Positions 1 to 64,000 of a stretch of DNA of 64,000 nucleotides are shown piece after piece. The stretch covers positions 121,125 to 185,124 of the forward strand of contig CAYUTO010000001.1 of assembly GCA_964447765.1 (NCBI GenBank), written 5' to 3'. Numbering within the stretch: the stretch's first letter is position 1; every line of letters starts with the position of its first letter. A model generated the notes under the pieces. It was not told the origin of the DNA, did not search any database, and worked only from the letters and a program-made list of their open reading frames with translations. Origin of the DNA: an uncultured Gammaproteobacteria bacterium. GTDB lineage: Bacteria; Patescibacteriota; Patescibacteriia; Magasanikbacterales; UBA922. The position numbers and the translations under genes were made by a program.

Positions 1-124
1 TTTTTTGAAATCCTGTATAAAACCCATACCTATATCTTAAGATTGAATACGCTCATTCTAACATTATGTCCTGTAAAAGAAAAGCGCCAATTCTGGCGCC
101 TTCTCTATAAGAAATGTAAACTGT

Positions 125-589
125 TTACTCCACAATGATAGTACCCACCATTCCCATTTCTCGATGTTTTCCTACACTGCAATAATATTCAAATGTTCCT
201 GTTTTGTCAGCAGTGAATTCTACCACTTCCTCCTGACCTGCACCGATCTGTTTTGTTTTTACATTGAATTCGTCGAGTACCCAGTCATGAAATCCTTCTT
301 CATTTTTGAATGTGACTCGAACTTTATCACCTTTCTTCACTCGAATCTCTTTCAAATCAAAAGCCATATTTGTCCCAACCACTGTTACGTCTACTACATC
401 TTGTTCTACTCCCACACCTACATCAACACCAAGTTCCAGTCCGCCTTCATTTGTCTCTTCTGAGCCAGAAGTCGTGTCAGTGTTTGTCTGTGTTTCAGGA
501 GCAGATGGAGTAATAGTAGTATTCGATGTCGTAGAGCAGCCAGCGCCTGCAAGAAGCAAGACAGCAATGAGTACAAAAGCTTTTTTCAT
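125..589 (-). CDS. Cupredoxin-like (blue-copper) lipoprotein
   Basis: N-terminal signal peptide with lipobox-like LLAGAGC. C-terminal H...C...H...M copper-ligand pattern (HDWV...YYCSVGKHREMGM). Thr/Ser-rich linker. Confidence 0.6.
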   Translation of the reverse strand: MKKAFVLIAVLLLAGAGCSTTSNTTITPSAPETQTNTDTTSGSEETNEGGLELGVDVGVGVEQDVVDVTVVGTNMAFDLKEIRVKKGDKVRVTFKNEEGFHDWVLDEFNVKTKQIGAGQEEVVEFTADKTGTFEYYCSVGKHREMGMVGTIIVE

Positions 590-653
590 ATATGTGTATA
601 ATTAAAAATTAGACTCTAAATAGTATACTTCTATTACAACCCGGTCGTCAATA

Positions 654-1838
654 TTATTTCATTGGAACGAGCACAGTGTTTTTTTGAACTGGAATGGTAA
701 AGGAAATCATTCCATTTGTTACTGATTTTCTAAAATTTTCATCTCCCATTGAGGCTTGCCCAACAAGTGAAAGAACTGATTCACGCTCGAGAGTGTCGGC
801 TACAAATGGCTGCGTTTGTTTATTGATATGTACAGGAATCAGACTTATTTGTGTAGTCAAATTCTCGGTATCTTTTTCTAATGCCAATGAAAGCAATAAT
901 CCTTGCATGGTTTCAAGCGAAAAATATTGATCAAATACAAAATTTCCTAGGCTATAAAATATAATCCGATCTTTATATAATTCCACTGGTTGAATCACAT
1001 GAGGGTGAGCTCCAATAATCAAATCAACTCCCGCATCAATCATAGCGTACGCTTCTTCTTTCTGAAGAACAGATGGCGTACTCGTCACATATTCGTGACC
1101 CCAATGTGGGTATGCAATCAGCATATCTACCTCTGGTCGAATTCTTTTGATTTCCTCAATCACATTTTCAAACCCTTGTTCAATCAGCTGATGATGCCCT
1201 ACAAATCCAATTTTGAATCCTTTTTTTTCTACAATCACTGAAAGTTTTTGAGTTGCACGATTATTCGGATCACCAAACCACTCAATCCCCGCTTCATCAA
1301 GGAATTTTTTTGTTTGTTCCAATCCTTCAAAACCGAAATTTGTGGTGTGATTATTCGCAAGACTTACTACATCAAAATTTTCTTTGAGGGTTGTCGTCAC
1401 CTTCGGGGAAAAAGTGAAACTCAGTCCTCGTCCCCCGTTTACAATATTTGCCGTAGATTTATTTGTGGTAATTGGCCCTTCGAGATTTACCACACGGAGA
1501 TCTGCTTGTTGTAACGTAGAAGAAATCATGCGAAATGAGTACCCAAAGTCGTTATGTCTCTGTGCCAACAAAAACATGGTCCGATCAAGCATGATATCCC
1601 CTGCTGCCAGTATGGTTAGTTTATCTATTTCTTGAACTACTAGTTGAGTCTTATTATCCTCTTCAACTACTGTTTCATCTGTATTTGGGTTAGAGTCACT
1701 GAAATCTGGTGGATTAGATGGCCAGAATAACCACGTAATAACAACAGCCACGCAAGTTGCTGCGACACTAATAATTGCGAAGTATTTCCAAAAGTTGGGG
1801 TGCATATAACGACAGATTAACATAAAAACACACGACAT
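654..1838 (-). CDS. CapA/PgsA-family metallophosphatase (poly-gamma-glutamate synthesis-like), N-terminal TM anchor
   Basis: AAGDIMLDR and HPHV...GNFVFDQ motifs typical of the CapA family. N-terminal hydrophobic helix. Confidence 0.65.
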   Translation of the reverse strand: MSCVFMLICRYMHPNFWKYFAIISVAATCVAVVITWLFWPSNPPDFSDSNPNTDETVVEEDNKTQLVVQEIDKLTILAAGDIMLDRTMFLLAQRHNDFGYSFRMISSTLQQADLRVVNLEGPITTNKSTANIVNGGRGLSFTFSPKVTTTLKENFDVVSLANNHTTNFGFEGLEQTKKFLDEAGIEWFGDPNNRATQKLSVIVEKKGFKIGFVGHHQLIEQGFENVIEEIKRIRPEVDMLIAYPHWGHEYVTSTPSVLQKEEAYAMIDAGVDLIIGAHPHVIQPVELYKDRIIFYSLGNFVFDQYFSLETMQGLLLSLALEKDTENLTTQISLIPVHINKQTQPFVADTLERESVLSLVGQASMGDENFRKSVTNGMISFTIPVQKNTVLVPMK

Positions 1839-1861
1839 TCAATCGTGTGTTTTTATTACTT

Positions 1862-3391
1862 TTATCCTCTTGGCTCAGCCACTGGCTCTGCCATTGGTAC
1901 TGGATTAATCACCGCATCTCGGAGCATTGGTTCAAATGGCATGATCTGAATCGGCTCTTGATTTTCAAGCTCAGACAACATTTCACTCGCAAGTGGGATT
2001 ACAATCTTACTCTGCCACAATCCTTCACCTTGTAATCGGTCAAAATCTTTTACTTCTGCAATAATTGCAGGAACAAATATTTCACTTGAATTTCCATTGG
2101 CTTCATTGTACTGCCATCGGCGCATATACCCGAGTGAAGCATTTTCTAATTCACCGTCTACTGTTTTGGTAGGTTCAGCATATACTGCCATTCGAGCTTT
2201 TTCGATAATTGCTCGAAGTCTAGCCTCATCTGTTTCACCCTTATATGATGACCCACTAAAGGTCTTGGTCATGATTCCGTCGACACTCGTTACTTTCATT
2301 TCTTGTGTGTTGATATTCACACGAATTCCCATAGGTTCACCATACTCCTCATACACGGGTTGACCATTAATCATCAGCTGATATACCACGGTATGGACGT
2401 TTGAGATATAGAACGAACTCTTATCTTCTGCAGCAGCGTAGGCTACTCTCCAGCGTGAATCTACCGCTCCTTCGCCATATGAGCTCATATCGATTCCATA
2501 TTCACCAAGAAATGCATCTGCAACACTTTTCAATTGATTATCTTCAGGGACTTCATCAATTGAAAGCATGTTTGGATCAGCACACATTCCATTGACACAA
2601 TCGATTTCTCTTCGAAGTGTGTGCCATTTGGCATAGTTTTCAGAGATTGATACATATCCACCAATCATATCCACGTGTATGATATATCCTTTGTCTCGAT
2701 CTTCAGCAAGCGAAAAATTCTGTACCTGAGCTTGTTGTAATTTTCCGAGATCAAAGATACCCAGTTTTATTTTCTGTAAAATTCCTGCGTATTGTTTTGC
2801 AGCGTCAATTCCTGACTCCCTCTTCAATACTTCAATACTATCACTAAGCTCTGGCAACTCGCCAGTGAAGGTGAAATTGTAATTCGTATATACAGGATTA
2901 TAAATCATTGAAGTTGCACTTATTTTTGCTGAGTCACCGCCCATACCAAGTGCCATATTTCCAACCCCGTCTCGAGCACTCTCAGTATTGTTTGTGCTCA
3001 GTGCTACCGGTGCTAAAGGACCAAAAGCATTTGCTTCTGCTCTTACTACTTGCGTACCTCTCGTAAAGCTATTGTCCATGATTTCTGATCCCAAATTCGG
3101 ACTCATATAGACAATAGGCAATGCAATTGCGGCTGTTGCAAGCGCTCCACCAAGTGTATAGACAAATTTTGATCGGAAGAATGAGAATGTCTGTTTTTCT
3201 TGTACGGTCTCATGAGAAAATTTCTCGAGCACTTTTGTTTTCAGTTCACGAGCAAAATTCTCATCGAATTGTGTGTTTGGTTTATTTTTCATCATAGTAT
3301 CAACTATTTGTGCGATTTCCGCCTGATGATTTTTTAACTCAGGATCAATCTGATAAAGTTCATCGAGAATAAATTGAATATTTTTTTCCAT
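1862..3391 (-). CDS. Single-pass membrane protein with large extracytoplasmic domain; possible anti-sigma factor
   Basis: Lies immediately downstream (same strand) of the ECF sigma at 3446..4012. Short N-terminal cytoplasmic segment, one TM helix, then ~400 aa outside. No recognisable catalytic motif. Confidence 0.35.
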   Translation of the reverse strand: MEKNIQFILDELYQIDPELKNHQAEIAQIVDTMMKNKPNTQFDENFARELKTKVLEKFSHETVQEKQTFSFFRSKFVYTLGGALATAAIALPIVYMSPNLGSEIMDNSFTRGTQVVRAEANAFGPLAPVALSTNNTESARDGVGNMALGMGGDSAKISATSMIYNPVYTNYNFTFTGELPELSDSIEVLKRESGIDAAKQYAGILQKIKLGIFDLGKLQQAQVQNFSLAEDRDKGYIIHVDMIGGYVSISENYAKWHTLRREIDCVNGMCADPNMLSIDEVPEDNQLKSVADAFLGEYGIDMSSYGEGAVDSRWRVAYAAAEDKSSFYISNVHTVVYQLMINGQPVYEEYGEPMGIRVNINTQEMKVTSVDGIMTKTFSGSSYKGETDEARLRAIIEKARMAVYAEPTKTVDGELENASLGYMRRWQYNEANGNSSEIFVPAIIAEVKDFDRLQGEGLWQSKIVIPLASEMLSELENQEPIQIMPFEPMLRDAVINPVPMAEPVAEPRG

Positions 3392-3445
3392 ATATTATTT
3401 ACTACATTAAATATTAACGGGATATCCTTACACCTGTACTACGTA

Positions 3446-4012
3446 TTACTTCATCTGGAGTAACAACGCGATATACACTCCGAGTGGCAAGTGGGTTCGG
3501 AGTTCTTTCAGTGCTCGAGAAGCAGCCATTTTCAAACTCGCTTCACTTTTTCCGAGCACCTCAGCAATTTCCTTGTAGGTAAGCTCATCCCAGACTCGAA
3601 GGATAATAATTTCGCGTTCACGTTCTGATAATTTTTCCAATGCGATTTCTACTTTTTTGAGCATGTCTTTATTTTCTATATGCGTCTTCAAATCAGCTGT
3701 ATCTACCACATCAAAATCTTCAGGGAACCCCGTTGTTTTTTTGTTTACTCGATATTGATCTACCAGGGTATTTCTTGCAATTCGGTATAGCCATGATGCT
3801 GCCGAGCCTTTACTCGGATCAAATGATCCTACATGCTCGAGCGCTTTCATGAATGTATCTGCGACAATATCTTCGGCAGACTGCTTGTCTTTTACCCGAA
3901 AAAAGGCATAATCGTAGAGTTTTTTCACAAACCCATCATACACTTCTCCAAAAGCGGCTCGATCCCCTTTTTGTGCAAGTACAAGCTTATCCTCAAAAAA
4001 ACCTATAGCCAT
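3446..4012 (-). CDS. ECF-type RNA polymerase sigma-70 family factor
   Basis: Sigma region 2 (WLYRIARN) and region 4 HTH (LTYKEIAEVLGKSEASLKMAASRALKELR). 188 aa. Confidence 0.75.
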   Translation of the reverse strand: MAIGFFEDKLVLAQKGDRAAFGEVYDGFVKKLYDYAFFRVKDKQSAEDIVADTFMKALEHVGSFDPSKGSAASWLYRIARNTLVDQYRVNKKTTGFPEDFDVVDTADLKTHIENKDMLKKVEIALEKLSEREREIIILRVWDELTYKEIAEVLGKSEASLKMAASRALKELRTHLPLGVYIALLLQMK

Positions 4013-4196
4013 AATACAAAATTAAAATGTGTATATAGTATACGGTAAAGAACAAAAAAAGTAACATCAGGTCTGTTATACACATCGACGTATTTTCTCA
4101 TACACGAGAACATGTTACGCTATTACCCTCCCAGGGTTTTACGGCATACCCGAGGAGAAGTGCTACCGTCAACAATGCCGTCCAAGGAGTGGCCAC

Positions 4197-4565
4197 ATGG
4201 CCAAAGTGTTTACGATACTGATCGAGGGTGATAAAAATCCGAATGAAGGCGAAGTCTACCTGCGTCTCGCAAAGGCTCGCGACTTCTTCGGTGAATGCGA
4301 GGTGACCTTCTACGGAAGAGATTCAAAGACTAGTGAGCCTGTCCAACACTCCTTCCTTATCTGGGGTGTAGGACGAGTTCCAAAATCGATGAATCGACTG
4401 AAGATCGAAGGCTGCTACCGCATCGCTGATGAGCGTCCCTCGGTCTTGATTGAGGAGTATGACTTCTCGAAAAAGACCGGCACGATGACTTACACTCTCC
4501 CCAAAACAAAACCGGGAGAGGTGATGGAAGATACTAACTTCAACCGCGGGTTGGCTGTTGCCTAA
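4197..4565 (+). CDS. Hypothetical protein
   Basis: Clean 122-aa ORF, divergent from the sigma factor gene. No recognisable motif. Confidence 0.4.
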   Translation: MAKVFTILIEGDKNPNEGEVYLRLAKARDFFGECEVTFYGRDSKTSEPVQHSFLIWGVGRVPKSMNRLKIEGCYRIADERPSVLIEEYDFSKKTGTMTYTLPKTKPGEVMEDTNFNRGLAVA

Positions 4566-4703
4566 CCCTCGATAAACCCAGTGTCGTTATCCGCACCTGC
4601 ATTGTTCAGTCTAACAGATTGTTCAATCAGGTGCGGATGTTTTCTTATTGCAAAGAACGCCGGTATAGCGTATACTGTTTTCTTTATACCTATACCAAAC
4701 TCT

Positions 4704-5390
4704 ATGGAAGAAACAAAGAAAAAAATCGCTGTCTTTGATATTGATGGAACTATTTTCCGTTCGAATTTACATTTTGAATTGTTTAAAGCATTGGTTAAAT
4801 ATGATATTTTTCCTTCAATCGTATTGAAAGAAATCGAGGAATACCACGATGATTGGATCAATCGCCGGGGACAATATCGCGACTTTGAACAATCTCTCAT
4901 TCGTTCATATAAAAATCGTCTAACAAGAAAAGTGGTAGAAGATATTGAAAAAGTAAGTAGATACGTGGTCCAAGAAAAAATGGAGCATGTCTACGTATAT
5001 ACCAGAAACCTCATTGAAAGACTTCGAAAAGATTATGTACTACTTGCAATTTCTGGATCGCCTCGGGAAATTGTAGACGCGTTTACCATTGATTGGAAAT
5101 TTGATAAAGCCTACGGAACTATTTATGGCTCAGAGGATGGTCTATACACCGGTGAAGTTCTCTTCCCTTCGTATGAAGTAAAAGATACGACACTCAAAAA
5201 CTTTTGTGCTGAACATAATCTAAGCCTCGAAGGATCAATCGGTGTAGGTGACACCAGTGGTGATGTGGCATTTCTCAACTTGGTCGAACATCCGATTGCG
5301 TTTAATCCAAGCAAAGAATTATTTGAAACAGCAAAACAGCGTGGATGGAAAACAGTAGTAGAACGAAAAGATGTGATTTACGAAATTTAA
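4704..5390 (+). CDS. HAD-superfamily hydrolase (HAD-IB / phosphoserine phosphatase-like)
   Basis: DIDGTI motif I directly after the internal ATG at 4704; later GDTSGD motif. The track ORF starts upstream at 4581, but the N-terminal 41 aa look non-native. Confidence 0.65.
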   Translation: MEETKKKIAVFDIDGTIFRSNLHFELFKALVKYDIFPSIVLKEIEEYHDDWINRRGQYRDFEQSLIRSYKNRLTRKVVEDIEKVSRYVVQEKMEHVYVYTRNLIERLRKDYVLLAISGSPREIVDAFTIDWKFDKAYGTIYGSEDGLYTGEVLFPSYEVKDTTLKNFCAEHNLSLEGSIGVGDTSGDVAFLNLVEHPIAFNPSKELFETAKQRGWKTVVERKDVIYEI

Positions 5391-5400
5391 GATGAATTAT

Positions 5401-5437
5401 AAAAAAACACCCAGATGTACAGTCCGGGTGTTTTTTT
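5401..5437. terminator. Bidirectional rho-independent terminator
   Basis: A-run, hairpin cacccag...ccgggtg, T-run, between convergent genes. Confidence 0.55.
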
Positions 5438-5446
5438 ATAATTCAA

Positions 5447-5941
5447 CTATGATGTTACTTCTGCTTCCGCGTCATTTTTCTGTTCAAATTTATGCATCAT
5501 TTTACCTTTCATTTTGGGCACATGATTTTTGGTAAATTCAATTCGTTTGTCTGCCTGCTCCTGAGTGATTACCCCACTAGCCACCAGTGTCTGCATCTGC
5601 TCTTTCATTTTTTCTTCATGTTGAGCTTTCATCTTTGTTCTAATTGTTTCTGGATCAATACCTTTCTCCTCAAGCAATTCATTCATCTTTTTTCCCTCTG
5701 CCCACGCATTTTTGATTTCATCAATGCTGAGTCCAGTAAGTTCTGCCTGATTCGCAAACATGTCTGATTGATGGCTCGCGAATTCTTCTGGATCCATGTT
5801 ATTAAAGGCAAAGAAGCCTCCTCCATGTCCACCTACCCTATTTTTTTCACCAGTTCCCATTTCCTTTGCTGATACGACTCCTGCACCTAATAGTGCAAAT
5901 GCTATTGCAGGTATTACCGCATATTTGATACTTTTTTTCAT
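5447..5941 (-). CDS. Secreted hypothetical protein (signal peptide, charged helical C-terminus)
   Basis: N-terminal signal peptide MKKSIKYAVIPAIAFALLGAGVVSA. Lys/Glu-rich remainder. Confidence 0.45.
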   Translation of the reverse strand: MKKSIKYAVIPAIAFALLGAGVVSAKEMGTGEKNRVGGHGGGFFAFNNMDPEEFASHQSDMFANQAELTGLSIDEIKNAWAEGKKMNELLEEKGIDPETIRTKMKAQHEEKMKEQMQTLVASGVITQEQADKRIEFTKNHVPKMKGKMMHKFEQKNDAEAEVTS

Positions 5942-6019
5942 AGTATTATATGTAATTATGATTTAGCATGATGTTTCCCGGGCTACATATATTACTACAC
6001 CTGTTCCCAATTATTTATT

Positions 6020-6718
6020 TCATTCTGATATTTTCCGCACCCCCATTGCCCTAATCTCATTTTCAAACCGAGGACCCATAATCATCACTCGATCTCCCGC
6101 ATGAAATTGCACATCTCTTTTGATTTGTGTCTGTGGCGTAATAATTACCATGAACATCTCATTGCGGGGATTCTGTATATCAAATCCTCTTGGGGTAATC
6201 ACCATTATCCTTCCCATATGCACTTCCTTGAACATTGGATGCCTAATATCAGGGTACCCGCCACCGACGAGTGGTATATTGAATTCTGGTGCATGTCGTA
6301 TCATGACAGTATGTAAGGGAGTACGAGCCACAATCCACCCTCCCACACATGCGATCAACACAATTAATGCTGCTGAATACACTAGTGGAGTCTTATACGC
6401 GAATGAGTATGAGCGCACTAGAATTTCTAAAATAACCAAAAATATTCCTACCAAGAGAATCAAGAGCCATGGCAGTGAGCGCAAAAAGATAATGGTTCCT
6501 CGTACCCCAAATCCTGGTGTAAATATAACCCCCGTTTCACGAAGTCCAAAAATAATCAGACTAATCAGATAAAATAATGACAATGCCAGAATAACCGAGC
6601 CTAAAATGAGTAGCACGGTTTTCAACATAAAATGCCACTTGGGACGCATTTTCAACTCCCCTTTCTTAATGGATTCAAGAATGAGGTCGATATTAATTTT
6701 TTTATTTTCTTCCTGCAT
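6020..6718 (-). CDS. Polytopic membrane protein; possible anti-sigma factor partner
   Basis: Directly follows, and nearly abuts, the ECF sigma at 6721..7275. Multiple TM helices. Confidence 0.35.
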   Translation of the reverse strand: MQEENKKINIDLILESIKKGELKMRPKWHFMLKTVLLILGSVILALSLFYLISLIIFGLRETGVIFTPGFGVRGTIIFLRSLPWLLILLVGIFLVILEILVRSYSFAYKTPLVYSAALIVLIACVGGWIVARTPLHTVMIRHAPEFNIPLVGGGYPDIRHPMFKEVHMGRIMVITPRGFDIQNPRNEMFMVIITPQTQIKRDVQFHAGDRVMIMGPRFENEIRAMGVRKISE

Positions 6719-6720
6719 AC

Positions 6721-7275
6721 TTATGTATTAGAAATCATTTTTTTGAGCATTTCCCTGCCTCTCGTAATTCTGACCCCCACCGTTGAAATCGGTATTTTCA
6801 GAATCTCTGCGATTTCTTTGTATTCCAATTCTTCAAAATAAAATAACACCAGTGCTTCGCGATATTTGGGGGATAATTTTTTCATGACATCTGCTACCGA
6901 TTCAGCGTCTTCAACTTTTAGAAAATCATCTTCAAGAGTTTCGGTGGTTTTGGATGGAATTTTTACCAATGTATCAAAGTCAAAAAATGATACTGGTTCT
7001 CTCCCATTCTTCTTGATTACATTGATAAACGTATTATGCGCAATGCGGTACAGCCAGGTTGAAAATTTCTTGGTAGTATTAAAGCTTTGAATATTTTTAT
7101 AGGTTTTTATAAACACTTCCTGAACTGCATCCTCTAGATCTTCGTAGGTATACAAAAACCGCTTGCCATAACGAAGCATTTTTTGTTCATATCGATTGAA
7201 TAACGCACTAAAGGCTTCGCTGTTTCCCTGTTGTACATCCAATGCTAGTTCCTCATCCGTTCGGAGTGGGTCCAT
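6721..7275 (-). CDS. ECF-type RNA polymerase sigma-70 family factor
   Basis: Region 2 (WLYRIAHN) and region 4 (LEYKEIAEILKIPISTVGVRITRGREMLKK). Confidence 0.75.
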   Translation of the reverse strand: MDPLRTDEELALDVQQGNSEAFSALFNRYEQKMLRYGKRFLYTYEDLEDAVQEVFIKTYKNIQSFNTTKKFSTWLYRIAHNTFINVIKKNGREPVSFFDFDTLVKIPSKTTETLEDDFLKVEDAESVADVMKKLSPKYREALVLFYFEELEYKEIAEILKIPISTVGVRITRGREMLKKMISNT

Positions 7276-7646
7276 AAAATGAAATTCGGGAGCTATACAT
7301 TACTACAATTATATCATATCCTTTATTTCACCTAGTAGTCTATAATACAAAAATAGCCTTATTTAAGGCTATTTTTACACCACTTCTTTATTAATCTTTC
7401 TTCTCTTCCACCTCTTCTGATTTCTCGTGTTTTTTTTCTTTCTCTTCTTTTGCGTCATCTAGCCCTGCTTTAAACCCTTTCATAAAGTTTTTTCCAGTAT
7501 TGTCTGCCATATCATTAGGTGTTACGTACCTACTTAACGAAGGTCTGTTTTTACTATAGTGCTATACGCTAATCCTGTCAACCCTTACTCACACGTTTCT
7601 TATGTATTTTTGTAAAAATAGAGTATAGTTGCTATGATATCATCCT

Positions 7647-8153
7647 ATGCAACTTCCCTACCGAAAACCAGGCAAATACGCCCACACCCCCATGGACCCT
7701 TTTGTTACCCAAGAAAAACTAGATGAGCTCACTCGCAAACTCGAGCGATTGTATGCAGATCGGCCACAGCTAGCAAAAGAAGTAGGACGCCTAGCAGAGC
7801 TCGGAGACTTTTCTGAAAATGTAGAATATCAACTAGCAAAAGGAAAACTACGATCAGTCAATCAGCGAATCCTTATTTTGGAAAACCAACTCAAACATTC
7901 AGAAGTTATCTCTTCCACCTCAAAAGGCACTATGATCGAACTAGGAGACACCGTCACTGTACAGGCCAATGGATCAGAAAAAACATATCAGATATTAGGG
8001 TCAAGCGAGACCAATCCACACAAAGGAATCATTTCACACAATTCCCCTATGGGAGAAGCATTAGTCGGAAAAAAAGTGGGAGACACCGTCACTATCGAAA
8101 TCGGAAAGAAAACAATCGACTATGTAATAATAAAAAAAGAGCGCCCGAGTTAG
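7647..8153 (+). CDS. greA: Transcription elongation factor GreA
   Basis: N-terminal coiled-coil (LDELTRKLERL...GDFSENVEYQ) plus a C-terminal FKBP-like domain. The true start may be the ATG at 7692. Confidence 0.75.
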   Translation: MQLPYRKPGKYAHTPMDPFVTQEKLDELTRKLERLYADRPQLAKEVGRLAELGDFSENVEYQLAKGKLRSVNQRILILENQLKHSEVISSTSKGTMIELGDTVTVQANGSEKTYQILGSSETNPHKGIISHNSPMGEALVGKKVGDTVTIEIGKKTIDYVIIKKERPS

Positions 8154-8164
8154 CGCCTTTTTTA

Positions 8165-9370
8165 TTACTGTTGTTTTTCAATTTCCTCTGCAAGTAATTG
8201 TCGTCCTTTGACTGCCCACATCTCATGCCCACTATGTTCCATCTCTAGCGTATAATCAGTAATCAAGAGCCTTCTTTTTGCTTCATCTTTTTCTACCTCC
8301 ATTTCTAAGTATAATGTTAAAAAATCATACTGGGTTTGCAAGCGTGTTTCTTCGTCTTCCACCTGAAGCCACAAATTATTTTCAAACGCCCATACGACAA
8401 AGTCTTTATCGTTTTTCTTCTCCTCAATCATCGTAAGCAATGTTTCCTGCACTTCATCCGTTGTGGTTCCACTATAATCATTTTGCCCCAGATTATTTTT
8501 GATTCTACCAAGCGTATTATCTAGGTATTCACCCAGTTCATCTGGAATATACGGGATATCCGCGACCATATGCGCCGGACGCATCGCAAGGATAATATCA
8601 TCAGGACGTTCGGAAATTTTCATATTCGATAGCGCACTTACGAGTGCTTCTGCTTCATCAAATGATAAATCGGTTTTTACAATTTTATATACGACATAGT
8701 GAAGTGCCTTATCAATTTTTGATGGCTCATCTGGTACATACCCTACCAACATTTGTTTCAAAAATGTTGAATGATTGTGTGCGCGCTGTGGTTCACCAAT
8801 TTGGTACGCATGTCTCTGTCGAAGCCACTGGAGTGTTTCAGTAGTCGGAAGACGCAAACTTCGGAGTACTCCTAGAGTTTCTGAAAATCCCACAATCACG
8901 AGATAATCGGCTTTCATCCCAAGTATCTTTTCAATTTGATTAATACCATATTCAATTCCACCAAGCCCACATGCATTGGACACGTAATAATCAGATGACG
9001 TTGCGCCTGTACCTGGAGGAAGCGGTGAATACGTTCCACGAGGTACCGCAGTAATTGTCACCTTCTCCTCCTTAGTATCAATAGTAATCATCTGGATCAC
9101 GTCGCAGTGTCCACTGGTCTGCCCTACACGTTTATCAAGCCCAATCAAAAGCACACGCGCAATACCATCTTCACCAAATGGGTCCGCGTTATTATCACTC
9201 TCAACACGAGCGCGACGAGCATCAAGCACGCGATCAATCGCTTCTGTCCGAGCCTTCTCCATAGCCCCACCTGGGTCGCCTGCCCGAAACCACAAAATGT
9301 TCCTCCAGATATACCATCCAGTAAAACCAAGGACTAGGATAAAAATTGTAAATAGTAGTATTTTTTTCAT
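8165..9370 (-). CDS. LytR-CpsA-Psr (LCP) family cell-envelope polymer transferase
   Basis: N-terminal TM helix; LLIGLDKR...DVIQMITID...AVPRGTY motifs characteristic of LCP. Confidence 0.7.
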   Translation of the reverse strand: MKKILLFTIFILVLGFTGWYIWRNILWFRAGDPGGAMEKARTEAIDRVLDARRARVESDNNADPFGEDGIARVLLIGLDKRVGQTSGHCDVIQMITIDTKEEKVTITAVPRGTYSPLPPGTGATSSDYYVSNACGLGGIEYGINQIEKILGMKADYLVIVGFSETLGVLRSLRLPTTETLQWLRQRHAYQIGEPQRAHNHSTFLKQMLVGYVPDEPSKIDKALHYVVYKIVKTDLSFDEAEALVSALSNMKISERPDDIILAMRPAHMVADIPYIPDELGEYLDNTLGRIKNNLGQNDYSGTTTDEVQETLLTMIEEKKNDKDFVVWAFENNLWLQVEDEETRLQTQYDFLTLYLEMEVEKDEAKRRLLITDYTLEMEHSGHEMWAVKGRQLLAEEIEKQQ

Positions 9371-9442
9371 GACGCCTATTGTACTTAGTTATATCAAAAA
9401 ATACAACGCCACCTTGGACACTTATCTTGTTCAGGCTGTGGA

Positions 9443-10126
9443 TTATTTGATAGCAATTGGGTAGAGCGATTGTGCCCCCTTCTGTTCCCTATGGAAAAAT
9501 CCATATATCAATCTATACCCCCAATGGGTCAAAAATACCATACTTCCCGTATAGATAGGCCACAAAACGGTATATCCCCACTTAGGCAAAAATGAGACAC
9601 AGGGAGCAAACACACAATTTACATTCTCACCTACCGGAGTGAATAATACGACCGAGGTATACATAATAGCGCAATATAGGGCTGAATAGGATAATGATAT
9701 CAGACGTGGTTTTTCTTTGCGCAAAAACCACAAGGTACCTATGGGAAGCAACACATGCACCATAAGTGCAATAGTTTTTGCATAATTGAATGACCCTTCA
9801 AACATATAGCTTGTAATAGTCAACGCTTCGAAACCAAGTATATGACTTATAAATCCAATCAACCATAACATCTGAATCACGATTCCTACCTGCAAAATAC
9901 CTATCACCATTTGTTTATGCCCTTTGTAATATGCATATGAATATAGAATTGCCGCATGATTACAAAACCAAAAAATATCAGACCCTTTTTTTGGACTAAA
10001 CAGATATTCCGACAACACAAGGGCTTGGATTAAGATGAAAAACAAGATGTACCAAAAATTCTTTATTTTTTCTCCACCCCTTTCATTCATCGGAACGAGT
10101 ACATTGTCCGCATGAATTGTAAGCAT
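9443..10126 (-). CDS. Polytopic membrane protein, hypothetical
   Basis: Clean 227-aa ORF with around 6 hydrophobic helices. Confidence 0.4.
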   Translation of the reverse strand: MLTIHADNVLVPMNERGGEKIKNFWYILFFILIQALVLSEYLFSPKKGSDIFWFCNHAAILYSYAYYKGHKQMVIGILQVGIVIQMLWLIGFISHILGFEALTITSYMFEGSFNYAKTIALMVHVLLPIGTLWFLRKEKPRLISLSYSALYCAIMYTSVVLFTPVGENVNCVFAPCVSFLPKWGYTVLWPIYTGSMVFLTHWGYRLIYGFFHREQKGAQSLYPIAIK

Positions 10127-10367
10127 AGGTATGGGTTATACCCCTCTATATGTACCCTACACCCATATCTCACATATGTCTACCAGGATAGAGTGTAAAA
10201 CACCTTTACCTCTATATATCTCACACAAAAACTTATTTTATACAAAACATTTTTGTGATTGTATTGTTTTTAATAACTGCATTCGCACCCGCGATACTGA
10301 GAAGTACAACCATAGAAAAACTAGCCGCTGGAGAAAAACACACCCATTATAAAACTATCTAGATAAA

Positions 10368-13253
10368 CTATTCAACACTGCAGGCAATCGCATTTAGTTT
10401 CCCCCTCGTCTGTGGACCAATGTACCCGACACGATCAATGCCATGTTCTGCTTGGAATTTTATTACCGCTTCACGAGTAAGGGGTCCAAAAAAACCAGTT
10501 GGAGCATGCGACAAGTACGATGATTTATTAAGAAGCTCCTGAGCAATCGTAACCCATGTATTCTGCATCCCATACATCAAGGTTGTTGTGGTGTCTAGGC
10601 ATTTTTTTGCAGTATTTTCTAAAAGAGGTGGCGGCACTACCGTTGAAGATGCACATTGCTCCTCATGGATTTTCTTTATTTTTACAAGACTGGTTGTGTA
10701 GACATACCCAGTCCCCTTTGAGATACCCCATGGTGTTAAAATTTCTGCAACATTTTTCTCTTGCCAACGAACCACTGCATCAAAGTCTACCCGGTCGTAA
10801 AATCCATCAACAGATAATTGTGCATGTTCGTACGTATTTAAAAATTTCTCGAGCAATCGCACATCATCTGGATTATTTTGAAACCCAATACGAATAGGAT
10901 TTTTTAGATATAATTCAACCCCACAAGAAAGTCCTTTTTCCATCTGAACAGGGGTGAGTGTAATTGAATCAGAAATGACCAAAGTTCCACCTTCGAATGA
11001 ACGAAGTTTAATATACACCGTTTTCATTCCAGCCCCACTACTCAATCTATACTCAGTAGGATTTGCAAATGAGACAAATAAACCATTGGCAAAATTAGGA
11101 TCTTCGCTGATTACCATCTGCATTGCATTATCTGCATTGATAGTAAGAATCACGTTATTATCTGCCGTTTCTTCTGCACCACCATTTATAAGAAGTGCAC
11201 CAATTGTAGGCGTAACTCCAGGATGTGTGATCGGGACACTCGGAGGAATAAAAGTTCCCCCACCACTCTCCTGCATTTCATGACCAAACAATCCAAAAAT
11301 TGAAAAACTATCTGAAGTACAGCTAATAGTATTTATTGAAGCACTGACCGTGCAATCATCTAGAGCCCTCCATGCACTATTGTGGTAGTGGTACAGTAAC
11401 AAAGATGATTCATCCAGACCTTGAATTTCATCATTTGAATACGTATAGGTAATTGTTACTGGAGTATCAAACGAATCAAGAATAATTGAATCATTGATAA
11501 TCGCTTTTACATCAAACACAATGTCCCCTACTACAGCATCAGGGCCGGTCGGCATACCCGTATTTGGCAGTACAGTACCTTTCTGTAGCGCATGGATTTG
11601 AATGACTAGACTATCAGAGTCTTCGGTCACCCCCGTTGGAACAACAACCTGAATAGTCGATTTTTCTGTAGGAAGCGAAGCTGAACCTCCTGACACAACA
11701 TCCATAGGAGTGGACGTTGCACTTGAGGCACTAACAATTGATTCACCTAAACATCCAGTAGTTATAAATTCTTGCGCAGTAGAGGATACTGTATTACCCG
11801 ACGCATCACGCGACTGTACAGTATAGAAGTACGTCGTACAAGCAAGAAGTGGCGATAGATCTACTTGATGCGAGACTACTCGAGGACTTATATCAGATTC
11901 AGCTGTGCTTACGGTTAAATTTTGTGTTAACCCAAAATACACTCTACTTGATGCAAGCTCATTAGTACTCCATGAGATAGTAGTTGACGTCTGCCCAGGC
12001 GTCGAGGTCACATTAGTAATTACTGGTGCAGTAAAATCACCCGTAGTAAAATTCCATGTAGTACTATTAGAAATACCTGAGTACCCAACTAACGATACAT
12101 TAGTAAAGGCTGTGGACGACACAAGCACATAATATCCGGTTTGTTCGTCAAAAATGACTGAAGGATTTACCGTAATCGTATTAGTTCCACCTCCACTGAC
12201 CTGAGCACTCAAGACCGAAATTTGCTCGACCAAACTACCGTCAGAGCTCTTTCGAACTTCGATATACCCTGTACTTGTAACTACAGTACTACTAAATACC
12301 ATAGTCAAGTTTGGTTCAACCGCAATTCCAGTTGCATTATCTGCAGGTGTCCGAGAATTCAAGACTGGAGCACTCACCGTTGTGATTGATACGTTTTTTC
12401 CAGACACACCAGGCAAATTTCCTGGTTCCCCAAACTCTACCACATATCCTGAAATCGAATAATCACACGGCAAATCATTCCAGGTACCATTAGTCACATA
12501 GAATTGACCACAATCTTCACCTACTCCATGGTCATTTGGTTCTGAACCTGCCCAGTTTTCATAATTTCCGCCCACAGCACTTCCACCTGCAGCGCCTGAC
12601 CAAAACTGTGTCCCATTCTCAGGACCGGTAACCCATTTCCAATTCCCTTCTTGCACTGAGTCGCTTGCACCCATCCATCCATCCCCTTGGAGACGATCGG
12701 CAACAAAATCGTTTTCTTCTTGAGAGAGAATCGTTGCTAGATATCCCGGCACCCCGTACGCAGTCTGATTCTGAGCAGCGGTCACCGCACTGTTCCAGCT
12801 GATTACACCCGAAATAAATTTGTACAAATGTCCATTGTCTGCAAAAAAGACTTCACCCTGCTCTACCAACGAAACCTCAAGTGTGTCCGTGCCAGTGCCA
12901 CCACGTGTATAGGTAAGCGTCTGCAATGCTGCATTGATATTGGCGACTGTTCCACTAAATTGTAATGTGGAGCCAGTCTGCCCTCCCGTAAAGGTCAACC
13001 CGGTCACTGATCCGAAGGCAAGCGTACCATTAGTCACCAGCAACTTTACTGGTGTAGTAGAGGCGCTATTTCCTATCAATTGTATGTCAGTGACCTGAGT
13101 GGCTACCCCAACCGTCGTAGTAGCAGCATCTGGACCTGATATGGTAATTGAACCTGAAGCACTAACTCTATTAACTCCACTAAATAGTAAAATAAAGACA
13201 CTAATTCCAACTATAGTACTCGAAAAGATATACGCAACACGTTTATATAACAT
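10368..13253 (-). CDS. Large secreted surface protein with C-type lectin domain (EPN motif), Ig/FN3-like repeats and C-terminal peptidoglycan-binding domain
   Basis: Signal peptide present. CTLD signature WMGASD...EGNWKWV...NWAGSEPND...GEDCGQF...GTWNDLPC. C-terminal PG_binding_1-like segment (LTREAVIKFQAEHGIDRVGYIGPQTRGKL). Confidence 0.7.
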   Translation of the reverse strand: MLYKRVAYIFSSTIVGISVFILLFSGVNRVSASGSITISGPDAATTTVGVATQVTDIQLIGNSASTTPVKLLVTNGTLAFGSVTGLTFTGGQTGSTLQFSGTVANINAALQTLTYTRGGTGTDTLEVSLVEQGEVFFADNGHLYKFISGVISWNSAVTAAQNQTAYGVPGYLATILSQEENDFVADRLQGDGWMGASDSVQEGNWKWVTGPENGTQFWSGAAGGSAVGGNYENWAGSEPNDHGVGEDCGQFYVTNGTWNDLPCDYSISGYVVEFGEPGNLPGVSGKNVSITTVSAPVLNSRTPADNATGIAVEPNLTMVFSSTVVTSTGYIEVRKSSDGSLVEQISVLSAQVSGGGTNTITVNPSVIFDEQTGYYVLVSSTAFTNVSLVGYSGISNSTTWNFTTGDFTAPVITNVTSTPGQTSTTISWSTNELASSRVYFGLTQNLTVSTAESDISPRVVSHQVDLSPLLACTTYFYTVQSRDASGNTVSSTAQEFITTGCLGESIVSASSATSTPMDVVSGGSASLPTEKSTIQVVVPTGVTEDSDSLVIQIHALQKGTVLPNTGMPTGPDAVVGDIVFDVKAIINDSIILDSFDTPVTITYTYSNDEIQGLDESSLLLYHYHNSAWRALDDCTVSASINTISCTSDSFSIFGLFGHEMQESGGGTFIPPSVPITHPGVTPTIGALLINGGAEETADNNVILTINADNAMQMVISEDPNFANGLFVSFANPTEYRLSSGAGMKTVYIKLRSFEGGTLVISDSITLTPVQMEKGLSCGVELYLKNPIRIGFQNNPDDVRLLEKFLNTYEHAQLSVDGFYDRVDFDAVVRWQEKNVAEILTPWGISKGTGYVYTTSLVKIKKIHEEQCASSTVVPPPLLENTAKKCLDTTTTLMYGMQNTWVTIAQELLNKSSYLSHAPTGFFGPLTREAVIKFQAEHGIDRVGYIGPQTRGKLNAIACSVE

Positions 13254-13374
13254 AAATGAAGATAAAATTTTTTAAAGTATATCAAATTTCTTTTAAAAAA
13301 AATATACTCTTTTGTTTGTAGTAAAAATAAAAAACTCTATTTACTGAATTTTTTATCACAAAATCATTATCTGA

Positions 13375-14478
13375 CTACGCACTTTTAAACTCTCCTACAA
13401 TTGCCTCAAGTATATCGTGGAAGCTAATGATACCCAAGACCTCACCCGTCCCTTTATTATCAGTAATAAGTACAATACTCACCGATGATCTTTTGAGTCT
13501 TTCGATCGCCACAAGAGATGGTACATCTGCATTGATATGCATCACTGGCTGAATGAGCGCCTGCAAGTCAATTCCTCCTTTTTCATTCTTAAACAAATGA
13601 GACAACACGTCTTTGGTCTCTATAGCCCCAAGATTTTTATCGAGCGATCCTTCACACACCGGAAAAACTGATCGATCACTTCCGGTTATTTTGTTTCTAA
13701 TAGTATCGGTCGAATCATTGATATCGAGCCACACCACTTCCTGATCAGGAGTCATAAAATCACTAATCGGTCTATTTCCCAAGTGAAATATACTTTCTAC
13801 CATTTTTTGTTCTGCTCTCTCAAAAATTCCACTTTCAGCTCCTTCGGCAATCAGTAATTTTATTTCCTCCTCACTAACTATTTGTTCAGTAGCAGGCTTG
13901 ATTCGAAGTAACTTGAGAAAAAAATCGGTGGATACACTAAGTAATGCCACCATCGGTGTCGCAATCCGCATGATCATCGTGATAGGTCCTGCAACCTTCA
14001 GTGATATTTTCTCTGGATTAGACAAAGCAATTTGTTTTGGAACCAATTCACCAATCACAAGCGACAGAAATGTAATAATGATAACGACCACAATCACACT
14101 TACGGGCTCTGCATATGCAGCAGTAAGCGCAAATGTTTTCAACCACTGTTCCATATGCTCAGCAACGGTTGCCCCACCAAATGCGCCAGCAAATATTCCA
14201 ATCATCGTAATACCTATCTGAACGGTAGAAAGCATTTCAGGAGATTTGCGAGTCAAAAATAGTGCTTTTTGTGCCTTGATATTCCCCTGTTTGGACAACT
14301 GTCTCAAACGACTTTTTTTTACACTTAACAAAGCTATTTCGGATAACGAAAAATAGCCATTGAGTACAATTAAGGCCACTATTAATAATACTTCGATTAT
14401 AATGTTTGACATATGCAGTAAATGAGTAACGGTTGTGTATTGTAGCACACTTCTATTTGTTTTTACAGTCCTCGACAT
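13375..14478 (-). CDS. CNNM/HlyC/CorC-family transporter (DUF21 TM domain plus CBS pair)
   Basis: Four N-terminal TM helices followed by tandem CBS-like segments. Typical TlyC/CorC architecture. Confidence 0.65.
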   Translation of the reverse strand: MSRTVKTNRSVLQYTTVTHLLHMSNIIIEVLLIVALIVLNGYFSLSEIALLSVKKSRLRQLSKQGNIKAQKALFLTRKSPEMLSTVQIGITMIGIFAGAFGGATVAEHMEQWLKTFALTAAYAEPVSVIVVVIIITFLSLVIGELVPKQIALSNPEKISLKVAGPITMIMRIATPMVALLSVSTDFFLKLLRIKPATEQIVSEEEIKLLIAEGAESGIFERAEQKMVESIFHLGNRPISDFMTPDQEVVWLDINDSTDTIRNKITGSDRSVFPVCEGSLDKNLGAIETKDVLSHLFKNEKGGIDLQALIQPVMHINADVPSLVAIERLKRSSVSIVLITDNKGTGEVLGIISFHDILEAIVGEFKSA

Positions 14479-14552
14479 CAGCCACGTATATACATAAAAA
14501 ACTGTCTAAATAAGCCAGTTTTACTAATACTTAACTGAACCTACAATCAAAC

Positions 14553-15218
14553 TTATTTTATAGAAAATACTTTTTTGATTGACGTCTTCTTTGGTTTTAC
14601 TGAAAAATCAAACCAGCAGATAATCGCGCTTACAATTGCAGCAAAAAAGCACCACACCGAGGTGAAATTGACCATATATAATTTCCACGCAACAAGTGCT
14701 AGCATCCAGAATACAAAATACAAAAATCTAACATTACGATTACTTGAAATAAGACCAGCTACAATAGTCGTGAGGCCATACACTACGATTGCAAGCGTGC
14801 CAAATGGGGTGACGTAATCATAGTAGATACAACTATTCACGACGGTGGCTGATGCAGGGTTCATGATAAACGCCCCATACAGTGCAACACCGAGCATAAT
14901 TCCAGCCCCTGACAATCCCATCAGTATGTGTTTCCGTCGTGGGTTTTCCTCAAGTATATATACACTGAACGGTGCGTAGGCAGGCCACCAGAAAAGTGCA
15001 AAAAAGAGAAATAGATACGTAAAAAGCAAGGTGTATGTTCCACTCCCCTGAATATTCAACCACAACATCCCCTCAATTAATTGTTGTATTGCAAAAATAA
15101 ACGGTATAACCGCAATTGGTAACACTTTTTTTATTCTCTGATTCTTGATCACAGCCGCACCGCCAGCAACTGAAAGAAGTGCTGCAGCAGTAAAACTCGC
15201 TTCTGGAGAAAAACACAT
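14553..15218 (-). CDS. Polytopic membrane protein, hypothetical
   Basis: Hydrophobic 221-aa ORF. Confidence 0.4.
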   Translation of the reverse strand: MCFSPEASFTAAALLSVAGGAAVIKNQRIKKVLPIAVIPFIFAIQQLIEGMLWLNIQGSGTYTLLFTYLFLFFALFWWPAYAPFSVYILEENPRRKHILMGLSGAGIMLGVALYGAFIMNPASATVVNSCIYYDYVTPFGTLAIVVYGLTTIVAGLISSNRNVRFLYFVFWMLALVAWKLYMVNFTSVWCFFAAIVSAIICWFDFSVKPKKTSIKKVFSIK

Positions 15219-15262
15219 AATGTAAAAATGTATGGGACAAGTATAGCATGAAAAGTGTAAAT

Positions 15263-15294
15263 AAAAAATCCTGATACATACTCAGGATTTTTTA
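15263..15294. terminator. Bidirectional rho-independent terminator
   Basis: aaaaaatcctga...tcaggatttttt palindrome. Confidence 0.55.
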
Positions 15295-15313
15295 TTACTC
15301 ACCTATTTGAAAA

Positions 15314-16699
15314 CTACGTATGTCCATTAGTAAAGACTCTCCGCTCAAGTTCATCAAAATCGTAGTTTTGTGGAAAATACTCTTCAAAAAGTTTCATCGC
15401 TGGTTCACCGGAATATTCAAGGCGACGTGACGCATAATGCATCGCAAGAATCATTTCTTCAGGCTCCCCTACGCAATCAAATGGCTTAAATCCTTCGATA
15501 CCAAGGATACGTCTAAAAACGGGTAGGAGGCGCTTTTTGGCATACAGATCAGCACCGAATATATTGACTAGTTCTTTTTTTGGTAGAAATGCAGAGAAGC
15601 AGGCAAAGAGGAATATGCATTTTGGACATCGCTTACACCAATAGTTTGTACGCGACATACGCTGTATCACACGTGGCTCCCAAAAATAGGTATTACAGCT
15701 CGTAAAGTTGTAGAGGTACTGAGGATACTCGACGAATCGCTCCACGATCTCAAGTTCGCTGTATTCCCGCAAGAGCGAGCGCGTGGAAATGTCTGGCGTG
15801 ATATAGGATTGCATGTACTCATTGATCATTTTTTCCGCTGCAGATGATTTGCACCACTGATGATTCACGGGTAAGCCGAGATACTCTAGGTTACCAAAAT
15901 CAGCACTACGTTCGTTCGAGAAAATGATTGAGTTGTAACCGAGAAGTTCTGCGAGTAGTGTCGCTGTAAATGTAAATGTCGAGACCGATGGATACGCACC
16001 CGATAATATTGCATTGAGCCATGGATCACGACGACGAGTGACACTAATAGTCTTTGCACCCACGAGATGTGCAATGCGTTTGTGAGCGGGTGTTGGTGCA
16101 AAAGCAAAAAAGTCGAATGGTGTATCTGATGCTTTTAATATTTCCGCAGAGAGAATAGAATCTTTGCCTGCACCATTCAAAAGCAGTGCTCGCGGGGAAC
16201 ATTCGAGTCGTGCGGGCGTCGGTGCGACAAGAGAATCATCATACGGAAACGCAATGAGATTACGGAAATCAATCTGCATGAGGTAGAAAAATTCTCCAAG
16301 CCCATGTAGATAGAGCGTGTCCCAGAAATGCGCTTGCTCACGCGTGAGCGCAAACCCTTCGATTTTAATGTTCCTGGTTGGGAATGCACTCCAGTAGTTG
16401 ATGCCGATCATGATGAGTAATGCTTGCAGAGTCGGCTCGAGCACTGCTTTTGGTACTTTTTCCCACAATTCTGGCCCTACATCTGAAAATACGAGTTGAT
16501 CTGTAAACGTTTTAGTTATTCCAAATGTAAATTCAACGTGATAGGTAAAAAATATGGTTGAACGCTTTGCGTCAACTTTGTACGCACCAAACGTAAATGA
16601 CGATGCACGTAGTAATTTTACCGGATGCCACATATTTGTATGTTCAATTTTCGTAATGATAGCATAGGGCTTTCTTTGCGAATTGAAAAATAGACGCAA
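15314..16699 (-). CDS. Hypothetical protein with PP-loop-like ATP pyrophosphatase motif (NGAGKDS) and C-terminal Cys cluster
   Basis: LLLNGAGKDSILSAEIL resembles the SGGxDS PP-loop. A CKRCPKC cluster lies near the C-terminus. Last gene of the carotenoid operon strand. Confidence 0.4.
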   Translation of the reverse strand: MRLFFNSQRKPYAIITKIEHTNMWHPVKLLRASSFTFGAYKVDAKRSTIFFTYHVEFTFGITKTFTDQLVFSDVGPELWEKVPKAVLEPTLQALLIMIGINYWSAFPTRNIKIEGFALTREQAHFWDTLYLHGLGEFFYLMQIDFRNLIAFPYDDSLVAPTPARLECSPRALLLNGAGKDSILSAEILKASDTPFDFFAFAPTPAHKRIAHLVGAKTISVTRRRDPWLNAILSGAYPSVSTFTFTATLLAELLGYNSIIFSNERSADFGNLEYLGLPVNHQWCKSSAAEKMINEYMQSYITPDISTRSLLREYSELEIVERFVEYPQYLYNFTSCNTYFWEPRVIQRMSRTNYWCKRCPKCIFLFACFSAFLPKKELVNIFGADLYAKKRLLPVFRRILGIEGFKPFDCVGEPEEMILAMHYASRRLEYSGEPAMKLFEEYFPQNYDFDELERRVFTNGHT

Positions 16700-16712
16700 T
16701 ATAAATCATCGA

Positions 16713-17555
16713 TCAAAATAAAAATACCACGCTTGTAAATAATGCAAAACCCACAATGGTATTTAATAAAGGAAAATACCAGTACGCTTTTTGTACATGA
16801 CCCGGATAAAATAAAAGATATAAAGGAATAAAAAGATAGGCTAAGACCATAAAACCCAAAATAGATATGGGGAAATACAGCCATAAAACGAAAACTGATA
16901 TAAGCCATAACAACAGACACAAAACCAGCGATTGTCGAACACCTAGCACTACTGCGGTAGTAGAAAGACCTGCCTTGGCGTCGCTTGAGATATCAGGAAC
17001 TGCCGAGAATAAATGCATAGCCCAGGTCCAACAGCACACACCGATAATAATAGGCCAAGGAGGCAAATGCCCAACAACTTGTACATAACCAATAAAACCA
17101 GGCAGGCCATATAAAAGGTTTGATACAAAATCAATAAAAGGATGGGCTTTGAACCGTAGAGGTGGAGCACTATAAAAATAGGACAGGAAATAAAATAAGC
17201 ATAATAAGAAAGCTAGCAACACCGAACTCGCCGTAATTAAAACTCCCACATTCACCATAGTAATAACTAGTAGTGTAATGCGTAATTTGACTATTTGCGA
17301 AACCACCAACAACTGTTCCTGTGCACCTTTTTTTTGATTAAACTGGTCTGTATCACTATCATATAAATCATTTACCCCGTATAAAAAAATATTAGCCGGG
17401 ATAAGAAAAAATAATACGTAGACAAAAAATTGGGGGTTTAAAAAATCTTGCAGGCTAGTGATACCAGCCGCATACCCTACTACATAGGTCCCAGCTATAT
17501 ACAACCAAAATCTTGGCCGAGATAGTCTGTATAAGAATAATAGATAATTAATCAT
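16713..17555 (-). CDS. UbiA-family prenyltransferase (candidate lycopene elongase CrtEb/LyeJ-like)
   Basis: Polytopic membrane protein with the Asp-rich NDLYDSDTD motif (NDxxDxxxD). Embedded in the carotenoid cluster. Confidence 0.6.
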   Translation of the reverse strand: MINYLLFLYRLSRPRFWLYIAGTYVVGYAAGITSLQDFLNPQFFVYVLFFLIPANIFLYGVNDLYDSDTDQFNQKKGAQEQLLVVSQIVKLRITLLVITMVNVGVLITASSVLLAFLLCLFYFLSYFYSAPPLRFKAHPFIDFVSNLLYGLPGFIGYVQVVGHLPPWPIIIGVCCWTWAMHLFSAVPDISSDAKAGLSTTAVVLGVRQSLVLCLLLWLISVFVLWLYFPISILGFMVLAYLFIPLYLLFYPGHVQKAYWYFPLLNTIVGFALFTSVVFLF

Positions 17556-18613
17556 GTTGAACGGTTAAGATTAAAAGCGAGAAGGTCGTCCAAAAGCTGT
17601 TTTTGTTTGGAGTCAAATGGAAGCCCCGCAATAATTTTCTTAGCTTCCTTGATTTCTTTTTCTAAAAGAACCTGAATTTTGTCTATAACGCTATACTTAA
17701 CAATCAGTTCACGAACTTGCATTAACTGTTGTTTTCCAGCGGCAGGATTACCAAATATAGTTCCAAGCAATTTTTGCTCAGCTTTGGTAGCATGCTTATA
17801 CAAAAAATAATAATATAACGTCTGCTTACCTTCGCGAATATCTGACCCACATGGCTTACCGATTTTTTCCTGCTCCCCATACATACCTAATTCATCATCT
17901 TTAATCTGGAAAATAATTCCAATATGTTCTCCCAACTTCGCCAAACTGTTCACGGTATCAGATGCCACACCAGCAGCTATGCCGCCTAGCATAAAGGGCA
18001 ACGAGAATGTATAACGCGCCGTCTTATACCTATACAGTCGGAGGATTTCATGTATAGTCACCGATTGAGACACCGATCCAGCCCAGACATCTTGCATTTG
18101 CGCAAAACCAACCTTACATAATTCCTGAGAAAAAATTTGTACCAGCTTCTGACCTAACACTGCTTGTGAAACAGGCAGAGATGCCAACAGATCAAAGCTT
18201 AAAAATATCGCCACATCTCCAACACATACACCGAGAGATTCACCTAGATGATCCGCGTGCTTGCTTTTACTGGCATGTGCCAACATCTGATATTGGCGAT
18301 AAACAGTAGGCTGACCGCGACGTAAACCATCACAATCCATAATATCATCATGTATAACTAGGGCTGTATGGACAATCTCAATTGCGGCCGCCAGTTTCTG
18401 ACATGTTTCATCTGGCTTTTTTTGCGCCAATTCATAAGCCATATACACTAATCCTCCCCGAACCATTTTACCCTGACTGGCTGTGGCACGAAGTCTACGC
18501 AAGGCATCTACACTCCACCGATTTACGGGTTTATACAAAGCAATCTGATGAGTTACATACTCATTTAAAAATGGTGCAATTGACTGTTTGGTCGCGGCGA
18601 AATATTCTTTCAT
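17552..18613 (-). CDS. crtE: Polyprenyl (GGPP-type) diphosphate synthase
   Basis: First Asp-rich motif VIHDDIMDCD and second FQIKDDELG. The stop overlaps the next gene by 4 nt. Confidence 0.7.
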   Translation of the reverse strand: MKEYFAATKQSIAPFLNEYVTHQIALYKPVNRWSVDALRRLRATASQGKMVRGGLVYMAYELAQKKPDETCQKLAAAIEIVHTALVIHDDIMDCDGLRRGQPTVYRQYQMLAHASKSKHADHLGESLGVCVGDVAIFLSFDLLASLPVSQAVLGQKLVQIFSQELCKVGFAQMQDVWAGSVSQSVTIHEILRLYRYKTARYTFSLPFMLGGIAAGVASDTVNSLAKLGEHIGIIFQIKDDELGMYGEQEKIGKPCGSDIREGKQTLYYYFLYKHATKAEQKLLGTIFGNPAAGKQQLMQVRELIVKYSVIDKIQVLLEKEIKEAKKIIAGLPFDSKQKQLLDDLLAFNLNRST

Positions 18614-19428
18614 ACAAGATTACAAATTAACTGCTTCACAATACGAGCTTTAGATGGTTTTACTTTTGTTTTAAAAATAATAAATGGATCACTCTCAATA
18701 ACCTTGGCTGTGTAACGATACATATCGGCCGCGGTTTTTATAGGTAAGAGAGTACGACGAGAAAAATAACTAAAACCAACTTCTCCTTGCTTTTGCCAGT
18801 CACGGTAGCGCTCCAATTCTTGCTGGATTACATTTTTAAATGCTTGCGGATTAGCACGTGCTGTAGCTTCGGTAAGATTCTCGAATCCGAATGGACGAAG
18901 TACTTCCAGGGGAATATATTGTCTCCCCAACCCAATATCTTCGGAAATATCTCGAATAAAATTAATATACTGAAATCCCCGACCCAGTAACTGCGCAGTC
19001 TCGTATGATTCAGCTGGCAGACCAAGCAATTTGGTCATAACAAGACCGATAACTTCAGCTGATCCATAAATATACGTACACAGCTCTTCAAGAGTATGGT
19101 AATTTTTTTTCGAAATATCAGCGGTCATGGCTGCTAGAAATGATTCTATCCAGGAAGCAGGAATCTCGCGACGACGCATTACCTCTACAAACGAATCAAT
19201 AATAATATCGTTTGCAGACGTACCGCTCAAAGCCCGAGCATATTTTTGTTTAAAATCTAAAAATGCTTCTAGGCGAGGTGGAACCACATCCACCATATCA
19301 TCTGCTACGCGCACAAAAGCATAAAACTTAAAAATATCGTCACGTACCTCTGCAGGAAAAAATAAACTGCTCGTAAAAAAAGTCTTACTCCCCTGTTTAA
19401 ATATCTGATAAATCTTTTTATCCACCAT
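18610..19428 (-). CDS. crtB: Phytoene synthase
   Basis: Squalene/phytoene synthase motifs (YIYGSAEVIGLVM, GRGFQYINFIRDISEDIGLGRQYIP). Confidence 0.75.
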   Translation of the reverse strand: MVDKKIYQIFKQGSKTFFTSSLFFPAEVRDDIFKFYAFVRVADDMVDVVPPRLEAFLDFKQKYARALSGTSANDIIIDSFVEVMRRREIPASWIESFLAAMTADISKKNYHTLEELCTYIYGSAEVIGLVMTKLLGLPAESYETAQLLGRGFQYINFIRDISEDIGLGRQYIPLEVLRPFGFENLTEATARANPQAFKNVIQQELERYRDWQKQGEVGFSYFSRRTLLPIKTAADMYRYTAKVIESDPFIIFKTKVKPSKARIVKQLICNLV

Positions 19429-20890
19429 AATTATTTTTGATATTACTAGCTACGAGTTGCGACGAGATAAGACACATTGGCATACCAATACCAGGATGCG
19501 TATACTGACCCGTATAATATAAATTAGCAACCTTTTTACTCTGATGGCGAGGCCGAAAGACTGCGGTTTGCATGAGAGTATGACTTAGGCCTAAAGCCGT
19601 ACCTTTATAGGCATTAAATAACTCTTTAAAATCACGATGAGAAATAATTTTTTGTACTACCGGATTATGCAGGTCTTCCCCCAACAAGCCTCCTAAATGA
19701 GTAAGTATCTTTTCCGCATATCGCGCTCGCAGATCATCTGAATCTTCTAAGCCCGCAGCTACGGGAACTAACACAAACAAAGCTTCGCCTCCCGGTGGCA
19801 CGATCGTCGAATCAGTTTTTGAAGCACAGGAGACGTAATACGAAGGATGCTCTGGCCACGACGGATCTTCAAAAATAGTATCAAAATGCTTCATCCAGTC
19901 ATGATCAAAAAATAAACTATGATGTTCAAGCCCCTTGATTTTACGATCATACCCTAAACACAGGATAAAAGCAGAGGGTGCTACGGTACGCTTCTCCCAA
20001 TATGACTCGCTATATGTTTGAAATTTCTTATCCAACAAAGCAGTTTCGGTGTGATGATAGTCAGAATTAGCAATAACAATATCTGCCTCTACCAAAGTTC
20101 CATTAACGATCACTCCACGCGCGCGACCATCGACTACTTCTATACGCTCAACTGGACTATTATACGTCATACGTGTGCCATATGACTCAGCCAACGTTAC
20201 CAATGCCTGCACGACGCGATTAATACCACCTTCTGGATACCACACACCCAAATTAAAATCTATGTGTGACATAAGCGAATAAATCGCGGGCGTATTTTTG
20301 GGAGCTCCTCCTAAAAATACCATACTATATTCCAAAATCTTTCGCAGCTTATCATTTTTAAAATATCTTTTGGTATATTTGTCCAATGTTTCAAACACAT
20401 GAAGTTTTCTGCCTTCAATAAGCATCTGGCGATTAAAAAAAGATAACAGCGATGTATAATCTTTATACAAAAAATCTTTCATTGATACATCATATTGATA
20501 CTTGGACTGAGCCAGATAACGAGATAGTTGAAGAGCTGCTCCCGGCTCAATGGATTCAAAAAGGTCCATGTTTTTTTGTAGATCTGCGGAAATATCAACA
20601 TAATCGTCTTTTCCATAAAAAATACGATAGGCCGGATCCAAACGTTTAAGGGTAAAAAAATCTTCCGGCTTTTTATCAAATTCCGCAAAAAACTTTTCAA
20701 ATACATCGGGCATTAAGTACCAGGAAGGACCGAGGTCAAATAAAAACCCACTCTCTTGATAGATACTTGCTCTACCCCCGGGCTGACTATTTTTCTCAAA
20801 AACGGTCACCGCAAAACCATCTTTGGCCAGCAGTGCCGCGGACGAAAGACCACCAAATCCAGCGCCAATAATAATTGCTTTTTTAGGCAT
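19418..20890 (-). CDS. crtI: Phytoene desaturase (CrtI family)
   Basis: N-terminal FAD fold IIGAGFGGLSSAALLAKDGFAVTVFEKNSQPGGRA. 490 aa. Confidence 0.75.
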   Translation of the reverse strand: MPKKAIIIGAGFGGLSSAALLAKDGFAVTVFEKNSQPGGRASIYQESGFLFDLGPSWYLMPDVFEKFFAEFDKKPEDFFTLKRLDPAYRIFYGKDDYVDISADLQKNMDLFESIEPGAALQLSRYLAQSKYQYDVSMKDFLYKDYTSLLSFFNRQMLIEGRKLHVFETLDKYTKRYFKNDKLRKILEYSMVFLGGAPKNTPAIYSLMSHIDFNLGVWYPEGGINRVVQALVTLAESYGTRMTYNSPVERIEVVDGRARGVIVNGTLVEADIVIANSDYHHTETALLDKKFQTYSESYWEKRTVAPSAFILCLGYDRKIKGLEHHSLFFDHDWMKHFDTIFEDPSWPEHPSYYVSCASKTDSTIVPPGGEALFVLVPVAAGLEDSDDLRARYAEKILTHLGGLLGEDLHNPVVQKIISHRDFKELFNAYKGTALGLSHTLMQTAVFRPRHQSKKVANLYYTGQYTHPGIGMPMCLISSQLVASNIKNNYGG

Positions 20891-21674
20891 ACATATATTC
20901 TCTTATAGCTTGACTAAATTGCCGTCTGCAGATAAATAACAATACTATGCCGAGCATAAACGGCACATATAATTCTAAAAATAACGCTAGGGATAACCAA
21001 AGAATACATGAAAAATATAAACTAATAGCAAGGCTTACTGGAGGCACCACACCATTGGCAATTTTTTTGACATACATATAAAAAATACATGACCCGACCA
21101 AACTGGAAACTATCCAACCAGCATAGTTTACCACCGGAACGCCATAATACATGCCTGGCTCTACCCACTTCCACAACCCCAATGTCACGGCTACCGGATC
21201 TACCAATAAATCTATCGATACCATAACTAGCGCAGTCAAAACTAATTTAAACAACCATCGTATACGAAATCCGCTCACAATCCCGACACTACCCAGCAAA
21301 ATAGGCACCCACACAAATGGCGTACTTAGCGGGACGGTACTACCAACCATAATACCTGTCTTCGCATTATATACAAAATGTCCATACGGAATACCAAACT
21401 GTATCGCCAAAGCTTCAATAACTATTGCAAGGATACCTAAAATAAACAGTATCAATAGACCTTTTGTCCAGCCTAACCACTTAACTGTTACAAAGGCTGT
21501 TGGGAGAAATAATACCAACGTAAATAACGTTGAAACTATGGCCATACTGTCATCAAACGGGACACGGGCAGTAAAAAAAGCTATCGTAACTAGTACGATA
21601 TGGACCAAGATAATGGTGAAGTGTTTGAGGGTAATATGATTACAAATTAACGTTTCAAGCCTAGGGTCGGGCAT
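20883..21674 (-). CDS. Carotenoid-biosynthesis membrane protein (CruF-like hydratase / PF04240-like)
   Basis: 7-8 TM helices. IEALAIQFGIPYGHFVYN resembles the E..G..G.P.G.Y.Y motif of carotenoid 1,2-hydratase-like proteins. First gene of the crt operon. Confidence 0.45.
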   Translation of the reverse strand: MPDPRLETLICNHITLKHFTIILVHIVLVTIAFFTARVPFDDSMAIVSTLFTLVLFLPTAFVTVKWLGWTKGLLILFILGILAIVIEALAIQFGIPYGHFVYNAKTGIMVGSTVPLSTPFVWVPILLGSVGIVSGFRIRWLFKLVLTALVMVSIDLLVDPVAVTLGLWKWVEPGMYYGVPVVNYAGWIVSSLVGSCIFYMYVKKIANGVVPPVSLAISLYFSCILWLSLALFLELYVPFMLGIVLLFICRRQFSQAIREYMYA

Positions 21675-21816
21675 CTAGTAAAGATAGTCTGGTACGGTGA
21701 GTATTCTCATAAACAAAAACAACTGAAAACTTATAGTAAGTGTACTGCTTTATAGCCCAAGTGTCTATATCGTATTTGAGCTTTAAAAAATAACAAATTC
21801 GATAGCTGCTAATCAC

Positions 21817-21844
21817 AAAAAACCGCTTGGTTAGCGGTTTTTTG
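21817..21844. terminator. Bidirectional rho-independent terminator
   Basis: aaaaaaccgcttggttagcggtttttt. Confidence 0.6.
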
Positions 21845-21850
21845 ATATAT

Positions 21851-21895
21851 GCTCACACACTGGGACGAGTTTCAAACTGTTTTGACTAACTCTAC
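21851..21895. repeat. Conserved ~45-nt 3'-UTR motif, copy 1 (gctcacacACTGGGACGAGTTTCaAACTGTTTTgaCTAAcTCTAC)
   Basis: Near-identical to 29608..29652. Lies between the stop of gene 21960..25016 and its terminator. Confidence 0.6.
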
Positions 21896-21959
21896 TCCAT
21901 TGCTTGGTAATATTTTTCTTGGCTCTGACACGTGGGCAACTCCTGAACCTTAGCAAATG

Positions 21960-24900
21960 CTATCTTTGCAATTCTTGTCGAGTCAGTGGTCCTACATACC
22001 CACTCGCTGGAGAAATTCCTTTCGCAATCTGAAACGCAATCACTGCTTGACGAGTCAATGCTCCAAAATAGGTAGTCTCATTTCCGAGAGATCCATATCC
22101 ACTCGCAACAATAGGAAATCCGTTTGTGTTGAGATAGACTTGTAGCCCTTTGACATCTTCCCCACTCATGCCAAATTCCAAGTCACGCTTCAATAACGTA
22201 GATGTCGGTGACACGCTTGTTGTACCAGAAATACAGCCGAGATATTTTCTTATGGAAACATCAAATAATCCTGTTGCAGCAAATGAGTGTTTGTTTTGAA
22301 ATACCTTCAACGCTTGCTCAGTCAATGACCCAAAATATGCAGTTTCTTGCCCAGGAGATCCGGGACCTACGATCGCTACAGGCGTACCTATATTATTCAA
22401 ATATTGTTGTAACGCCATAGCCGATGGACCATAATATCCTTTTTTCATATCTACCACAAACAGTGGAGACGGACAGTTTTTTGTTTCTTTTTCATTAAGA
22501 GGAACAACTGGTGACGGATTGGACATTTTTTCCTCTTCGTCACTTTGTGTTGCTCGCAACGTTAATTCCACGCGATTATTCCACAACGCAGTAAAAGTAA
22601 CTGATAGATCAGAGACACCATCACTATCGAGATCCATATCTGCCAACGCACCAACCTTCAATACAATTGTACGCGGAGTAGAAGCAACCTGGATTGTCAC
22701 TTCTTTTTGTTCCGACAAATCAAGGTCTGTAATGGTGAGACGATGTTCTCCCAATTTCCCACTTGAACTTTCAACGAGTGAAAATAGCGCAGTAGACTGA
22801 ATATATACAAGTAGATTAACACCTTCACCAGAAATTTCACCAATATGTTTTGTTGCGTACATATCGACAGATTGATCCGATGCACCACTTCCCTCACCAC
22901 CCGGCACAATAAATGTACCTCCTCCACGAGTTGTTGGCGCAGTAGTATCAACAACGACACTGGTCGTTGCCGCACTTGAAATGTTTCCGGTATTATCCAA
23001 TGCAAAAACACTATAATAATATCTACCATCGTCAAGTGATGTCTGAGTAATACCAGTCGTAGTGGTGGCGCTTGTGACCGCAGTCCCACTACTCACTGTT
23101 GCTGGGTATGACGAAGTACTTCTTCGCACGGTAATTGATACAAAGTCACTTGCCGTTGGATTGGTCCAGGAGAGCGTAATATTAGATTCTGCGACAGATC
23201 CTGTAAGTGAGGAAACAGCACTTGGTGCATTGGTATCTGATTGTTCCCATGCCAAAAAAGCATAGCCGGAATTGATTGCCGGATCCATTTCCCACGTACT
23301 TGACGTTCCTCCATCGTCGTATGGTGTGCCCACAAAATCCCATACGGTATCGAGACCACTGGTATCTGTGTCTGTAAACGTTGCCAACACTTTCATTTGT
23401 GCCGTTGTTTTTCCAGTACCTTTGCCGGTATCGCTCTGACCCGAAGTTGTACTATCGTAAAACGAACTATCAACTATTCCTTCTCTATATTCTTCAATCT
23501 CTTCATCATACACTTGGTTCCGACCAACCAATCCACCAACATTGGTTGAACCAGATATTGCACCGGTTGCATACGAATACCGAATCGTACCACCATTGTA
23601 ATTATCCCCCACTAGTCCTCCTACTCGATCGCCTCCGGTTACATCCATGGATGAATAACAGTTGATTACGGTCCCATTGTTGTTTCCGGTAATTCCTGCA
23701 AGATAATAACTTAATCCTACCCCCGTGATCGTACCCTGTGAACTAGCTCGAGTTATTGTTCCTATGTTACTCCCTGCAATACCTCCTATAGCGGCATCTC
23801 CCACCAGTTCTCCTGAAAATGACACATTGCTCATCATACCATTGCTGTGTCCGGCAATTCCTCCGACAATAAAATCTCCGGTAAAATCTGCCTCTGTCAC
23901 GCGCACATTGCTTATTGAGCCACTATCGTCAACATATCCAAAAAGGGAAACATGCTCTTCAGCAGGTCTATCGATATAGAGCCCGGATATCGTATATCCA
24001 TTCCCGTCGAGACTACCGGTAAATGTGTTAGCATTATCACCGATAGGATCAAATCCTGCTCCACCATTCCATCCGGTCGTACCAGACGCATCAATATTAT
24101 TTGAAATTGTATAGTTATCAGTTCTATCTACTGCGATCAATTGCAATTCTGCCAACGTAGTAATAGCTGACCGATGCTCCATTTGCAAATGCGGATACCC
24201 TGCCATAATCCAATCGCCAATTGTGCCATCCCCCGCAACCGTAAAATCCCAGTCCGAGAATGTACTTTGCGTCATCATTTGTGCCGTTGTTTTTGAATTA
24301 CTAAACGACTCTGCACTTGCTGTACTTCGTGTGGCGTCAAAATATGCACCAGTGACGTTGGGCGTGACTCCGCCATCAACACTTCCAATGATTCCATTTG
24401 TATCTGACCCTGAAATGATGCCCGATGCATACACATTTTCAATCGTGCCGGTAGAAAAACGACCAATGATTCCACCCAGATACCCCCCACCTACCAAGTT
24501 AACATTTGAATAGGAGCTCGTAACAATAGCTGTGGCTTCTGGCGTATACCCTGCAAGCCCTCCACAATAGGCGCCCGGCGTACAATCAAGCGACCCGCTT
24601 GCGTAGACGTGCGTAAGCGTTCCTTCAAGATAAGAGGCAAACGCTCCGGAATATGTCGATGCATCATAATCAATATCAACCAGACCAAGGTTTTTTACTA
24701 CACCACCCGCAGCAATACGTAAAAATAAACCCGCATAGGTTGTACTTACATGGATATTGCTCACCTCATATCCCTGTCCATCAAGTGTCCCTGTGAACGG
24801 CGAACCATAACTCCCAATCTGGGTAAAAGTCGGTACTCCCGAACAATCAATATCATTGATAAGCACATAATCTTCGGTCAAATCATCAGCAATATCTTCT

Positions 24901-25016
24901 AGCCCACTACACGTACTGATATTGGTAAGCGCAAACGCCGTACGTGGCACGAAGAACGCAATTGCCATAACAACAACTGCAAGGTACACATATACACGAG
25001 GAAAAATCATACACAA
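21960..25016 (-). CDS. Large secreted surface protein with GLUG-like repeats and two C-terminal peptidoglycan-binding domains
   Basis: Signal peptide. Repeated F.GTLDGQGY.ISNL / GGLVG / GGIAG units. Two PG_binding_1-like segments at the C-terminus. Confidence 0.6.
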   Translation of the reverse strand: MCMIFPRVYVYLAVVVMAIAFFVPRTAFALTNISTCSGLEDIADDLTEDYVLINDIDCSGVPTFTQIGSYGSPFTGTLDGQGYEVSNIHVSTTYAGLFLRIAAGGVVKNLGLVDIDYDASTYSGAFASYLEGTLTHVYASGSLDCTPGAYCGGLAGYTPEATAIVTSSYSNVNLVGGGYLGGIIGRFSTGTIENVYASGIISGSDTNGIIGSVDGGVTPNVTGAYFDATRSTASAESFSNSKTTAQMMTQSTFSDWDFTVAGDGTIGDWIMAGYPHLQMEHRSAITTLAELQLIAVDRTDNYTISNNIDASGTTGWNGGAGFDPIGDNANTFTGSLDGNGYTISGLYIDRPAEEHVSLFGYVDDSGSISNVRVTEADFTGDFIVGGIAGHSNGMMSNVSFSGELVGDAAIGGIAGSNIGTITRASSQGTITGVGLSYYLAGITGNNNGTVINCYSSMDVTGGDRVGGLVGDNYNGGTIRYSYATGAISGSTNVGGLVGRNQVYDEEIEEYREGIVDSSFYDSTTSGQSDTGKGTGKTTAQMKVLATFTDTDTSGLDTVWDFVGTPYDDGGTSSTWEMDPAINSGYAFLAWEQSDTNAPSAVSSLTGSVAESNITLSWTNPTASDFVSITVRRSTSSYPATVSSGTAVTSATTTTGITQTSLDDGRYYYSVFALDNTGNISSAATTSVVVDTTAPTTRGGGTFIVPGGEGSGASDQSVDMYATKHIGEISGEGVNLLVYIQSTALFSLVESSSGKLGEHRLTITDLDLSEQKEVTIQVASTPRTIVLKVGALADMDLDSDGVSDLSVTFTALWNNRVELTLRATQSDEEEKMSNPSPVVPLNEKETKNCPSPLFVVDMKKGYYGPSAMALQQYLNNIGTPVAIVGPGSPGQETAYFGSLTEQALKVFQNKHSFAATGLFDVSIRKYLGCISGTTSVSPTSTLLKRDLEFGMSGEDVKGLQVYLNTNGFPIVASGYGSLGNETTYFGALTRQAVIAFQIAKGISPASGYVGPLTRQELQR

Positions 25017-25084
25017 ATTATAGTTATATATTGATCCCCATTATACCAAAGAAGTAGGTTTGTAACCAACTCAGTTATCTATTT

Positions 25085-25116
25085 AAAAAATATCGTTACA
25101 TCAAACGATATTTTTT
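25085..25116. terminator. Bidirectional rho-independent terminator
   Basis: aaaaaatatcgtt...aacgatatttttt. Confidence 0.55.
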
Positions 25117-25147
25117 CCTCATACACTTGGACAGCTTCCGAACCTGA

Positions 25148-25543
25148 CTATGAAATTAGTATAATCCACTCAGGAGTGCCTGGTAATTTCTTTCTATATC
25201 CTGCACGTATTGGTAATTCTAGATAATTAATCCACGAATCCATCCAACCCTTCTTGGTCTTGAGCAGAAAATGTCCTGCGGGAAACTGTGCTGAATATCC
25301 CACAAATACTATTGTTCCTGTTTTGAAATATTTCTTTCCATACCTTCTCATACTCAGCACCGTTGTATTGACCCCCAGTTTATCAAGCGCTTTTACAATA
25401 TCTCTATTATAGAAACCACCACTTTTTTCTTTTTGCTTTGCATTATCAAAATAACGCTTCATCGTTTTGTACGACAAACCCACACGTGACGCTGTACAGG
25501 CAATCGCGCAACCTAATAGTGCTTCTTGTGGAATTTTTTTCAT
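25148..25543 (-). CDS. Small C39-like (papain-fold) cysteine peptidase domain protein
   Basis: Q...LGCAIACTAS (Gln/Cys) and GHFLL (His) spacing resembles the peptidase C39 catalytic arrangement. Confidence 0.35.
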   Translation of the reverse strand: MKKIPQEALLGCAIACTASRVGLSYKTMKRYFDNAKQKEKSGGFYNRDIVKALDKLGVNTTVLSMRRYGKKYFKTGTIVFVGYSAQFPAGHFLLKTKKGWMDSWINYLELPIRAGYRKKLPGTPEWIILIS

Positions 25544-25873
25544 ATAGCACTATCATAGTTTTTATAATTTTAATGTCAAGAAAAAACAAGCTTTAATAGC
25601 TTGTTTTTTGCTCGCGAGGAGTTCCTTAGTTGGAACACTATAGAGCAAACTGCTAGAAAGTGGATTACCACCTTCAGAAGATATGATTAGGGAATTGCTG
25701 TGGCCTATTCTAGCTGAAATTCTTCGTGTTCACAATACCTCATAGAGACTGGAACACTGCAAATCCTAACACCCATTTTGTTCTAGTGGTCTTTTTTACG
25801 CTCAACTCTGCATAATTTGACACTATTTTTTATTACTGGTAAAATTTTACCAGTAATTTATTACCTACAAAAT

Positions 25874-28800
25874 ATGTCTACCATCGGCTCTCGTATTACC
25901 TCCATTAGAAAAGCGAAGAAAATCACGCAGGAAAAACTGGCAAAATCTGCTGGGGTTGATTATAACACGCTCAGAAAAGTTGAAACAGGAAAAACTAAAA
26001 ATCCTGGTTCAGAATTTATTGAAAAAATTTCTCTTGCCCTGAGTGTGACGACAGATCAGCTAATAGAGCAACCAAAGCCGGAGGTCAAAGGCGGTGACAT
26101 GCTCCCCTTTATGCAATTACCCCACGGTAATTTTGAGAAAATGATACTGACAATCCTTCAGTCTGATAATGGTAGGTATACAGATATAGAGCCGTTTGGA
26201 GGTAGGGGTGATAAAAATAGAGACATACTTGCAGTTGAAATTATCGGACAAAAACCCGCCGCCAGTAAGACTTTATTTCAAGCGAAGCGTCATGAAAAGA
26301 CAACATACACGACTCTTGAAGACGAATTGATTGGTATAAAGACTCACTTTTTTGATCAACCAAATCCTGCAACTCCAATAGAAAAAATTGTTTTTTGTTT
26401 GGCTGATACACCCTCCCCCACCATAAAAGATAAACTAAAACTCTTTGCTCGAGAAAATAATTTGCCCGAGCCAATCTTTTGGGATGCCCGAACAATCGAT
26501 GTCATGTGTAAAAGAAGCAATCAAATTATCAATGAGTTTTTTGGCGGTCATATTGTGGAGGCAATAGAAGGTGTATCACAAGTTATGACAGAAGTCTTAA
26601 ATATAAAAGAAATGGTCCAAAAAAATACTTCCTCTACCAAACCAGATTCTACACTAACATCAGTAAGTTCTAAAGGCGACGCTCAAATGCAAAAAGCTCG
26701 AAGGCTTATTGGTGAAAAAAAGTATTCTGAAGCAAAGGATATACTTTTGACCATTAAAGAAACAGTTGAAAATTCGAGCGACCATGAACGACTAAAAAAA
26801 CTCTACAACAATCTCGGCCTATGTCTCTCCAAAGAAAACAACTCAGAAAGCCTAAAACAGAGTCTAGATTATCTGTACATGGCTATCGATCTCAAGGTTG
26901 CAAAACAAAATCTTATCGAGGTGATAATAAATAAAGAGGTCAAGGATAAGTATGACGATGCGCTCAAATATGCGCAGGAGCTTTTAGCCGAAGAACCAGA
27001 TAATTTGGACTATGCAGCGTTATACATACATGCACTAAATGCGAAGGATAAAATGCCGGATGCTAAAAAATTTATCGAAACTGACAAAAAAATAAAAAAT
27101 CGTATACAAGAAAATGAAGCTCTTTCAGTAGCTGTTTCCTTAGTCTATTTCATACTCCAAGAGGTTGAAAAAGCTAGTCTTTATGTAGACAATGCTTTGG
27201 AAATTTTTCCTGAATCATGGAGATTGAATAGATTTAAGGGTACAGCATTAATGCTTGAAGCTGAAAAAGGAATGCTCTCAAGAGATATTGACATCATGCC
27301 CTTCTTGAAAACAAATTTAGTCGAGAAGGCAGTGGAACATTTCGAAAAATCCCTGGATCTTGCAATAAATGATGGAGCACCCGAGTTTATGCACAACCAA
27401 ATTCGGTTATGTATATACAGCGCCATGATTTCTTTACGTAGAGGTCAATCGAGTAAATTCAAAGATGCTTACTTAAAAACACTCGAAAAAAGCATCGATG
27501 ATGGCCAGCTCAGTGAAACGGAGTCAAAGGCTAAAGTTGTGGCAAAAATATCTCAAATGCTTGAATGCGAAAGAAATTTTGAGACTGCTTACACTATCTT
27601 CAAAGAAGAAATTGTAGAGAAATATAATGCAACTTACAAAACTATTCTGGATATGGCGCACAAATTTTTTCAGCACGGTGCACCGGAATATTCGATTAAA
27701 TTGCTCGAACCACTACATGATGAGGCGAAGGAGAACAACGATTTTGAGTACTGGGCAGTTTTGAGCACATGCCATGCCTTACTTAATGACAAAAACTCAG
27801 CTCTACGGACAATGAACGAAGCACAAAAGCATTTTTCTTCTTTGACAGATATTGAGTTAAAAAGAAGAATACTTTCACACTACAGCGCATTAACTGCTCG
27901 CTATCACGATAACAGCGAAGCTGAGCGCATGTTCAGAAGTATGACTGAATTGCAAAATATCACACCAGAGGAAACAATTGTTCAGCCAATAGAGGCTCTG
28001 ACTTCTGACGGTCACCTTACTCAGGAAATGAAAGACTTTTTTGAGAACAATAAGAAGGATTTTATAAAGAAAAAAGAAAAGTTTGTTAATACTCCAATTC
28101 CAGTATACTTCTTGGAGAGAATTTTCAGTAGAAATTTCCCTGAAGCCCTAGAAATTCCACGGAATAACTATGATTTTGAATTTGTAATACATTACAATGC
28201 CCTAGATAAGGAATTTTTACATAGGCAGGTTGAAATTCTTGAAAAGAATGACACATTTGTCATTGATTATAGTGCCCTGCTAAATTTTTCTCGCACTGGG
28301 CAATTGGGATTATTTAGTGCACTTGGCAAAAAGGTATTAGCCTCTGAATATCTATTATTCCAAGTACAACAAGATCTAATGGTTTCCGAAAATCACACAT
28401 TACGGAACGCATGGAATTTTCTCCGCGGAGGAAATGTACAACTTTTTCCCTACATTGAGATTGAGAAAGGCGCTTTGCCCAAACTGATTAAAGACTTTTT
28501 CAGCGAATGGATGCCTTGGTTTGCACAAGAAATAGTATACTGTTTAAAAAATAAGACCCCTCTTATAACCGACGATCTACGCATGCTCAGTTACTTGAAC
28601 TCAGAAGAAGTTGGACTAGCTTCCATAAATAGCTTTATTTTTTTTCAAACAGGACTCATAACCGGCGCTCTTGATAAAAAACAGTATAGCCTTGTATTAG
28701 GTGATCTTGCAGACATGTTCTATCATTTTATTGCATTCAATGGAGAAGATTTGTTACATATTGTCGCAGACGATACTAACAAAATTAGAAATGGCAGTAC

Positions 28801-29209
28801 CCAAGATTGGATGAGTTTTAAAGAGCATGGTGAAAACTTCAAGGTCTCTAGAAGGGCTTACCATTTATTGAATCAAGTTCACTTACCTGGATCAGAGGTA
28901 ACAAGCTTTTTAGCAGTGTCCTTAGATTTTCTTGAGCGCCTGATTAAGCTCAGCTTTACTGAAGATGAAAAAATGGACTGGGTTCTATTTATGACAAATT
29001 TTTATGGAGGTTTTCTTTCTGAAGAAAATTTTAATACCCAACGAGAGCAGTTCACTGTTCACTTAGAGTTCGTTATTAGAGCGTGGGTTCTGATCTTTCA
29101 ATCTTTACCCAAGAATAGACCTGACATCTTAAAAAAGGCAGGTAAAATCAAGTACGAACATCTACGTTTAGCCATTGAAAATTCTTTAAGAAAAGGAATG
29201 GAACTATAA
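25874..29209 (+). CDS. Multidomain protein: XRE-type HTH, Mrr-like PD-(D/E)xK nuclease domain, TPR-like repeats and a ~450-aa unknown C-terminal domain
   Basis: HTH: ITQEKLAKSAGVDYNTLRKVETGK. Mrr_cat-like: FGGRGDKNRDILAVE...FQAKRH (D-E-K). The track start at 25817 is a TTG; the ATG at 25874 is preferred. Confidence 0.6.
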   Translation: MSTIGSRITSIRKAKKITQEKLAKSAGVDYNTLRKVETGKTKNPGSEFIEKISLALSVTTDQLIEQPKPEVKGGDMLPFMQLPHGNFEKMILTILQSDNGRYTDIEPFGGRGDKNRDILAVEIIGQKPAASKTLFQAKRHEKTTYTTLEDELIGIKTHFFDQPNPATPIEKIVFCLADTPSPTIKDKLKLFARENNLPEPIFWDARTIDVMCKRSNQIINEFFGGHIVEAIEGVSQVMTEVLNIKEMVQKNTSSTKPDSTLTSVSSKGDAQMQKARRLIGEKKYSEAKDILLTIKETVENSSDHERLKKLYNNLGLCLSKENNSESLKQSLDYLYMAIDLKVAKQNLIEVIINKEVKDKYDDALKYAQELLAEEPDNLDYAALYIHALNAKDKMPDAKKFIETDKKIKNRIQENEALSVAVSLVYFILQEVEKASLYVDNALEIFPESWRLNRFKGTALMLEAEKGMLSRDIDIMPFLKTNLVEKAVEHFEKSLDLAINDGAPEFMHNQIRLCIYSAMISLRRGQSSKFKDAYLKTLEKSIDDGQLSETESKAKVVAKISQMLECERNFETAYTIFKEEIVEKYNATYKTILDMAHKFFQHGAPEYSIKLLEPLHDEAKENNDFEYWAVLSTCHALLNDKNSALRTMNEAQKHFSSLTDIELKRRILSHYSALTARYHDNSEAERMFRSMTELQNITPEETIVQPIEALTSDGHLTQEMKDFFENNKKDFIKKKEKFVNTPIPVYFLERIFSRNFPEALEIPRNNYDFEFVIHYNALDKEFLHRQVEILEKNDTFVIDYSALLNFSRTGQLGLFSALGKKVLASEYLLFQVQQDLMVSENHTLRNAWNFLRGGNVQLFPYIEIEKGALPKLIKDFFSEWMPWFAQEIVYCLKNKTPLITDDLRMLSYLNSEEVGLASINSFIFFQTGLITGALDKKQYSLVLGDLADMFYHFIAFNGEDLLHIVADDTNKIRNGSTQDWMSFKEHGENFKVSRRAYHLLNQVHLPGSEVTSFLAVSLDFLERLIKLSFTEDEKMDWVLFMTNFYGGFLSEENFNTQREQFTVHLEFVIRAWVLIFQSLPKNRPDILKKAGKIKYEHLRLAIENSLRKGMEL

Positions 29210-29262
29210 TTCACTAATTTGATTTTTTAACTGATAAATTGTATAGTGTGTGAACAATTAAT

Positions 29263-29553
29263 ATGATCACAAAAAAGCAAAAACTCGAATGGGTAATTAT
29301 AGTGTTATTAACTTTTATCTGTATCGGATGTCTATTCCTTGTTAATAATAGTAAAGGAATGATACAAATCCCTGTTTTTAAAATCATCTACGAAAGCGCG
29401 CTGATTGCTACGCAATTTGTGTATGGATTTTGTAAAATGTTTGCAATACTTATGTGGTATACAATTACTCACAGCTGGATTACCATACTAATAACTTGTG
29501 CATTAATCGCGCTGTTTATCACTAATATTTTTTACCGTCGCACCAAAGATTAA
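29263..29553 (+). CDS. Small membrane protein, hypothetical
   Basis: 96-aa ORF with three hydrophobic helices. Confidence 0.3.
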   Translation: MITKKQKLEWVIIVLLTFICIGCLFLVNNSKGMIQIPVFKIIYESALIATQFVYGFCKMFAILMWYTITHSWITILITCALIALFITNIFYRRTKD

Positions 29554-29572
29554 TGAGGTAGTTTGAATAATA

Positions 29573-29605
29573 AAATAATACGACCTATAGGTCGTATTAT
29601 TTTAT
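29573..29605. terminator. Bidirectional rho-independent terminator
   Basis: aaaataatacgacctataggtcgtattatttt perfect palindrome. Confidence 0.6.
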
Positions 29606-29607
29606 TA

Positions 29608-29652
29608 GCTCCCATACTGGGACGAGTTTCGAACTGTTTTAGCTAATTCTAC
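29608..29652. repeat. Conserved ~45-nt 3'-UTR motif, copy 2
   Basis: 37/41 core identity to copy 1. Lies between the stop of gene 29706..30296 and a terminator hairpin. Confidence 0.6.
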
Positions 29653-29705
29653 ACTACATGTGTTTATCTAACAAGATATTCTTGGGATAAAAAATTTGAA
29701 TTTAA

Positions 29706-30296
29706 CTATAGATATTTTTGTAATTCTACTACAAGTTTTTCCCACTTTCTAAAGTATTCCTCGAGAGTCATTTCTTTTATACCATGCATTTGGTAAAGAA
29801 CATTAGTATCATCTTGATTACTATCAACATGAAATGTGTCAGGTTTTTCAATTCCTCCCAATTCAATATAGGTAAATTGTTTCTTTTCATCTACCTTTTC
29901 AGCTACTCTTTCACCAGCTCGAGGACAAAGATCATCTAAAATAAGTCTTATCTGTTTTGGTAAAAAAATATCAGAGCGTGTGTTAATATGATTGAAAAGC
30001 CCCCAGACACTTTGATCAAAAATGACTTTCTCATGTCTAATCATTGACAACTGTTCTGTATAAAAGTTTTCTCTATTTGCTATTATGTCGTTAATGTAAA
30101 TTTGATGCCATGATTTGCCTTTAGAATGAATTAAAAATCTTATTGTTTGAGTATATTTAAGTAAATCCTTTGCAAAGTTATACCTTTCTTTTCCACGTGT
30201 TTCTTTTTTCCATGAAAACAAAGCAAATCCAGCAATGATAACCATTACAAGTTGAAGTACTATATCAGTTATTTTTAAAATAATATCAGTTTCCAT
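29706..30296 (-). CDS. Small N-terminally membrane-anchored protein; putative partner of the PHP-ABC ATPase
   Basis: Directly downstream of 30378..33167 on the same strand. N-terminal TM helix. Confidence 0.4.
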   Translation of the reverse strand: METDIILKITDIVLQLVMVIIAGFALFSWKKETRGKERYNFAKDLLKYTQTIRFLIHSKGKSWHQIYINDIIANRENFYTEQLSMIRHEKVIFDQSVWGLFNHINTRSDIFLPKQIRLILDDLCPRAGERVAEKVDEKKQFTYIELGGIEKPDTFHVDSNQDDTNVLYQMHGIKEMTLEEYFRKWEKLVVELQKYL

Positions 30297-30377
30297 TGTA
30301 TATTTAGTGAAAAATATATTTATTTGAGCGGATTTACTCGGGCGACTGGGAGACGTTAGAGCTCATTTTATCAAAAA

Positions 30378-33167
30378 TTAAAAATTATATTTTTTCTTTC
30401 TTTGCTCAAAAGCAGTTTTTCCACCCTCAAGAATATCACAAACATGTTCTTGAATCCCTCTTTGCTCCAAGACATAATCAGAAGATTCATTCAAAAAAGT
30501 ATTTTCCAATGCCCCTTGTGCATATTCAAATTTATAGGTTTTATTCTTTGATTTATCGCCACTTTGATTTGCTACAATAACACATTCAGAATCTGCTCCA
30601 ACGACTAAATTTGGGTTATGAGTTGCAATAATTATTTGCCTATCTTTCTTTTTTGTTTTTATAAATTTTACAAGATCGTTATATATTGAACGATTATCTA
30701 AATCATCTTCTGGTTGGTCGAGTAAAATAGGACATCTGCTATTATCAAGTTCAATCAAAAGTTTGAGTAGGACAAAAGATTTTTTTCCTGGTGACATTTC
30801 CGAAATTTCATCTCCATTTTGTTTGATTATGTAGTCAAAGCTAAACCATAATTGAGTGAGTTTTGTAATAGCCTCCTTCTTAGAATAAGAATTTTTCAAA
30901 TTTATTTTTTCATTCAAAATAGCTTGTAAAATTTTCTTTAGATCAGCTTTAAAATTTGTTGTATTTAAAAACTTATAATCCTGTAAAACAACTTCTTCAA
31001 ATTTACTCAGCTTCCTTTGATCAAAAATATCATTTATACAGTGTTCCTGAAAAGATTTGACCTCAAACAGTATATCTATCCCAAATTCTAAATCTTGATC
31101 ATGCGTAATACTTCTTTGTTTCAATATTTCAGTTTTAGCATTAAAAAAATTATCGAAAAACTTAGAGTGGTTTTCAACAATACTTTTAATTAGATTCTCA
31201 TAAGCAGTTTTTAATGTTTCAAGATTCTTTTCTTGATCAATGATCTGCTTGAGTTTCTTTTCCTCTTCTTCGAGTTTTTTTATTTTCTCATCAAGAGATC
31301 TTGATTTTTGAGCTTTCTCTAAGAGAGGATTAAAGATTTTATGTAATTCTTCTAACGTATTTTCATGATCCGTTTTCTGTTTTTCTATTTTTTTGTTTTC
31401 CATTTCAATTGTTTCATGCCATTTTGCTTCCGCCTCTTCTAATGTTGTATTTAGACTATTTTGAAGATTCTTTTTAATACCAACCTCAAGAGAATCTAAA
31501 TATTCTTGGGTCGAAGAAAAAACACCAAAGTTTTTTTGAGATTTTAGAGCAGTGAGAGAATTTAAATCTTTCCCAACCTTTTCTTGGATTACTTTTAGAT
31601 TGGTAATTTTTTCTAAAGTATCATTATAATCTTTTATTTCATCATCGCTCATCCCTGCTTTTTTCTTGAGTTCCGAAACTTCTTTTTTCAGTTTTTCAAT
31701 TTCAGATTCGATTCCCTTTTTATCTCCAATCTCTTTAATACTTTCACTTTGATTTTTTATATCATTTTCTTTATAAAAAAGGTCTTCGATATTTTGTGTT
31801 ATGGTTTTTTCTACTTCTCTATTTTGATTTTGCAACTGAGTAAAAACATTCTTTACATCCTCCTCTTGTTCTAAGACATTTTTGATAATATCATCAATTG
31901 AAGTTTTCCCTTCTTTTTTATCAACGAGTCTATTAAGATATGATTGTGGAATATAAATAATTTTTTTATTTACCCCTGTATCTTCATCTTTTTTATTTAT
32001 TTGCTCGTCTCTCCAAACAACATGAAAATTTGCAACTTCATTTGGATATGGATCAATATTTACCTCACTAAGTCTTTTTGTTACCTCTTTAGGGTCAATC
32101 GTTTGTGCAATATTTCTTAATAAAATAGACTTTCCTGTAGATTTTCCTCCAATTATCGCTGTTAAATTTTGATTTATAAAAATCTCATTCGGAGTAAATG
32201 AATCATCAACAAATTTTACTATATCAATTGTTTCATACACATTTTTTTCTTCTGGTTTTAATTCTTGTATTTTAACTCTATCCTCTGGTTCACAAACTAT
32301 TTGGGTCAATCCCTCAAATGTTGTATCTGCTTTTATCCATGTAATTTCTGCGTAGTCTCCAATTTGCCCGTCTTTCCTTACTTCTTCAAACGATTTACCT
32401 AACTTATTATCTAATGTCTCAAATGAGTGAGAATCAGAACCAAAAACCACAGGTTTAGGAGCCAAGTTATAATCATTTCTCTTTCCTTCTTTATTAAGAT
32501 AAAAATCTACATTTTTTGAATTGCCAAAAAATACTTTACATTTTTTATCTAATTCTTTAGCATACTCAGATCCTCTCCCGTCATTTGATCCATTTGGTCT
32601 TAAGGAGCCGTATCCATTCGAAACACCAACAATTAAATATTCATTACTAATAAAATCTTTTTTTAATTTATTCTCCAATTCATCAATTTTAATCATTGCT
32701 TTATCGTATCCAATTTCATTCAAATCGGTCTCGATACAATACTTGTTAGTTAAATTTTCATCGTCAGTGGAGATGAGTTCTAATCTTGTAAAAAAATTAT
32801 TGATTTTATCTAAAGTAGACTGTGCATTGGAAAAAATTATATGAAATTGAATATGTTCCTCTTGGCTATTTTTTGATTCTGTTCTAAACTCAATATTTGG
32901 AAAAAAAACTTTTTTTGAATCTGGATACTTCTTTTTAAATTTTTCAACAAAAACAAAAAAATTTTGAATAGAAAAATAATCTGTTATTCCCACAACGGAA
33001 ACGTCAGAATTTTCTATTTTCTCACAAAAAATATCCCAGATATCCTGCTCACCAGTAGCGAGATATTGGTTATTTAATTTTGTTTCAGGTGGGTGGACAT
33101 GTAAATCCCACTTTCTCCATTCTGAGCCTCTTAAATAAGAGGCATTCGTTTTATTTGTTTCAGACAT
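30378..33167 (-). CDS. PHP-domain phosphoesterase fused to SMC/RecF-like ABC ATPase with long coiled coil (candidate defense protein)
   Basis: N-terminal WRKWDLHVHP and GSDSH PHP motifs. Walker A IIGGKSTGKS. ~300-aa Lys/Glu coiled coil. Signature-like EMSPGKKS. Walker B ILLDQPEDDLD. H-loop IIATHNP. Confidence 0.65.
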   Translation of the reverse strand: MSETNKTNASYLRGSEWRKWDLHVHPPETKLNNQYLATGEQDIWDIFCEKIENSDVSVVGITDYFSIQNFFVFVEKFKKKYPDSKKVFFPNIEFRTESKNSQEEHIQFHIIFSNAQSTLDKINNFFTRLELISTDDENLTNKYCIETDLNEIGYDKAMIKIDELENKLKKDFISNEYLIVGVSNGYGSLRPNGSNDGRGSEYAKELDKKCKVFFGNSKNVDFYLNKEGKRNDYNLAPKPVVFGSDSHSFETLDNKLGKSFEEVRKDGQIGDYAEITWIKADTTFEGLTQIVCEPEDRVKIQELKPEEKNVYETIDIVKFVDDSFTPNEIFINQNLTAIIGGKSTGKSILLRNIAQTIDPKEVTKRLSEVNIDPYPNEVANFHVVWRDEQINKKDEDTGVNKKIIYIPQSYLNRLVDKKEGKTSIDDIIKNVLEQEEDVKNVFTQLQNQNREVEKTITQNIEDLFYKENDIKNQSESIKEIGDKKGIESEIEKLKKEVSELKKKAGMSDDEIKDYNDTLEKITNLKVIQEKVGKDLNSLTALKSQKNFGVFSSTQEYLDSLEVGIKKNLQNSLNTTLEEAEAKWHETIEMENKKIEKQKTDHENTLEELHKIFNPLLEKAQKSRSLDEKIKKLEEEEKKLKQIIDQEKNLETLKTAYENLIKSIVENHSKFFDNFFNAKTEILKQRSITHDQDLEFGIDILFEVKSFQEHCINDIFDQRKLSKFEEVVLQDYKFLNTTNFKADLKKILQAILNEKINLKNSYSKKEAITKLTQLWFSFDYIIKQNGDEISEMSPGKKSFVLLKLLIELDNSRCPILLDQPEDDLDNRSIYNDLVKFIKTKKKDRQIIIATHNPNLVVGADSECVIVANQSGDKSKNKTYKFEYAQGALENTFLNESSDYVLEQRGIQEHVCDILEGGKTAFEQRKKKYNF

Positions 33168-33176
33168 AGTATTCTA

Positions 33177-34667
33177 TTAACAAGAGTGCTTTACCAAAAA
33201 CTCCCAAATTCGAACCATCGCCATCGTATCAAGTTTACAATACTCAAGGAGGTCTTCTTTGATGGTTTGTTTTTCTTCTTTCGTAGCCTTGTCTCCAATC
33301 ATGTATTCCCATCGTTCACTGGCTTGATCACCTTTTTGGATATTCAAGCTCTTATACGTCAAATCAGGCACCAATACAGGCAATATTTTTTTGATACTGG
33401 CACTTCCCACGAACTTTGCGTCTACATAGTATTGATTCGAGAATATCTCCATGAGGTCAAAGATATTGTCTACCAAACTCATAAGAAAATCAGCATGTTC
33501 AGGATGAAGCTCTATAAGTTTTTCAATACGTTGTTTCTCGTAATTTTTGTACCACACGATGAGTGTTCCATTCGGGTCGAGATCCTCACGCATTCTGTCG
33601 ACGAGTGCTTTAGTCATATCACGACTAGACTCGGTAATCAAGAACTCTTTATGCTCTGTTGTGCCGTCTTCCTGAACGATATGGAGTGAGTATTGAAACG
33701 GAATCTGTTCGTATGCACCAAACCCATTTGCAAGGGGGATAACGCTCGTATAGCCCTCAAAATCAAAGAATTGGAGGGGGTATTGAAGCCCACCAAGTAA
33801 CTCTCGTATCTTGTCATGGTCTATAGATGTTTTTCCTGTAATGTACGCCTCGTATTGAGCTTTTTTTGCACCTTTCAGGGATTCAGGATTGTCTATGTCT
33901 TCCAAAGCGTAGATACCCCGATCAATCCAATCTTCCAATAATTTTTTGCTTCCACCGATACGGTTTATATCGTGTACAGAATACTCGGGTACTTGTGGGT
34001 TTGAGTGAGCAAAGGTAGTACATTGATTGCTTCGCCCTTGATAGATACAGAGACAGCCCTTTTCTTCGGGCATAGTGAGATACTGCTTCATGTCTTCCAT
34101 TTGTTTTCTCACCTCATCGTCAAGAGTGGTTACTTCTCCTGAAACATCTTCGGTCACAAATAATTCGTAATAATTGATTGCGCCGTTTCGTCTATACTCT
34201 CTATTGAGATGAATAACACCCGTTTTCACAATCTTGATACCACTTTTTTCAATAACAATCTTCTGAAAAGCAAGATCCTTGATATAGTGCATTGGTTCTT
34301 TTCGTTTTATTTCATTCGCCGCCTTTACCTCATAGAGTTCATAGCCACCAAGCTCGTTATTTTTTACCAATACATCGGCTCGGATAAAGAATACATCTTC
34401 TTGAAAGGTGGCCTGAAATAGTATCTGTGTACCAACTTCAATATATTGCTTTGTGTCATTTACGGCGTCCGCACCCTGACTATCTACGAAAACGCCACCG
34501 TTAAATAGGTGACGTGCTTCGGTATCTGCAAGGTTTCCTTCTTCGATAATCTTACGCTCAAATTCCGACAACTCGACACCTTCAAAAAGCTCGGGCTTGT
34601 GTTTTTTTAGCCAAAGATTTTTTCTACAAAAGGTATATTCGAGATAGTCGGTTTTGGTTAAGATCAT
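33177..34667 (-). CDS. DUF2779-like domain protein (predicted nuclease-related)
   Basis: N-terminal ILTKTDYLEYTFCRKNLWLKKHKPELF matches the LSKS.F..G.QC.K.LWL..H.PEL pattern of DUF2779 proteins. Confidence 0.5.
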   Translation of the reverse strand: MILTKTDYLEYTFCRKNLWLKKHKPELFEGVELSEFERKIIEEGNLADTEARHLFNGGVFVDSQGADAVNDTKQYIEVGTQILFQATFQEDVFFIRADVLVKNNELGGYELYEVKAANEIKRKEPMHYIKDLAFQKIVIEKSGIKIVKTGVIHLNREYRRNGAINYYELFVTEDVSGEVTTLDDEVRKQMEDMKQYLTMPEEKGCLCIYQGRSNQCTTFAHSNPQVPEYSVHDINRIGGSKKLLEDWIDRGIYALEDIDNPESLKGAKKAQYEAYITGKTSIDHDKIRELLGGLQYPLQFFDFEGYTSVIPLANGFGAYEQIPFQYSLHIVQEDGTTEHKEFLITESSRDMTKALVDRMREDLDPNGTLIVWYKNYEKQRIEKLIELHPEHADFLMSLVDNIFDLMEIFSNQYYVDAKFVGSASIKKILPVLVPDLTYKSLNIQKGDQASERWEYMIGDKATKEEKQTIKEDLLEYCKLDTMAMVRIWEFLVKHSC

Positions 34668-36979
34668 ACAATAATCAAACTTTGCCAGCCTTTCATTGCG
34701 TTTGTATAAGAGTATTCTTTGTTTGAGTTAATCTTCCAGCCATTTTCATCTTTGACGACAATTCCACCTACAAAGCCCTTCTTATTCTTTAGCCATTCTT
34801 GTAATGCTTCGGCTTTGTATTTTGTGTCATTTGATTCTGCTGTAAAACCAGCTTTGGTATCAACGATCCAAATCTTGTTTTTGGTTTTGATTATCCAGTC
34901 GGGATAAAATAGTTTTTCTTTGTTCTCATCAGGATTGTAGTATGAGATAGAAAAAAATTCACTACCAGAATCTCCATTTTTATACCACCACTCAATAGCA
35001 TTTTCTTTTTCTTCTAAAAATTTGATAAATCCTTTTTCATTATCGACAACTTCTTTGGAAATATAAAATGGTTCCAAAGCGGATTTCTTTACTTTCATCT
35101 CTTCGTAGTTATCTGTAAAGAAGAGAGACGCTCTAGGCACTTCAATAATTTCCGTTCTTTTTGAGCGAACGGATTTTTTGTTTACCTCTTGATCACGAAT
35201 AGGACGATATGAGAATAGTGCTTCGCCGATGATTGGTCTCAAAACACCACTTTCTCTCAACAGATCATTGAGAATAACTTTGTATGCGTGAGTTCGGTCG
35301 TCCCCAAGTATTGGAAGAAGCCACACATTAAGAGCTGTTTTGAGTTTTCCCCATGAACGTTCAGGGGCAAACTTTTTATCTTCATCTGTTTGTTTACTGA
35401 CAATGTTAAAACAAACCAAATTATAGAGTCTTTCAATATCATGTTGAGACATGTCTTGATCGTGACTATCACCCTCGGCGAGCAATTCTTTGGTAAAATT
35501 GTCATAATCATCAATCTCCACACCAACGATAATGCCGTTTGTCACTTGAGGTTTTAGTTCAAGACCTTTTGCGGACAGTTTCTTTTTTGCTTCGCTATCA
35601 TTATCTTTTAAAGAGAATGTCTTGTTTGCTATCTTTTTGAAAGTGGTTTGAAATGAATCACCAAGGTCATTATAGTCTGTACGGCTCATGAAGATGGATT
35701 CAATCTGAATTGGTTCAATACCTTCTTTGCGATAACTACCGTAAATAGCTGGTTTATTTTCTGATTTGTTCTTATCGTATTCACTAATAACCTCGTTTCT
35801 TTTGTAGTTTGTATAGAGATACCCAAGATTCAATTCAGGCTTACCGAAATGAGTGCCGTGAGGCATACGAAGAATACGACCAACCGTTTGAATAGCAAAG
35901 GTAGGATTCTTAATTTCACGGAACATCACAAGCACGCCTGCACGTGGACAATCCCACCCAGTAGCAACAGCTTGCTTGAACAAAAGAAATGAGATAGATG
36001 AATTATTTCTTTCTACATCTTCGAGGTTAATTTTATCTTCCGAAAGCCAAACGGCAATATCATTTTCTGAAACACCTTTTTTCTTGAGATAGTTTATGAC
36101 AATTTCTTGTTTGTTGATATTACTCGTTTCACTCGTTGCCTTGTCATCATTGGGGAGCTGTATCAACACAAGAGGATTTATCTCAATACCAAGTGCCTGA
36201 TAGTATGAGAGTAGTTCTTTTCTTTTTTGATAGGCAAGTTCAAGAAGAATTTCATCTTGATCCATTCCTTTGAATTGCTTTTGATTCAAGTCTTCTTCTG
36301 TTTGAAATATAATTTTTTCTTTAATCAAACCTTCTTTGACCACATCTTCACGTCTGACACGAACAAAACCAGCTATTTTATCTTCGAGATCACTTACCGT
36401 AGGCTCAAATTTAGGAGTAGCAGACGCACGGATAATTATCTTTGGCTTGATAAGACCATCAATAAGTTCTAGGGCTTTTTCCGTATCAGCACCGAGGTGT
36501 TCTTCGTCGATAATAACAACAATTTTTCTATTTTCTTCATGAGTCGATTCTATCATCCCATCAAAAGAAATATCCTGTTCGTTGTCTTTACGAATTTTGA
36601 GCACTTCTTTTGATTGTCCTTTGAGTTTTTCCCAGTTTATAAAAAACACGCTATTACGAGTCATGATTTTACGATTCAAATCATTGATATCCAAAAGCTC
36701 TAACTCCGAAGCACCCCCGTAGTATTGAAAGAGTTTGTTTTTACTTTGTTCAACAAGAGTGGGACCTTTTGACATCCATAAAAAAGCCACATCATTACCT
36801 ATAAAACGAGGGTCGGCAATAATATCTCGCAAAAATTGAGCAAGCATGACAGTTTTCCCTGATCCTGTCGGAGATTTGAATACTAAAGGAAGTTGATTAT
36901 TAGATGATTTCCAAAGGTCAAGAAATTGATCCTTTAGTTTTGCAATAGCAATTTCTTGAAAAGGTTTTAGTGGAAACAT
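34664..36979 (-). CDS. Type III restriction enzyme Res subunit (SF2 helicase plus nuclease)
   Basis: Walker A SPTGSGKT, DEEH box, helicase motif VI QTVGRILR. Translationally coupled to mod. Confidence 0.7.
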   Translation of the reverse strand: MFPLKPFQEIAIAKLKDQFLDLWKSSNNQLPLVFKSPTGSGKTVMLAQFLRDIIADPRFIGNDVAFLWMSKGPTLVEQSKNKLFQYYGGASELELLDINDLNRKIMTRNSVFFINWEKLKGQSKEVLKIRKDNEQDISFDGMIESTHEENRKIVVIIDEEHLGADTEKALELIDGLIKPKIIIRASATPKFEPTVSDLEDKIAGFVRVRREDVVKEGLIKEKIIFQTEEDLNQKQFKGMDQDEILLELAYQKRKELLSYYQALGIEINPLVLIQLPNDDKATSETSNINKQEIVINYLKKKGVSENDIAVWLSEDKINLEDVERNNSSISFLLFKQAVATGWDCPRAGVLVMFREIKNPTFAIQTVGRILRMPHGTHFGKPELNLGYLYTNYKRNEVISEYDKNKSENKPAIYGSYRKEGIEPIQIESIFMSRTDYNDLGDSFQTTFKKIANKTFSLKDNDSEAKKKLSAKGLELKPQVTNGIIVGVEIDDYDNFTKELLAEGDSHDQDMSQHDIERLYNLVCFNIVSKQTDEDKKFAPERSWGKLKTALNVWLLPILGDDRTHAYKVILNDLLRESGVLRPIIGEALFSYRPIRDQEVNKKSVRSKRTEIIEVPRASLFFTDNYEEMKVKKSALEPFYISKEVVDNEKGFIKFLEEKENAIEWWYKNGDSGSEFFSISYYNPDENKEKLFYPDWIIKTKNKIWIVDTKAGFTAESNDTKYKAEALQEWLKNKKGFVGGIVVKDENGWKINSNKEYSYTNAMKGWQSLIIV

Positions 36980-36981
36980 AA

Positions 36982-38736
36982 TTATAGACGGTTAATCTCT
37001 TTGTATACCTCAAGAATTGGTTCAGGGATATCTTCGACACGGACATTTGCTGAACTATATTCACTCTTATATTCATTTTTACCCCAGCTAAAAATATAGA
37101 GCACTGCTGGTTGTTTTTTCTTTTCTAACTTTTCTACCAAATCGTGCAATTTCTCTTTGTCTTCTTTAAAGTAGATAGCTGTGGATTTGCCGTGTCCTTC
37201 AAATATCTGCCACCACTCATTTTTTTCTGTCTCATTGAGAGTATTTTCACGTAGACCAATCATTTCTCCTGCTTGATATGTGAGTTTTACCTTTGCTTGG
37301 TCGGGGGTGTGATGAAGTTTTTCAATATCGACAAGATCAGTTTTGTAGTAACGAAGATTACCTCCGAGACCTTCTACTTTTTCTCCTTTTTTACTCTTAT
37401 ATCCTTTGATAACTTTGTTTAATCTGGTAAATGTTATATTTTCGCAAATACCGTTCTCATTATTGGTACAAAGAATAAAGTTACGATTACCGCCATCTAA
37501 ACTATTAAGCTCAAGGACAGAGTGTCCAGTTGTGCCTGATCCAGCAAAAAAATCTAATACCAATATATTTTTATCTTTGTTAGTTATATTCAACAAATGA
37601 CTAACAAGCTCTTTAGGTTTAGAAAAAGAAAAGTCTATGTCCATCTGTATTAAAACTTTTGAACCTAAGGAATTTGGTAAATCAATAAAAGTAAGAGGTT
37701 TGAGTCCTTTTTCTTGTCTTTCGTGAAGATAAATTTTTGTATATACATTCCACTTTGATTGCTTGCCGTTCTCGTCAATAAGCGGTGATGTTTTACTTTG
37801 TATAAAAACAACACGATCATCTTTTAGATTTCTCTCAAAGGTAGATGGAATCCATCTAAACATTTTATCTTTTTCAGGGGTAGTGACTTTTGATCCATCA
37901 GGGCATTCTATAAAATACCTCTGATTTGGTCGGGGATCTAGACTCGGCATGTACAATGAAACGATATTATATTTACCTCTTTTATCTTCGTATTTAAATA
38001 ACTTGAGATAACCATCATCAGTTTGTGCAGCCGCGTCATTAAACTCTCCTAGCTCATCAATATCCTTGGCATAACAAAGAATATAATCTGTCGACGGTGA
38101 AAAATATTTTCCTTTATTACTCGTCTCTTTTGACTTACGAACAATGTTTGCTAAAAAATTTTTTTCACCAAAAACACCATCACATAACAACTTAAGTTGA
38201 GCCATTTCATCATCACCGATACTGACAAAAAATACACCGCTCTTTTTAAGTAAATCTCTAGAAAGAAGCAGTCTTTTTTCAATAAAAGAAGTCCACTTGC
38301 TATGTCGAAAGGCATCATCCTTGTCCACGAATTTATCATTATAAGAAAAATCATTATTACCTGTATTATATGGAGGGTCGATATAGATAACATCAATTTT
38401 CCCTTTATGGGTATAATTCAAAACAGATAAAGCATGATAGTTATCTCCTTCGATCAAAATATTTTCCGTCTTTGTTTCATCAGTAATAACAACAGGTTCT
38501 ACTCCTTTCTGTTTTTCTTTTAAACGTAAAATAGGAACATTGCGTTTACAATCTTCCACAATTTGCTCTGGCTTCTCTTCCCAAACCAAACCATATTTTT
38601 TTTGCTTTTTTATTTTCCTCAATTCCTTTTCAAGATCTTCTATTTTTTTAGAAAGTATTTTTTCATTTGAATTCATAGCAAACTCCTTAATCCATATAAA
38701 ATATGATTGATTCCATTTTATACTTTTTTCAAGCAT
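36982..38736 (-). CDS. Type III R-M DNA adenine methyltransferase Mod
   Basis: DPPY motif IV in VIYIDPPYNTGNDF. AdoMet motif FFAGSGTTGHSV. Confidence 0.75.
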   Translation of the reverse strand: MLEKSIKWNQSYFIWIKEFAMNSNEKILSKKIEDLEKELRKIKKQKKYGLVWEEKPEQIVEDCKRNVPILRLKEKQKGVEPVVITDETKTENILIEGDNYHALSVLNYTHKGKIDVIYIDPPYNTGNNDFSYNDKFVDKDDAFRHSKWTSFIEKRLLLSRDLLKKSGVFFVSIGDDEMAQLKLLCDGVFGEKNFLANIVRKSKETSNKGKYFSPSTDYILCYAKDIDELGEFNDAAAQTDDGYLKLFKYEDKRGKYNIVSLYMPSLDPRPNQRYFIECPDGSKVTTPEKDKMFRWIPSTFERNLKDDRVVFIQSKTSPLIDENGKQSKWNVYTKIYLHERQEKGLKPLTFIDLPNSLGSKVLIQMDIDFSFSKPKELVSHLLNITNKDKNILVLDFFAGSGTTGHSVLELNSLDGGNRNFILCTNNENGICENITFTRLNKVIKGYKSKKGEKVEGLGGNLRYYKTDLVDIEKLHHTPDQAKVKLTYQAGEMIGLRENTLNETEKNEWWQIFEGHGKSTAIYFKEDKEKLHDLVEKLEKKKQPAVLYIFSWGKNEYKSEYSSANVRVEDIPEPILEVYKEINRL

Positions 38737-38793
38737 TTGTCCACACTTTCAGATATTTGTTCTTCGGGTTAAGTTCGGGTATACTGATCATAT

Positions 38794-39393
38794 ATGAACA
38801 GATTGACCAAACGACAAAAGGAAATATTCGACTACATCTGCACATATCTTGAAGAAAACGAGGTTTCCCCCTCGTTAGAGGAAATAAAAGAGAAGTTCGG
38901 TCTTTCCGCCCTCTCTACCGTTCATGAGCATATTACCGAGCTCGTAGACAAAGGGTATTTGCGCCGAGATGAGCGAAAAGAACGAGGGCTGTACTTGCCA
39001 GCAAAACGCCAGCAGTACATAGAAGTACCTCTCCTTGGGACGATTGCTTGCGGTGAACCACTGGAAGCAATTGAAACCCCCGATGAATTTATCAGAGTAG
39101 TCCGAGAAGAACCCTTGCGAGGCACGATATATGCCCTCAAAGCAAAGGGTGATTCAATGATACAAGAAGGTATTTTTGACGGTGATTTTATTATCGTCAA
39201 AAAGCAACAAACAGCAGAAAATGGCGATACCGTTGTCGCAATCATAGACGATAACGAGGCGACGCTTAAAAAATACTATCAAGAAAAGGATAGGATTCGA
39301 TTACAGCCAGCAAATCCGACGTTTAGCCCAACGTATAGACAAGAGGTAGAAATTCGAGGCGTTGTGGTGAAGATTATTCGGAATTTAAAATAA
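38794..39393 (+). CDS. lexA: LexA-like repressor (wHTH plus S24 peptidase)
   Basis: N-terminal LexA DNA-binding domain. A CG at the expected AG cleavage position. Ser/Lys dyad GDSM ... IIVKK. Confidence 0.7.
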   Translation: MNRLTKRQKEIFDYICTYLEENEVSPSLEEIKEKFGLSALSTVHEHITELVDKGYLRRDERKERGLYLPAKRQQYIEVPLLGTIACGEPLEAIETPDEFIRVVREEPLRGTIYALKAKGDSMIQEGIFDGDFIIVKKQQTAENGDTVVAIIDDNEATLKKYYQEKDRIRLQPANPTFSPTYRQEVEIRGVVVKIIRNLK

Positions 39394-39447
39394 ATATGAG
39401 CGATTATCTTTCGTATTCACTATTCGCTATTCAGTTTCTTAACCCAC

Positions 39448-40257
39448 ATGAAACTCTCCGCCGACACCATCAAGAAGCGCATGCTCGAGTTCACGCAACT
39501 CTTCTCGATAGAGCGGAATGTTTTTCAGCGTTTCGTGATTGTATATAAATACATCTACTTCCTCAACACCGACCCAGTAGCAAAAAGCGTTCTCCAAAAG
39601 ATATTCGACGAGACCTCCAAAGTCATGGGCGAACACAGCGAAGACTGCCTCGACGAGGATCAGTTCCTCGACGTCAAAGGACAAGCTATTTTTTCACGCC
39701 AATTTTGGATATATTATAGCAATCTTGAGATTATCTACGGCAAGATGAAAAAGCTCAAGAAGTGTGGCGTTGACGATAAACTCGAGTTTGAGACTCTGTG
39801 TCAGCTGTTCTCAAAGCCCTACTCTCGAGACATGTTGTCCCTTTCGTTCAAGGTAGTGAACAGCGAGATATTCAATCAACTCGATAAAGAATCGTTTTTT
39901 GAAGCGGAGAAAGAAGAAACATGGTTTGATGACAAATTGAGTGTCCTCTACGTACGGAGTAAGAAAGTGCTTATCAATAAGCAAGACAAGATCACGAACG
40001 CTCACAAGCTCCTGCACCATATTTTCATCACCAACAAGAATAATATCGAAGACGAGTTTTTCTACTCGGAAATAGCCGATGATGAGTTTGGGGATATGGA
40101 CTACACCAAAGATCAGGAAGCATGGAAACGCTATCACCGTGCGAGTGAGTATGTGAACGAGAAAATCTGCGAACAGACAGATAATGAAATACGAGATTTC
40201 CTTGTGTATAACACAGGTAAACAAGGTAGAGTGAAAATCAACAAAGCATACCTCTAG
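39448..40257 (+). CDS. Hypothetical protein (first prophage-side gene)
   Basis: Clean 269-aa ORF followed by a hairpin and T-run terminator near 40282-40305. Confidence 0.4.
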   Translation: MKLSADTIKKRMLEFTQLFSIERNVFQRFVIVYKYIYFLNTDPVAKSVLQKIFDETSKVMGEHSEDCLDEDQFLDVKGQAIFSRQFWIYYSNLEIIYGKMKKLKKCGVDDKLEFETLCQLFSKPYSRDMLSLSFKVVNSEIFNQLDKESFFEAEKEETWFDDKLSVLYVRSKKVLINKQDKITNAHKLLHHIFITNKNNIEDEFFYSEIADDEFGDMDYTKDQEAWKRYHRASEYVNEKICEQTDNEIRDFLVYNTGKQGRVKINKAYL

Positions 40258-40430
40258 TTCCGCAAAATTCTATACAAAACAGCTCTCAACCGAGGGCTTT
40301 TTTGTTATTCCCGTAAATCTTCTCCAAAACTTTTGGGAACAGTGAAATTCTATTATGCCTACATCGCAAAAACAAAGGTCGATTGCGAACACATGTAACT
40401 CATATTTTATGAAAGAAACAATACAAGTCT

Positions 40431-40694
40431 ATGTTCAAATTAACAGGAGTTCTCAAAAAAGAAGAAGTTCGGGAGTTCACACGCAAGGACGGGAGTCAGG
40501 GACAAAGCCGAACACTCTTCATCGAACCAGAAGGAAGCGTGTACCCAGTAAAAGTAAATGTGTCCGACATGGATCTCAAAGTCGGCAAACAGGGAGAAAA
40601 AGTAACAGTCGACGTGGCAATATTTCCGTACTTTATCGAGGGCGGTAAACGCAAACGAGCGTTCACGGATTACTACATCCCTAACAAGAAATAA
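40431..40694 (+). CDS. Filamentous-phage ssDNA-binding protein (g5p-like), putative
   Basis: 87 aa, beta-rich and basic. Sits directly upstream of the small hydrophobic and coat genes, as in the inovirus order gV-gVII-gIX-gVIII. Confidence 0.45.
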   Translation: MFKLTGVLKKEEVREFTRKDGSQGQSRTLFIEPEGSVYPVKVNVSDMDLKVGKQGEKVTVDVAIFPYFIEGGKRKRAFTDYYIPNKK

Positions 40695-40696
40695 GT

Positions 40697-40849
40697 ATGG
40701 ATTTCTTTACCGTAACAACCACCACCATGAGCTTGACCGACGGCGCATTGGATCTGATTAACTTTTTCAGCCAACTCTTTACCGTGTCGTTCGCGCTGGT
40801 ATTTGGTCTGCTTGCGGTGATCATCCTTTTACTCATCTTTAAAACATAG
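40697..40849 (+). CDS. Small hydrophobic protein (inovirus minor coat g7p/g9p-like), putative
   Basis: 50 aa with one TM helix. The ATG immediately follows the g5p-like stop. Confidence 0.35.
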   Translation: MDFFTVTTTTMSLTDGALDLINFFSQLFTVSFALVFGLLAVIILLLIFKT

Positions 40850-40852
40850 GCT

Positions 40853-40963
40853 ATGGCTGGTCTCATAAACAATCTATTCGAGGGATTCGGCCTAAGCCTT
40901 ATGTTTCCTCTCGTTCTATTCATAGTCGTCAGTGTCTTCTTGGCGATAACTTCGGGCAAATAG
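40853..40963 (+). CDS. Small hydrophobic protein (inovirus minor coat-like), putative
   Basis: 36 aa with a single TM helix, tightly packed with its neighbours. Confidence 0.3.
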   Translation: MAGLINNLFEGFGLSLMFPLVLFIVVSVFLAITSGK

Positions 40964-40964
40964 T

Positions 40965-41117
40965 ATGTGTTCCGCATATATCTTACTAAACAACTCGTGC
41001 TACGTAGATGATTTCCTCATGATAGGACAGGTCTACGCTAAAGCGATTGTTCTCGGTTTGGTACTTGGAACAGTGGTCGGCTTACTATTGTTATTCATAA
41101 GACACATAAAAGACTAA
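40965..41117 (+). CDS. Small hydrophobic protein, putative
   Basis: 50 aa with a TM helix. Its stop overlaps the coat gene ATG (taATG). Confidence 0.3.
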   Translation: MCSAYILLNNSCYVDDFLMIGQVYAKAIVLGLVLGTVVGLLLLFIRHIKD

Positions 41118-41392
41118 TGGCTATGACTGAGAAAATCAAAAGCCTTGTCCTTGGTACCAAAGCAAAAGTAACCGCATTCGGGCTCGCGCTCGCTGGTGGA
41201 CTTTTGGCTGGAACAAGTGCGTTCGCTGCCGTGGACGCTGATGTCGCCTCTACGACCGCAAGTGTGGTCGACACGATGAAAGAAAATGTGGTCGGTGTAA
41301 TTACCGCCAACATCTCAAATATCGTGATTGTAGGTGTGATCATCTTCTCCATCGGCTTCGTTTGGCGCCTTGCTCGTCGGTTCATGCGATAG
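41117..41392 (+). CDS. Inovirus major coat protein (g8p-like)
   Basis: Signal peptide. Acidic/amphipathic N-terminus, a hydrophobic helix IVIVGVIIFSIGFVW, and a basic C-terminus RLARRFMR. Confidence 0.6.
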   Translation: MAMTEKIKSLVLGTKAKVTAFGLALAGGLLAGTSAFAAVDADVASTTASVVDTMKENVVGVITANISNIVIVGVIIFSIGFVWRLARRFMR

Positions 41393-41473
41393 GCTTCGGC
41401 ACTGCGGGGGCTTGCTCTCAATAAGCAAAAGCCCCCGCAACGGTGCCTCATGACATACAGATAAAATATCCAT

Positions 41474-43183
41474 ATGAATATAGCATTAACAAAACACAAA
41501 GCGACGCTCATGATTGCGATAGTGATAGGCATAGGAGTGTCGTTTTTCATTTCAGGACAAGCAAAAGCGGATAGCCCTGTGGGTGACGTCGTGGAGTTTT
41601 CACCGTCCTCAAATTGGTATACCTGGTTTATTCGTACCAGCAATGAAACAGGACATGGACAATCATTCATCACACAAGCCGACACCGAAGCAATCAGCAC
41701 CGTTGCATTCAAACTTTGCCGTCTCGGTACGATTACCAAACCAAAAACATTAACACTTTGTTCGTCCGCAACAAATGGCTGGTACGGCGGATGTGCAAGC
41801 CCACTTGCAACAAAACAATTCACCGCCGACGAGCTTAATGAAATGATTAACTACGACGCAAGTTGCAATTCAAATGCGGAGGGTGGAGCAAACGACGGAA
41901 CATATTATCACTGGTCATATTTTACCTTTGATGAGCCCGTCACGGTAAGTGGAAACACCTCGTACTTTGTACTTCTAAACAGTGCCTCAAGTGCAGACAA
42001 TGAATCGGGTTCACTGCTTCGTACCATGTACAACAATGAAAACTATCTTGGTACCAGTGAGAACTACCCGAACGGACAAGAGTATTACTATAAAGGAGCG
42101 ACACGCTATACCTACGGTGCATCAACAGATATTTTCTTCAAAGTATTTAGTGCCGACCCGATAACTGTTCCGTTTGAAATTACACATCCCTTGCAAGATC
42201 AAGAAATTATCAATGACACATGGGTCACGGTATCAGGAACATGCCCCTACGTCGGAGAAAATAGAATCGGATTTACCGATGACTGTCTCGGGTTTGAAGA
42301 AATTGAATACACGGCGGCGTGTACCGAAGATCACACATTCTCGGCACAATTTTATCACACGAGTTTATCCGACAGAGTGATTGCGAGAGAAGTAGATAGT
42401 ATATCGGGCGATTGCGTTGATTACGATAATTTAATGGATTTCGTAACAGTCGACGGTATTGAGTTTGTCGACGGCTATCCCGAAGATTGGTATTTCAATT
42501 TCGGGATATATGACGATTATGATATTACGATTAAAAGCCCCGTGTTTGATGTCGCACTCACGCTTCCACGAGGCTCTACCTCAAAAGAATTTACATTCTC
42601 ATTCACATATCCCGAAGAAGCACTCGAAGACCTCACATTCGTGATTGCACAGTACGACCACGAGGGAAACTTGATAACGGATAATTTTCACACACGAACA
42701 CTCGAAAGCATGGCAGACACGAGCGATTATCAGGTAACGCTCTCCGCAACCACGACAGCATATCACTATGTTGTACAACTCATAGAAGACGCAACACTCA
42801 AGCGACAGTACCCATTTGGCATCTTTGTTTCCGACCTCGACTTTGTAGCAAATCCCGATGAAACAAATTATTTCTTTCCTCGCATTGTGACGGAACTACG
42901 AAAAAAGATTGTCTTCAATTACTACTTTGCGTTTCATGACGGCTTTTACAATATGTTCAACGGACAATATTCAAGCCCATCTTCAAACGCACTCGACATT
43001 ACATTCAAAAGTATGTCAGGAGACGGACAATACAATCTCGATGTAAAAGTATTTTCAGCAAGCGACCCGAGAGTAAAATCATTCACCAGTGCCATGCGTC
43101 CCTATATCGTCGCACTCCTGTGGCTATCGTTCGCCTTGTATGTGGTCTTTCGCATAACGCATCTATTTAGTGATAACGAATAG
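41474..43183 (+). CDS. Phage adsorption/minor coat protein (g3p-like), putative
   Basis: Signal peptide, large ectodomain, C-terminal TM anchor. Sits in the gIII position. Confidence 0.45.
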   Translation: MNIALTKHKATLMIAIVIGIGVSFFISGQAKADSPVGDVVEFSPSSNWYTWFIRTSNETGHGQSFITQADTEAISTVAFKLCRLGTITKPKTLTLCSSATNGWYGGCASPLATKQFTADELNEMINYDASCNSNAEGGANDGTYYHWSYFTFDEPVTVSGNTSYFVLLNSASSADNESGSLLRTMYNNENYLGTSENYPNGQEYYYKGATRYTYGASTDIFFKVFSADPITVPFEITHPLQDQEIINDTWVTVSGTCPYVGENRIGFTDDCLGFEEIEYTAACTEDHTFSAQFYHTSLSDRVIAREVDSISGDCVDYDNLMDFVTVDGIEFVDGYPEDWYFNFGIYDDYDITIKSPVFDVALTLPRGSTSKEFTFSFTYPEEALEDLTFVIAQYDHEGNLITDNFHTRTLESMADTSDYQVTLSATTTAYHYVVQLIEDATLKRQYPFGIFVSDLDFVANPDETNYFFPRIVTELRKKIVFNYYFAFHDGFYNMFNGQYSSPSSNALDITFKSMSGDGQYNLDVKVFSASDPRVKSFTSAMRPYIVALLWLSFALYVVFRITHLFSDNE

Positions 43184-43186
43184 CGT

Positions 43187-43432
43187 ATGTTTACTTTCAT
43201 TGAATCAATTCTTGTAAAAATTATCTCACTCTTACCCGACGCTGATCCGAATAATTCAGTTATTACGGCCGTCACAAACGCATTTGCCACTATGGCACCG
43301 ACATTCTCGCAAATTGACCTTGTCTTTCCGATATTCGTATTGTTCAAAGTATTACTCCTCGTGATGTTCGTGGAAATGACAATCTTCTTGTTTACGTTCA
43401 TTTTGCAGATTGCAACATTCTTTAAACCATAA
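43187..43432 (+). CDS. Small hydrophobic protein (g6p-like), putative
   Basis: 81 aa with two hydrophobic helices, between the g3p-like gene and the Zot-like gene. Confidence 0.4.
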   Translation: MFTFIESILVKIISLLPDADPNNSVITAVTNAFATMAPTFSQIDLVFPIFVLFKVLLLVMFVEMTIFLFTFILQIATFFKP

Positions 43433-43437
43433 CCTCT

Positions 43438-44154
43438 ATGATTACCATTGTCACAGGAAAACCAGGAGCCGGAAAAACACTCTTCATGACCTACAAAGCA
43501 CTTGAAATGTTTCTCAAAGGCTACGATGTGTATGCAAATTGGAAACTTGATTTCACAAGATACGTTCTCCGAAAACAGATTGATCTCAAAACCGTCGGGC
43601 GTGTCTACTTTTGGTCTGAAATACCTGAACTCTTACACATTAAAGGCGGACAGATATTTATTGACGAAGCACAAGGATACTTTGATAGCCGTGAGTGGCT
43701 CGACATGCCACCGTCGGCAAAACAAAAATTCTCCGCTCACAGACATGATGTAAAAACAGATGAAGACGGAAACATTATTCCACTCGATATTTGGGCGGGT
43801 GTGCAACACACAGGAAATATCGACAAACGTATTCGAGACTTGGGACAGCATTATTTGGAGGTACGAAATATCTTTCGTCTTGTATTCATGGCGTCATACT
43901 TCGAACTTCACGACCTCAAAGACGACATTGTAAAACGTCGAGCAGTAAAACGAACATTCTTTGTGATGAACAAAATGAAAGCAGATTGCTACAACACACA
44001 CGAAGCCGTGAACTTTATTGAGTACCCCGAGTTTCCATACCACCGAGAATATCCAAACACACTCTCAAACGACAATACAGGGCTTATTCCCGACACACCT
44101 GACACTCCACCATATTCGAAACAGCAACGCAAAAAAGGGAGTGGATCCTTTTAG
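43438..44154 (+). CDS. Zot/pI-family filamentous phage assembly ATPase
   Basis: N-terminal P-loop IVTGKPGAGKTLFMTYKA. Length and motif match the Zot N-terminal domain. Confidence 0.7.
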   Translation: MITIVTGKPGAGKTLFMTYKALEMFLKGYDVYANWKLDFTRYVLRKQIDLKTVGRVYFWSEIPELLHIKGGQIFIDEAQGYFDSREWLDMPPSAKQKFSAHRHDVKTDEDGNIIPLDIWAGVQHTGNIDKRIRDLGQHYLEVRNIFRLVFMASYFELHDLKDDIVKRRAVKRTFFVMNKMKADCYNTHEAVNFIEYPEFPYHREYPNTLSNDNTGLIPDTPDTPPYSKQQRKKGSGSF

Positions 44155-44492
44155 GAACCACTCCCGACCTGTTCTACTTGTTTGATGTAGAACAGGTGTA
44201 CCCGTTTCGGGTACTTTCGGACGGTCGTACCGTCCTTATCTTTCTTCTCAATGATAATGAAAGACTGAAGAGCTTTTTCACCCTTCTTTACTTGGTAGCC
44301 CATCTCGAGCCACCGATTATACGTCAAACAATTACTTTTTGGATCGTAATTGTTCGCGTCCTCTTCGCCGAAGCGAGCGAGAATCTGCTTGCGTACAAGG
44401 TCGGAAGTAATTTCCGAACCTTTCCATGTGGAAACGATTGCGTTTTCCATAGAAATAAAAAATACAGCCGAATTGATAACATCCGAAGACAA
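44151..44492 (-). CDS. Hypothetical protein (prophage-encoded, opposite strand)
   Basis: Clean 113-aa ORF convergent with the Zot-like gene. Confidence 0.35.
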   Translation of the reverse strand: MSSDVINSAVFFISMENAIVSTWKGSEITSDLVRKQILARFGEEDANNYDPKSNCLTYNRWLEMGYQVKKGEKALQSFIIIEKKDKDGTTVRKYPKRVHLFYIKQVEQVGSGS

Positions 44493-44635
44493 GGCTGTTT
44501 ATTGCCGTATCGGACAAGACAGAAACAAGCGTCTGATAGCTTGCTTTAGTCAAGGTGGAGACTTGTTACTACCTTTACCAAAGAAAAGCTGACGCTATAC
44601 TGCCTCGCCCTGATACGGAATATGAGCATTGATTT

Positions 44636-44721
44636 ACGGTATCCCGTACCGAATGGATACCGTCCCTCTGACAAACAATCTTTTTTTGGCGGCTGCCCGA
44701 CGACAAAAAAAGATTGTTTGT
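44636..44721 (+). promoter_or_regulatory. Hairpin cluster upstream of Rep; candidate phage origin / packaging signal
   Basis: Perfect 17-bp inverted repeat acaaacaatcttttttt / aaaaaaagattgtttgt (44671-44721) and cggtatcc/ggataccg (44638-44662), in the Rep 5' intergenic region. Confidence 0.4.
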
Positions 44722-44759
44722 GAGCGGTTTGTTGGTACGAACGAAATCGCTCTCTTAAC

Positions 44760-45569
44760 TTGATTATATCCACACATCTAACGAAAACTATGGCACATTC
44801 CTACACACTCAAAGTAGTGGTGTCGGGAAAGCAGGTTGAAGTGTACAAGTACACGAAAGAAGTTTGGCGGGATTTTGAATCAAAACCACAAAGTGACAAA
44901 CCTCACAAAGAGCCGAAGCAACTAAACATGTTTGAACAAGAAGAGTTAAGAAAAAAGAAAGTGCAGTATTCCATAAACAGAACCAAAACCGAGATACGCC
45001 GTCTCGTAAACTCGAACCCCCACCTCAACAAATTTATGACCCTGACTTTCGCCGACAACGTAACCGACCTCAAAACTGCGAACTACTTGTTCAATCAGTT
45101 TGTTAAACGTATCTCATACCGATACAAGAATTTTGAATACTTCGCTGTCCCTGAATTTCAAAAGCGTGGAGCCGTCCACTACCACGTGCTTTGTAACCTC
45201 CCATACGTTGAAATGGACGCACTTGAATACACATGGGGACATGGAATGGTAAATATCCGCAAAGTCGACGAAGTAAACAATCTCGGGGCGTATATGAGCA
45301 AGTACCTCGGCAAAGAATTATTCTCTGGTCGTATGTTTGGTAAGAAAAAATTCTTTCGCTCACAAACACTCAAGGAACCTGTTGAACTTATCTCATGGTG
45401 GGCGATGAAATTTATTGATAAGTTTCTTTCGCTTCTCAAGCCCGTGTTTGAAAAGAAGTTTGAAAGTGAATATATCGGCGAGGTGGAATACACGGCGTAT
45501 ACGCTTGATCGTATTGTATTCAAGGACGGCATACTCAATCCTGCCGTGTTAATGGGAACAGTATGGTAA
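44760..45569 (+). CDS. HUH rolling-circle replication initiator (Rep)
   Basis: Motif 2 HUH in AVHYHVLCN. Motif 3 with two Tyr, GAYMSKYLGKE. Confidence 0.65.
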   Translation: MIISTHLTKTMAHSYTLKVVVSGKQVEVYKYTKEVWRDFESKPQSDKPHKEPKQLNMFEQEELRKKKVQYSINRTKTEIRRLVNSNPHLNKFMTLTFADNVTDLKTANYLFNQFVKRISYRYKNFEYFAVPEFQKRGAVHYHVLCNLPYVEMDALEYTWGHGMVNIRKVDEVNNLGAYMSKYLGKELFSGRMFGKKKFFRSQTLKEPVELISWWAMKFIDKFLSLLKPVFEKKFESEYIGEVEYTAYTLDRIVFKDGILNPAVLMGTVW

Positions 45570-45727
45570 GCGAAGCACGTATAAAAGAGCTACAACTTAT
45601 CATAAAGGAAGAATACGGCGAGGATATAAGCTACGAAGAAACAAGCATTTTAGCGAATATACTTGTTCGATATTTTAGCAATCTTGAGAAGGCATATTTA
45701 TCTTGCAAAAAGAAAGAAATGTGGTAA
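45563..45727 (+). CDS. Small protein, paralog of 45871..46059
   Basis: 54 aa. Shares an EEYGE...S.EE pattern with the next small ORF. Confidence 0.3.
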   Translation: MVSEARIKELQLIIKEEYGEDISYEETSILANILVRYFSNLEKAYLSCKKKEMW

Positions 45728-45870
45728 AATATCCGTGCTACCCAATATACATTTTAGACAAAAGCTTTTTATATTTGTCCCCAGTAAGGGGCGGTTCTTG
45801 CCGATAAATATAGGCTTTTGTCTTGTTTATTGGGTAGCCAAGACCGTCCCTTTTTGTTTACAAAAAATAT

Positions 45871-46059
45871 ATGCAATTTACAAAAGAACAAGTTGAATCA
45901 TTCAAGGCATTATATAAAAAAGAATTTGGCGAGGAATTAACAGATGAGCAAGCTCAAATAGAGGCTAGTGATTTAATAGACATGCTCAAAGTCGTGTGTA
46001 AACCCGCAAAACGATCCATCTATGAAAAATTCGCAGCAGAAAAAAGAGCACTTAAATAG
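45871..46059 (+). CDS. Small protein, paralog of 45563..45727
   Basis: 62 aa with a KEFGEELTDEQAQIEASDLIDML segment. Overlaps the recombinase start. Confidence 0.35.
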   Translation: MQFTKEQVESFKALYKKEFGEELTDEQAQIEASDLIDMLKVVCKPAKRSIYEKFAAEKRALK

Positions 46060-47662
46060 TGGTACCAGACAATCTATTATTTTTTGTCGTGTATCCAGTA
46101 AAGAACAAGAAGAAACTGGATACTCTTTGCCTGCTCAAGAAAAATATTTGAAAGATTATTGTGGCAGAAATTCAATTCGCATTGAAAAAATATTCAAGAT
46201 ATCCGAAAGTGCGAGTGGCGAAAAGCAACGAAGTAAGTTTGCTGAAATGATGGGATTTGTCGAAAAGCAAGATATTAAGATTATTGTATGTGAAAAAGCC
46301 GACCGTCTCACGAGAAACTTCAAAGACATGGTAGCGATAGATCAATGGCTTGAGCATGATGAAAAACGAGAAGTCCATTTGGTAAAGGATAGTCTTATTA
46401 TGCACCGTGGATCAAAATCCCAAGAAAAACTTAATTGGGGTATTCGTATTTTGTTTGCAAAAAACTATATCGACAATTTAAGCGAGGAAGTAAAGAAAGG
46501 TCAGAAAGCAAAAGTTGAAGAAGGGTGGTTGCCAGTACGCCCACCACTAGGATATGCCACGATTGGCGAAAAGGGACACAAAACGCACGTTATCGATACC
46601 ACAGAGGCTCCACATATCAAAAAGATGTTTGAACTGTATTCTACGGGCAATTACTCGCTCAAAAAACTATCTGATGATTTGTACAATAATGGCTTTCGTT
46701 CGAAAAGCGGGAAAAAGGTCGGTAAAAGCACACTGCACCGACTTTTGGGCGATCCATTCTATTATGGACGCTTCCGCTGGAAAGGTAAGGAATATGCTGG
46801 CAAGCACGAGCCTATCATCACGAAAGACGTATATAACAAAGTACAGGATATTATGGTACGACCAATAAAGTCTCCAAGATACAGAAAACATTTACCTCTA
46901 TTTAAAGGTAAAATAAAATGTGGCGAGTGTGGTGGCACAATTACATGGGAACAGCAAAAAGGCTCATGGTATGGACATTGCAACAAGTACAAGCCTTGTT
47001 CACAAAAGAAATACATAAAACAAGAAGACGTAGAGGAAATGCTTGTACCCCTTATTATTAAAATTTCACCCAAGACCGAGCGTGTATTGGATTGGCTGGC
47101 AGATTCGCTCAAAGATACGCATGAGGATCAAAAAGAATACTCCGAAACAAAAAATACAGACCTAAATATCGAACTTGAAAAAATAAACAAACGGCTAAGC
47201 ACAATCTATGATGATAAGGTGGACGGCGTAATTTCCATTGATTTTTACAATCAGAAATTTGAAGAATACGTAGAAAAGAAAGAAAAAATACTTGAACAAA
47301 TAAATAAGCTCGAAGACAGTACAAATGACTTTTACAAGAAAGCTGTCGCAATCCACGAACTTGCATATCGAGCACGCCATCTACTTTTAAGCCCAAATAC
47401 ACAGGTAGAAGTAAAGCGAGATATATTAAGTGATATTTTTTCGAACTTTGAACTAAAAGACGGTAAGATAAGCGAAAAATATACTCCTGAATTTGAATTT
47501 TTGGAAAAATGGATGCCGAAGCTCAATGAAACTTTCGAACTGCAAGAAAATGGCTCAACAAAAGAAAAAACAGGCTCTTGCGAACCTGCTCGTTCTGTAT
47601 TGCTCGGGGACAGGGATTCGAACCCCGATAAAAGGCTTCAAAGGCCTCTGTCCTACCATTAG
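46022..47662 (+). CDS. Large serine recombinase (phage integrase type)
   Basis: Resolvase catalytic domain IIFCRVSSKEQ (Ser nucleophile). Recombinase domain, zinc-ribbon CGECGG...C, C-terminal coiled coil. The 3' end reads into tRNA-Gln. Confidence 0.75.
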   Translation: MKNSQQKKEHLNSGTRQSIIFCRVSSKEQEETGYSLPAQEKYLKDYCGRNSIRIEKIFKISESASGEKQRSKFAEMMGFVEKQDIKIIVCEKADRLTRNFKDMVAIDQWLEHDEKREVHLVKDSLIMHRGSKSQEKLNWGIRILFAKNYIDNLSEEVKKGQKAKVEEGWLPVRPPLGYATIGEKGHKTHVIDTTEAPHIKKMFELYSTGNYSLKKLSDDLYNNGFRSKSGKKVGKSTLHRLLGDPFYYGRFRWKGKEYAGKHEPIITKDVYNKVQDIMVRPIKSPRYRKHLPLFKGKIKCGECGGTITWEQQKGSWYGHCNKYKPCSQKKYIKQEDVEEMLVPLIIKISPKTERVLDWLADSLKDTHEDQKEYSETKNTDLNIELEKINKRLSTIYDDKVDGVISIDFYNQKFEEYVEKKEKILEQINKLEDSTNDFYKKAVAIHELAYRARHLLLSPNTQVEVKRDILSDIFSNFELKDGKISEKYTPEFEFLEKWMPKLNETFELQENGSTKEKTGSCEPARSVLLGDRDSNPDKRLQRPLSYH

Positions 47663-47673
47663 ACGATCCCCGA
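47603..47673 (-). tRNA. tRNA-Gln (anticodon UUG)
   Basis: Manual fold: acceptor TCGGGGA/TCCCCGA, anticodon stem-loop GAGGC-CTTTGAA-GCCTT, T-arm CGGGG-TTCGAAT-CCCTG, discriminator G. CCA is not encoded. Confidence 0.8.
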
Positions 47674-47761
47674 ATAAATTAAGTCGAAAGTGTAAAGTCT
47701 AAAAGTCTGTAAAGTCACATACAAAATACGTTATGACTTTATAGACTTTGAGGACGTTCGA

Positions 47762-48679
47762 CTAAGTCCGCAGATACCGTCTCATGGCAAGCATGCTCGA
47801 GAAGAGCGTGAGAAGAAATACTGCTCCGAATTGAATTCCAATCAGGAAGAGTATATGTGACGTGAAGTAATTTGTCAAGATTGCCTCTGACTCAAAAATG
47901 ACGCTTACATAGGGGTCGAGGAACTTGAGCGTGAACCATGCAATGACACTGGTAATGAAGACACTTATGACGGTAAAAATAAATGACTCCACGAGATACG
48001 GCCCACTGATAAACCAGTTGGTAGCACCCACCAATCGCTTGATTCCAATCTCGGTGCGCTGCGTATAGATAGCCACACGAATAGTATTGAAAATAATCAC
48101 AAATGCGATAATTGCAAATAGTGCGGTGAGCGCATACGTGAAGCGCTCGACCTGCACCGTTATTGTCTGGATTCGATCTATTGCAGTTTCAGTATCCCCA
48201 AATGTCTTTGCTTCAATAATACTTTCGTACTCAGGAACTGAAAGTGCAGTAATGATCTTCTGATAATCCTTTGGCTCTCTCGTTTTTACAATGAGAGTCG
48301 AGCCGAGTGGATTCCCTCCCAGTTCATCGAGGGACTCGATAATCTCGGTATTGCCGGAATAGGTATTTTTGAATTCTTCAAGTACTTCTTCTTTGGTCAA
48401 ATACCGCTCATCAGTAACTTCGGGAAGAGAAGAAACAAATGCTCGCACTTCTGCAATATTTTCATCAGTTGCTGTCGGGTCAAAATAGATACTCACATCA
48501 ATCTGGTCTTTCACCGACTGAATTGATTGATCAGTGAGTACGCGGACGATAATCAGTGTATTGATCGAGAGTAACATGAGAATCAAAATGAGTACGGTCA
48601 TAAATGACAAACTCATGTTTCTCACAATGTCTTGAAATGAAAATTTGATAATGCGACCAAGTGACATAAAAAAATTCAA
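47762..48679 (-). CDS. ftsX: Cell division permease-like protein FtsX
   Basis: Four-TM FtsX topology with a large periplasmic loop. Directly downstream of ftsE. Confidence 0.7.
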   Translation of the reverse strand: MNFFMSLGRIIKFSFQDIVRNMSLSFMTVLILILMLLSINTLIIVRVLTDQSIQSVKDQIDVSIYFDPTATDENIAEVRAFVSSLPEVTDERYLTKEEVLEEFKNTYSGNTEIIESLDELGGNPLGSTLIVKTREPKDYQKIITALSVPEYESIIEAKTFGDTETAIDRIQTITVQVERFTYALTALFAIIAFVIIFNTIRVAIYTQRTEIGIKRLVGATNWFISGPYLVESFIFTVISVFITSVIAWFTLKFLDPYVSVIFESEAILTNYFTSHILFLIGIQFGAVFLLTLFSSMLAMRRYLRT

Positions 48680-48695
48680 AACTTAAATCTCAAGA

Positions 48696-49376
48696 CTAAA
48701 TTCGATATCTTCCCTCACGCTCATCAGACACTACTCGTCCATCATGTAATACTACTACTCGTCGTTTGAGCTGATTTACGATTTCACGATTGTGGGTCAC
48801 GAGCATGATCGTGGTTCCAAATTCATTTATTTTTTTCAAAATTTCAATAATTTCCTGTGTATTAATGGAATCCAAATTTCCCGTAGGCTCATCTGCTACC
48901 AAAATTTTTGGTCGATGTACGAGTGAACGAGCAATTGCTACACGCTGCTGTTCCCCACCTGAGAGCTGATGTGGATAGCGCTCTACCTTGTGAGCAAGTC
49001 CTACAATTTCGAGTACCCGAGGAACAATTTGCTTGATTCGTTTTCTTTTTTCTCCTGCTACTTCAAGCGCGAATGATACGTTTTCTAATACCGTTCGTTT
49101 TGGTAATAATTTGAAATCCTGAAAGATAACTCCGATCTGGCGACGAAGCAATGGAATATCATGGAGTGAAATTTTGGTAATGTCCCATCCTCCAATTTCA
49201 ATAAATCCTGCAGTCGGACGTTCTTCTGCGATCAGCATTTTCACGAGTGTTGTTTTTCCGGTTCCACTTTGTCCTACGATTGATACAAATTCACCTGGTT
49301 CGATATGAAGACTTACTTCATGCAAACCAATGCTGTCGTGAGAGTAATGTTTGCTTACGTTTTTGAGCGTAATCAT
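48696..49376 (-). CDS. ftsE: Cell division ABC ATPase FtsE
   Basis: Walker A GQSGTGKTT, signature LSGGEQQRVAIAR, Walker B ILVADEPTGNLD. Confidence 0.8.
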   Translation of the reverse strand: MITLKNVSKHYSHDSIGLHEVSLHIEPGEFVSIVGQSGTGKTTLVKMLIAEERPTAGFIEIGGWDITKISLHDIPLLRRQIGVIFQDFKLLPKRTVLENVSFALEVAGEKRKRIKQIVPRVLEIVGLAHKVERYPHQLSGGEQQRVAIARSLVHRPKILVADEPTGNLDSINTQEIIEILKKINEFGTTIMLVTHNREIVNQLKRRVVVLHDGRVVSDEREGRYRI

Positions 49377-49591
49377 AAATAATTATACAAGTGAAATATA
49401 GTATAACATATTTGAGAATAGCGATACAACATGAAGAAGAATTGAAGAATAAAGATTGAAGATTGTGTAATCCTTTAGTCTTTATTCTTCAGTCTTTCCC
49501 CTATTTCACACCTCAATCGGCTCTACCCCAGTAAAAACGATAATTAGTGTGTCGGATCAAGCAGTACTCCCGCTTGATCCGACATTTCTCT

Positions 49592-50248
49592 TCACACGCT
49601 CGCTTGAGCTTCCTGCTCCTTCAGGAACGCTGCTCCGTGACCCACACTCGTGTTGATCGGAACACCTTCCTTGCAGGGCCCATACTCCTTGCACTCCTCC
49701 CACGTCCAGCTCTCGGTGGGGAGCTCGAGCAGGCAGGTGAGGCTGGGAGCCTGGAGACGCTCTGCATCCACGCCACCACGATTCACGACCGCGGTGACAG
49801 CGAACACGTAGCCTTTGCACTCTTTTACGAGCGCGACCGTGTTTGCGACCGACTCTCCAGTCGACAGTACATCTTCGACGACGAGGACATTCTTGCCCTC
49901 CACCTGCGAAGGATCTTCGAAGTAGAAGAACTTCAGCTCGCTCAGATGCTTCTTCGCGGGGATGCCGAGAATCTCTCTTCCTTTGAGGATCGAGAGTTCG
50001 TGTGCGACAGCGATTGCGAGCTTGGTACCTCCAGTCTCAGGCCCGGTCACCACGTCGATCGGTGCGTCTACATACTCCCGAGCAATCATGCTCGTGAAGA
50101 CCTGTAGCGCCCCTTCGGACTTGAGAACTGCCTTGATGTTGATGTAGACCCTGGTGTGCCTACGTGACGCCATGATCATATGGCTCCCGGTGATGATTGC
50201 CCCGCTCTCTTCGAGCAGCTGGGACACTACTATCTCGTCACTTGTCAT
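49592..50248 (-). CDS. pyrE: Type I phosphoribosyltransferase, orotate phosphoribosyltransferase-like
   Basis: PRPP-binding motif VLVVEDVLSTGES. Adjacent to pyrF. Confidence 0.55.
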   Translation of the reverse strand: MTSDEIVVSQLLEESGAIITGSHMIMASRRHTRVYINIKAVLKSEGALQVFTSMIAREYVDAPIDVVTGPETGGTKLAIAVAHELSILKGREILGIPAKKHLSELKFFYFEDPSQVEGKNVLVVEDVLSTGESVANTVALVKECKGYVFAVTAVVNRGGVDAERLQAPSLTCLLELPTESWTWEECKEYGPCKEGVPINTSVGHGAAFLKEQEAQASV

Positions 50249-50266
50249 GAGTACTCCTTAGTTGTT

Positions 50267-51076
50267 CTAGACCGTTCTAGCCATGCGGAGTTGATCCGCG
50301 TACCACCGAGCACGCTCGCCAGGCGACTCAGCGAAGATGATGTCTCTTGCCACATTGAAGATGGCATTCTTGCCAGCTACCTTCACCGTTGCACTGAGAT
50401 CACCTTCTTGCGTACCGAGCCCTGGCACGAGCTTGAAGATTCCATCTCCCAAGACGTTACGCGCGAGCTGAATGTCATCGGGGAAGGTAGCACCAAGGAC
50501 CAGTCCGCAGTTATGATTCTCATTCCACTCGGTCTCCACTGCTTTCGCAATGTGCAACCACAGCGGAAGACCGCTCGGCTGAACCAGATCCTGAAACTCT
50601 CCAGCACCAGGATTTGAAGTCTTTGCCAGGAAGATGCAGCCCTTATTCTTGAGGTCGAGGAAGGGTTGCATGGCTTCACGCCCGAGATACGGGTGCAACG
50701 TCACTGCATCCGCTCTCATGGTATCGAAAAGTCCCCAGATGTAGGCGAGGTTGGTGTTGCCGATGTCACCCCGTTTTGCATCGACGATCACCGGCACCTC
50801 GGGTACGGTCGCGTGGATATGAGCGATGACGCGCTTCAGCGCATCGAAGCCTTCGCCACCATAAGCCTCGAAGAATGCGATGTTCGGCTTGAATGTTGCT
50901 ACGTACTCGGACGTCTCATCGACGATCGAGCAGCAGAATCGAACGAGTGCCGCCATGATACCGAGTCCTTGAATGGACTTGGGCATCTTGTCGAGTACCG
51001 GATCCAGGCCTACGCAGAGCGAACGTCCTGTAGCCAACCGTGCATGTTGCAGGTCTTTGAAAACTCTTTTTTTCAT
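50267..51076 (-). CDS. pyrF: Orotidine 5'-phosphate decarboxylase, type 2
   Basis: LCVGLDP motif and ~270-aa length typical of the type-2 (actinobacterial-type) PyrF. Confidence 0.7.
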   Translation of the reverse strand: MKKRVFKDLQHARLATGRSLCVGLDPVLDKMPKSIQGLGIMAALVRFCCSIVDETSEYVATFKPNIAFFEAYGGEGFDALKRVIAHIHATVPEVPVIVDAKRGDIGNTNLAYIWGLFDTMRADAVTLHPYLGREAMQPFLDLKNKGCIFLAKTSNPGAGEFQDLVQPSGLPLWLHIAKAVETEWNENHNCGLVLGATFPDDIQLARNVLGDGIFKLVPGLGTQEGDLSATVKVAGKNAIFNVARDIIFAESPGERARWYADQLRMARTV

Positions 51077-51167
51077 CTAAGTCCCCTCACTATTGGAATG
51101 ACCAACCAGCCACTGTAGCATGGTTTTCCACGCACTAACGTACGTGAAAATGTATACAAAGTCAATC

Positions 51168-51198
51168 AAAAAAAACCGCCCTATTCGGACGGTTTTTA
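51168..51198 (-). terminator. Rho-independent terminator after gpsA
   Basis: ccgcc...ggacgg hairpin followed by a T-run on the minus strand. Confidence 0.5.
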
Positions 51199-51208
51199 CA
51201 GTTATTAT

Positions 51209-52108
51209 TTACTTCACAATCTCGCTCAGTAGTTCATGTTTTCCTTGCAAAATATGATGAATCGTATGGAGTAGTGGGTACGAACTCACATCACCCAACA
51301 ATTCTACCACGATTGGAGTTGAGACTACTCCTTCACACTCACTCGGCTTTGCCCCTGCGGCAATACGACGACCTTCTCCTCGATGTCTCGAATCTTCACT
51401 CATACCTGTTGCAATAAAATCTCCCATTCCCGCAAGCGTATACGCAGTTTCTTTCTTTCCTCCCAACGCTTCAATTTCTCTACCCATTTCTTCAATCACT
51501 TTCGTTGCATACCACCCACGAGCATTACTCCCCATCCCCTGCTCATCAAGCATTCCCAATCCCATGGCATACACATTTTTCAAAACACCTGCAAGAACTG
51601 TCCCATGCACATCGTCACTATAGTTCAGTAGTATCCGACTACCGTGGAACATAGCGACGATGCGAGTATACGTCTCGGATGACTCGCTTGCTACTGCCCC
51701 GAATGCATATTTCCCTGCATCAATTTCTGGAGCAACCATAGGTCCACCAAAAAATGCAAATGGTTGTAGTGGTACGACATCCTTCACGATTTGATCCGCA
51801 GTTTTCATGGTATTTTTTTCAAAACCTTTTGCAACTGAAATAATCAAGGTGTCAGGTTTCAGATATGACTTGATTCTCTCGAGGGTTTCTCGTATCACCC
51901 ATGAATGTATACACAAAAATACCACCTCAGCTGTAGACACTTGCTCTTCAAGCGTTCCTTCACCGGTACACTTTGTAGGATCAATATCCCACCACACCAC
52001 GTCGTTTCCACCCCCTTGCACTATCTTTCCGATTGCACTTCCAATTTTTCCTCCTCCAATTACTAGGACTTTGTTCATACTATTATCTATACTATATATT
52101 CTATTCAC
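51209..52108 (-). CDS. gpsA: NAD(P)H-dependent glycerol-3-phosphate dehydrogenase-like
   Basis: N-terminal Rossmann motif VLVIGGGKIGSAIG. The C-terminal domain resembles GpsA. Confidence 0.65.
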   Translation of the reverse strand: MNRIYSIDNSMNKVLVIGGGKIGSAIGKIVQGGGNDVVWWDIDPTKCTGEGTLEEQVSTAEVVFLCIHSWVIRETLERIKSYLKPDTLIISVAKGFEKNTMKTADQIVKDVVPLQPFAFFGGPMVAPEIDAGKYAFGAVASESSETYTRIVAMFHGSRILLNYSDDVHGTVLAGVLKNVYAMGLGMLDEQGMGSNARGWYATKVIEEMGREIEALGGKKETAYTLAGMGDFIATGMSEDSRHRGEGRRIAAGAKPSECEGVVSTPIVVELLGDVSSYPLLHTIHHILQGKHELLSEIVK

Positions 52109-52153
52109 CTAAATTTATCACAATATGATACTATTAATCAATAATACTATCCT

Positions 52154-52666
52154 ATGCTTTCACTCGAAAATATTTACTCCCAAGCTGCAGACAAAATAAT
52201 CCTATTTAACGACTTTGTACATACGCATGCACTACACAATACTCTGATTGCAGACCACATCGGATATAAATGTTCATCGACTAAACATTTTGAAATGCTC
52301 CGCGCACTTCTGGAAGCCCACTCAGAATACGTCTACCAATCAATTATTTCAGAACGGCGTATCGCAGTTATAAAACTCAAAAAATCTATTTTAACCACCT
52401 GTGGCCCAATTTATTTTTTGGAATTATCAGACCAAAAACCAGATCATAGTCAAAAGGACGGATTTGATCATCTTGAATGTTACCCAACAAGTGAAACAGT
52501 TGAAATGCTCGCCACCTATTTAACCGAGAAACAAATTACTATAGACAAAGTTGTCCGCCCTCATCACACTACATATGATAGTTCTCTTTCAGATAATTTT
52601 AAACTCCGCTTGGAAGCTGAACCTTTGATTAATAAAATTGTTCGTGAAGAGATCAAGTCGGTATAA
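52154..52666 (+). CDS. Hypothetical protein
   Basis: Clean 170-aa ORF with no confident motif. Confidence 0.35.
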   Translation: MLSLENIYSQAADKIILFNDFVHTHALHNTLIADHIGYKCSSTKHFEMLRALLEAHSEYVYQSIISERRIAVIKLKKSILTTCGPIYFLELSDQKPDHSQKDGFDHLECYPTSETVEMLATYLTEKQITIDKVVRPHHTTYDSSLSDNFKLRLEAEPLINKIVREEIKSV

Positions 52667-52707
52667 GCCACATACATAAAATAACCCAAAATGGGTTATT
52701 TTATTAT

Positions 52708-52783
52708 TGGAGCCGATGTCGGGGATCGAACCCGAGACCTACAGTTTACGATACTGCCGCTCTACCAGCTGAGCTACATCGGC
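52708..52783 (-). tRNA. tRNA-Thr (anticodon CGU)
   Basis: Manual cloverleaf: acceptor GCCGATG/CATCGGC, D-arm GCTC-AGCTGGTA-GAGC, anticodon loop ATCGTAA, T-arm TCGGG-TTCGATC-CCCGA, CCA encoded. Confidence 0.85.
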
Positions 52784-52882
52784 GTTTGCAATGTCAAAAA
52801 GAAAAGCGAAAAAGTCAAAAGATAATACACATACAACTCTATAAGCAGCCGTAATTTTAGCTAAAATAGGTCGCATTGTCAA

Positions 52883-54001
52883 TCATGTTCGGTGATAAGC
52901 GCCTACCGCATCAGCAATCGTCGTATATCCATCACACTTGAGTAAATGCACTAGTTCATAATTAATTGATCCGATAAGCTGAGGACCTTCATAAATCATC
53001 CCGGTAATCAATTGTACGAAAGACGCTCCCCGCTTTATCTTCTCATATGCATCCTCAGCGGAAAATACACCCCCTGTACCAATGATTACCATCTTATCGC
53101 CACAATATGCATACGTCTTTGAAATAAGCTCATTTGAGAGCTCCCAGGTAGGCTTCCCACTAATAGATCCTCGAATATTCTCAGGAATTTGTTCTTTGAT
53201 TGAGGCATCAGATCTATCTTTATTGAGATTACCAATATTCACTGCTTGTACACCAAAGTGTAACGCCACGTCCAACAATGAACGAAATTCTTCCCATGGT
53301 AAATTGATAGGCATCTTGAGAATAATCGGTTTGTTTAGTTTCTCGACACTCAATGCTTCGAGCAGTTTTTGTAATCTATCGCGTGTAGTAAAAGGTTCGC
53401 CCCCAAATGTATTGGGGCACGAAATATTCAGTTCATATATATCGCCCTCGTCATGATCTCGAAATACCTGCACACAATTTCTATAATCATCGATACCACT
53501 TTCTTCATCTGATGTTCTACTGCAATTAGTCTTACCTATTGATATTACCCGAGGAATCGTTTTTTTCTCTGTTTTCAGATGAGCTACAATATTTTCTGCT
53601 CCACTATTTTTGAGTCCATAATAGACTACGAGTCCCTGTGAATGCGGCAGACGGTACAACCGAGGCTGTGGATTACCCTCATACGCACCAAAAGTCACTG
53701 TACCTACTTCTGAAAAACCAAACCCCATGTCACCAGCTATCGTACAAAGTTTTCCTTCTTTATCAAATCCAGCAGCAAGCCCCACTGGATTACCAAAATA
53801 GATTCCCCACTTACTCTGCCCAAGCGAAGGGTGAGCAAAATTAAAACTCATCTGAATCAGCTTTCTACCCAATCTATTTCTACCCAATCTAGCACCTATC
53901 GCAACCATTCGATCATGCACCACTTCAGGATCCTGCGCAAAAAAAATCGGTTTAAGAATCCCGCGATACAACAAACGAAACACCACACTTCTATATCGCA
54001 T
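52883..54001 (-). CDS. pyrD: Dihydroorotate dehydrogenase (quinone), class 2
   Basis: N-terminal membrane-association segment. Motifs GNPVGLAAGFDK and ELNISCPNT, plus GTGGV near the C-terminus. Confidence 0.75.
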   Translation of the reverse strand: MRYRSVVFRLLYRGILKPIFFAQDPEVVHDRMVAIGARLGRNRLGRKLIQMSFNFAHPSLGQSKWGIYFGNPVGLAAGFDKEGKLCTIAGDMGFGFSEVGTVTFGAYEGNPQPRLYRLPHSQGLVVYYGLKNSGAENIVAHLKTEKKTIPRVISIGKTNCSRTSDEESGIDDYRNCVQVFRDHDEGDIYELNISCPNTFGGEPFTTRDRLQKLLEALSVEKLNKPIILKMPINLPWEEFRSLLDVALHFGVQAVNIGNLNKDRSDASIKEQIPENIRGSISGKPTWELSNELISKTYAYCGDKMVIIGTGGVFSAEDAYEKIKRGASFVQLITGMIYEGPQLIGSINYELVHLLKCDGYTTIADAVGAYHRT

Positions 54002-54146
54002 ACGATTGAACTTTACTGAGAGCGGGATACGAGAATCGGACTCGCTTCTCTGGCTTGGGAAGCCAGCATAATACCATTATACTAATCCCGCATAAAAAAG
54101 TCCCACCGTTCGTGAAGGGTGGGACTTTGATATTACTCTTCGACGA

Positions 54147-55223
54147 TTATTCCATTGTCGTTGTCGCAGGCACCTCTTCTACTTCCGGTGTTTCAGGTAC
54201 ATTGTTTCCCAATTCTTCAAACGGATTTCGAAGACCTTTTGACACTTTGATTTCTGATGAAAGCAAACGTTCGTTCATATAGGCTCCAAATTTCGAAGCA
54301 TCTTCCTCTGCAGTTTTAAACAAGATATGACGTGCTTTTACTTCTTCTACTTCGACACCTTCCTGATCCTTCACCATACGTCGATCATCAAGTCTTACAA
54401 TATGGTATCCGAATTCAGTCTCTACAAGATTCTCGGCAAGCTTGCCCTTTTCTAGGCCAAATACTGCTGTCTCAAATGCAGGAACCATTACTCCTTTTGC
54501 AAACCATCCCAAATCACCACCAGACTCAGCACTACTGTCTGATCCAAATTCTTTGGCAAGTGTTTCAAATGATTCACCACCTTTGATTCGATCAAGCACA
54601 CTCTGCGCAGTAGCTTTCACTGCTTCTTTTTCCGAAGGATCTTTTACTGACTCGAGGTATGCCACACTTAATTTCTGTTCGAGTTCAGTTGGTACGACAA
54701 TATTTTGTACGAATTCATCCAATGTCCAACCATAGCGTTTCATGATTTCCTCTTCTGCTTTTTCTCTACTTTCAAAACTGGTTAGTAATTTTGTATCAAT
54801 AATCGTATCAATATCTGACTGTGCCAATGATACGTTATATTCTTCTGCCACTTGTGCCACCAATTGATTCACCAACAGGCGACTCAAGATATAATCAGAC
54901 ATTTCAGCTTCACTTGGACGTGTTGTTGCTTCGGCTTCGGTATCGTAAAACATTTGCATAGCCTGAAGGTTATCCACATATTCGGTATATGGGATTTTTT
55001 CACCATTCACCTCAGCTACAGGGATATTGAATACACTTGCTGTCGTAAGAGCAAATGATGATTCAGAGAGTCCTCTGACACTTCTGATACCAACGACATA
55101 CCATATAATTCCTCCAACAACCAAAGCCACTCCTAAGCCTGCAAGCAATAGAGGTCCGGCTTTTACTGATTTTTTTGACCCTTGCTCTTGTGCAGAAGTC
55201 TCGATTACTTTATCTTCTTCCAT
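54147..55223 (-). CDS. Parvulin-type peptidyl-prolyl isomerase (PrsA/SurA-like), membrane-anchored
   Basis: N-terminal TM helix. PpiC domain motifs ESGGDLGWF and FGYHIV. Confidence 0.7.
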   Translation of the reverse strand: MEEDKVIETSAQEQGSKKSVKAGPLLLAGLGVALVVGGIIWYVVGIRSVRGLSESSFALTTASVFNIPVAEVNGEKIPYTEYVDNLQAMQMFYDTEAEATTRPSEAEMSDYILSRLLVNQLVAQVAEEYNVSLAQSDIDTIIDTKLLTSFESREKAEEEIMKRYGWTLDEFVQNIVVPTELEQKLSVAYLESVKDPSEKEAVKATAQSVLDRIKGGESFETLAKEFGSDSSAESGGDLGWFAKGVMVPAFETAVFGLEKGKLAENLVETEFGYHIVRLDDRRMVKDQEGVEVEEVKARHILFKTAEEDASKFGAYMNERLLSSEIKVSKGLRNPFEELGNNVPETPEVEEVPATTTME

Positions 55224-55242
55224 ATAGACTAAATTTACATTA

Positions 55243-55659
55243 CTACCCTGAATTGGGCGATCGATGAATAAAATAATACCACCATTTTAACGGATTTGAA
55301 ATCTCTTGTCCATCAGGTGTTATTTTTACCTCCCTTGACCCACCCATCCCCTCCTCTGGATCAACTTGGTCTATAAATAATACACGTTCTCCAGGTTTTT
55401 TCAAATTCAGGTCAACTCTCGCTGTGTCTTCTAGATATGCAGTGCTCGAGACGTATTTCAAAAGTTCGAGAGATTCAAGTTTTTTCTTTTCAAGCTTACT
55501 AATCTCACTTTCTAGACGTTTTACTTCTTCACGAAATGCATAATCTTTGAAATATGCACGCGCAAATCCAAATGCAAAAGCGAACGTAAGTAAAAACGCA
55601 CAAGTGAGAAAAATTTTTGACCCAAAAAACGTACGCACGCGTGAGGATTCCCGGCTCAT
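55243..55659 (-). CDS. FtsB/DivIC-like septum formation initiator, putative
   Basis: N-terminal TM helix followed by a coiled coil (EVKRLESEISKLEKKKLESLELL). Confidence 0.45.
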   Translation of the reverse strand: MSRESSRVRTFFGSKIFLTCAFLLTFAFAFGFARAYFKDYAFREEVKRLESEISKLEKKKLESLELLKYVSSTAYLEDTARVDLNLKKPGERVLFIDQVDPEEGMGGSREVKITPDGQEISNPLKWWYYFIHRSPNSG

Positions 55660-55687
55660 AGTACTCAGTAGTATAGCACGATTTAGT

Positions 55688-56299
55688 TTATCCTCTCAAT
55701 TGTTTGAGTCGAGCTTCGATAATTTTTCGTAAGTAAAGCAGATCTTCAGTATCAAGTCCGGTAATACCTTTGTGCATATCCTCGACTGAAAATCTGGGTC
55801 CAGACCCACTACCAATACCATTGGTTTGTTTTTTGAGTTCATTGATTAGACGCTGTACTCCTTGCGGACGTCTCACATACTCCACATCAATTCGTATTTT
55901 TGAATCCCGTACTCTAATTTCGACTGTCCCATAATTAAGCATCATTCGCCAGATTCCACGCTGTCTCACGACCACATCTTCCACATCTCCTAATTCTGCT
56001 TCGGAAATAGTCCTACCCGTGATACCATCTTTTGCAATATCGATAATTCGATAATTAGTGAGAATGAGCACCGTACCTCGAAATCGTACGTAGTTTGAAA
56101 CACACCCCGCAATTCCTATGATAATGAGTAGTGCAAAACCAATATTACCAATAGTGCCCTGACGAAAAAGCCAAAACATGTAGATACCTGCAACGACAAA
56201 TGGAATAATCGCTCCCACCCAGCGCCACAAATAAGTAACACCAAAGCGTCTAATTTCCGCAACAATTTGTTCATCAACTCGGAGTGGTAAAGATTTCAT
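55688..56299 (-). CDS. Membrane protein with bacterial PH (bPH_2/YdbT-like) domain
   Basis: Two TM helices followed by a PH-like beta segment. Confidence 0.45.
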   Translation of the reverse strand: MKSLPLRVDEQIVAEIRRFGVTYLWRWVGAIIPFVVAGIYMFWLFRQGTIGNIGFALLIIIGIAGCVSNYVRFRGTVLILTNYRIIDIAKDGITGRTISEAELGDVEDVVVRQRGIWRMMLNYGTVEIRVRDSKIRIDVEYVRRPQGVQRLINELKKQTNGIGSGSGPRFSVEDMHKGITGLDTEDLLYLRKIIEARLKQLRG

Positions 56300-56306
56300 A
56301 TACTAA

Positions 56307-57443
56307 TTACTCTAACCAAGGTTTTAATTTTTCAAGCTGAATACCCCAATCAAATACACCTTCAATACGACGCTTACCAGCAGATCCAAGCATATCCCGC
56401 TTTTCTTTGTCTCCCAATAATTCGGTAATAGTATCAACCACTTTACCCGCCTCATGATATACATCGAATACTCGGCCCGTCTCATGGTCAATTACTGCTT
56501 CTTCTACGCCACCGCTTTTTCCAGCAACAATCGCACGCGCAGCTGATGCAGCTTCGAGAAATACGAGACCCAGCCCTTCTTCGCGCTCACCTGCAGTATG
56601 TGTTAATAATACGAATAGGTCAGCAAGATGGTAATATGCACCCAAATCTTCATGAGGGACTGACCCAATAAATCGGACCACGTTTTGAAGCGATAGTTTT
56701 TGTACTGCTTCAAAAATTTCTTCACGCTTGGGCCCATCACCGACTATCACCCACACGGTATGTGGTTCTCGTGCCAAAATTTCAGGCATCGCATGTACGA
56801 GATGCTGAAACCCCTTACCAATATCCATGCGTGATACCGAAAGAATTACTTTTTTTCCCTGTAATGCAAGCGATCTTCTGAGTTTTTCCACTTTTTCAGT
56901 ATCCACCGCACGGAAAATTGCTTTATCTGGACACGGATAGACAACCAGTGATTTGTGCTCAAATTCAGGTAATCGCTCGAGGAATCTTCGCTTGATTGAC
57001 TCGCTATTGAAAACTATTTGCTCTGCCCCCTCAACCACTCGCTTGAGCATTTTCTTTTTCCATGGATGCGCGGTCGCATAGAGCACATCCGTTCCATGAG
57101 AAATAATAATATACGGAATTTTTTTAAACTTTTTCAAAATGAGTGCCGCATACCCGAGCGGAAGTACATGATTTACCAAAACCATTTCTATTTTTTCTTT
57201 TTTTGCAATTGAAAAAAAATGAAATATGGTAGGAATCCACTGTGGCCAAAAAAAATGAAGCAATTGTTTTTTTCTAAAAATCTTATATGATTCACCCTCA
57301 TCAAATGTCTTATCACCTGCTGTACGCGGCGCATACACGCATACATGCTCAGGATCAATTGAACGCGCAAATTGCGTGACATATGTTGCAATACCTCCAA
57401 TGGTCGGAGGAAATTCAAGTGTTGCTACTAATATTTTTTTCAT
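56307..57443 (-). CDS. Glycosyltransferase family 4 (GT-B)
   Basis: EGLGLVFLEAASAARAIVAGKSGG motif typical of GT4. Confidence 0.75.
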   Translation of the reverse strand: MKKILVATLEFPPTIGGIATYVTQFARSIDPEHVCVYAPRTAGDKTFDEGESYKIFRKKQLLHFFWPQWIPTIFHFFSIAKKEKIEMVLVNHVLPLGYAALILKKFKKIPYIIISHGTDVLYATAHPWKKKMLKRVVEGAEQIVFNSESIKRRFLERLPEFEHKSLVVYPCPDKAIFRAVDTEKVEKLRRSLALQGKKVILSVSRMDIGKGFQHLVHAMPEILAREPHTVWVIVGDGPKREEIFEAVQKLSLQNVVRFIGSVPHEDLGAYYHLADLFVLLTHTAGEREEGLGLVFLEAASAARAIVAGKSGGVEEAVIDHETGRVFDVYHEAGKVVDTITELLGDKEKRDMLGSAGKRRIEGVFDWGIQLEKLKPWLE

Positions 57444-57449
57444 ACAGAA

Positions 57450-58886
57450 TTACGTTTTTGATCGAATTGATTTGAAATATCTAACATCCTCAGCACTAAG
57501 ACCTTTCATAAGAGCAAATAATACTCCGAAGACTAATCCTCCAATTATTGCCGCGATAAGTACCTGCACATGCATCGAAGTATACCATACTGCAACAGCC
57601 ATTACGGCACTTGCGAGCACCAGTTTCATACTTAATACTGCAAGTTCTCGATATGGGATGATGATATTTTTTGATACCGTAATCCATGAGATGGTAAAAA
57701 GCAATATATTACCAAGAGTTGCAGCAATAGCCGCACCCTGAATATTCATTTTTGGAATCAGAATAAAATTCAACATAATATTTGCAAGCATGGTAATTCC
57801 TACATAGGTTGTTTGGGTTTTTTGTTTTCCTGTGGCATTGAGTAATGCACCTAATAATACATTCACAAATCCAGCCACTACCCCCACCATGAGGATCTGC
57901 AGCGGCACCACTGATGGATCATATTTACTGCCAAAAAATGTCGTAATTATTCTTGGCGCTAATACAATAATCCCTACAGACATAGGTACTGATACAATAA
58001 GCAGATACCGCAAGCCTTGAGAAAATACTTCTCCCAAACGTTTCTCATCATGGGCAAAATACTCGCTCATTCGAGGATAGAGCCCTGCAATAAGCGCAAA
58101 AGGGATAAATTGAAATGCGTACGCAATTTTGTATGGCACACTATACCATCCCACAGCCGCGTCCCCTGCGATTTTTGATAACATTACTGAATCTGCATAC
58201 GCAAATACACGCCCGAATATCATTGCGAGCGCAAACGGTACTGCAATCGGCAACAGATAGAATATAATTTCTCGAGAATAGCGGGGGCGAATTTTGAGGC
58301 GATACTTTATCGTAACTATACCCCACGCAAACATCGTATTCAAAAAACTAGGCACGAGAAATGCGATCATGAGGAAAAATAATGGTAGTTTGAGGTATAA
58401 AAACGTAGTACCCAGTACCAGGGTCAAAAACTGGCTACCCATAATCCCATATGCCTCATATTTGATATTACCGAGTGCTCGAAGTGTTCCATACAGACTC
58501 AATTGCAGTGAATCTGAAAGCATGGTAATCCCAGATATGAATACTAAAATTTGAGTATCAATATGATATCCAAGAGCCTTCAGTACGACTACCATAATCG
58601 TGTACGTAGTCAATCCTAAAAACAATTTTAAGAAAATGATTGATGATAAAAATTCAGATACACGATTCTTTGCCTTTGCTCCTTCCCGAACCATTACATT
58701 GGTCAGTCCAAGATCGATAAAAACAACAAAAATGGTAGTAAAGGATATTGCAAAAAAATATTTTCCCGTGTCTCCTGGTTCGAGAATACGTGCAATTATA
58801 GCAAAATACACAAACGAAATAAGCTTTTGTGCAATTGATGCTCCTGTCATGTAGAGAGTACTTTGTCCGAGACTAATTTGCTTCAT
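57450..58886 (-). CDS. Wzx-type oligosaccharide flippase (MOP superfamily)
   Basis: ~12-14 TM helices, 478 aa. Adjacent to the glycosyltransferase. Confidence 0.7.
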   Translation of the reverse strand: MKQISLGQSTLYMTGASIAQKLISFVYFAIIARILEPGDTGKYFFAISFTTIFVVFIDLGLTNVMVREGAKAKNRVSEFLSSIIFLKLFLGLTTYTIMVVVLKALGYHIDTQILVFISGITMLSDSLQLSLYGTLRALGNIKYEAYGIMGSQFLTLVLGTTFLYLKLPLFFLMIAFLVPSFLNTMFAWGIVTIKYRLKIRPRYSREIIFYLLPIAVPFALAMIFGRVFAYADSVMLSKIAGDAAVGWYSVPYKIAYAFQFIPFALIAGLYPRMSEYFAHDEKRLGEVFSQGLRYLLIVSVPMSVGIIVLAPRIITTFFGSKYDPSVVPLQILMVGVVAGFVNVLLGALLNATGKQKTQTTYVGITMLANIMLNFILIPKMNIQGAAIAATLGNILLFTISWITVSKNIIIPYRELAVLSMKLVLASAVMAVAVWYTSMHVQVLIAAIIGGLVFGVLFALMKGLSAEDVRYFKSIRSKT

Positions 58887-58958
58887 ATTGCTCTTAATCT
58901 TAGCTTAACCATGCAAAAAATACAACACACTACCTTATTTATTAAACGTTGGGGAATA

Positions 58959-58988
58959 AAAAAATCTCCTGCCGAAGCAAGAGATTTT
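58959..58988 (-). terminator. Rho-independent terminator after rpsI
   Basis: atctcctgccgaagcaagagat hairpin with a T-run on the minus strand. Confidence 0.45.
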
Positions 58989-58998
58989 GAGTGAGATG

Positions 58999-59415
58999 TT
59001 AACGTTTTCTCCATTGATGTCCACGACGAGCTTTGGTCAAACCCGGCTTCTTTCGTTCTTTTGAACGTGAATCACGAGTGAGGTATCCTTCTGCTTTGAG
59101 CACTGGTCGAAGTTCTGGATCCAATTTAATCAGCGCTCGAGCAATACCGTGTCGTACTGCATGAGCCTGACCGGTAACTCCGCCTCCGACTACACGTACA
59201 CTTACATCAAGTTTTGCCTCTCTCTGAACTGCCACCAAAGAAGCCAACACTACCTGCTGAAGAATTTTGGTAGGAAAATATTCTCTAAATTCACGACCAT
59301 TCACGGTGATAGCACCTTTTCCTGGCATGATTCGTACGCGCGCAGCAGCTTCCTTGCGTCTTCCCAAGGCTTTTGTCATGCTATCGTCCGTATTTGTAGC
59401 TCTTTTTGCTGTCAT
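58999..59415 (-). CDS. rpsI: 30S ribosomal protein S9
   Basis: C-terminal RKKPGLTKARRGHQWRKR signature. Confidence 0.9.
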   Translation of the reverse strand: MTAKRATNTDDSMTKALGRRKEAAARVRIMPGKGAITVNGREFREYFPTKILQQVVLASLVAVQREAKLDVSVRVVGGGVTGQAHAVRHGIARALIKLDPELRPVLKAEGYLTRDSRSKERKKPGLTKARRGHQWRKR

Positions 59416-59426
59416 ACATTCTAAAT

Positions 59427-59789
59427 TTAAGCCTTAATAGTTAGACGCTTCATCATCTCAACTCGATGTTTATTTTTTGGAAGCATCCCATTCACCGCGC
59501 GTTTGATAACTGACGTTGGATCATCTTCAAACACGGTCTTCAATGAAGCAGTCTTCAATCCACCTGGATACATCGTATGTCTCTTATAATCTTTCTGCAC
59601 AAATTTTTTACCCGTAAATTTTACTTTTGAAGCATTGGTAACGAGTACTTTTGCACCACCATCAATATGACGTTCAAACGAAGGCTCATCTTTCCCCATG
59701 AGTGCCATCGCTACTTGTGTTGCTACGCGTCCGACTGCTCGACCGGTTGCATCAATTTCAATAGTTTTTCTTTTATTCATAGAAGTCAT
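59427..59789 (-). CDS. rplM: 50S ribosomal protein L13
   Basis: L13 core sequence. The start is trimmed to the internal Met so it does not overlap rplQ. Confidence 0.85.
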   Translation of the reverse strand: MTSMNKRKTIEIDATGRAVGRVATQVAMALMGKDEPSFERHIDGGAKVLVTNASKVKFTGKKFVQKDYKRHTMYPGGLKTASLKTVFEDDPTSVIKRAVNGMLPKNKHRVEMMKRLTIKA

Positions 59790-59790
59790 A

Positions 59791-60141
59791 TTATACAAAT
59801 TCGATTTTCGCAGTTTCCGCGCTATCATTCTCGCGATATCCTAATTTTGTAATTCGGGTATATCCACCTTTTCTTTCAGCATATCGTGGAGCGATATCTT
59901 TGAAGAGCTTACTTACCGCTCTGCCGGTGAAGAGTACTCCCATCGCCATATCACGATCGAGCTGAGTGTTTCCCTTTGCTCGAGTGATCAAGGGTTCTAC
60001 TACAGTTCGAAGAGCTTTTGCTTTTGCAAGAGTAGTTGTTACTGCACCATGCAATACCAAACTTTCCGCCAAACTGCGCAATAGCGCTTTGCGTTGTCCT
60101 CGTTCACGTCCTAGCTTTACGCCTTTTTTCTTATGTCTCAT
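59791..60141 (-). CDS. rplQ: 50S ribosomal protein L17
   Basis: MRHKKKGVKLGRERGQRKAL N-terminus typical of L17. Confidence 0.9.
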   Translation of the reverse strand: MRHKKKGVKLGRERGQRKALLRSLAESLVLHGAVTTTLAKAKALRTVVEPLITRAKGNTQLDRDMAMGVLFTGRAVSKLFKDIAPRYAERKGGYTRITKLGYRENDSAETAKIEFV

Positions 60142-60161
60142 ACAATTATCAATAACAAATA

Positions 60162-60887
60162 TTATTCTTGTCCAGTAGAACCTGTACCCACTGCGGTACC
60201 GGCCGCATCAAGTACAAGGCTATAGTGGTCCATAAGAATCTTGGTTGCTCGCTCTACTGCAATACGAGGAGAGATCGTTCCATTGGTTTCAATTCTGATC
60301 GTCAACTTTTCGTAATCAGTTACATCTCCTACACGAGTGTTTTCAACTGAGTAACCAACATCCTTGATTGGTGAATAGAATGAATCCATTACAATCGTGC
60401 CCAAATCAAGATGCTTACTCTCTTTTTCTGCAGCAGGGATATATCCCAATCCTTTGCCAATAATCACTTCAAGTGTAAGCTCTTTCTTGTCAGAGGTAAT
60501 GGTTGCAATTTTTAATTCAGGATTTACAATTTCGATATCAGCATTTTTTTCAAAGTCAGCCGCAGTCACATCGCCGATGCCTTTTTTCTTTAAAGTCAAA
60601 ACAACAGGTGTATCGCTGTGAGAAATTACTGCAAGCTGTTTCAAATTGAGGGTAACTTCAATCACATCTTCCTGCACTCCTTCGATTGCAGCAAATTCGT
60701 GTTGAACTCCATCAATTTTCACTGCTTCTACAGAAGAACCTTCAATTGAAGAAAGAAGTACTCGTCTCAAAGAATTACCAAGAGTGGTACCATATCCCTG
60801 ATGACAAGGAGTAACTACGAGCTCACCAATGTTTTTATCACCGGTTTCTCGGAATTCGATTGTCGAAGGTAGTAAAATATAATCCAT
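60162..60887 (-). CDS. rpoA: DNA-directed RNA polymerase alpha subunit, N-terminal domain only (241 aa)
   Basis: Clear alpha-NTD sequence. Stops 20 nt before rplQ, so there is no room for an alpha-CTD. Confidence 0.85.
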   Translation of the reverse strand: MDYILLPSTIEFRETGDKNIGELVVTPCHQGYGTTLGNSLRRVLLSSIEGSSVEAVKIDGVQHEFAAIEGVQEDVIEVTLNLKQLAVISHSDTPVVLTLKKKGIGDVTAADFEKNADIEIVNPELKIATITSDKKELTLEVIIGKGLGYIPAAEKESKHLDLGTIVMDSFYSPIKDVGYSVENTRVGDVTDYEKLTIRIETNGTISPRIAVERATKILMDHYSLVLDAAGTAVGTGSTGQE

Positions 60888-60934
60888 AGACCTAGATTAT
60901 TGAAGGGTGGGGCTAAAGCCGCACTCCCTCATGA

Positions 60935-61558
60935 TTAACGAGTTGAGTAATACTCAACAATAAGTTTAACGTCAAATACACGTTCAAAATCAGTTTCGAC
61001 TGGCTTTCCAATCACGGTACCGCCTTTTGCAGCAGTAGCAACGGTCAACCATGAAGGAAGCGTGTGCTTACTTAATTTTTCGTCAATTCCTTCAAAAATC
61101 TTTTTGTTTGCTTTATTTGGTTTGAGGGCAAGTACATCACCTACACTTACAATGTGTGAAGGGATGTTCATCTTTTTACCATTCAAGGTAAACATACTGT
61201 GACTTACCAATTGACGAGCCTGTGCACGAGTGGTTGCAAAACCAAGGCGATAAACCACATTGTCCATACGCATTTCAAGAATCTGATTGAGGTTCACTCC
61301 TGAATCCCCTTTCATACCACTTGCAACTTCCACATAGCGTCGGAATTGGCGTTCACGAAGTCCGTATACAAATTTTGCTTTCTGTTTTTCATCAAGCTGA
61401 CGACCATATGAAGACGCATTACTTCTGCGCTTGGTTGGTCCATGCTGTCCTGGAGATTGCATCAATCGGCGAGCCACTTTGGCCGCATTTGTCTTCAATC
61501 CCAAGTTTACATGAAATCGGCGTGCTATTTTATTTTTTGGTCCAATATTTCTACCCAT
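60935..61558 (-). CDS. rpsD: 30S ribosomal protein S4
   Basis: S4 N-terminal motif and S4 RNA-binding domain. Confidence 0.9.
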   Translation of the reverse strand: MGRNIGPKNKIARRFHVNLGLKTNAAKVARRLMQSPGQHGPTKRRSNASSYGRQLDEKQKAKFVYGLRERQFRRYVEVASGMKGDSGVNLNQILEMRMDNVVYRLGFATTRAQARQLVSHSMFTLNGKKMNIPSHIVSVGDVLALKPNKANKKIFEGIDEKLSKHTLPSWLTVATAAKGGTVIGKPVETDFERVFDVKLIVEYYSTR

Positions 61559-61584
61559 AGTATTTCAAATTCGAATAAGTTACG

Positions 61585-61983
61585 TTATACGCGGCGACGC
61601 TTTGGTGGGCGGCAACCGTTATGTGCGATTGGAGTGATATCTTTTACTCCGAGCACGTTGACTCCGTTGGTATTAAATGCTCGAATTGCAGCTTCACGTC
61701 CACCTCCCACACCTTTGACAAATACGGTTACTTCTTTTACACCATACGCCTTGATTGCTTCAAGCACGTTTTTTACAACCATACCTGCAGCATAAGGGGT
61801 CGCTTTCTTTGGACCTTTGAATCCAGCACCACCCGCTGATCCCCAGCCGAGTACGTCTCCATTCTGGTCAGCCACCGTAACAATCGTATTGTTAAAAGAA
61901 GCCTGAACATACGCTCTGCCGTGAGAAACCGAACGAATCGCTTTTTTCTTTTTAGTAACTTTTTTAGTAGTTGCTTGTGCCAT
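61585..61983 (-). CDS. rpsK: 30S ribosomal protein S11
   Basis: S11 signature; C-terminal PPKRRRV. Confidence 0.9.
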   Translation of the reverse strand: MAQATTKKVTKKKKAIRSVSHGRAYVQASFNNTIVTVADQNGDVLGWGSAGGAGFKGPKKATPYAAGMVVKNVLEAIKAYGVKEVTVFVKGVGGGREAAIRAFNTNGVNVLGVKDITPIAHNGCRPPKRRRV

Positions 61984-62020
61984 ACGGTAATTTAGGAAAA
62001 TAAAGGATACACCCTAGCTA

Positions 62021-62422
62021 TTAGGTCTTCTGTGCAGATGGTTTCTTGCCACTTGGTGCAACATTTCGTTTGTTGCCTCGGGTTGTTCTACTATTGGTTT
62101 TTGTTCGCTGTCCTCGAAGCGGCAATCGTTTTGTATGTCTCGTACCACGATAGGATTTAATATCCTTCAAACGTTTGATATTTGAAGAAATTTCACGTCT
62201 CAAGTTTCCTTCAGTCGTTTCTTGTTTTTCAATAATATTGCGGATTACGTCTTCTTGCTCCTGGGTCAACGCTTTAACACGAGTGGTTTCAGGTACTTTT
62301 GCAGAAGCCAAAATTTTCTTTGCTTTAGTACTTCCAATACCGTAAATATACGTAAGCGCAATTACGATTCTTTTTTCGCGAGGAATAGTTACGCCGGATA
62401 CTCTCATAGATGAATGATTCAA
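62021..62422 (-). CDS. rpsM: 30S ribosomal protein S13
   Basis: S13 sequence; C-terminal RTKTNSRTTRG. Confidence 0.9.
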   Translation of the reverse strand: MNHSSMRVSGVTIPREKRIVIALTYIYGIGSTKAKKILASAKVPETTRVKALTQEQEDVIRNIIEKQETTEGNLRREISSNIKRLKDIKSYRGTRHTKRLPLRGQRTKTNSRTTRGNKRNVAPSGKKPSAQKT

Positions 62423-62448
62423 GATTATTCTAAAAAATTTAACTACCT

Positions 62449-62589
62449 GCTTTGGTTCTCTGCTTTCGTCCCTGTCGTTGTTTGTGGCGAGGGTTTTTGC
62501 AGATTACAAACCGTACTCCTCGTCTGATGACGATTTTACAGTCTTTGCAGCGTACTTTCACTGATGGGTGTACTTTCATATTCTGTGCT
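62449..62589 (-). CDS. rpmJ: 50S ribosomal protein L36 (with 9-aa C-terminal extension)
   Basis: Hand-translated: [37 protein letters not shown] plus RKQRTKAGS. Below the 60-aa track cutoff. Confidence 0.75.
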
Positions 62590-62677
62590 TTTTAAACAAA
62601 AATCATCAACTACTAAGCGATATCGACGTCAGCCTGTGGCCGACTACACCGCACTAGTTGAGACTTCCTATATTAAT

Positions 62678-62896
62678 TTAGAACCGGTAGGTAATACGCC
62701 CCTTTGAGAGGTCATACGGTGTCATTTCGACTTTTACTTCATCACCGACATTGAGTCGGATATTGAACATCCGCATTTTCCCTGAAAGATGAGCAATTAC
62801 TTCGTGTTCGTTTTCAAGTATCACTCGAAATTTAGCGCCGGGCAACAGTTCATCAACCGTACCTCGGACTTCTAAAAAATCATTTTGCTTTCCCAT
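62678..62896 (-). CDS. infA: Translation initiation factor IF-1
   Basis: 72-aa S1-like OB fold with the typical IF-1 sequence. Confidence 0.9.
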
Positions 62897-63039
62897 GTAA
62901 ATATGTTTAACGCCAGTATTGTAGCGTAAATGAATAACATTGTCAAGGTTTTTTAGTATGCCTCAGAAAATCTATATTTAGGCTTATTTTAGCACAGTAT
63001 TCCATGATTGACAAACTATGCACAATTTACTAATCTTTC

Positions 63040-63320
63040 CCCGTGGGTCAGAGTTCTTGTGCCAATTTCCACTGTGTAGAGTCATAGGCGGGAGACTCTG
63101 AGGTCGTATAACCGTGAGACTAGCCATGACTAAGGACAGGATACTCGGGTATAACTACGAGATACCTGGCACGAATGCGTGGCCGCGACGTTTCAGCTGT
63201 GTGCGACGGATATGTTCGACGTTGAAATACCGCCCTCTGGAATGACAGAGGGGCTCTGCACCCACCCCCCTACTTACCCCGCCGACACTTGTGTCCGCGG
63301 GGTTTCTACTTTTTATTTGT
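63040..63320 (+). ncRNA. Candidate structured non-coding RNA (unidentified)
   Basis: ~270 nt of GC-rich, ORF-poor sequence between two minus-strand genes. TTGACA -35-like hexamer at 63008. Several hairpins. Terminal GC hairpin ccccgc...gcgggg plus T-run on the + strand. Confidence 0.25.
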
Positions 63321-63347
63321 ATTTTCGTATCTACTGCCTTTTTCGTT

Positions 63348-63791
63348 TTAACTTTTTACCTCCACCCTCTCCCGATATACCCAAAATCTAAATAATGCAA
63401 AGTTCCAGAGCACCATACAAGCAATAGAGGCAAGACGGACCAATAGATATGGTAGGCCCCACACTTCGTTTCCCAGATACATCGCACCCACAGAGAAGGC
63501 ATAATTCCATGCCGCAAGGATGAGATACCGTACTAATTCCTTGTGTGATGCCCCTGTGCTTCCAAATGACCATTTTTTATTAAGTGTGAAATTGAATGCC
63601 ATGACAAATGCAGCATTAATCACGACTGATGTCGTCGGATCAAGATGCAACCATTCTACAAATAGAGTAAGAAGCGCTACATCAATTGCAACGCTCGAAA
63701 CACCAACAATCACATATTTGGCGAATTTCACGCGCTCAGCCCAGACCTGTGCAAATGTACTGAGAATTTTTTGTTTCATAGATATGGACAA
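63348..63791 (-). CDS. GtrA-family membrane protein
   Basis: Four-TM, 147-aa GtrA-like protein. Confidence 0.65.
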   Translation of the reverse strand: MSISMKQKILSTFAQVWAERVKFAKYVIVGVSSVAIDVALLTLFVEWLHLDPTTSVVINAAFVMAFNFTLNKKWSFGSTGASHKELVRYLILAAWNYAFSVGAMYLGNEVWGLPYLLVRLASIACMVLWNFALFRFWVYRERVEVKS

Positions 63792-64000
63792 GTATACGCG
63801 ATACCTTATTTTTGTTCAAATAAAAAAAATACTGCAGCTTATATGCTGCAGTATTTTGATTCGATACATATTTAGGCATTTTTGACTGCGAGCATTCTCA
63901 CTCTTTTTGTCTTGATCACTGAATATGTAAATGCCGCGAGGAACACACAACCTTGGAATAATACAATCGCCCCACCAGTTGATACATCAAGATAATAACT

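Follow-up and report, generated by a model that had tools for sequence, protein, structure and literature searches.

Ppl of Escherichia coli is a validated single-gene antiphage system that is active against T7, whose plaques become small and turbid (PMC11482910). As summarized in PMC12904381, and in the citations of Xu et al. (Mol Cell 2026) within PMC13434339 and PMC13223576, it is a single-stranded DNA 3'-5' exonuclease that is inhibited by NTPs on its PHP and NTPase domains and is activated by 3'-OH ends from a phage endonuclease. A 3' overhang is reported as its trigger, and PMC12904381 names DNA ends and NTP depletion, with no anti-restriction protein among the triggers it lists. In the trlR-trlF-trlG genes of Photorhabdus laumondii, temperature-restriction mutations were reported only in trlG and none in trlF (PMC7554251). 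PrrC is always found inside a Type I restriction-modification (R-M) locus, and RloC, whose insertion is a coiled coil of the Rad50 kind, responds to DNA breaks (PMC3458546, PMC3874168, PMC2610378). Here we describe a gene from a 64,000-nucleotide stretch of DNA (the window) whose product combines a PHP domain with an ABC ATPase, and we compare its family, surroundings and probable role with these systems.

Family and architecture of the large protein

The 929-aa protein scored 565 bits against the NCBIfam profile NF045780 (TrlF family AAA-like ATPase), for which the curated equivalog cut-off is 350 bits, and the match extends over residues 13-928 and profile positions 1-944 of 944. Based on this match we assign it to the TrlF family, which had already been named. 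An earlier note, made from the sequence, had called the gene uncharacterized; this description no longer fits, given the family assignment and the published mechanism of its relative Ppl (Xu et al., Mol Cell 2026, via PMC13434339; summary in PMC12904381). Both open reading frames of that note (929 and 196 aa) and all of its motifs are present, namely DLHVHP at residue 21, GSDSH at 243, GGKSTGKS at 340, MSPGKKS at 791, DQPEDD at 817 and ATHNP at 848. The catalytic motifs are invariant or nearly so across 32 homologs of 41-78% identity, and the positions concerned outside the PHP domain are K346, Q408, S792-S797, D817, E820 and H850.

In an AF2 model (pLDDT 84.7) the protein folds into a PHP barrel, a coiled coil and an ABC head of the SMC/Rad50 type (Table 1). 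Within the PHP domain D21, H25, E93, H109, D245 and H247 are invariant in the 32 homologs and H23 is near-invariant, and Foldseek matched the domain to the PHP domains of RNase AM (7ug9, 9etk) and Pol III alpha (2hpi, 2hqa) with probability 1.00. In a Pfam scan of the protein PHP was not matched at E<=0.01, PF02811 falling below threshold. We therefore base the PHP assignment on the conserved His/Asp/Glu set, the Foldseek matches, the alignment with Ppl and the presence of PF02811 matches in homologs. The ABC/SMC-type motif set is complete (Walker A, Q-loop, signature, Walker B and H-loop), Pfam AAA_21 gave a sub-threshold match at residues 784-855, and the head was matched by Foldseek to the heads of JetC, MukB, Rad50, SMC, LmuB, RecN and RecF. 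The earlier reading, in which one protein joins a PHP phosphoesterase and an SMC/Rad50-like ABC ATPase, is thus borne out by the conserved motifs, Foldseek and the Ppl alignment.

The K/E-rich coiled coil reported earlier was also recovered. It is modelled as long paired helices (DSSP helices 436-480, 483-503, 508-543, 562-620 and 623-684), and K and E make up 32% of residues 436-684 versus 23% of the entire protein. No CxxC zinc hook, nor any Cys, is present in these residues. Searches of PDB sequences with the protein and the family profile, in a PDB copy without a Ppl structure, returned only Walker-A-level matches to PtuA and AriA, and the only PADLOC models matched by the protein were Ppl and HEC-01A.

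Table 1. Features of the locus, with positions in the window
Feature	Position	Strand	Details and evidence
TrlF-family (Ppl-like) PHP phosphoesterase / SMC-like ABC ATPase	30378..33167	-	929 aa; NF045780, hhalign, AF2
PHP domain, predicted metal-dependent exonuclease module	32268..33131	-	~residues 13-300; conservation, Foldseek, Ppl N-terminus alignment
ABC ATPase head, N-lobe	31872..32228	-	~residues 314-432; Walker A GGKSTGKS 340-347, Q-loop Q408
Antiparallel coiled-coil insertion, K/E-rich	31116..31862	-	~residues 436-684; AF2 model, DSSP, composition
ABC ATPase head, C-lobe	30387..31091	-	~residues 693-927; signature SPGKKS 792-797, Walker B ILLDQPEDD 813-821, H-loop H850
Single-pass membrane protein, 196 aa	29706..30296	-	independent cargo; small conserved family
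DUF2779 protein, N-terminal Cas4/RecB-like nuclease region	33177..34667	-	PF11074 1.1e-36; RNase_H_2 2e-4; PADLOC Cas4 8e-5; TIGR03491 RecB-like
Type III restriction subunit (Res)	34664..36979	-	PF04851 ResIII 2.2e-15; PADLOC REase_III 2.5e-18
Type III methyltransferase (Mod)	36982..38736	-	PADLOC MTase_III 8.3e-92; PF01555
Perfect 18-bp-stem hairpin with flanking T/A runs	29568..29607	.	inverted repeat; RNA fold -26.7 kcal/mol, z -6.3
Variable cassette (TrlF + 196-aa gene)	29683..33200	.	flanks conserved in close relatives (blastn)

Relation to Ppl

When the TrlF family profile was aligned to E. coli Ppl (WP_000233113.1) with hhalign, the match had a probability of 99.7% (E 3.4e-26) over 766 columns, placing residues 13-914 on 2-886. 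The motifs RGSxW-K-DxHxHTP, GSDAH and W-K-(x)-F-GL occur in both proteins. By these comparisons the 929-aa protein is a full-length homolog of Ppl at the superfamily level, with the same domain order. The PADLOC Ppl model covered only residues 485-923 (E 1.7e-16), and the score against the Ppl model NF042955 was 72.6 bits, far below its curated equivalog cut-off of 1000. The two proteins therefore belong to different subfamilies, and applying the Ppl mechanism to this protein is an extrapolation across ~21% identity. In the literature searched we found no measured activity for any protein of the TrlF subfamily.

Operon, accessory status and mobility

The surroundings named in the earlier note (DUF2779, a Type III R-M system, a prophage and a tRNA) were confirmed. 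The genes Mod, Res, DUF2779 and TrlF follow each other with spacings of 2, -4 and 9 nt, the negative value being the overlap between Res and DUF2779, and no terminator-like site was found on the minus strand from Mod to TrlF. TrlF is the last translationally coupled gene of this Type III R-M operon, which the hairpin downstream is predicted to close as a bidirectional terminator. The true start of Mod is probably an internal Met at 38676; Mod of close relatives has 565 aa, and the target-recognition segment of the window's Mod (37560-38151) is unlike that of relatives, appearing as a homology gap. Copies of the DUF2779 gene that are at least 90% identical lie in Magasanikbacteria-like contigs. 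The integrated element nearby carries Zot-like, Rep and serine-recombinase genes and adjoins tRNA-Gln (47602..47673).

Comparison with close relatives (L103/L106) by blastn revealed ~89-91% identity up to window position 33201, after which similarity resumes only at 29605-29682. This 78-nt conserved flank is a repeated motif found beside terminators; we considered it as a tRNA-derived att site and rejected this, as it is unlike the three tRNAs and matches no Rfam family. Relatives that are ~90% identical in nucleotides over Zot..LexA and Mod-Res-DUF2779 lack both TrlF and the 196-aa gene, and in the TrlF slot they carry Peptidase_M78 and HTH_3 genes, DUF3892 and small ORFs. Since close relatives retain Mod-Res-DUF2779 and fill the slot with other genes, TrlF is accessory cargo rather than a housekeeping gene. 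GC content in the TrlF region is 0.28-0.34 versus ~0.40, and TrlF is a singleton at 90% clustering, compared with nine near-identical members for the neighbouring DUF2779. The family is patchily distributed: species-representative genomes yield at least 584 matching stretches, spread over many phyla. Plasmid records with the family number 1104, of which 825 are conjugative; the PGAP name TrlF is assigned on hundreds of plasmids. Overall, TrlF is accessory defence cargo that moves horizontally. We also considered insertion of DUF2779 and TrlF together into an ancestral Mod-Res-small cassette like that of another locus, L008, and rejected it, as no relationship between the Res of L008 and that of the window could be detected and close relatives keep Mod-Res-DUF2779 as a unit.

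These observations bear on whether the gene could be a housekeeping DNA-repair ATPase-nuclease, an analogue of SbcCD, Rad50-Mre11 or RecN that lies near R-M genes by chance. The top Foldseek matches are indeed the heads of Rad50, SMC, MukB and RecN, a weak NCBIfam Rad50 match was obtained (18.6 bits, cut-off 700), and proofreading by PHP domains is known from Pol III and Pol X. However, the gene is missing from syntenic relatives, so that the condition under which the earlier note would have been refuted, an SbcC/RecN-type protein in synteny in all relatives, does not hold; its singleton status, low GC, patchy distribution and abundance on conjugative plasmids point the same way, and a Pfam scan found no Mre11/SbcD-type gene adjoining TrlF. 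We consider a housekeeping role highly improbable.

The 196-aa membrane protein

The protein encoded downstream of TrlF is strongly hydrophobic over one segment, residues 9-27 (Kyte-Doolittle 2.37), in agreement with the membrane anchor described earlier. It has no match in Pfam, NCBIfam, PADLOC or BFVD. It belongs to a real and conserved family of 14 sequences (49-82% identity), found so far in Patescibacteria-like contigs, where the tails of defence and R-M arrays are a frequent site.

The earlier note had proposed that the two proteins form a dedicated two-gene antiphage system; in such a system the membrane protein would be a sensor, an anchor or a second effector. The two genes do share a strand, lie 81 nt apart and jointly form the cassette that varies among close relatives, and at one locus, L109, within a HinP1I-type R-M cluster, a member of the small family is followed 288 nt downstream by a distant homolog of the PHP-ATPase (hhalign 99.85%). 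Nevertheless, the order of the two genes at L109 is reversed relative to the window, and a profile of the small family found no copy in 77 TrlF loci sampled at species level, in three contexts of the closest TrlF homologs or in three plasmid loci. Conversely, a PHP-ATPase accompanies the small family in only two of 13 contexts and is missing from the other 11, and its closest copy (82% aa, 87% nt) stands alone between dciA and hisS, with homology limited to the CDS. Ppl, moreover, functions as a single gene (PMC11482910). A conserved pairing is thus largely refuted and a dedicated two-gene system is improbable; the 196-aa protein is a separate small cargo and no conserved or required partner of TrlF. 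Other parts of the earlier reading hold up: the large gene lies in a defence context and is accessory, and its product is a full-length homolog of the antiphage protein Ppl.

Linkage to restriction-modification

We assigned R-M neighbours of TrlF by per-gene Pfam scans; an iterative HMM that we built for N6/N4 methyltransferases gave a lower bound of 25 in 84 loci. ORFs in the compared loci were called by a crude longest-ORF heuristic. Among tight upstream neighbours (same strand, <=60 nt), 20 of 25 carry R-M domains by raw count. They include Type II enzymes (HinP1I, CfrBI, EcoO109I and Eco47II), Type I HsdR and HsdS, Type IIG/ISP Eco57I-like proteins, Type III Res and Mod, Type IV GmrSD and methyltransferases. 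Across all 77 TrlF loci the -1 position is occupied by an R-M gene in 20, so that linkage is frequent and non-universal, and other loci adjoin Wadjet-like genes, Abi genes, IS elements or recombinases. R-M genes, which the earlier note had mentioned only as neighbours, are the genes that recur beside TrlF. The closest homologs (72-77% identity) lie within R-M operons, of Type I (HsdM-TrlF-HsdS..HsdR), Type II-like (TrlF-MTase) and Type III (Mod-TrlF-Res). That such similar copies reside in operons of three types suggests functional coupling through a common DNA intermediate.

In a rival reading TrlF would be a guard of restriction, like PrrC with EcoprrI or PARIS (AriA/AriB), which anti-restriction factors such as DNA mimics would trigger to degrade nucleic acid in an abortive response. 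Consistent with guarding are the tightness of the R-M operon linkage, an ABC ATPase and nuclease layout resembling that of the R-M-linked PrrC and RloC (PMC3458546, PMC2610378), the weak similarity of the TrlF ATPase to AriA in sequence and fold, and the small, turbid plaques of T7 under Ppl (PMC11482910). However, the linked enzymes span Types I, II, IIG, III and IV and have no common protein surface and no known inhibitor in common, and a shared DNA product is therefore the simpler link. The published triggers of Ppl, as far as PMC12904381 presents them, are DNA ends and NTP depletion, and no PADLOC match to AriA, PrrC or the like was obtained. Guarding is, in our view, an unlikely role.

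Proposed role and significance

Based on our results, TrlF is a Ppl homolog with a PHP domain, a predicted exonuclease, and an SMC/Rad50-like ABC head split by a coiled coil, and it is carried as mobile defence cargo at the end of the Type III R-M operon. We propose that it probably acts after restriction or as its back-up. By extrapolation from Ppl, the most likely course is that the ATPase/coiled-coil module would sense DNA ends, or abnormal states of DNA, as well as the nucleotide level, and would then license the PHP domain for 3'->5' DNA degradation. Because family genes recur directly after restriction genes of all types, we infer that TrlF may cooperate with the restriction enzyme by working downstream of it, on ends or damage created in invading DNA. 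Alternatively, it could form a back-up layer once restriction is evaded. [quoted passage not shown] These differ from the 3' overhang reported as the trigger of Ppl, which counts against the role we propose.

A broader possibility, which we regard as tentative and rather doubtful, is that PHP-ATPases of the TrlF/Ppl type are a general second stage of restriction: portable exonuclease modules that would enter R-M operons regardless of type (I, II, IIG, III, IV), be switched on by ends or damage that the co-encoded enzyme makes in invading DNA and complete the destruction of the restricted genome, with the 196-aa family as a further tail module. If true, this second stage would weigh most in organisms like Patescibacteria, provided that potent degradation of the RecBCD type is missing there.

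As a defence-gene call the locus is ordinary, TrlF being already named and its relative Ppl characterised. The point of interest is that one mobile exonuclease-ATPase gene appears in the operons of mechanistically unrelated restriction systems. If real, the coupling would tie the trigger of Ppl, given in the available summaries as endonuclease-made DNA ends together with NTP depletion, to classical restriction, and would be a concrete case of synergy between defence layers. Relatives that carry the same R-M operon without TrlF offer a natural isogenic comparison.

Comparison with known systems

Csx28, a membrane pore accessory of Cas13b, was considered as a comparison for the 196-aa protein. 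For TrlF, several described systems share parts of the design. Wadjet (JetC/JetD), Lamassu (LmuB/LmuA), Gabija, PARIS and Septu likewise couple an SMC/Rad50-type head and coiled coil to a nuclease, and JetC, LmuB and AriA are among the Foldseek matches of the 929-aa protein. Unlike them, TrlF carries its PHP nuclease in cis and has no kleisin, KITE or Toprim partner, and neither the 929-aa nor the 196-aa protein matched a component of these five systems in PADLOC at E<=0.01.

PrrC and RloC are also restriction-linked ABC ATPases fused to a nuclease (PMC3458546, PMC3874168, PMC2610378), but theirs is a C-terminal anticodon RNase, whereas that of TrlF is an N-terminal PHP domain and its coiled coil has no CxxC zinc hook; Pfam, PADLOC and NCBIfam detected no sequence-family relation to them. 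The 929-aa protein, which matches NF045780 over its full length, resembles the TrlF of Photorhabdus in combining PHP with an AAA-like/ABC ATPase. The Photorhabdus operon differs, however, in containing trlG (AlbA_2 and HATPase_c_4) and the small HTH gene trlR; genes of these types do not adjoin TrlF here, its neighbours being DUF2779, the Type III genes for Res and Mod and the gene of the 196-aa membrane protein, and TrlG-like domains occur in just a few other TrlF loci. Finally, the copy of Ppl that we examined stands alone on an IncF plasmid, whereas the TrlF gene of the window is operonic with a Type III R-M system.

TrlF-family identity of the large protein

Both open reading frames described in the earlier note, of 929 and 196 aa, are present in the window (table), as are all the motifs quoted for the larger protein: DLHVHP at residue 21, GSDSH at 243, GGKSTGKS at 340, MSPGKKS at 791, DQPEDD at 817 and ATHNP at 848. 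Across 32 aligned homologs with 41-78% identity, the residues proposed as PHP ligands (D21, H23, H25, E93, H109, D245 and H247) are invariant or nearly so, as are the ABC motifs (Walker A K346, Q408, signature S792-S797, Walker B D817/E820, H850). The coiled coil (residues 436-684) is K/E-rich, at 32%, and lacks Cys. An AlphaFold2 model (pLDDT 84.7, pTM 0.65) places an alpha/beta barrel (17-300) first; the N-lobe and C-lobe of the ATPase follow, separated by ~250 residues of long paired helices. In Foldseek searches, the N-terminal domain matched the PHP domain of RNase AM and that of Pol III alpha, and the ATPase with its coiled coil matched JetC, MukB, Rad50, SMC, LmuB, RecN, RecF and AriA; sequence searches detected no solved structure.

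The protein matches NCBIfam NF045780, 'TrlF family AAA-like ATPase', end to end at 565 bits (equivalog model, cut-off 350 bits). Pfam returned AAA_21 alone, below threshold, and did not detect the PHP domain, while the PADLOC model for Ppl, an E. coli single-gene antiphage protein, covers the C-terminal half (E 1.7e-16). Against E. coli Ppl (WP_000233113.1, from an IncF plasmid), the TrlF profile gives an alignment of 99.7% probability (E 3.4e-26), residues 13-914 on 2-886. Because this alignment spans 766 columns and includes the PHP motifs, homology is full-length and the architecture is shared; by sequence comparison, TrlF and Ppl are full-length homologs in separate subfamilies (~21% identity). 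The protein thus belongs to the TrlF family of the Ppl superfamily, a kind already known, and its description as uncharacterized does not stand. Family, fold and motifs do support its reading as a PHP domain joined to a defence-type SMC-like ATPase.

Positions of features in the window
Feature	Position	Strand	Remarks
Motif CTGGGACGAGTTTCRAAC, first copy	21850-21900
1130-aa protein	25817-29209	+	N-terminal XRE-type HTH, TPR repeats
96-aa ORF	29263-29553	+	strongly hydrophobic by eye
Motif CTGGGACGAGTTTCRAAC, second copy	29607-29660
196-aa ORF	29706..30296	-	small gene
929-aa ORF	30378..33167	-	TrlF
Mod	36982-38736	-	Type III methyltransferase
Mod segment	37560-38151	-	~590 nt
LexA homolog	38794-39393	+	LexA_DNA_bind, Peptidase_S24
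Integrated element	~39400-47700
Zot-like ATPase	43438-44154
Rep	44760-45569		ORF2/G2P type
Large serine recombinase	46022-47662		ORF overlaps tRNA-Gln
tRNA-Gln	47602-47673

A swapped cassette in a restriction operon

The neighbours named earlier, a DUF2779/Cas4-like gene, Type III Res and Mod and a tRNA-adjacent integrated element, are all in place. Mod, Res, DUF2779 and TrlF are closely spaced (2, -4 and 9 nt). Between Mod and TrlF the minus strand lacks terminator-like sites, and a perfect hairpin terminator lies 3' of the small gene. A Woykebacteria locus (L024) holds the window's parts in another order, Mod..Res-TrlF-DUF2779.

The DUF2779 protein has nine relatives at ≥90% identity, including one with the label Candidatus Magasanikbacteria; at the 90% level, neither TrlF nor the small protein clusters with any other sequence. 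Four contigs with members of this DUF2779 set align collinearly with the window (89-91% nucleotide identity) along the stretch that runs from the Zot-like gene, over LexA, Mod and Res, to DUF2779. This homology breaks off at 33201, where 25 nt remain to the DUF2779 stop, and returns for just 78 nt (29605-29682); in the TrlF slot, the relatives carry a convergent Peptidase_M78 and HTH_3 pair, DUF3892 and small ORFs. Since the homology breaks bound TrlF and the small gene, and relatives hold other genes there, these coordinates represent a swapped cassette. Its GC content is 0.28-0.34, against ~0.40, and the TrlF family is scattered across phyla and found in 1104 plasmid records. A housekeeping repair protein conserved in synteny, the alternative raised at the outset, is rejected because of this swap, the low GC, the phyletic scatter and the plasmid records. 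We conclude that the 929-aa protein is an accessory defence-type PHP-SMC-like ATPase.

Several further features of this region were observed. The LexA homolog is divergent from the operon, also in relatives, and the operon might be under SOS control. The Mod segment has no nucleotide homology to relatives, its flanks being ~90% identical, and looks like a target-recognition domain swap, i.e., altered specificity. The integrated element, whose left part is syntenic in the relatives' contigs L103-L106, resembles an inovirus-type prophage. The gene for the 1130-aa protein lies within the same variable, low-GC region as TrlF and may be a further defence gene, with a weak LmuA/Cap4-like nuclease-region match at residues 101-205 (PADLOC E 2e-4). 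A ~50-nt motif (core CTGGGACGAGTTTCRAAC) has two copies in the window and recurs in related contigs (L103 ~11632-11709, L104-L106), with 0 copies expected by chance. Every copy is abutted by a strong terminator hairpin, and a minus-strand promoter-like TTGTTA-17-TAGAAT lies upstream of the copy at 29.6 kb. The motif matches no Rfam family; candidates for its nature are a short sRNA gene and a recombination or boundary element.

An orphan membrane-protein family

The small protein has the claimed membrane segment, a single strong TM stretch (residues 9-27, Kyte-Doolittle 2.37). It belongs to a real, well-conserved family, with no match in Pfam, NCBIfam or PADLOC and only 15 clusters of relatives, all from Patescibacteria-like material. 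The family occurs in 13 distinct genomic contexts: an 82%-identical copy between dciA and hisS; immediately 3' of a Type III Res; immediately 3' of a Type IIG Eco57I-like enzyme; second after a GmrSD Type IV enzyme; 3' of a Shedu-like SduA_C gene within a Type I fragment; 3' of DUF4238; and several with unannotated neighbours. A PHP-ATPase is present in 2 of the 13, the window and contig L109, where the two genes stand in the opposite order and the ATPase is only distantly related (hhalign 99.85%). The family profile found no copies in 77 TrlF loci of species-representative genomes, nor any in plasmid and metagenome TrlF loci. The proposed two-gene system with a small membrane partner, as a conserved unit, is therefore unsupported; a loose relation between the proteins may still exist. 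Small genes of the window and another context (L001) share 87% DNA identity with homology ending at the CDS ends, so the small gene moves independently.

In L109 (2218-9530), a domain also present in TrlG (AlbA_2), a small-family member and a distant homolog of TrlF/Ppl share one R-M array, made up of C5 methylase, R.HinP1I, Vsr, AlbA_2-domain protein, 245-aa protein, small membrane protein and PHP-ATPase. Immediately 5' of a small-family gene, L099 (4257-4988) encodes an unannotated ~245-aa protein that is homologous (E 3e-21) to the product of the gene immediately 3' of TrlF in L016 (9858-10610). This match hints at a common pool of tail genes around TrlF and the small family. The 96-aa ORF converges on the small gene and shares one bidirectional terminator with it; it matches no known family, and the fetched loci contain no homolog of it.

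Linkage of TrlF to restriction-modification

We called ORFs in 80 genome loci by a crude longest-ORF heuristic, and defined tight upstream neighbours as same-strand ORFs of ≥150 aa within 60 nt of TrlF. Such a neighbour is present in 25 loci, and per-gene Pfam scans and clustering assign 20 of these to R-M. They comprise Type II endonucleases (HinP1I, L010; CfrBI, L030, L035; EcoO109I, L073, L076; Eco47II, L079), Type I HsdR (L013, L018) and HsdS (L044, L058), Type IIG/ISP Eco57I-like enzymes (L019, L059, L072), Type III Res (L024, L026) and Mod (L085), Type IV GmrSD (L029, L037) and methyltransferases (L031, L063). These TrlF proteins are 32-62% identical to the query and come from several phyla. 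R-M domains are much rarer in 100 further genes at positions ±1 to ±2 (~13 methyltransferases and 4 ResIII, in company with Wadjet MksE, serine recombinases, AlbA_2/HATPase_c_4, PLD and Fic), indicating that R-M is concentrated immediately upstream of TrlF, at position -1 in about a quarter of loci. The most telling contexts are those of the closest homologs (72-77% identity): an integrase followed by TrlF-N6_N4 methylase-370 aa, HsdM-TrlF-HsdS ... HsdR, and Type III Mod-TrlF-Res. Only this coupling to R-M and the orphan family of membrane proteins go beyond routine annotation.

In Flavobacteriia (L034, L039, L045, L054, L056, L057; ~9800-16000), a conserved set of four genes directly follows TrlF (445, 216 with an MksE domain, 1070 and 319 aa); its sizes and MksE match resemble Wadjet JetABCD.

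Proposed action and comparison with known systems

The name TrlF comes from the Photorhabdus laumondii 'temperature restriction locus' trlR-trlF-trlG, where every selected mutation lay in trlG and trlF had none (PMC7554251). Ppl, a single-gene system that a review table places beside hhe, qatABCD and upx (PMC13223576), hampers plaque formation by T7 and is countered by Bas63 gp130 (PMC11482910). A 2026 study (Xu et al., Mol Cell 86:180, as cited in PMC13434339 and PMC13223576) reportedly found it to be an ssDNA 3'-5' exonuclease, kept inactive by NTPs on its PHP and NTPase domains and activated by NTP depletion together with 3'-OH ends from a phage endonuclease (PMC12904381).

What is demonstrated is the architecture, the conservation of the catalytic residues, the mobility and the operonic link with restriction; by analogy with Ppl, TrlF would further be a 3'-5' DNA exonuclease gated by its ATPase/coiled-coil module and nucleotide levels. 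As the linked enzymes belong to unrelated restriction types, the simplest factor they could share is a DNA product, namely ends or damage, and not a protein contact, in which case TrlF would act downstream of restriction. The main rival is that TrlF guards restriction and is triggered by anti-restriction factors, for which PrrC and PARIS offer parallels. One caution is that the Type II enzymes found beside TrlF produce 5' overhangs, unlike the trigger reported for Ppl.

Follow-up and report, generated by a model that had tools for sequence, protein, structure and literature searches.

An earlier sequence-only reading of this locus had proposed an integrated inovirus-like prophage at 39440-47673 beside a tRNA-Gln gene, which raises the question of where the element ends, what it carries and whether it is a single mobile unit. 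We analysed the window, the whole stretch of 64,000 nucleotides, and its host is Candidatus Magasanikbacteria (CPR), the kind of host that the earlier reading had considered. All open reading frames named earlier exist where they had been placed, and profiles, order and topology bear out the reading as an inovirus-type prophage that is integrated, encodes an HUH Rep and has its genes in Ff-like order. With a probability of about 0.85, positions 29608-47605 (17,998 bp) of this chromosome constitute an integrated, intact-looking inovirus-type prophage, that is, an 18.0-kb temperate filamentous phage with ssDNA and rolling-circle replication, defence cargo included. The left end had been misplaced at 39440, giving 8.2 kb; it lies at 29608, the element being about 18 kb instead of 8 kb because half of it is restriction-modification (R-M) and defence cargo. 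The sequence-only reading therefore missed some 9 kb of cargo, together with a LexA-type repressor and two divergent promoters.

Ends of the element and the tRNA-Gln junction

Comparison with L003, the closest prophage-free relative, defined both ends and allowed the empty site to be rebuilt. The features at the two ends are:

29570-29607, minus strand: host flank at attL (B' arm), the former tRNA-Gln terminator hairpin from before integration
29608-29636, minus strand: left end of the element, core GCTC (29608-29611) and P arm GCTCCCATACTGGGACGAGTTTCGAACTG
47568-47591, minus strand: phage-borne terminator hairpin (P' arm), now 3' of tRNA-Gln
47602-47605, minus strand: attR core, GCTC on the plus strand and GAGC at the tRNA 3' end
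47602-47673, minus strand: intact host tRNA-Gln(UUG) (ttg; ARAGORN; Rfam, 63.5 bits)

The attR left arm and the attL right arm together reproduce the natural empty site (attB) of L003, with 0 of 35 nt mismatched on the tRNA side, where the 3' part of tRNA-Gln was compared, and a single mismatch among the 39 nt nearest the junction on the terminator side, where the host hairpin at attL matches the sequence directly after tRNA-Gln in L003. The shared core is only 4 nt. At the left end, the P arm at 29608-29636 is similar to an antisense tRNA 3' end, and an independent Logan contig (L133) covers the element and begins exactly 30 nt left of 29608, an offset of k-1 for an assembly k that we take to be 31. 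Left junctions of like design, with analogous P arms, lie past the cargo in L081 and L072; short-read metagenome contigs may mis-pair left and right flanks over a 9-18-kb repeat. At the right end, the window, L055 and L058 agree as far as ...GTATTGCTC and differ from exactly that point on, and a contig end (L054/a JGI contig) falls exactly at the attR core. The predicted attP junction reads ...CGTCCCAGTATGGGAGCAATACAGAACGAGCAGG..., and its dyad symmetry is modest, 38 of 2000 shuffles equalling its score.

The large serine recombinase (LSR) of the phage recombined attP with the 3'-terminal bases of tRNA-Gln (core GAGC), leaving the tRNA intact; the terminator of the tRNA was moved 18 kb to attL and replaced by the phage hairpin. 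The recombinase gene had been described as abutting tRNA-Gln; the adjacency holds, but the gene does more than abut, the crossover lying in the last tRNA bases. The block is absent from L003 and has varying tRNA boundaries elsewhere; it therefore does not recur as conserved core genes without a tRNA boundary, the pattern that had been named as speaking against a prophage.

Repressor, outward promoter and defence cargo

The additional 9.8 kb comprises a LexA-type repressor and a leftward operon encoding a Type III R-M system, a DUF2779 nuclease and a Ppl-like ATPase:

29706-30296, minus strand: cargo ORF of 196 aa (ORF call), with no Pfam or PADLOC match
30378-33167, minus strand: 929-aa AAA_21-type ATPase, Ppl-like (PADLOC Ppl, 1.7e-16; Pfam AAA_21)
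33177-34667, minus strand: DUF2779/Cas4-like nuclease-domain protein (PF11074, 1.1e-36; weak Cas4 match)
34664-36979, minus strand: Type III restriction enzyme (Res, ResIII helicase; PADLOC REase_III, 2.5e-18; PF04851)
36982-38676, minus strand: Type III DNA methyltransferase (Mod; PADLOC MTase_III, 6.4e-92; PF01555)
38715-38743, minus strand: outward promoter TGGACA-17-TAAAAT, conserved and directed leftward at the cargo operon (promoter score, conservation)
38757-38785, plus strand: predicted repressor promoter/operator, a conserved block with TTGTTC, TTCGG-N7-TTCGG and TATACT
38794-39393, plus strand: phage-carried LexA-type (S24 peptidase) repressor (PF00717, 1e-27; PF01726, 5e-17)
39448-40257, plus strand: orf269, a family-specific protein present in all members checked
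40281-40298, plus strand: terminator-like hairpin closing the LexA-orf269 unit

Judging from a sequence comparison, Mod likely starts at Met21 of the open reading frame 36982-38736. The repressor carries the motifs ACGEP at residue 85 and GDSM at 119, and is the left neighbour of orf269 regardless of the targeted tRNA. The 142 homologues of orf269 are all unnamed proteins in CPR bins, and its AF2 model (pLDDT 78) yielded no significant PDB sequence or fold match. The outward promoter is the best promoter-like site of the region (10/12). Its form TGGACA/TAGACA-17-TAnnAT occurs in 17 of 20 family loci and some site of at least 9/12 in 19 of the 20, all 43-64 nt from the LexA ATG. The block upstream of LexA is conserved in all family members, and the putative promoter/operator ends 8 nt before the ATG. 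Lysogeny may be governed by a self-cleaving LexA-type repressor beside back-to-back promoters, the rightward one driving the repressor and orf269, and the leftward one, conserved in position, probably driving an exchangeable defence cassette, whose benefit would be protection of the lysogen and better retention of the prophage.

The cargo differs from the phage core in composition (GC 0.28-0.37 versus ~0.42) and is more diverged from L055 and from the sister copy L054 (78-89% identity to the latter, versus 93% for the core), with the homology to L054 breaking at 38714, so that the cargo may have been acquired recently or be evolving separately. Family-wide homology likewise ends ~80-95 nt upstream of LexA. 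All of this would fit an ~8.9-kb inovirus (~38714-47605) in tandem with a non-viral defence island (29608-38713), a second element at the same tRNA site that would be neither replicated nor packaged with the phage, an arrangement that we consider unlikely. The stretch from 29.6 to 38.7 kb holds no recombinase, the element contains neither a second recombinase nor an internal att-like site, and no att-like or tRNA-like sequence is present at 38.7 kb; position 29608, not 38714, is where a P arm resembling a tRNA adjoins the displaced host terminator. Within the first two ORFs to the left of LexA, 15 of 18 loci encode a methylase, a restriction enzyme or an Abi protein, the type varying between loci, and a sixteenth has a MazG-like gene. 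Nearly all relatives have a different methylase or R-M cassette in this same slot, which faces the outward promoter, spans 4.9-9.1 kb where measurable and is occupied in this way in 16 of 18 relatives, beside five kinds of tRNA. The Type III R-M system of the window itself also accompanies the phage beside tRNA-Asn in L055. Slot content, the outward promoter, the L081 and L072 junctions and the lack of a second recombinase place the cargo within the element.

Serine recombinase and movement between tRNA genes

The prophage encodes its own integrase, preceded by two small genes:

45563-46059, plus strand: two small acidic/helical ORFs of 54 and 62 aa, no profile match
46022-47662, plus strand: LSR (integrase) of 546 aa (PF00239, PF07508, PF13408)

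The LSR has three domains (Resolvase, Recombinase and Zn_ribbon_recom; phrog_95, 6.9e-79), with RVSS at residue 23. The last ~19 codons of its gene are antisense tRNA-Gln, and the C-terminal tail varies with the integration site. The same phage was found at three different tRNAs with LSRs 96-97% identical (19 of 526 positions differing, mostly conservatively); besides the tRNA-Gln of the window, what is in essence one enzyme acts at tRNA-Gln(CUG) and tRNA-Asn. Wherever a tRNA was found beside the LSR in family loci, the order was gene 3' end, hairpin, tRNA; the tRNAs abutted are Gln, Asn, Trp, Glu and Ser, and a hairpin homologous to 47568-47591 moves with the recombinase to other tRNAs. Excision would need a directionality factor, for which orf54 and orf62, the latter overlapping the recombinase start, are candidates.

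Near-identical copies at three tRNA genes in different samples require recent recombinase-mediated movement, and assembly graphs fork exactly at the att cores. Both observations argue against a defective or domesticated inovirus remnant, incapable of excision or particle formation and kept for its R-M and defence genes, as do the core ORFs, all intact and conserved over ~80 syntenic loci from IMG/VR and metagenomes. We regard a remnant as very unlikely, even with several points in its favour. Circular contigs with the same genes had been suggested as a test, and a search of IMG/VR and metagenome contigs recovered no circular or episomal contig of the family and no attP junction, so we infer excision, replication and particle formation rather than observe them. 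No directionality factor was found. The Zot protein has no membrane segment, but this is the norm across the family. The element is missing from both L003 and L009, and L009 carries the scar of a related element at the same tRNA, so decay of such elements does happen.

Filament and replication genes compared with known inoviruses

The core of the prophage encodes the following features:

40431-40694, plus strand: g5p-like OB-fold ssDNA-binding protein, 87 aa, basic (family profile, AF2 model)
40697-41117, plus strand: three small proteins (50, 36 and 50 aa), each with one TM segment, placed where g7/g9-type minor coats would be expected (size, topology, order)
41117-41392, plus strand: major-coat-like protein, 91 aa (signal peptide, acidic N-terminus, TM helix, basic tail)
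41474-43183, plus strand: g3p-like adsorption/minor coat protein, 569 aa (topology)
43187-43432, plus strand: g6p-like hydrophobic protein, 81 aa
43438-44154, plus strand: Zot/pI-type morphogenesis ATPase (PF05707; phrog_197, phrog_1675)
44151-44492, minus strand: ArdC-N-like ssDNA-binding (anti-restriction-type) protein (PF08401, phrog_7245)
44665-44727, plus strand: origin-like hairpin upstream of Rep (conserved position, covariation)
44760-45569, plus strand: HUH rolling-circle replication initiator, Rep (PF23343, phrog_3419)

The profile matches of Zot, Rep and the recombinase all exceed curated cut-offs. Zot (PF05707, 30.4 bits, cut-off 20.3; phrog_197, 6.6e-17) has the motifs GKPGAGKT at residue 7 and IFIDEA at 73 and consists of the ATPase domain alone, lacking the TM segment and C-terminal part of canonical pI; its nearest GenBank matches are inovirus zot/pI genes (24-31% identity). 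Rep (PF23343, 1.4e-20; phrog_3419, 1.3e-32) belongs to the ORF2/G2P family, and has HYHVL at 140 and YMSKY at 178; inovirus Rep genes are its nearest GenBank matches, and it shares 30-36% identity with the Reps encoded by Ralstonia inoviruses and by uncultured ssDNA phages. A gene caller starts Rep at 44790. The origin-like hairpin shows compensatory changes in 12 of 13 stem pairs, with scores reached by 0 of 500 shuffles, and its conserved loop motif YTGCCCGA is a candidate nick site. The ArdC-N-like protein (PF08401, 27.3 bits, cut-off 22.6) is conserved in the family.

The description of the 87-aa protein as beta-rich and g5p-like is supported: its AF2 model (pLDDT 92.7) is all-beta, the family profile matches archaeal RPA OB domains (E 0.008), and the PDB folds ranked highest are those of Ff gene V protein, RPA and Pf3 SSB (probability 0.93-1.0), although these matches lack statistical significance (E ~0.07, TM 0.39-0.47, <0.5). 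The hallmark features proposed for the coat are present: a signal peptide ending AFA/AV, a TM helix at 57-87 and the tail RLARRFMR, with a predicted mature protein of 53 aa. In the g3p-like protein, residues 8-32 form an N-terminal signal/TM and residues 540-565 a C-terminal TM; its N-terminal half is variable and its anchored C-terminal half conserved, many relatives being alignable only from about residue 215-235 on. The three single-TM proteins are kept throughout the family. In profile searches including Pfam and PHROGs, the coat, g3-like, g6-like and small TM proteins showed no homology to known inovirus families, and their assignments are provisional, resting on size, topology and gene order. 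Profile checks thus supported Zot and Rep, as anticipated, but not the coat, for which all 12 homologues gave only weak TrbC/VirB2 pilin matches (best E 3.4e-5, below the gathering score).

Although these pilin matches and the structural proteins without inovirus homologues might point to a non-viral integrative rolling-circle plasmid or mobilisable island with a VirB2/TrbC-type pilin as its 'coat' and a P-loop protein that is no assembly ATPase, this is highly improbable, given that VirB4, VirD4, a relaxase and other conjugation genes are absent from the element, the ATPase passes the Zot Pfam cut-off with inovirus zot/pI genes as its only GenBank phage matches, the Ff scheme is kept in gene order and in protein size and topology, and the Rep family is ORF2/G2P. 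For the preferred inovirus prophage, we propose that Rep nicks the hairpin loop to start rolling-circle replication, that the g5p-like protein coats the ssDNA, and that the small TM, coat, g3-like, g6-like and Zot proteins assemble and extrude filaments, which would leave through a single-membrane envelope without a secretin.

As in Ff (M13/fd/f1), an ssDNA-binding protein, two or three tiny TM proteins and a major coat of the same layout are followed by a large adsorption protein, a small hydrophobic protein and the Zot/pI ATPase, with an HUH Rep and origin hairpin. Unlike Ff, the element encodes no secretin (gIV), as the earlier reading had implied, its pI-type ATPase lacks a membrane segment, Rep comes after the assembly genes instead of at the front, and the element is temperate, with its own integrase, repressor and 9 kb of cargo; only Zot and Rep have sequence homology to Ff. 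The Zot ATPase domain is also homologous to that of Thermus phage OH3 and uncultured Inoviridae, which likewise have a g6-type minor coat gene before it (24-31% identity over 58-79% of the protein), with no other gene matching.

The virus-host pairing had been called rarely documented, which overstates the case: inoviruses in CPR were reported in 2019, with genomes of 5-20 kb and with serine recombinases and DNA methylases among their functions (PMC6813254), as here. Seventeen IMG/VR contigs are fully syntenic with the element (73-81% Zot identity); the IMG/VR copies are truncated on the left at LexA or orf269 and on the right at the stop codon of the recombinase, and therefore lack cargo and junctions. 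The searched literature contained no description of the att sites, tRNA range, repressor or cargo slot of this lineage. Serine-recombinase integration at a tRNA is also less atypical for inoviruses than had been claimed, since the Ralstonia inovirus phiRSM integrates in this way at the 3' end of tRNA-Ser (PMC3816273). The element resembles phiRSM1/phiRSM3 in integrating through a self-encoded serine recombinase at a tRNA 3' end, in reverse orientation and with a repressor gene nearby, and its Rep is 30% identical to Ralstonia inovirus Reps. The phiRSM enzyme, however, is a small one of the resolvase/invertase type, and the phiRSM core is 13 nt long and matches tRNA-Ser(UCG) exactly (PMC3816273), whereas the element has a 546-aa LSR with Recombinase and zinc-ribbon domains, shares 4 nt, brings its own tRNA terminator and uses several different tRNAs. 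Since CPR inoviruses, phiRSM-type integration and inovirus defence hotspots are all published, the element is not a new kind but a known one with some variant features. Among such hotspots, the pHVRs of Vibrio CTX-I inoviruses, which integrate via host XerCD at dif, are likewise fixed slots between oppositely transcribed marker genes with varied anti-phage systems (R-M, Abi); they lie between zot and xafT and average 1.9 kb (PMC12715192), whereas the slot described here lies between attP and the repressor, measures 4.9-9.1 kb, holds mostly methylases or R-M genes and faces a conserved outward promoter.

Core genes, predicted replication origin and repressor

The window contains an inovirus-type prophage integrated in a CPR genome. 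All ORFs listed by the sequence-only reading were located where it had placed them, and the motifs it quoted were at the expected positions; its genes are real and its interpretation is mostly right, whereas its boundaries were off by 9.8 kb and its claims of novelty overstated. Profile searches gave matches above curated cut-offs for Zot and Rep, and likewise for the recombinase. The principal core features are as follows.

41117-41392, major-coat-like protein, 91 aa (signal peptide AFA/AV, acidic mature N-terminus AVDADV..., TM 57-87, tail RLARRFMR)
43438-44154, Zot/pI ATPase (PF05707, 30.4 bits against a cut-off of 20.3; phrog_197, 6.6e-17; phrog_1675, protein I of M13, 7.3e-8)
44665-44727, inverted repeat just upstream of Rep
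44760-45569, HUH Rep (PF23343, 1.4e-20, 73.8 bits; phrog_3419, 1.3e-32; HYHVL and YMSKY motifs)

All 11 matches of Zot among GenBank phages were inovirus or uncultured ssDNA-virus records, the function being given, where annotated, as zot, assembly or morphogenesis. The protein consists of the ATPase domain only, with neither a transmembrane segment nor a C-terminal domain; this TM-less form is the norm in the family and departs from canonical pI. An 81-aa membrane protein encoded directly upstream of Zot might provide its membrane part. Between Zot and Rep, the opposite strand carries a gene for an ArdC-N-like ssDNA-binding protein.

The membrane features of the structural proteins were derived from a hydropathy script, which identified the three 36-50-aa proteins and the 81-aa protein as membrane proteins, and an N-terminal signal or TM segment together with a C-terminal anchor in the 569-aa protein. 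The 91-aa protein is strongly conserved across 12 relatives and has the features of an inovirus major coat protein; the assignment is by features only, as profile searches of the coat against Pfam, PHROG and PDB returned nothing significant. Neither the coat nor the g3-, g6- and g7/g9-like proteins (named after Ff phage genes) had a Pfam, PHROG or PDB homologue among known families, except for weak, sub-threshold TrbC/VirB2 pilin matches given by all 12 coat-like proteins (that of the window and 11 homologues; best E 3.4e-5), a resemblance that probably reflects shared topology. Structural proteins without recognizable homology are common among divergent inoviruses. The 87-aa protein was modeled as all-beta (pLDDT 92.7), its best PDB folds being the Ff gene V protein, archaeal RPA OB domains and the Pf3 ssDNA-binding protein, all below significance (E about 0.07, TM 0.39-0.47), and its family profile touches RPA OB domains (E 0.008). 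We read the modeled protein as a putative OB-fold ssDNA-binding protein, functionally g5p-like. The element ORF orf269 (model pLDDT 78) is confined to this lineage, with 142 homologues, and showed no PDB sequence match and no significant fold match; a ZapD-like fold was dismissed (E 0.12, TM 0.26).

The inverted repeat upstream of Rep is conserved in position across the family, 35-95 nt ahead of the gene, and its loop carries the conserved motif YTGCCCGA, reading CTGCCCGA in the window. Compensatory changes were found at 12 of the 13 stem pairs; none of 500 shuffles reached the observed scores, and slid controls scored much lower. By sequence, this hairpin looks like a rolling-circle origin with a predicted nick site in the loop. 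The LexA-type repressor combines an N-terminal winged-helix DNA-binding domain (PF01726, 5.1e-17) with an S24 peptidase domain (PF00717, 1e-27); it has Cys-Gly, in ACGEP, where an Ala-Gly cleavage site is usual, GDSM is present, and the catalytic Lys was not located. Its domains are those of LexA/CI-type S24 repressors, and it is predicted to be self-cleaving. A terminator-like hairpin (40281-40298) follows orf269, between the regulatory unit and the structural genes.

Attachment sites and integration

The junctions were mapped against L003, the closest prophage-free relative (~87% nucleotide identity in the flanks), in which the tRNA-Gln is present and the prophage absent. Both junctions were located, and the element extends from 29608 to 47605 (17,998 bp) with a 4-nt shared core (GAGC), correcting the span of the sequence-only reading. 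The integration module comprises the following features.

29570-29607, original tRNA-Gln terminator hairpin, which directly follows tRNA-Gln in L003
29608-29636, left-end arm GCTCCCATACTGGGACGAGTTTCGAACTG, resembling an antisense tRNA 3' end
46022-47662, three-domain large serine recombinase (PF00239, 5e-20; PF07508, 5e-17; PF13408, 3e-8; phrog_95 integrase, 6.9e-79)
47568-47591, phage-borne terminator hairpin for the tRNA; the same hairpin goes with the recombinase to other tRNAs
47602-47673, minus strand, tRNA-Gln(UUG)
Junction of the joined phage site (attP, inferred), ...AACAGTTCGAAACTCGTCCCAGTATGGGAGCAATACAGAACGAGCAGGTTCGC...
Junction of the empty host site (attB), ...GGTTCGAATCCCTGTCCCCGAGCTAATAAAATAATACGAC...

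When the left arm of attR is placed against the right arm of attL, the attB so rebuilt equals the natural L003 site; the tRNA side has no mismatch in 35 nt, and the terminator side has one in its first 39 nt. A shared core of 4 nt is what a serine recombinase should leave. Because this core is so short and lies at the very end of the tRNA, searches of the left end for a direct repeat longer than the core, or for a displaced tRNA 3' fragment, found none.

Sister copies of the phage located the crossover. The window phage is 93% identical in nucleotide sequence to sister copy L055, and the recombinases of L055 and L058, another sister copy, are 96-97% identical to that of the window, L055 differing at 19 of 526 positions, mostly conservatively. 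Nearly the same phage is found at tRNA-Gln(UUG) in the window, at tRNA-Gln(CUG) in L058 and at tRNA-Asn in L055; the three sequences part exactly after ...GTATTGCTC (window 47605), and the contig of a further sister copy, L054, stops at that base, which places the crossover in the final bases of the tRNA (GAGC). The recombinase (546 aa) has an RVSS motif at residue 23 and catalytic, Recombinase and zinc ribbon domains, a composition that identifies it as a large serine recombinase of the phage-integrase type. Its last ~19 codons (window 47606-47662) are antisense tRNA, so that the tail varies with the integration site, from ...GDRDSNPDKRLQRPLSYH in the window to ...PDLDSNQGPTG at tRNA-Asn. Upstream of the recombinase, orf54 and orf62, both without profile matches, are candidate recombination directionality factors. 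The inferred attP arms showed modest dyad symmetry in a formal dyad test, and a search for an inverted partner of the P' arm found none.

An independent Logan contig of 18,083 nt covers the element, starting exactly 30 nt outside attL, which equals k-1 if, as we assume, the Logan assembly k is 31; the att junction does not account for its right end, 55 nt past attR. The collections searched yielded neither a circular contig of this family nor an attP junction: tests for terminal repeats, look-ups of exact proteins and a scan of IMG/VR with an attP 17-mer were all negative, the sole 17-mer match being an unrelated chance match. Empty sites matching the hosts of two other family loci, L071 and L081, were also searched for and none were found.

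Two earlier placements were dropped. The hairpin after the tRNA had been taken for host DNA, as it also occurs in L009, another relative without the prophage; the same hairpin travels with the recombinase to other tRNAs. A left end at ~38714, where family-wide homology stops, was given up because the displaced terminator of the host lies with the P arm at 29570-29636 and because cargo recurs in the family, and with it went the notion that the restriction-modification flank shared with L055 might be an assembly chimera.

Two side observations concern the same tRNA-Gln. In L009, a phage-type hairpin and ~45 codons resembling the recombinase C-terminus directly follow the tRNA (11086-11165), which looks like the scar of a lost related element. 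In L004 (3011-7386) and L005 (8886-13261), a different element starts at the same tRNA 3' end; its first ~140 nt are identical in the two hosts, whose tRNA anticodon stems differ, and it has a large serine recombinase 29% identical to that of the window, about 3.4 kb from the tRNA, and no inovirus genes.

A variable cargo slot beyond the repressor

The additional 9.8 kb is taken up by a minus-strand operon between attL and the repressor, with a promoter-like site at its repressor end.

Cargo, minus strand, Type III Mod (PADLOC MTase_III, 6.4e-92)
Cargo, minus strand, Type III Res (PADLOC REase_III, 2.5e-18)
Cargo, minus strand, DUF2779/Cas4-like protein
Cargo, minus strand, Ppl-like AAA_21 ATPase, 929 aa
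Cargo, minus strand, 196-aa ORF without matches
38743..38715, minus strand, promoter-like site TGGACA-17-TAAAAT, the best of the region, directed toward the cargo operon

Mod and Res, adjacent and co-oriented, form a predicted Type III restriction-modification (R-M) system. The promoter-like site coincides with the motifs TTTGTCCACA and ATTTTATAC, which mark the left limit of family-wide homology; the form TGGACA/TAGACA-17-TAnnAT recurs in 17 of 20 family loci and some site scoring at least 9/12 in 19 of 20, all of them at distances of 43-64 nt from the ATG of LexA. In 15 of 18 other loci, a gene for a DNA methylase, a restriction enzyme or an Abi protein stands first or second to the left of the repressor, in opposite orientation; the types vary widely and include EcoRI-type, C5, N6/N4, Type III Mod, Eco57I/MmeI-like, NgoPII and Abi_2. 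A sixteenth locus has a MazG-like gene, and two LexA-less relatives have R-M or methylase genes in the same place. In L081 and in L072, another family locus, the left junction beyond the cargo likewise consists of a host hairpin and a tRNA-like arm.

The cargo has lower GC and lower identity between sister copies, as might be expected of a separate element lying in tandem with the inovirus; neither a second recombinase nor an internal att site was found in the cargo region, however, and we consider such a tandem island improbable. Based on the recurrent cargo, the conserved promoter, the L081 and L072 junctions and the missing second recombinase and att site, we conclude that the cargo belongs to the prophage and fills a variable slot. 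For a slot of this kind, the lower GC and sister-copy identity fit frequent cassette exchange. Automated provirus calls end at the repressor and the recombinase, and half of the element is thereby missed.

The family, its precedents and the CPR host

Zot scans recovered 17 IMG/VR contigs and about 64 metagenome loci with 72-99% Zot identity, sharing the order LexA, orf269, g5-like, three small TM genes, coat, g3-like and g6-like, followed by Zot, the ArdC-N-like gene (reverse strand), Rep, one or two small ORFs and a serine recombinase. Wherever a tRNA was found next to the recombinase, the 3' end of the recombinase gene runs antisense through an A-run and hairpin, and the tRNA 3' end lies 12-13 nt on; the tRNAs are Gln(UUG/CUG), Asn, Trp, Glu or Ser, and the recombinases fall into at least three classes. 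The LexA-type gene (63-81% identical) is the left neighbor whichever tRNA is used, and is therefore carried by the phage; it is absent in a minority of members, whereas orf269 is present in all those checked. As a single-protein query, the window recombinase found no close relative in IMG/VR. Two relatives, L038 (2677-5046) and L063, have an insert between orf269 and the g5-like gene with ORFs assigned by eye as reverse transcriptase-like (334 aa) and Avd-like (89 aa) and a third of 153 aa, which looks like a diversity-generating retroelement cassette within an inovirus.

Each feature of the element has a precedent. The sequence-only reading had called the pairing of an inovirus with a CPR host rarely documented, which overstates its novelty: CPR hosts were included when the host range of inoviruses was extended (Roux et al. 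2019, PMC6813254; genome range 5-20 kb), with serine recombinases, methylases and toxin-antitoxin genes listed among inovirus functions, and IMG/VR already has relatives of the element, cut back to the core. Nor is a serine recombinase at a tRNA as atypical as had been claimed, since phiRSM of Ralstonia enters the 3' end of tRNA-Ser by means of a small serine recombinase and a 13-nt core (PMC3816273). The integration module works similarly to that of phiRSM but is no member of the phiRSM type: phiRSM has a small resolvase/invertase-like enzyme and an attP core of 13 nt that matches the tRNA 3' end exactly, whereas the element has a 546-aa large serine recombinase and a 4-nt core. Hypervariable defense regions have been described in Vibrio inoviruses (PMC12715192, 2025). 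The nearest GenBank phages are distant, at 24-31% (Zot) and 30-36% (Rep) identity. For this lineage, the searched literature gave no description of a 4-nt-core large serine recombinase using several tRNA 3' ends with its own terminator, of a promoter-equipped 5-9 kb R-M slot, of a TM-less Zot or of a LexA-type repressor.

Taken jointly, the element may be one copy of a CPR-wide inovirus lineage in which multi-target large serine recombinases recognize a generic tRNA 3' end (T-loop plus GAGC) and swap its terminator for a phage-borne one, an exchangeable R-M or defense cassette of 5-9 kb, up to half of the genome, is expressed from a conserved promoter that points outward at the genome end, and pI/Zot has lost its membrane and secretin-contact part, which would mean that extrusion from single-membrane CPR cells relies on other machinery; we put the probability of this combined reading at about one half. 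To our knowledge, CPR/Patescibacteria have almost no experimentally tractable phages. At this locus the att sites are exact and a natural empty site is known, an origin is predicted, and a repressor comes with its operator region; together with the roughly 80 relatives, these are the parts needed to look in samples for excision or particles, or to develop a genetic tool for CPR bacteria. Large serine recombinases accepting several tRNA 3' ends could serve integration work. The cargo slot suggests that filamentous phages spread R-M systems among CPR bacteria, extending the recent Vibrio pattern.

The host is a CPR bacterium (Candidatus Magasanikbacteria), bearing out what had been suspected from sequence. 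With the neighboring FtsX protein as query, 34 loci were recovered from GTDB species genomes, of which all those informatively named are Candidatus Magasanikbacteria, Parcubacteria or Patescibacteria; the NCBI names of exact or near-exact prophage protein copies are also Magasanikbacteria, and the order FtsE-FtsX-tRNA-Gln is conserved in the clade. Looking up the exact protein sequence of the host FtsX returned no record. Several GTDB-listed MAG records (L003, L005, L007-L009 and others) are titled 'uncultured Gammaproteobacteria bacterium' and have the Magasanikbacteria-type FtsE-FtsX-tRNA synteny with up to 98% protein identity; these titles appear to be mislabeled.

In the window, the locus from about 16.7 kb to the tRNA is variable among relatives. 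It includes a minus-strand carotenoid-type biosynthesis cluster in this CPR genome (16713-21674; UbiA prenyltransferase, polyprenyl synthetase, phytoene/squalene synthase, FAD desaturase-like amine oxidase and a Caroten_synth protein), with no DNA-level match in the loci of L003 and L009, both of which align to the window to its left and right. Directly outside attL, a 1130-aa HTH (Xre-type) and TPR protein (25817-29209) has weak matches to defense-associated HTH regulators. Genes for a PRTase (pyrE-like) and OMP decarboxylase (49592-51076) have a GC of 0.46-0.55 against about 0.40 in the rest of the window, and this stretch may have been horizontally acquired.

Follow-up and report, generated by a model that had tools for sequence, protein, structure and literature searches.

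A GC-rich island of pyrF and a PyrE-like phosphoribosyltransferase gene, with support for horizontal origin, between gpsA and ftsE of a Candidatus Magasanikbacteria genome

The 64-kb stretch of DNA analysed here (the window) contains a GC-rich island at positions 49547-51100, filled by two minus-strand genes, pyrF and a gene for a PyrE-like phosphoribosyltransferase (PRTase). The host is Candidatus Magasanikbacteria (CPR/Patescibacteria), as identical or cluster-mate proteins are so named at NCBI. The island is atypical for this host in composition at all three codon positions and is absent from the gpsA/ftsE site of relatives, and a horizontal origin of its genes is supported. Most probably, the operon was gained before the species complex that carries it diversified, came from a donor background of about 50-60% GC and has hardly ameliorated. 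In this account, a small accessory operon, consisting of a leader, pyrF, the PRTase gene and a 3' hairpin and transcribed from the minus strand, would have entered the intergenic region bounded by the gpsA terminator and the ftsE promoter, in an ancestor of a single species complex of Candidatus Magasanikbacteria. The predicted products would convert orotate and PRPP to OMP, and OMP to UMP, and together with the native quinone-dependent PyrD they may allow the formation of UMP from dihydroorotate or orotate. Overall this is an ordinary kind of feature, to which the multi-allelic population pattern of the locus adds an interesting twist.

The GC content of 49547-51100 is 0.554, with a peak of 0.597 in one 300-bp window, and that of the 2-kb flanks is 0.40-0.41. 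The preliminary description had placed these values at ~60% and ~38%, and the figure for the island is thus nearer 55%. The sharp GC island that it reported stands out clearly, at z = 4.6 against the remaining 1554-bp windows of the stretch (mean 0.394, sd 0.035, max 0.462), and its sharp edges fall at gene ends. A codon-usage plot had been proposed as a check; codon-position values likewise mark both genes as foreign in GC and GC3, with z values of 5.0 for the PRTase gene and 3.9 for pyrF relative to the GC3 of the remaining 53 ORFs (mean 0.354, sd 0.071). Among 98 other loci, the GC content of pyrF follows that of its flanks (slope 1.00, r 0.97, residual sd 0.027); pyrF of the island lies 0.14 above this line, or about 5 SD, and the PRTase gene lies 0.17 above the equivalent line, for which the residual sd in other loci is 0.036. 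The background GC implied by codon positions 1, 2 and 3 is 0.53, 0.48 and 0.55 for pyrF and 0.52, 0.53 and 0.60 for the PRTase gene. Lawrence and Ochman are said to have provided the amelioration framework for acquired genes of atypical base composition. In the island genes GC3 does not lag, so that no amelioration is visible, and GC1 and GC2 are shifted alongside GC3, indicating that the amino acid composition has shifted as well. Three long antisense ORFs on the plus strand (49547-50107, 50180-50617 and 50666-51118) had been attributed to the high GC content, and they are indeed best regarded as artefacts of it because none has a match in a Pfam scan.

The gene pyrF (50267-51076, minus strand) has a GC content of 0.547 (GC1/2/3 0.61/0.41/0.63) and encodes a type-2 orotidine-5'-phosphate decarboxylase of 269 amino acids. 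The earlier assignment of a type-2 PyrF with an LCVGLDP motif holds: the protein carries SLCVGLDP, matches Pfam OMPdecase (8.9e-29) and, like PyrF subfamily 2 (TIGR02127), gives a full-length match of 215.4 bits, above the curated equivalog cut-off of 110.6. It also shares with this subfamily D99, K101 and D104 (DAKRGD) as well as K63, which do not vary across an alignment of 36 sequences, the window protein among them, and which we take to be the catalytic residues (an Asp-x-Lys-x-x-Asp motif and an upstream Lys). It differs from the subfamily in being a deep, long-branch member with no more than 57% identity to any sequence from beyond its species complex, encoded by a gene with a GC content 0.14 over the genomic background. 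Against close alleles, its dN/dS is 0.08-0.15.

Immediately following pyrF, an arrangement shared with many CPR and Chloroflexota loci, is the gene for a type I PRTase of 218 amino acids (49592-50248, minus strand; GC 0.574, GC1/2/3 0.61/0.41/0.71). The protein, which contains NVLVVEDVLSTGES, matches Pfam Pribosyltran at 35.9 bits, and its AF2 model (pLDDT 91.8) has the type I PRTase fold. The top Foldseek matches of this model are the HP1257 OPRT, APRTs and the M. tuberculosis OPRT (E about 1e-10); APRTs match about as well as OPRTs, and the structure search therefore does not separate the two specificities. The best NCBIfam match is pyrE_Therm (TIGR01367) at 68.0 bits, under its cut-off of 150.25, and TIGR00336 gives 58.2 bits, under 106.8. 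The PRTase thus fails to reach the curated PyrE equivalog cut-offs, and of the original label, a pyrE-like type I PRTase, the type I PRTase part stands. Of 80 metagenome loci encoding homologues of this PRTase, about 40 have pyrF within 400 bp, and with this neighbourhood and its best match the protein may be called PyrE-like. In comparison to the short 'Thermus-type' OPRT (TIGR01367) and the Mycobacterium tuberculosis OPRT (PDB 5hkf), it has the same fold and the same PRPP loop, VLVVEDVLSTGES, and OPRTs are its best sequence matches, including those in the PDB. Unlike them, it scores well under the equivalog cut-off (68 vs 150 bits) and has a C-terminal extension (family consensus ECPLC..GVPINT) with the family-invariant residues C186 and C192. 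Its dN/dS is 0.06-0.24.

Relatives with an empty gpsA/ftsE site delimit the whole inserted segment to 49433-51169 (minus strand; 1737 bp, GC 0.535). In a blastn comparison with one such genome, L089, window positions 47566-49432 align to 11832-9944 and positions 51170-53980 to 9915-7136. In this genome and in L090, L091 and L092, gpsA is followed directly by ftsE. The empty-site genomes are more distant relatives, with 79-81% nucleotide identity in ftsE, roughly a genus-to-family distance. The upstream border of the insert is the intrinsic terminator of native gpsA (51171-51197, minus strand), which was called by a terminator scan and is conserved in occupied and empty sites. The gene itself (51209-52108, minus strand; GC3 0.36) encodes a glycerol-3-phosphate dehydrogenase with Pfam domains NAD_Gly3P_dh_N and _C. 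On the other side is native ftsE (48696-49376, minus strand; Pfam ABC_tran, GC3 0.31), for which the NCBI entry of an identical protein is FtsE of Candidatus Magasanikbacteria. A promoter-like region of ftsE at about 49377-49430 has the motif TTGTATCG...ATATGTTATACTATA, common to occupied and empty sites. Also nearby is pyrD (52883-54001, minus strand), encoding a quinone-dependent dihydroorotate dehydrogenase (TIGR01036, class-2; 239 bits, cut-off 200) that catalyses the step immediately preceding those of the two island genes. Its composition is native (GC 0.413, GC3 0.33), in line with the original description of the island as adjoining a native pyrD. A Pfam scan of roughly 40 ORFs in the window showed no pyrB, pyrC or carAB. 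Of the signatures of mobility, no integrase, tRNA target, target-site duplication, flanking direct repeats or terminal inverted repeats were found at the island, and the closest recombinase (46022-47662) is part of a separate element beyond ftsEX.

Within the insert, the two genes are bounded by a leader and by a hairpin with a trailer. The operon leader (51077-51169, minus strand; GC 0.43) contains a TTGACT hexamer and occurs only in island-bearing genomes. It is conserved among the window, L001 and L002 up to some 35 nt upstream of the start codon, despite a different pyrF allele. A scan of the leader for consensus sigma-70 promoters called none, and a search against Rfam assigned it to no family; the one hit, to Leu_leader, was below threshold and overlay the gpsA terminator. 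At the other end, a GC-rich stem-loop (49550-49584, minus strand) lies 8 nt beyond the stop codon of the PRTase gene. Its arms (49550-49562 and 49572-49584) are 13 nt long, 100% complementary and separated by a 9-nt loop, and as RNA it has a folding energy of -32.2 kcal/mol (z -5.3). The hairpin reported earlier at this edge is therefore present, slightly larger than the 12-bp stem at 49551-49583 first given. One stem position differs between variants (A-T, G-C or G-T). The terminator scan missed the hairpin because the T-run lies 11 nt past the stem; it is probably the 3' end or terminator of the operon. A dispersed repeat of the REP or MITE kind was rejected, as the hairpin has a single copy in the window and, elsewhere in the scanned loci, was found only downstream of island copies. 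An integron gene cassette, which came into question only through the hairpin shared by divergent cargos, was likewise rejected: integrons have cassette arrays with imperfect attC-type palindromes beside an intI integrase gene, and here there is one perfect 13-bp hairpin in the window and, by Pfam scan, no tyrosine integrase nearby. Both leader and hairpin are missing from empty gpsA/ftsE sites. The remainder of the insert is an AT-rich trailer (49433-49546, minus strand; GC 0.34) with a conserved ACACTAATTATCGTTTTTAC motif. Within it, an imperfect inverted repeat spans 49436-49498, and the distal part of the trailer differs between the window and L001.

The island and both of its junctions are found across a species complex whose backbone genes are 91-97% identical at the nucleotide level. 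Within this complex, dS is 0.12-0.23 for the island genes and 0.12-0.48 for backbone genes. As these values are alike, the island appears older than the divergence of the complex; having co-diverged with the backbone, it does not fit the "recent" acquisition initially suggested. On these near-identical backbones, the pyrF alleles of the window (allele A) and of L001 (allele B) are only 48% identical, and the distribution of alleles A and B is discordant with the backbone genes. Similarly, in the sister lineage L087 the PRTase is 49% identical to that of the window, and FtsE is 97.8% identical. Between alleles A and B, dN is 0.46-0.51 for pyrF and the PRTase gene, compared with a dN of 0.015 and a dS of 0.6 for ftsE. 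This is far above the divergence of the hosts, suggesting that at least some alleles came from elsewhere. Further variants include a locus without the PRTase gene (L002/L003) and a pyrF with a nonsense mutation, CAG>TAG (L175), and the mosaic variants of the locus are all GC-rich. The gpsA/ftsE locus is thus recombination-prone and multi-allelic, and the island genes are dispensable at the population level though under purifying selection.

A second reading, less probable and yet the foremost of the alternatives, is that a long-lived GC-rich pyrF/PRTase cassette lineage circulates in low-GC Patescibacteria. Divergent alleles would then be swapped among close relatives by recombination at the conserved leader and hairpin flanks, in hot spots such as gpsA/ftsE, and the high GC content would be actively held by codon or mRNA selection or by GC-biased gene conversion rather than left over from a donor. 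Several observations favour this reading. Protein searches with allele A, allele B and the PRTase among 5.8 billion sequences found no close donor, and no closer homologue from a high-GC genome; outside the complex, the nearest sequences reach at most 57% identity for PyrF and 50% for the PRTase. One protein, P0276, is 78% identical to allele B. The closest relatives are for the most part GC-rich copies too, in contigs of low GC that are mostly CPR-like (L085, L086, L177 and L087). Both findings weigh against the preferred reading, and a gene lineage resident for long and maintained in its GC would produce the second as well. The GC-rich pyrF copies (window allele A, L001 allele B, L085, L086 and L177) are each other's nearest relatives and form one clade in a rough NJ tree, and PRTase alleles A and B are likewise nearest to each other. 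In addition, divergent alleles share the 3' hairpin and trailer, GC3 is 0.62-0.64 in four pyrF alleles with identities of only 44-65%, and the codon positions appear equilibrated rather than decaying. If this reading were true, these genes would have a compositional equilibrium of their own, unlike the rest of the genome. On the other hand, the pyrF clade is not uniform, as L176 has a native low GC of 0.39 and L177 a GC3 of 0.80; in most low-GC genomes, pyrF and the PRTase gene have matching low GC; and a GC3 excess of 0.3 is beyond any known bacterial mechanism. Furthermore, in a substitution test polarised by a restricted outgroup and with small counts, third-position W>S and S>W per-site rates were 0.0445 and 0.0405 in the island and 0.0274 and 0.0280 in native genes. 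With the two rates similar in both gene classes, there is no island-specific bias, and the equilibrium values are not fixed by these data; in the island, 33 S>W changes outnumber 17 W>S changes, a net loss of GC, again on small numbers.

Acquisition before diversification, the preferred reading, also fares better than vertical inheritance, in which native genes rose in GC where they stand and the empty sites arose by deletion. In favour of such inheritance, the species complex and the sister lineage L087 both have an occupied site with a homologous hairpin, and a deletion in the more distant empty-site genomes is conceivable. However, the shift in GC1 and GC2 besides GC3, the dN between alleles A and B relative to ftsE, and the native-GC pyrF of another Magasanikbacteria MAG (L062) make such a history very unlikely.

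Similarly improbable, and slightly more so, is a direct recent import whose source would be an actinobacterium or some other donor of very high GC. The foreign composition and the empty sites uphold an import as such, as the preliminary description had it; the high-GC donor that it proposed, with Actinobacteria named as such a lineage, is not upheld, the implied donor GC being about 50-60%. The genes are GC-rich and subfamily 2 pyrF also occurs in Actinobacteria, in agreement with such a source, but the implied background GC is 0.48-0.60 rather than 0.65-0.72. Type-2 PyrF had been regarded as a mark of high-GC lineages such as Actinobacteria; however, low-GC CPR genomes carry native copies, with TIGR02127-positive pyrF of native low GC in L062 (GC 0.38), L015, L028, L016 and L055. 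Among the matches listed, Actinomycetota loci (L010, L029, L032, L045 and L082) are just 41-48% identical, no closer than CPR, Chloroflexota or proteobacterial ones, and the rough NJ tree suggests a placement outside Actinomycetota. The nearest named relatives of the PRTase are from Magasanikbacteria and Chloroflexaceae. The pyrF-then-PRTase order is found in CPR MAGs (Saccharibacteria, Gottesmanbacteria and Kaiserbacteria) and in a Ktedonobacteraceae MAG; occurring as it does in CPR and Chloroflexota MAGs, the gene pair is not specifically actinobacterial. The age of the island relative to the species complex also speaks against a recent import. No close donor emerged from a scan of GTDB species representatives (at least 80 loci, the window's own genome not among them) or from a JGI metagenome scan. 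A viral-contig scan returned just three PRTase matches at 35% identity (contigs of 112-192 kb), no match to the island came from searches of plasmid and phage DNA, and a literature search on GC-rich pyrF or pyrE in CPR found nothing.

Finally, a chimeric assembly or binning contaminant joining high- and low-GC DNA, which the abrupt change of composition at both edges might suggest and which had been named as the result that would overturn the island, is rejected because both junctions recur in assemblies from other accessions, namely L004 (100% identical over 9.9 kb, and possibly derived from the source sample itself) and L173, L175, L001, L002/L003 and L087, which are 3-15% diverged in sequence with an unchanged architecture.

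CPR/Patescibacteria are generally regarded as relying on hosts for their nucleotides. A variably present, lateral and selected module that would lead from orotate or dihydroorotate to UMP bears on the metabolic patching of such reduced cells and on how freely metabolic patches pass between cells. The states of the locus (empty, two-gene, one-gene, pseudogene and divergent alleles) make it a compact natural case of cassette turnover in an uncultivated lineage. Two cautions follow for similar islands: an unameliorated GC signature alone does not denote a strain-level recent event, and the GC content of a donor is not readable from the subfamily type of an enzyme.

Like a classical genomic islet, the island is sharply bordered in composition, varies in presence among relatives, occupies an intergenic site between conserved genes and carries accessory metabolic cargo. 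Unlike such an islet, it has no integrase, tRNA target or direct repeats, a search of 5.8 billion proteins revealed no donor, and several alleles, deeply divergent and equally rich in GC, occupy its site in backbones that are nearly identical. Capsule and O-antigen gene clusters are multi-allelic replacement loci kept between conserved flanks. By analogy, the gpsA/ftsE locus may be likened to them, in that divergent alleles of atypical composition appear to be exchanged between conserved flanks within one species. At the pyrF/PRTase locus no reason for diversifying selection is evident, and the cargo consists of two housekeeping-type pyrimidine enzymes rather than genes for surface structures.

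The GC-rich island between gpsA and ftsE is a horizontally acquired accessory operon of pyrF and a PyrE-like gene, and it occupies a recombination-prone intergenic spot in a Magasanikbacteria species complex. It is taken up by two minus-strand ORFs. The first (50267-51076) encodes a 269-aa type-2 OMP decarboxylase (TIGR02127, 215 bits, cut-off 110.6) with the motif SLCVGLDP and the family-invariant residues. The second (49592-50248) encodes a 218-aa type I phosphoribosyltransferase (PRTase) with VLVVEDVLSTGES. PyrE models are its top NCBIfam matches, yet well under cut-off (68 vs 150 bits). In a PDB sequence search OPRTs score best (E about 2e-7), and the confident AlphaFold model (pLDDT 91.8) matches OPRTs and APRTs about equally. 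In addition, of 80 metagenome loci with a PRTase homologue, about half have pyrF no more than 400 bp away, and the pairing recurs in named CPR MAGs. Given the sub-threshold PyrE matches, the structural tie and the adjacency to pyrF, the proper level of claim is PyrE-like, probably an OPRT. Nearby pyrD (52883-54001) encodes a class-2, quinone-dependent enzyme and is of native composition, as had been proposed; a Pfam scan of ~40 window ORFs turned up no further pyrimidine-pathway genes. Acting with native PyrD, the island products would plausibly complete the route from dihydroorotate or orotate to UMP.

The GC of window 49547-51100 is 0.554, against a mean of 0.394 (sd 0.035, max 0.462) in the remaining 1554-bp windows (z 4.6) and 0.40-0.41 in the 2-kb flanks. 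The sharp-edged island of the preliminary description is real, although its figures of ~60% against ~38% are slightly too strong; the long antisense ORFs, plus-strand and without a Pfam match, are high-GC artefacts as it held. Third-position GC (GC3) is 0.63 in pyrF and 0.71 in the PRTase gene, against 0.354 ± 0.071 in the remaining 53 window ORFs, and GC1 (0.61) and GC2 (0.41) are likewise elevated. In 98 loci drawn from scans of GTDB species representatives and JGI metagenomes, pyrF GC tracks that of the flanks with a slope of 1.00 (r 0.97, residual sd 0.027), and PRTase GC in the same scans behaves similarly (residual sd 0.036); the window genes are offset by +0.14 (pyrF) and +0.17 (PRTase), or ~5 sd. 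Gene-specific regressions for codon positions 1, 2 and 3 imply a background GC of 0.53, 0.48 and 0.55 for pyrF, and 0.52, 0.53 and 0.60 for the PRTase gene. Because position 3 does not trail the first two, the island genes have the look of genes at equilibrium in a genome of 50-60% GC, with scarcely any amelioration.

It is unlikely that the high GC is actively kept up rather than being a foreign relic. When third-position changes within the species complex are polarised by outgroup, the island genes show 33 changes from G/C to A/T and 17 in the other direction (0.0405 and 0.0445 per site), and the native genes 50 and 98 (0.0280 and 0.0274 per site). Both sets have the same ratio between the two rates, which weakens the idea of maintenance, although few changes were counted and the native equilibrium is not recovered by this method. 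No GC-favouring force specific to the island is visible in these small counts, which indicate that it is at present losing GC.

The high-GC donor first suggested is not upheld, as the 65-72% GC of an actinobacterial one does not fit the implied 50-60% background. Nor is type-2 PyrF a marker of high-GC lineages, since copies of native low GC score above the TIGR02127 cut-off in a further Magasanikbacteria MAG (L062, GC 0.38), Gottesmanbacteria, Curtissbacteria and other genomes. A 5.8-billion-protein collection held nothing above 57% for PyrF-A, 48% for PyrF-B outside its own group (A and B being two divergent pyrF alleles at this site) and 50% for the PRTase. Among five of the nearest relatives inspected, four carry GC-rich islands in low-GC contigs with differing neighbours: L085 (pyrF 0.58, flanks 0.37), L086 (0.57-0.58, 0.38), L177 (0.61, about 0.44) and L087 (pyrF and PRTase 0.59-0.60, flanks 0.39). 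Three of these four contigs look CPR-like, and only L176 (pyrF 0.39, flanks about 0.41) has native low GC. A rough NJ tree unites the pyrF copies in a single, long-branched clade, and a few further islands with PRTase or pyrF are present on JGI contigs (L165, L170, L171, L149). More distant named neighbours belong to the Chloroflexota (Ktedonobacteria, Chloroflexaceae) or to a range of CPR lineages; viral contigs gave just three PRTase matches (35% identity), and plasmid and phage collections none. In L085 (8863-10858), the GC-rich pyrF adjoins a tyrosine integrase and restriction-modification genes, and in L177 (1007-2463) it lies behind a second GC-rich ORF (147 aa, GC3 0.69).

Proteins identical to, or sharing 90% clusters with, window proteins are named Candidatus Magasanikbacteria at NCBI, which points to this CPR/Patescibacteria lineage as host. 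In more distant relatives (L089, GCA_964394405.1; L090; L091; L092, GCA_034680565.1; ftsE 79-81% nt identity), gpsA is followed by 120-190 bp and then ftsE, which indicates insertion at this site. This absence, together with the compositional offset, bears out the proposed foreign origin. Alignment with L089 bounds the insert at 49433-51169 (1737 bp), between the gpsA terminator (51171-51197) and the conserved promoter-like region of ftsE. Its non-coding parts are a leader (51077-51169, GC 0.43), an AT-rich trailer (49433-49546) and a perfect hairpin with 13-nt arms (49550-49562 and 49572-49584), highly stable in RNA form (-32.2 kcal/mol, z -5.3). No direct or terminal inverted repeats were found at the insert borders, and no integrase or Rfam match within it. 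Close relatives differ by an indel between tRNA-Thr and gpsA: a YecM-like gene (52154-52666, plus strand) that the window and L004 have, L001 and L173 lack, and L089 retains in truncated form.

Within the species complex (window, L173, L175, L001, L002; backbone-gene nt identity 91-97%), near-identical backbones carry either pyrF allele A (window, L173, L002) or B (L001, L175), which share 48% protein identity. Their distribution is discordant with the genealogies of gpsA and the PRTase gene, and the swap borders lie ~35 nt upstream of the pyrF start codon and at its stop codon. L002/L003 have pyrF-A' without a PRTase gene, with only ~108 bp from pyrF to the hairpin (L002 2406-2513), and in L175 a CAG>TAG nonsense change splits pyrF-B (7744-8589) into two ORFs; both are signs of island decay in relatives. 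All island versions are GC-rich (GC3 0.62-0.77), and the hairpin is kept in all with a recovered 3' end. Variants differ at one stem position (A-T, G-C or G-T), and tolerance of the last, as a G-U pair in RNA, favours an RNA role, for example as terminator or 3'-end stabiliser.

Island dS within the complex (0.12-0.23) resembles that of backbone genes (0.12-0.48), so the island was already in place before the complex diversified; "recent" acquisition therefore fails at this level and holds only on the slow time scale of amelioration. The dN/dS values (island 0.06-0.24, backbone 0.00-0.12) show purifying selection on the island genes. In the sister lineage L087, FtsE is 97.8% identical, pyrF only 41% and the PRTase only 49%; with dN at 0.51 for the PRTase gene and 0.015 for ftsE, divergence in place is ruled out. 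Chimeric assembly is excluded by matching low-GC/high-GC junctions in L004 (Logan SRR12712864, 100% identity over 9.9 kb), L173 (GCA_018061425.1), L175 (SRR26425197), L001 (GCA_965084955.1), L002/L003 (ERR2985255 and ERR2985268) and L087 (JGI 3300014059).

Elsewhere in the window, an inovirus-like integrated element (39400-47700) adjoins tRNA-Gln (47602-47673). It encodes a Zot-like ATPase (43438-44154) and a Rep ORF2/G2P protein (44760-45569), along with a large serine recombinase (46022-47662); the recombinase ORF extends into the tRNA gene. Close relative L173 is without the entire 25.6-47.6 kb. A defence-like block (29706-38736) is a low-GC mirror image of the island, with DUF2779 (33177-34667), a ResIII helicase (34664-36979), an N6/N4 DNA methylase (36982-38736) and two very low-GC ORFs (0.29-0.30, GC3 0.20; one of 929 aa, 30378-33167) lacking Pfam matches at E<=1e-5. 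A carotenoid-type cluster (16713-21674), absent from L173, comprises a UbiA prenyltransferase, polyprenyl synthase, phytoene/squalene synthase, CrtI-like amine oxidase and Caroten_synth protein; such a cluster is probably unusual in CPR bacteria. At 10368-13253 and 21960-25016 lie genes for two very large proteins of secreted type (961 and 1018 aa), both with C-terminal peptidoglycan-binding domains; C-type lectin and Big_5 domains are also present in one of them, GLUG motifs in the other.

The sole part of the island worth follow-up is its multi-allelic, uniformly GC-rich population structure without a traceable donor; otherwise, it is an ordinary kind of feature.

Follow-up and report, generated by a model that had tools for sequence, protein, structure and literature searches.

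The rpoA gene of the window encodes a complete N-terminal domain (NTD) of the RNA polymerase alpha subunit and no C-terminal domain (alpha-CTD). The window is the whole stretch of DNA analyzed (64 kb of contig CAYUTO010000001.1), and rpoA occupies positions 60162–60887 on its minus strand. We consider it very probable (roughly 85%) that this gene reflects an inherited loss of the alpha-CTD in a large block of CPR/Patescibacteria, comprising Magasanikbacteria-like organisms, Uhrbacteria, Veblenbacteria, and relatives, and that the window protein is a complete NTD. The functional consequences and the absence of an alpha-CTD from the rest of the genome are the parts of this reading that we infer.

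Domain content, reading frame, and operon of rpoA

The open reading frame starts with ATG, ends with TAA (60162–60164), and specifies 241 aa. Both domains of the NTD were detected using Pfam, namely the dimerization domain (PF01193, residues 27–221, E = 3e-22) and the Rpb3/RpoA insert domain (PF01000, residues 56–172, E = 7e-30); no match to PF03118 (RNA_pol_A_CTD) was found in the protein even at E ≤ 1. The NCBIfam rpoA models have 298–344 positions, and the match stopped at about model position 232. The score against TIGR02027 was 247.0 bits, above the curated equivalog cut-off of 227.8 bits, and none of the PRK05182 sub-models reached its cut-off, since the match did not extend past position ~232. 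Full-length alpha subunits in the PDB (305–368 aa) were aligned with the protein only over their first ~250 residues (best E = 4e-61).

The window protein shares with E. coli RpoA (329 aa) the NTD sequence (182 bits against the E. coli NTD), the fold, and the operon position, with ~41% identity and a TM score of about 0.85 over the structural alignment. It differs from canonical RpoA in having neither the flexible linker nor the ~80-aa helix-hairpin-helix CTD (PF03118), the binding domain for UP elements and class I activators, and it ends 8 residues past the last NTD helix. Archaeal RpoD and eukaryotic Rpb3-type subunits have the same dimerization fold and likewise no CTD, and membership in this group was considered and rejected. 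The match to the archaeal RpoD model NF001988 reached 23 bits against a cut-off of 153 and covered a single stretch of 36 residues (189–224), whereas the protein is clearly bacterial.

The AlphaFold2 model, built from a 70-sequence alignment, had a mean pLDDT of 89.1 and a pTM of 0.78. The NTD proper corresponds to residues 1–233 (60189–60887, minus strand) and includes the dimerization and insert domains; order extended through a long C-terminal helix (residues 207–233), and disorder was confined to residues 235–241 (pLDDT < 50). In Foldseek, the model matched alpha NTDs in solved RNA polymerases of Clostridium thermocellum, E. coli, S. aureus, M. tuberculosis, and T. thermophilus (among them the alpha chains of 8i23, 8i24, 4jk1, and 8x6f), with TM scores of 0.85–0.92, rmsd of 1.5–2.1 Å, and E of about 3e-28. 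The protein carries the RR pair of the LGNSLRR motif, which is invariant in the 70-sequence alignment and which we take to be R44/R45 of E. coli. Mutagenesis of E. coli alpha has shown that R45 is needed for binding the beta subunit. Given the confident NTD fold and the RR pair, the protein can be described as a complete assembly domain followed by a tail of about 8–15 residues. Because the NTD is conserved and the RR motif is invariant, the protein would be expected to assemble as alpha2 with beta and beta' into an active core enzyme.

The tail is 15 aa long (DAAGTAVGTGSTGQE), is disordered, and contains no basic residues. Its last part, residues 234–241 (the VGTGSTGQE region; 60165–60188, minus strand), appears from the comparison with homologue tails to be a remnant of the interdomain linker.

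The stop codon of rpoA is separated from the ATG of rplQ at 60141 by exactly 20 nt (60142–60161, minus strand; coding strand 5'-TATTTGTTATTGATAATTGT-3'). A continuation by frameshifting or read-through was considered and rejected, as the three frames downstream of the TAA contained stop codons or rplQ itself and nothing else. Since the stop codon is TAA, an explanation by UGA recoding does not arise. These results agree with the sequence-only reading of this DNA, which had described an NTD-only rpoA of 241 aa ending 20 nt before rplQ, with no downstream or frameshifted continuation and no alpha-CTD in the operon; the last of these statements can now be extended to the whole 64-kb window, as described below.

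The gene order infA-rpmJ-rpsM-rpsK-rpsD-rpoA-rplQ-rplM-rpsI is canonical, and all these genes are on the minus strand. Upstream of rpoA are rpsD (S4; 60935–61558; PF00163 and PF01479) and a block (61585–62896) consisting of rpsK (61585–61983), rpsM (62021–62422), rpmJ (62439–62579), and infA (62678–62896). Pfam identified rpmJ and infA; rpsK and rpsM were named by sequence and position, with S11 and S13 Pfam matches at the same places in relatives (L085). Downstream are rplQ (ribosomal protein L17, 116 aa; 59791–60141; PF01196, E = 1e-31), rplM (59427 to about 59780, or to 59828 with a longer start), and rpsI (58999–59415), the last two being identified by L13 and S9 Pfam matches on the identical contig L089. 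By consensus match, a putative sigma-70-type promoter (TTGACA-17-TACAAT; 62918–62946, minus strand) was located upstream of infA, and an intrinsic-terminator-like hairpin with a T-run (58961–58988, minus strand) was located 3' of rpsI, where it likely ends the transcription unit.

An A6 tract (ctaaaaaacc; 62947–62955, minus strand) directly precedes the -35 hexamer (TTGACA) in the promoter of this operon. In E. coli, such a tract would resemble a proximal UP subsite. A-tracts are thus not obviously gone despite the missing alpha-CTD, but this statement concerns a single case, which may mean nothing and was given no weight.

The alpha-CTD was searched for with a profile HMM that was iterated from the E. 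coli CTD over fetched homologues (83 sequences in the final alignment; the E. coli sequence was checked against the PDB). As a control, six-frame translations of 80 loci from the genome collection were searched, and the CTD was detected in each of the 67 CTD-bearing rpoA loci (E ≤ 1.6e-16), as was an additional stand-alone copy at one of them (L078, described below). In the six frames of the 64-kb window, no alpha-CTD was detected with this HMM (best E = 1.2), and the E. coli CTD alone gave no match in the window when used as a probe. The window contains a single rpoA-like gene.

Conservation of the truncated gene in relatives

An identical 241-aa protein was found in an independent assembly (run SRR12712864; contig L089), where the 20-nt spacer and the neighboring genes are also the same. 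When RpoA sequences were clustered at 90% identity and ranked by closeness to the window protein, none of the best 120 clusters carried PF03118 according to precomputed Pfam annotation and the CTD HMM. These proteins were 230–302 aa long and 66–98% identical to the window protein; several were encoded on contigs of 170–873 kb, and the named members belonged to Candidatus Magasanikbacteria, Parcubacteria, and Patescibacteria. A second, more distant profile of CTD-less RpoA gave a similar picture, with PF03118 absent from 119 of its best 120 clusters and a CTD present in one; the named members of this group include Uhrbacteria, and its contigs reach 403 kb.

The same architecture was observed in at least 13 GTDB species-representative genomes, assigned to Magasanikbacteria, three Uhrbacteria, Veblenbacteria, and several "Patescibacteria" or mislabeled MAGs, in which rpoA encodes 232–273 aa without a CTD. 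Of 13 related loci, 12 are on contigs that reach rplQ, which starts 3–30 nt after rpoA; these 12 and L089 have rpoA in the conserved rpsM-rpsK-rpsD-rpoA-rplQ slot. Searches reaching up to 10 kb to either side of rpoA detected no alpha-CTD in any of the 13 genomes. The scan of the genome collection with a 7-sequence alignment yielded about 16 CPR-like loci among the matches listed, which is a sample and not a census. Four of the CTD-less loci (L002, L003, L010, and L026) are titled "uncultured Gammaproteobacteria bacterium"; their RpoA is of CPR type and 48–72% identical to the window protein, and these labels are almost certainly wrong.

The sequence-only reading had named an assembly error as a possible cause of the truncation and comparison with related RpoA as a check. 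Artefactual truncations by frameshift, premature stop, or chimeric join do exist. On a non-CPR metagenome contig (L085, 6362–7490), rpoA is split into an ORF of 266 aa for the NTD and an overlapping ORF of 113 aa for the CTD; the split results from a frameshift, which may be real or due to a sequencing error, and exemplifies an artefactual "CTD-less" rpoA. Furthermore, about 28 singleton representative RpoAs without a CTD had strange C-termini, either Arg/Pro-rich as in out-of-frame translation or unrelated-looking as in chimeric joins. Most of them were placed among CTD-bearing sequences in the neighbor-joining (NJ) tree, and we read them as real artefacts. For the window gene, however, the 20 nt between the TAA and rplQ leave no room for about 80 missing codons, the independent assembly has the identical gene, and the architecture is shared by 239 of 240 neighboring clusters as well as by 13 distinct genomes that stem from different studies. 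An artefact is effectively refuted by these three lines of evidence, and we give it practically no weight. As the trait is found in the independent assembly, the clusters, and the genomes, the truncation is conserved and is not an error.

An alpha-CTD might still be encoded elsewhere in the genome, as a separate gene or fused to another protein, and act in trans. Stand-alone CTD-like ORFs occur in nature. In Clostridia bacterium MGBC000103 (L078, 10973–11281), a 102-aa stand-alone paralogue of the alpha-CTD lies between a full-length rpoA and rplQ, where the CTD-coding part of the gene has apparently been duplicated in tandem. An RNA_pol_A_CTD domain is also present in a 119-aa protein (L082, 4653–5012; also L083 and L084; three samples), which is encoded on contigs with many small unannotated phage-like ORFs and may be a phage-encoded mimic of the alpha-CTD. 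In addition, the view of the source genome spans 64 kb, so that a CTD acting in trans could lie outside it. Against this, there is no CTD in the window or near rpoA in the 13 related genomes, and a detached CTD would have no tether to the polymerase. A search with a profile of CPR CTDs returned 20 short PF03118 proteins, and the seven contexts inspected were four fragments of ordinary rpoA genes at contig ends, an rpoA split by a frameshift, and a single phage-like ORF present on three contigs; no stand-alone CTD gene of CPR was found in these seven contexts, which is weak negative evidence. We consider a CTD provided in trans improbable.

It is also conceivable that a second, full-length rpoA exists elsewhere and that the operon copy is an additional alpha, specialized or degenerate; Francisella, for example, has two alphas. 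The 64-kb view would allow for such a gene, and CTD-bearing RpoAs of "Patescibacteria group" organisms occur at about 42–47% identity. However, the CTD-less gene holds the canonical rpsD-rpoA-rplQ slot and is highly conserved, with 45–50% identity to Firmicutes NTDs, and no CTD-bearing protein was present among the best 120 clusters. The CTD-bearing RpoAs of CPR are encoded at this very position in their respective genomes (L013 and L047) and are therefore orthologues from other lineages rather than paralogues. A second full-length rpoA is thus unlikely, and we assign this explanation a very small probability. In the window lineage, the CTD-less alpha of the operon is accordingly regarded as a stable inherited form, with a CTD in 0 and 1 of the two sets of 120 best clusters and in none of 13 genomes, the copy number of rpoA being seen within 64 kb.

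Distribution across CPR and C-terminal tails

The loss is not general among CPR. The CTD is kept in the same operon slot in Saccharibacteria (L047), Giovannonibacteria (P0158), and other members of the "Patescibacteria group" (P0135 and L013). In the NJ tree of NTDs, several clusters of CTD-less sequences were interleaved with CTD-bearing CPR sequences; a single domain of ~220 aa cannot separate one ancient loss from several. Magasanikbacteria and Uhrbacteria are in the "Parcubacteria group" in the NCBI taxonomy. In GTDB, Magasanikbacteria, Uhrbacteria, and Veblenbacteria are presumably together in class ABY1, a placement that would agree with a single loss in the ancestor of the class.

The CTD-less RpoAs end in low-complexity tails of 4–76 aa (median 25). 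Among the best 120 clusters, 86 tails contained at least 25% Asp/Glu, and 50 had four or more Lys/Arg in their last 20 residues. For 94 tails of 24–80 aa, the front was net-negative in 78 and the last 12 residues were net-positive in 62, with both features in 53. AT-hook-like tips preceded by an acidic spacer were observed at the very end of CTD-less RpoAs of several lineages, for example, KKRGRPKKTE (P0133), KRGRPKKN (P0171), KKRGRPKKESS (L007, Veblenbacteria), and KKRGRKKKE (P0074 and P0075). The interdomain linkers of CTD-bearing CPR alphas are likewise charged and variable. The simplest reading of the sequences is that the tails are decaying remnants of the linker; the recurrent layout of an acidic spacer and a basic tip leaves room for a residual role in contacting DNA.

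A bolder reading, which we consider rather doubtful, is that the alpha-CTD of these CPR was replaced by a minimal tethered DNA anchor, in which an acidic disordered spacer carries a Lys-rich and sometimes AT-hook-like tip (KRGRPKK) that would, like the CTD, contact A/T-rich upstream DNA through the minor groove. In the subclade of the window protein (P0001–P0011; at least 84% identical), the tails are of Gly/Ser/Thr/Ala type, 12–15 aa long, and have no basic tip; under this reading, the tip would since have been lost there. If this were true, the polymerase of the window organism would be a natural bacterial RNA polymerase without any alpha-mediated contact to upstream DNA, yet with several sigma factors and regulators.

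Precedents and expected consequences for transcription

Textbooks present the alpha-CTD as universal in Bacteria. A comparative study from 2025 likewise treated it as present in all Bacteria (PMC12531629). Its loss has been documented for two insect endosymbionts, Candidatus Hodgkinia and Candidatus Tremblaya, in PMC8321222, which also cites the chloroplast alpha of Euglena as a CTD-less case (Sheveleva et al. 2002). Like the window organism, these are natural cases in which a reduced genome kept the NTD and lost the CTD. One sentence of PMC8321222 adds that the loss "is also present in Parcubacteria". The source cited for it is Nelson and Stegen 2015 (PMC4508563), whose text does not contain the words "polymerase", "rpoA", or "alpha"; the preprint of PMC8321222 (bioRxiv 10.1101/2020.09.07.285775) words the point as "reported in other studies". 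A full-text literature search found no published analysis of alpha-CTD loss in CPR, and this sentence was the sole mention. We therefore rate the CTD-less alpha of CPR as a large addition to the natural losses already reported in reduced genomes, one that was hinted at but not characterized before.

The window organism differs from the insect endosymbionts in several respects. The genomes of Hodgkinia and Tremblaya are organelle-like (0.14–0.2 Mb). These endosymbionts were reported to have no transcription factors (bioRxiv 10.1101/2020.09.07.285775), whereas several sigma factors and regulators have been retained in the window organism, along with a consensus-like promoter, mobile elements, and defense islands. 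Moreover, the CTD loss described here spans a large environmental radiation.

The closest experimental counterpart is the engineered alpha(1-235) of E. coli, which has essentially the same domain content. That protein is a laboratory construct, whereas the window alpha is natural and the sole operon-encoded alpha of its lineage. According to the summary of this work in PMC8321222, a CTD-less alpha of E. coli supports core assembly and basal transcription and does not support transcription that depends on UP elements or activators. By analogy with E. coli, the alpha NTD of the window organism would dimerize, nucleate alpha2-beta-beta' assembly, and support basal sigma-directed transcription, with promoters being recognized through sigma only (-35 and -10). 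The contacts of the alpha-CTD with A/T-rich UP elements would be lost, as would recruitment by class I type activators and other factors that bind the alpha-CTD. The sequence-only reading had proposed that these functions are missing or are provided in trans, a proposal that accords with the E. coli work. Repressors and alternative (ECF) sigma factors would then carry regulation, together with proteins that contact sigma, beta, or beta'. As the basic C-terminal tips of many relatives could keep some contact with DNA, the expectation of no upstream contact may not apply to the entire clade.

The regulators identified in the window using Pfam were two ECF-type sigma factors, GreA, LexA, and an HTH-TPR protein. 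The sigma factors (Sigma70_r2 and r4_2) are encoded at 3446–4012 and 6721–7275, both on the minus strand; GreA (7647–8153) and LexA (38794–39393) are on the plus strand. An unannotated ORF, probably for a membrane-bound protein, follows each ECF sigma gene (1862–3391 and 6020–6718), and these could be anti-sigma factors. The ECF sigma factors, GreA, LexA, and the consensus-like promoter fit regulation centered on sigma factors and repressors. The sequence-only reading had called the truncation consistent with an extremely streamlined transcription apparatus; its description of an NTD-only rpoA with no continuation and no CTD in the operon stands, but the remark on streamlining does not fit a window with these regulators and a near-consensus promoter. 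That reading had also missed both the occurrence of the trait across the clade and the presence of the CTD in other CPR lineages.

Other features of the window were also noted. A region at 40300–47700 contains genes for a Zot-like ATPase (43438–44154), a Rep ORF2/G2P replication protein (44760–45569), small ORFs, and a large serine recombinase (46022–47662), and is likely an integrated inovirus-like element. At its 3' end, the recombinase gene runs into a tRNA-Gln gene (47602–47673, minus strand), with which it overlaps and which is a plausible attachment site of this element. A low-GC island at 29700–38740 (GC of 0.28–0.38 against about 0.40 elsewhere) encodes an AAA_21/OLD-like ATPase (30378–33167), a DUF2779 protein (33177–34667), a ResIII helicase (34664–36979), and an N6/N4 DNA methylase (36982–38736), and looks like a type III restriction-modification or defense island. 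A carotenoid-type cluster (16713–21674, minus strand) encodes a UbiA prenyltransferase, a polyprenyl synthetase, a squalene/phytoene synthase, a phytoene-desaturase-like amine oxidase, and a Caroten_synth protein, which is unexpected in a metabolically minimal CPR genome. Two surface proteins of ~1000 aa (10368–13253 and 21960–25016, both on the minus strand) terminate in peptidoglycan-binding PG_binding_1 domains, also contain C-type lectin, Ig-like, and GLUG modules, and are possible adhesins of an episymbiont.

The interest of the finding is limited by the precedents for domain loss in reduced genomes and by the fact that its functional consequences are those we infer. There is also a practical side: thresholds on rpoA length and profiles mis-score CTD-less proteins, and tools for annotation and completeness estimation should expect about 230–290 aa. 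The alpha-CTD underlies UP-element recognition, class I activation, and contacts with several factors, and promoter and activator models in the style of E. coli may not transfer to CPR genomes. A CTD-less radiation with multiple sigma factors, repressors, and consensus-like promoters represents a natural experiment on bacterial regulation without the alpha-CTD.
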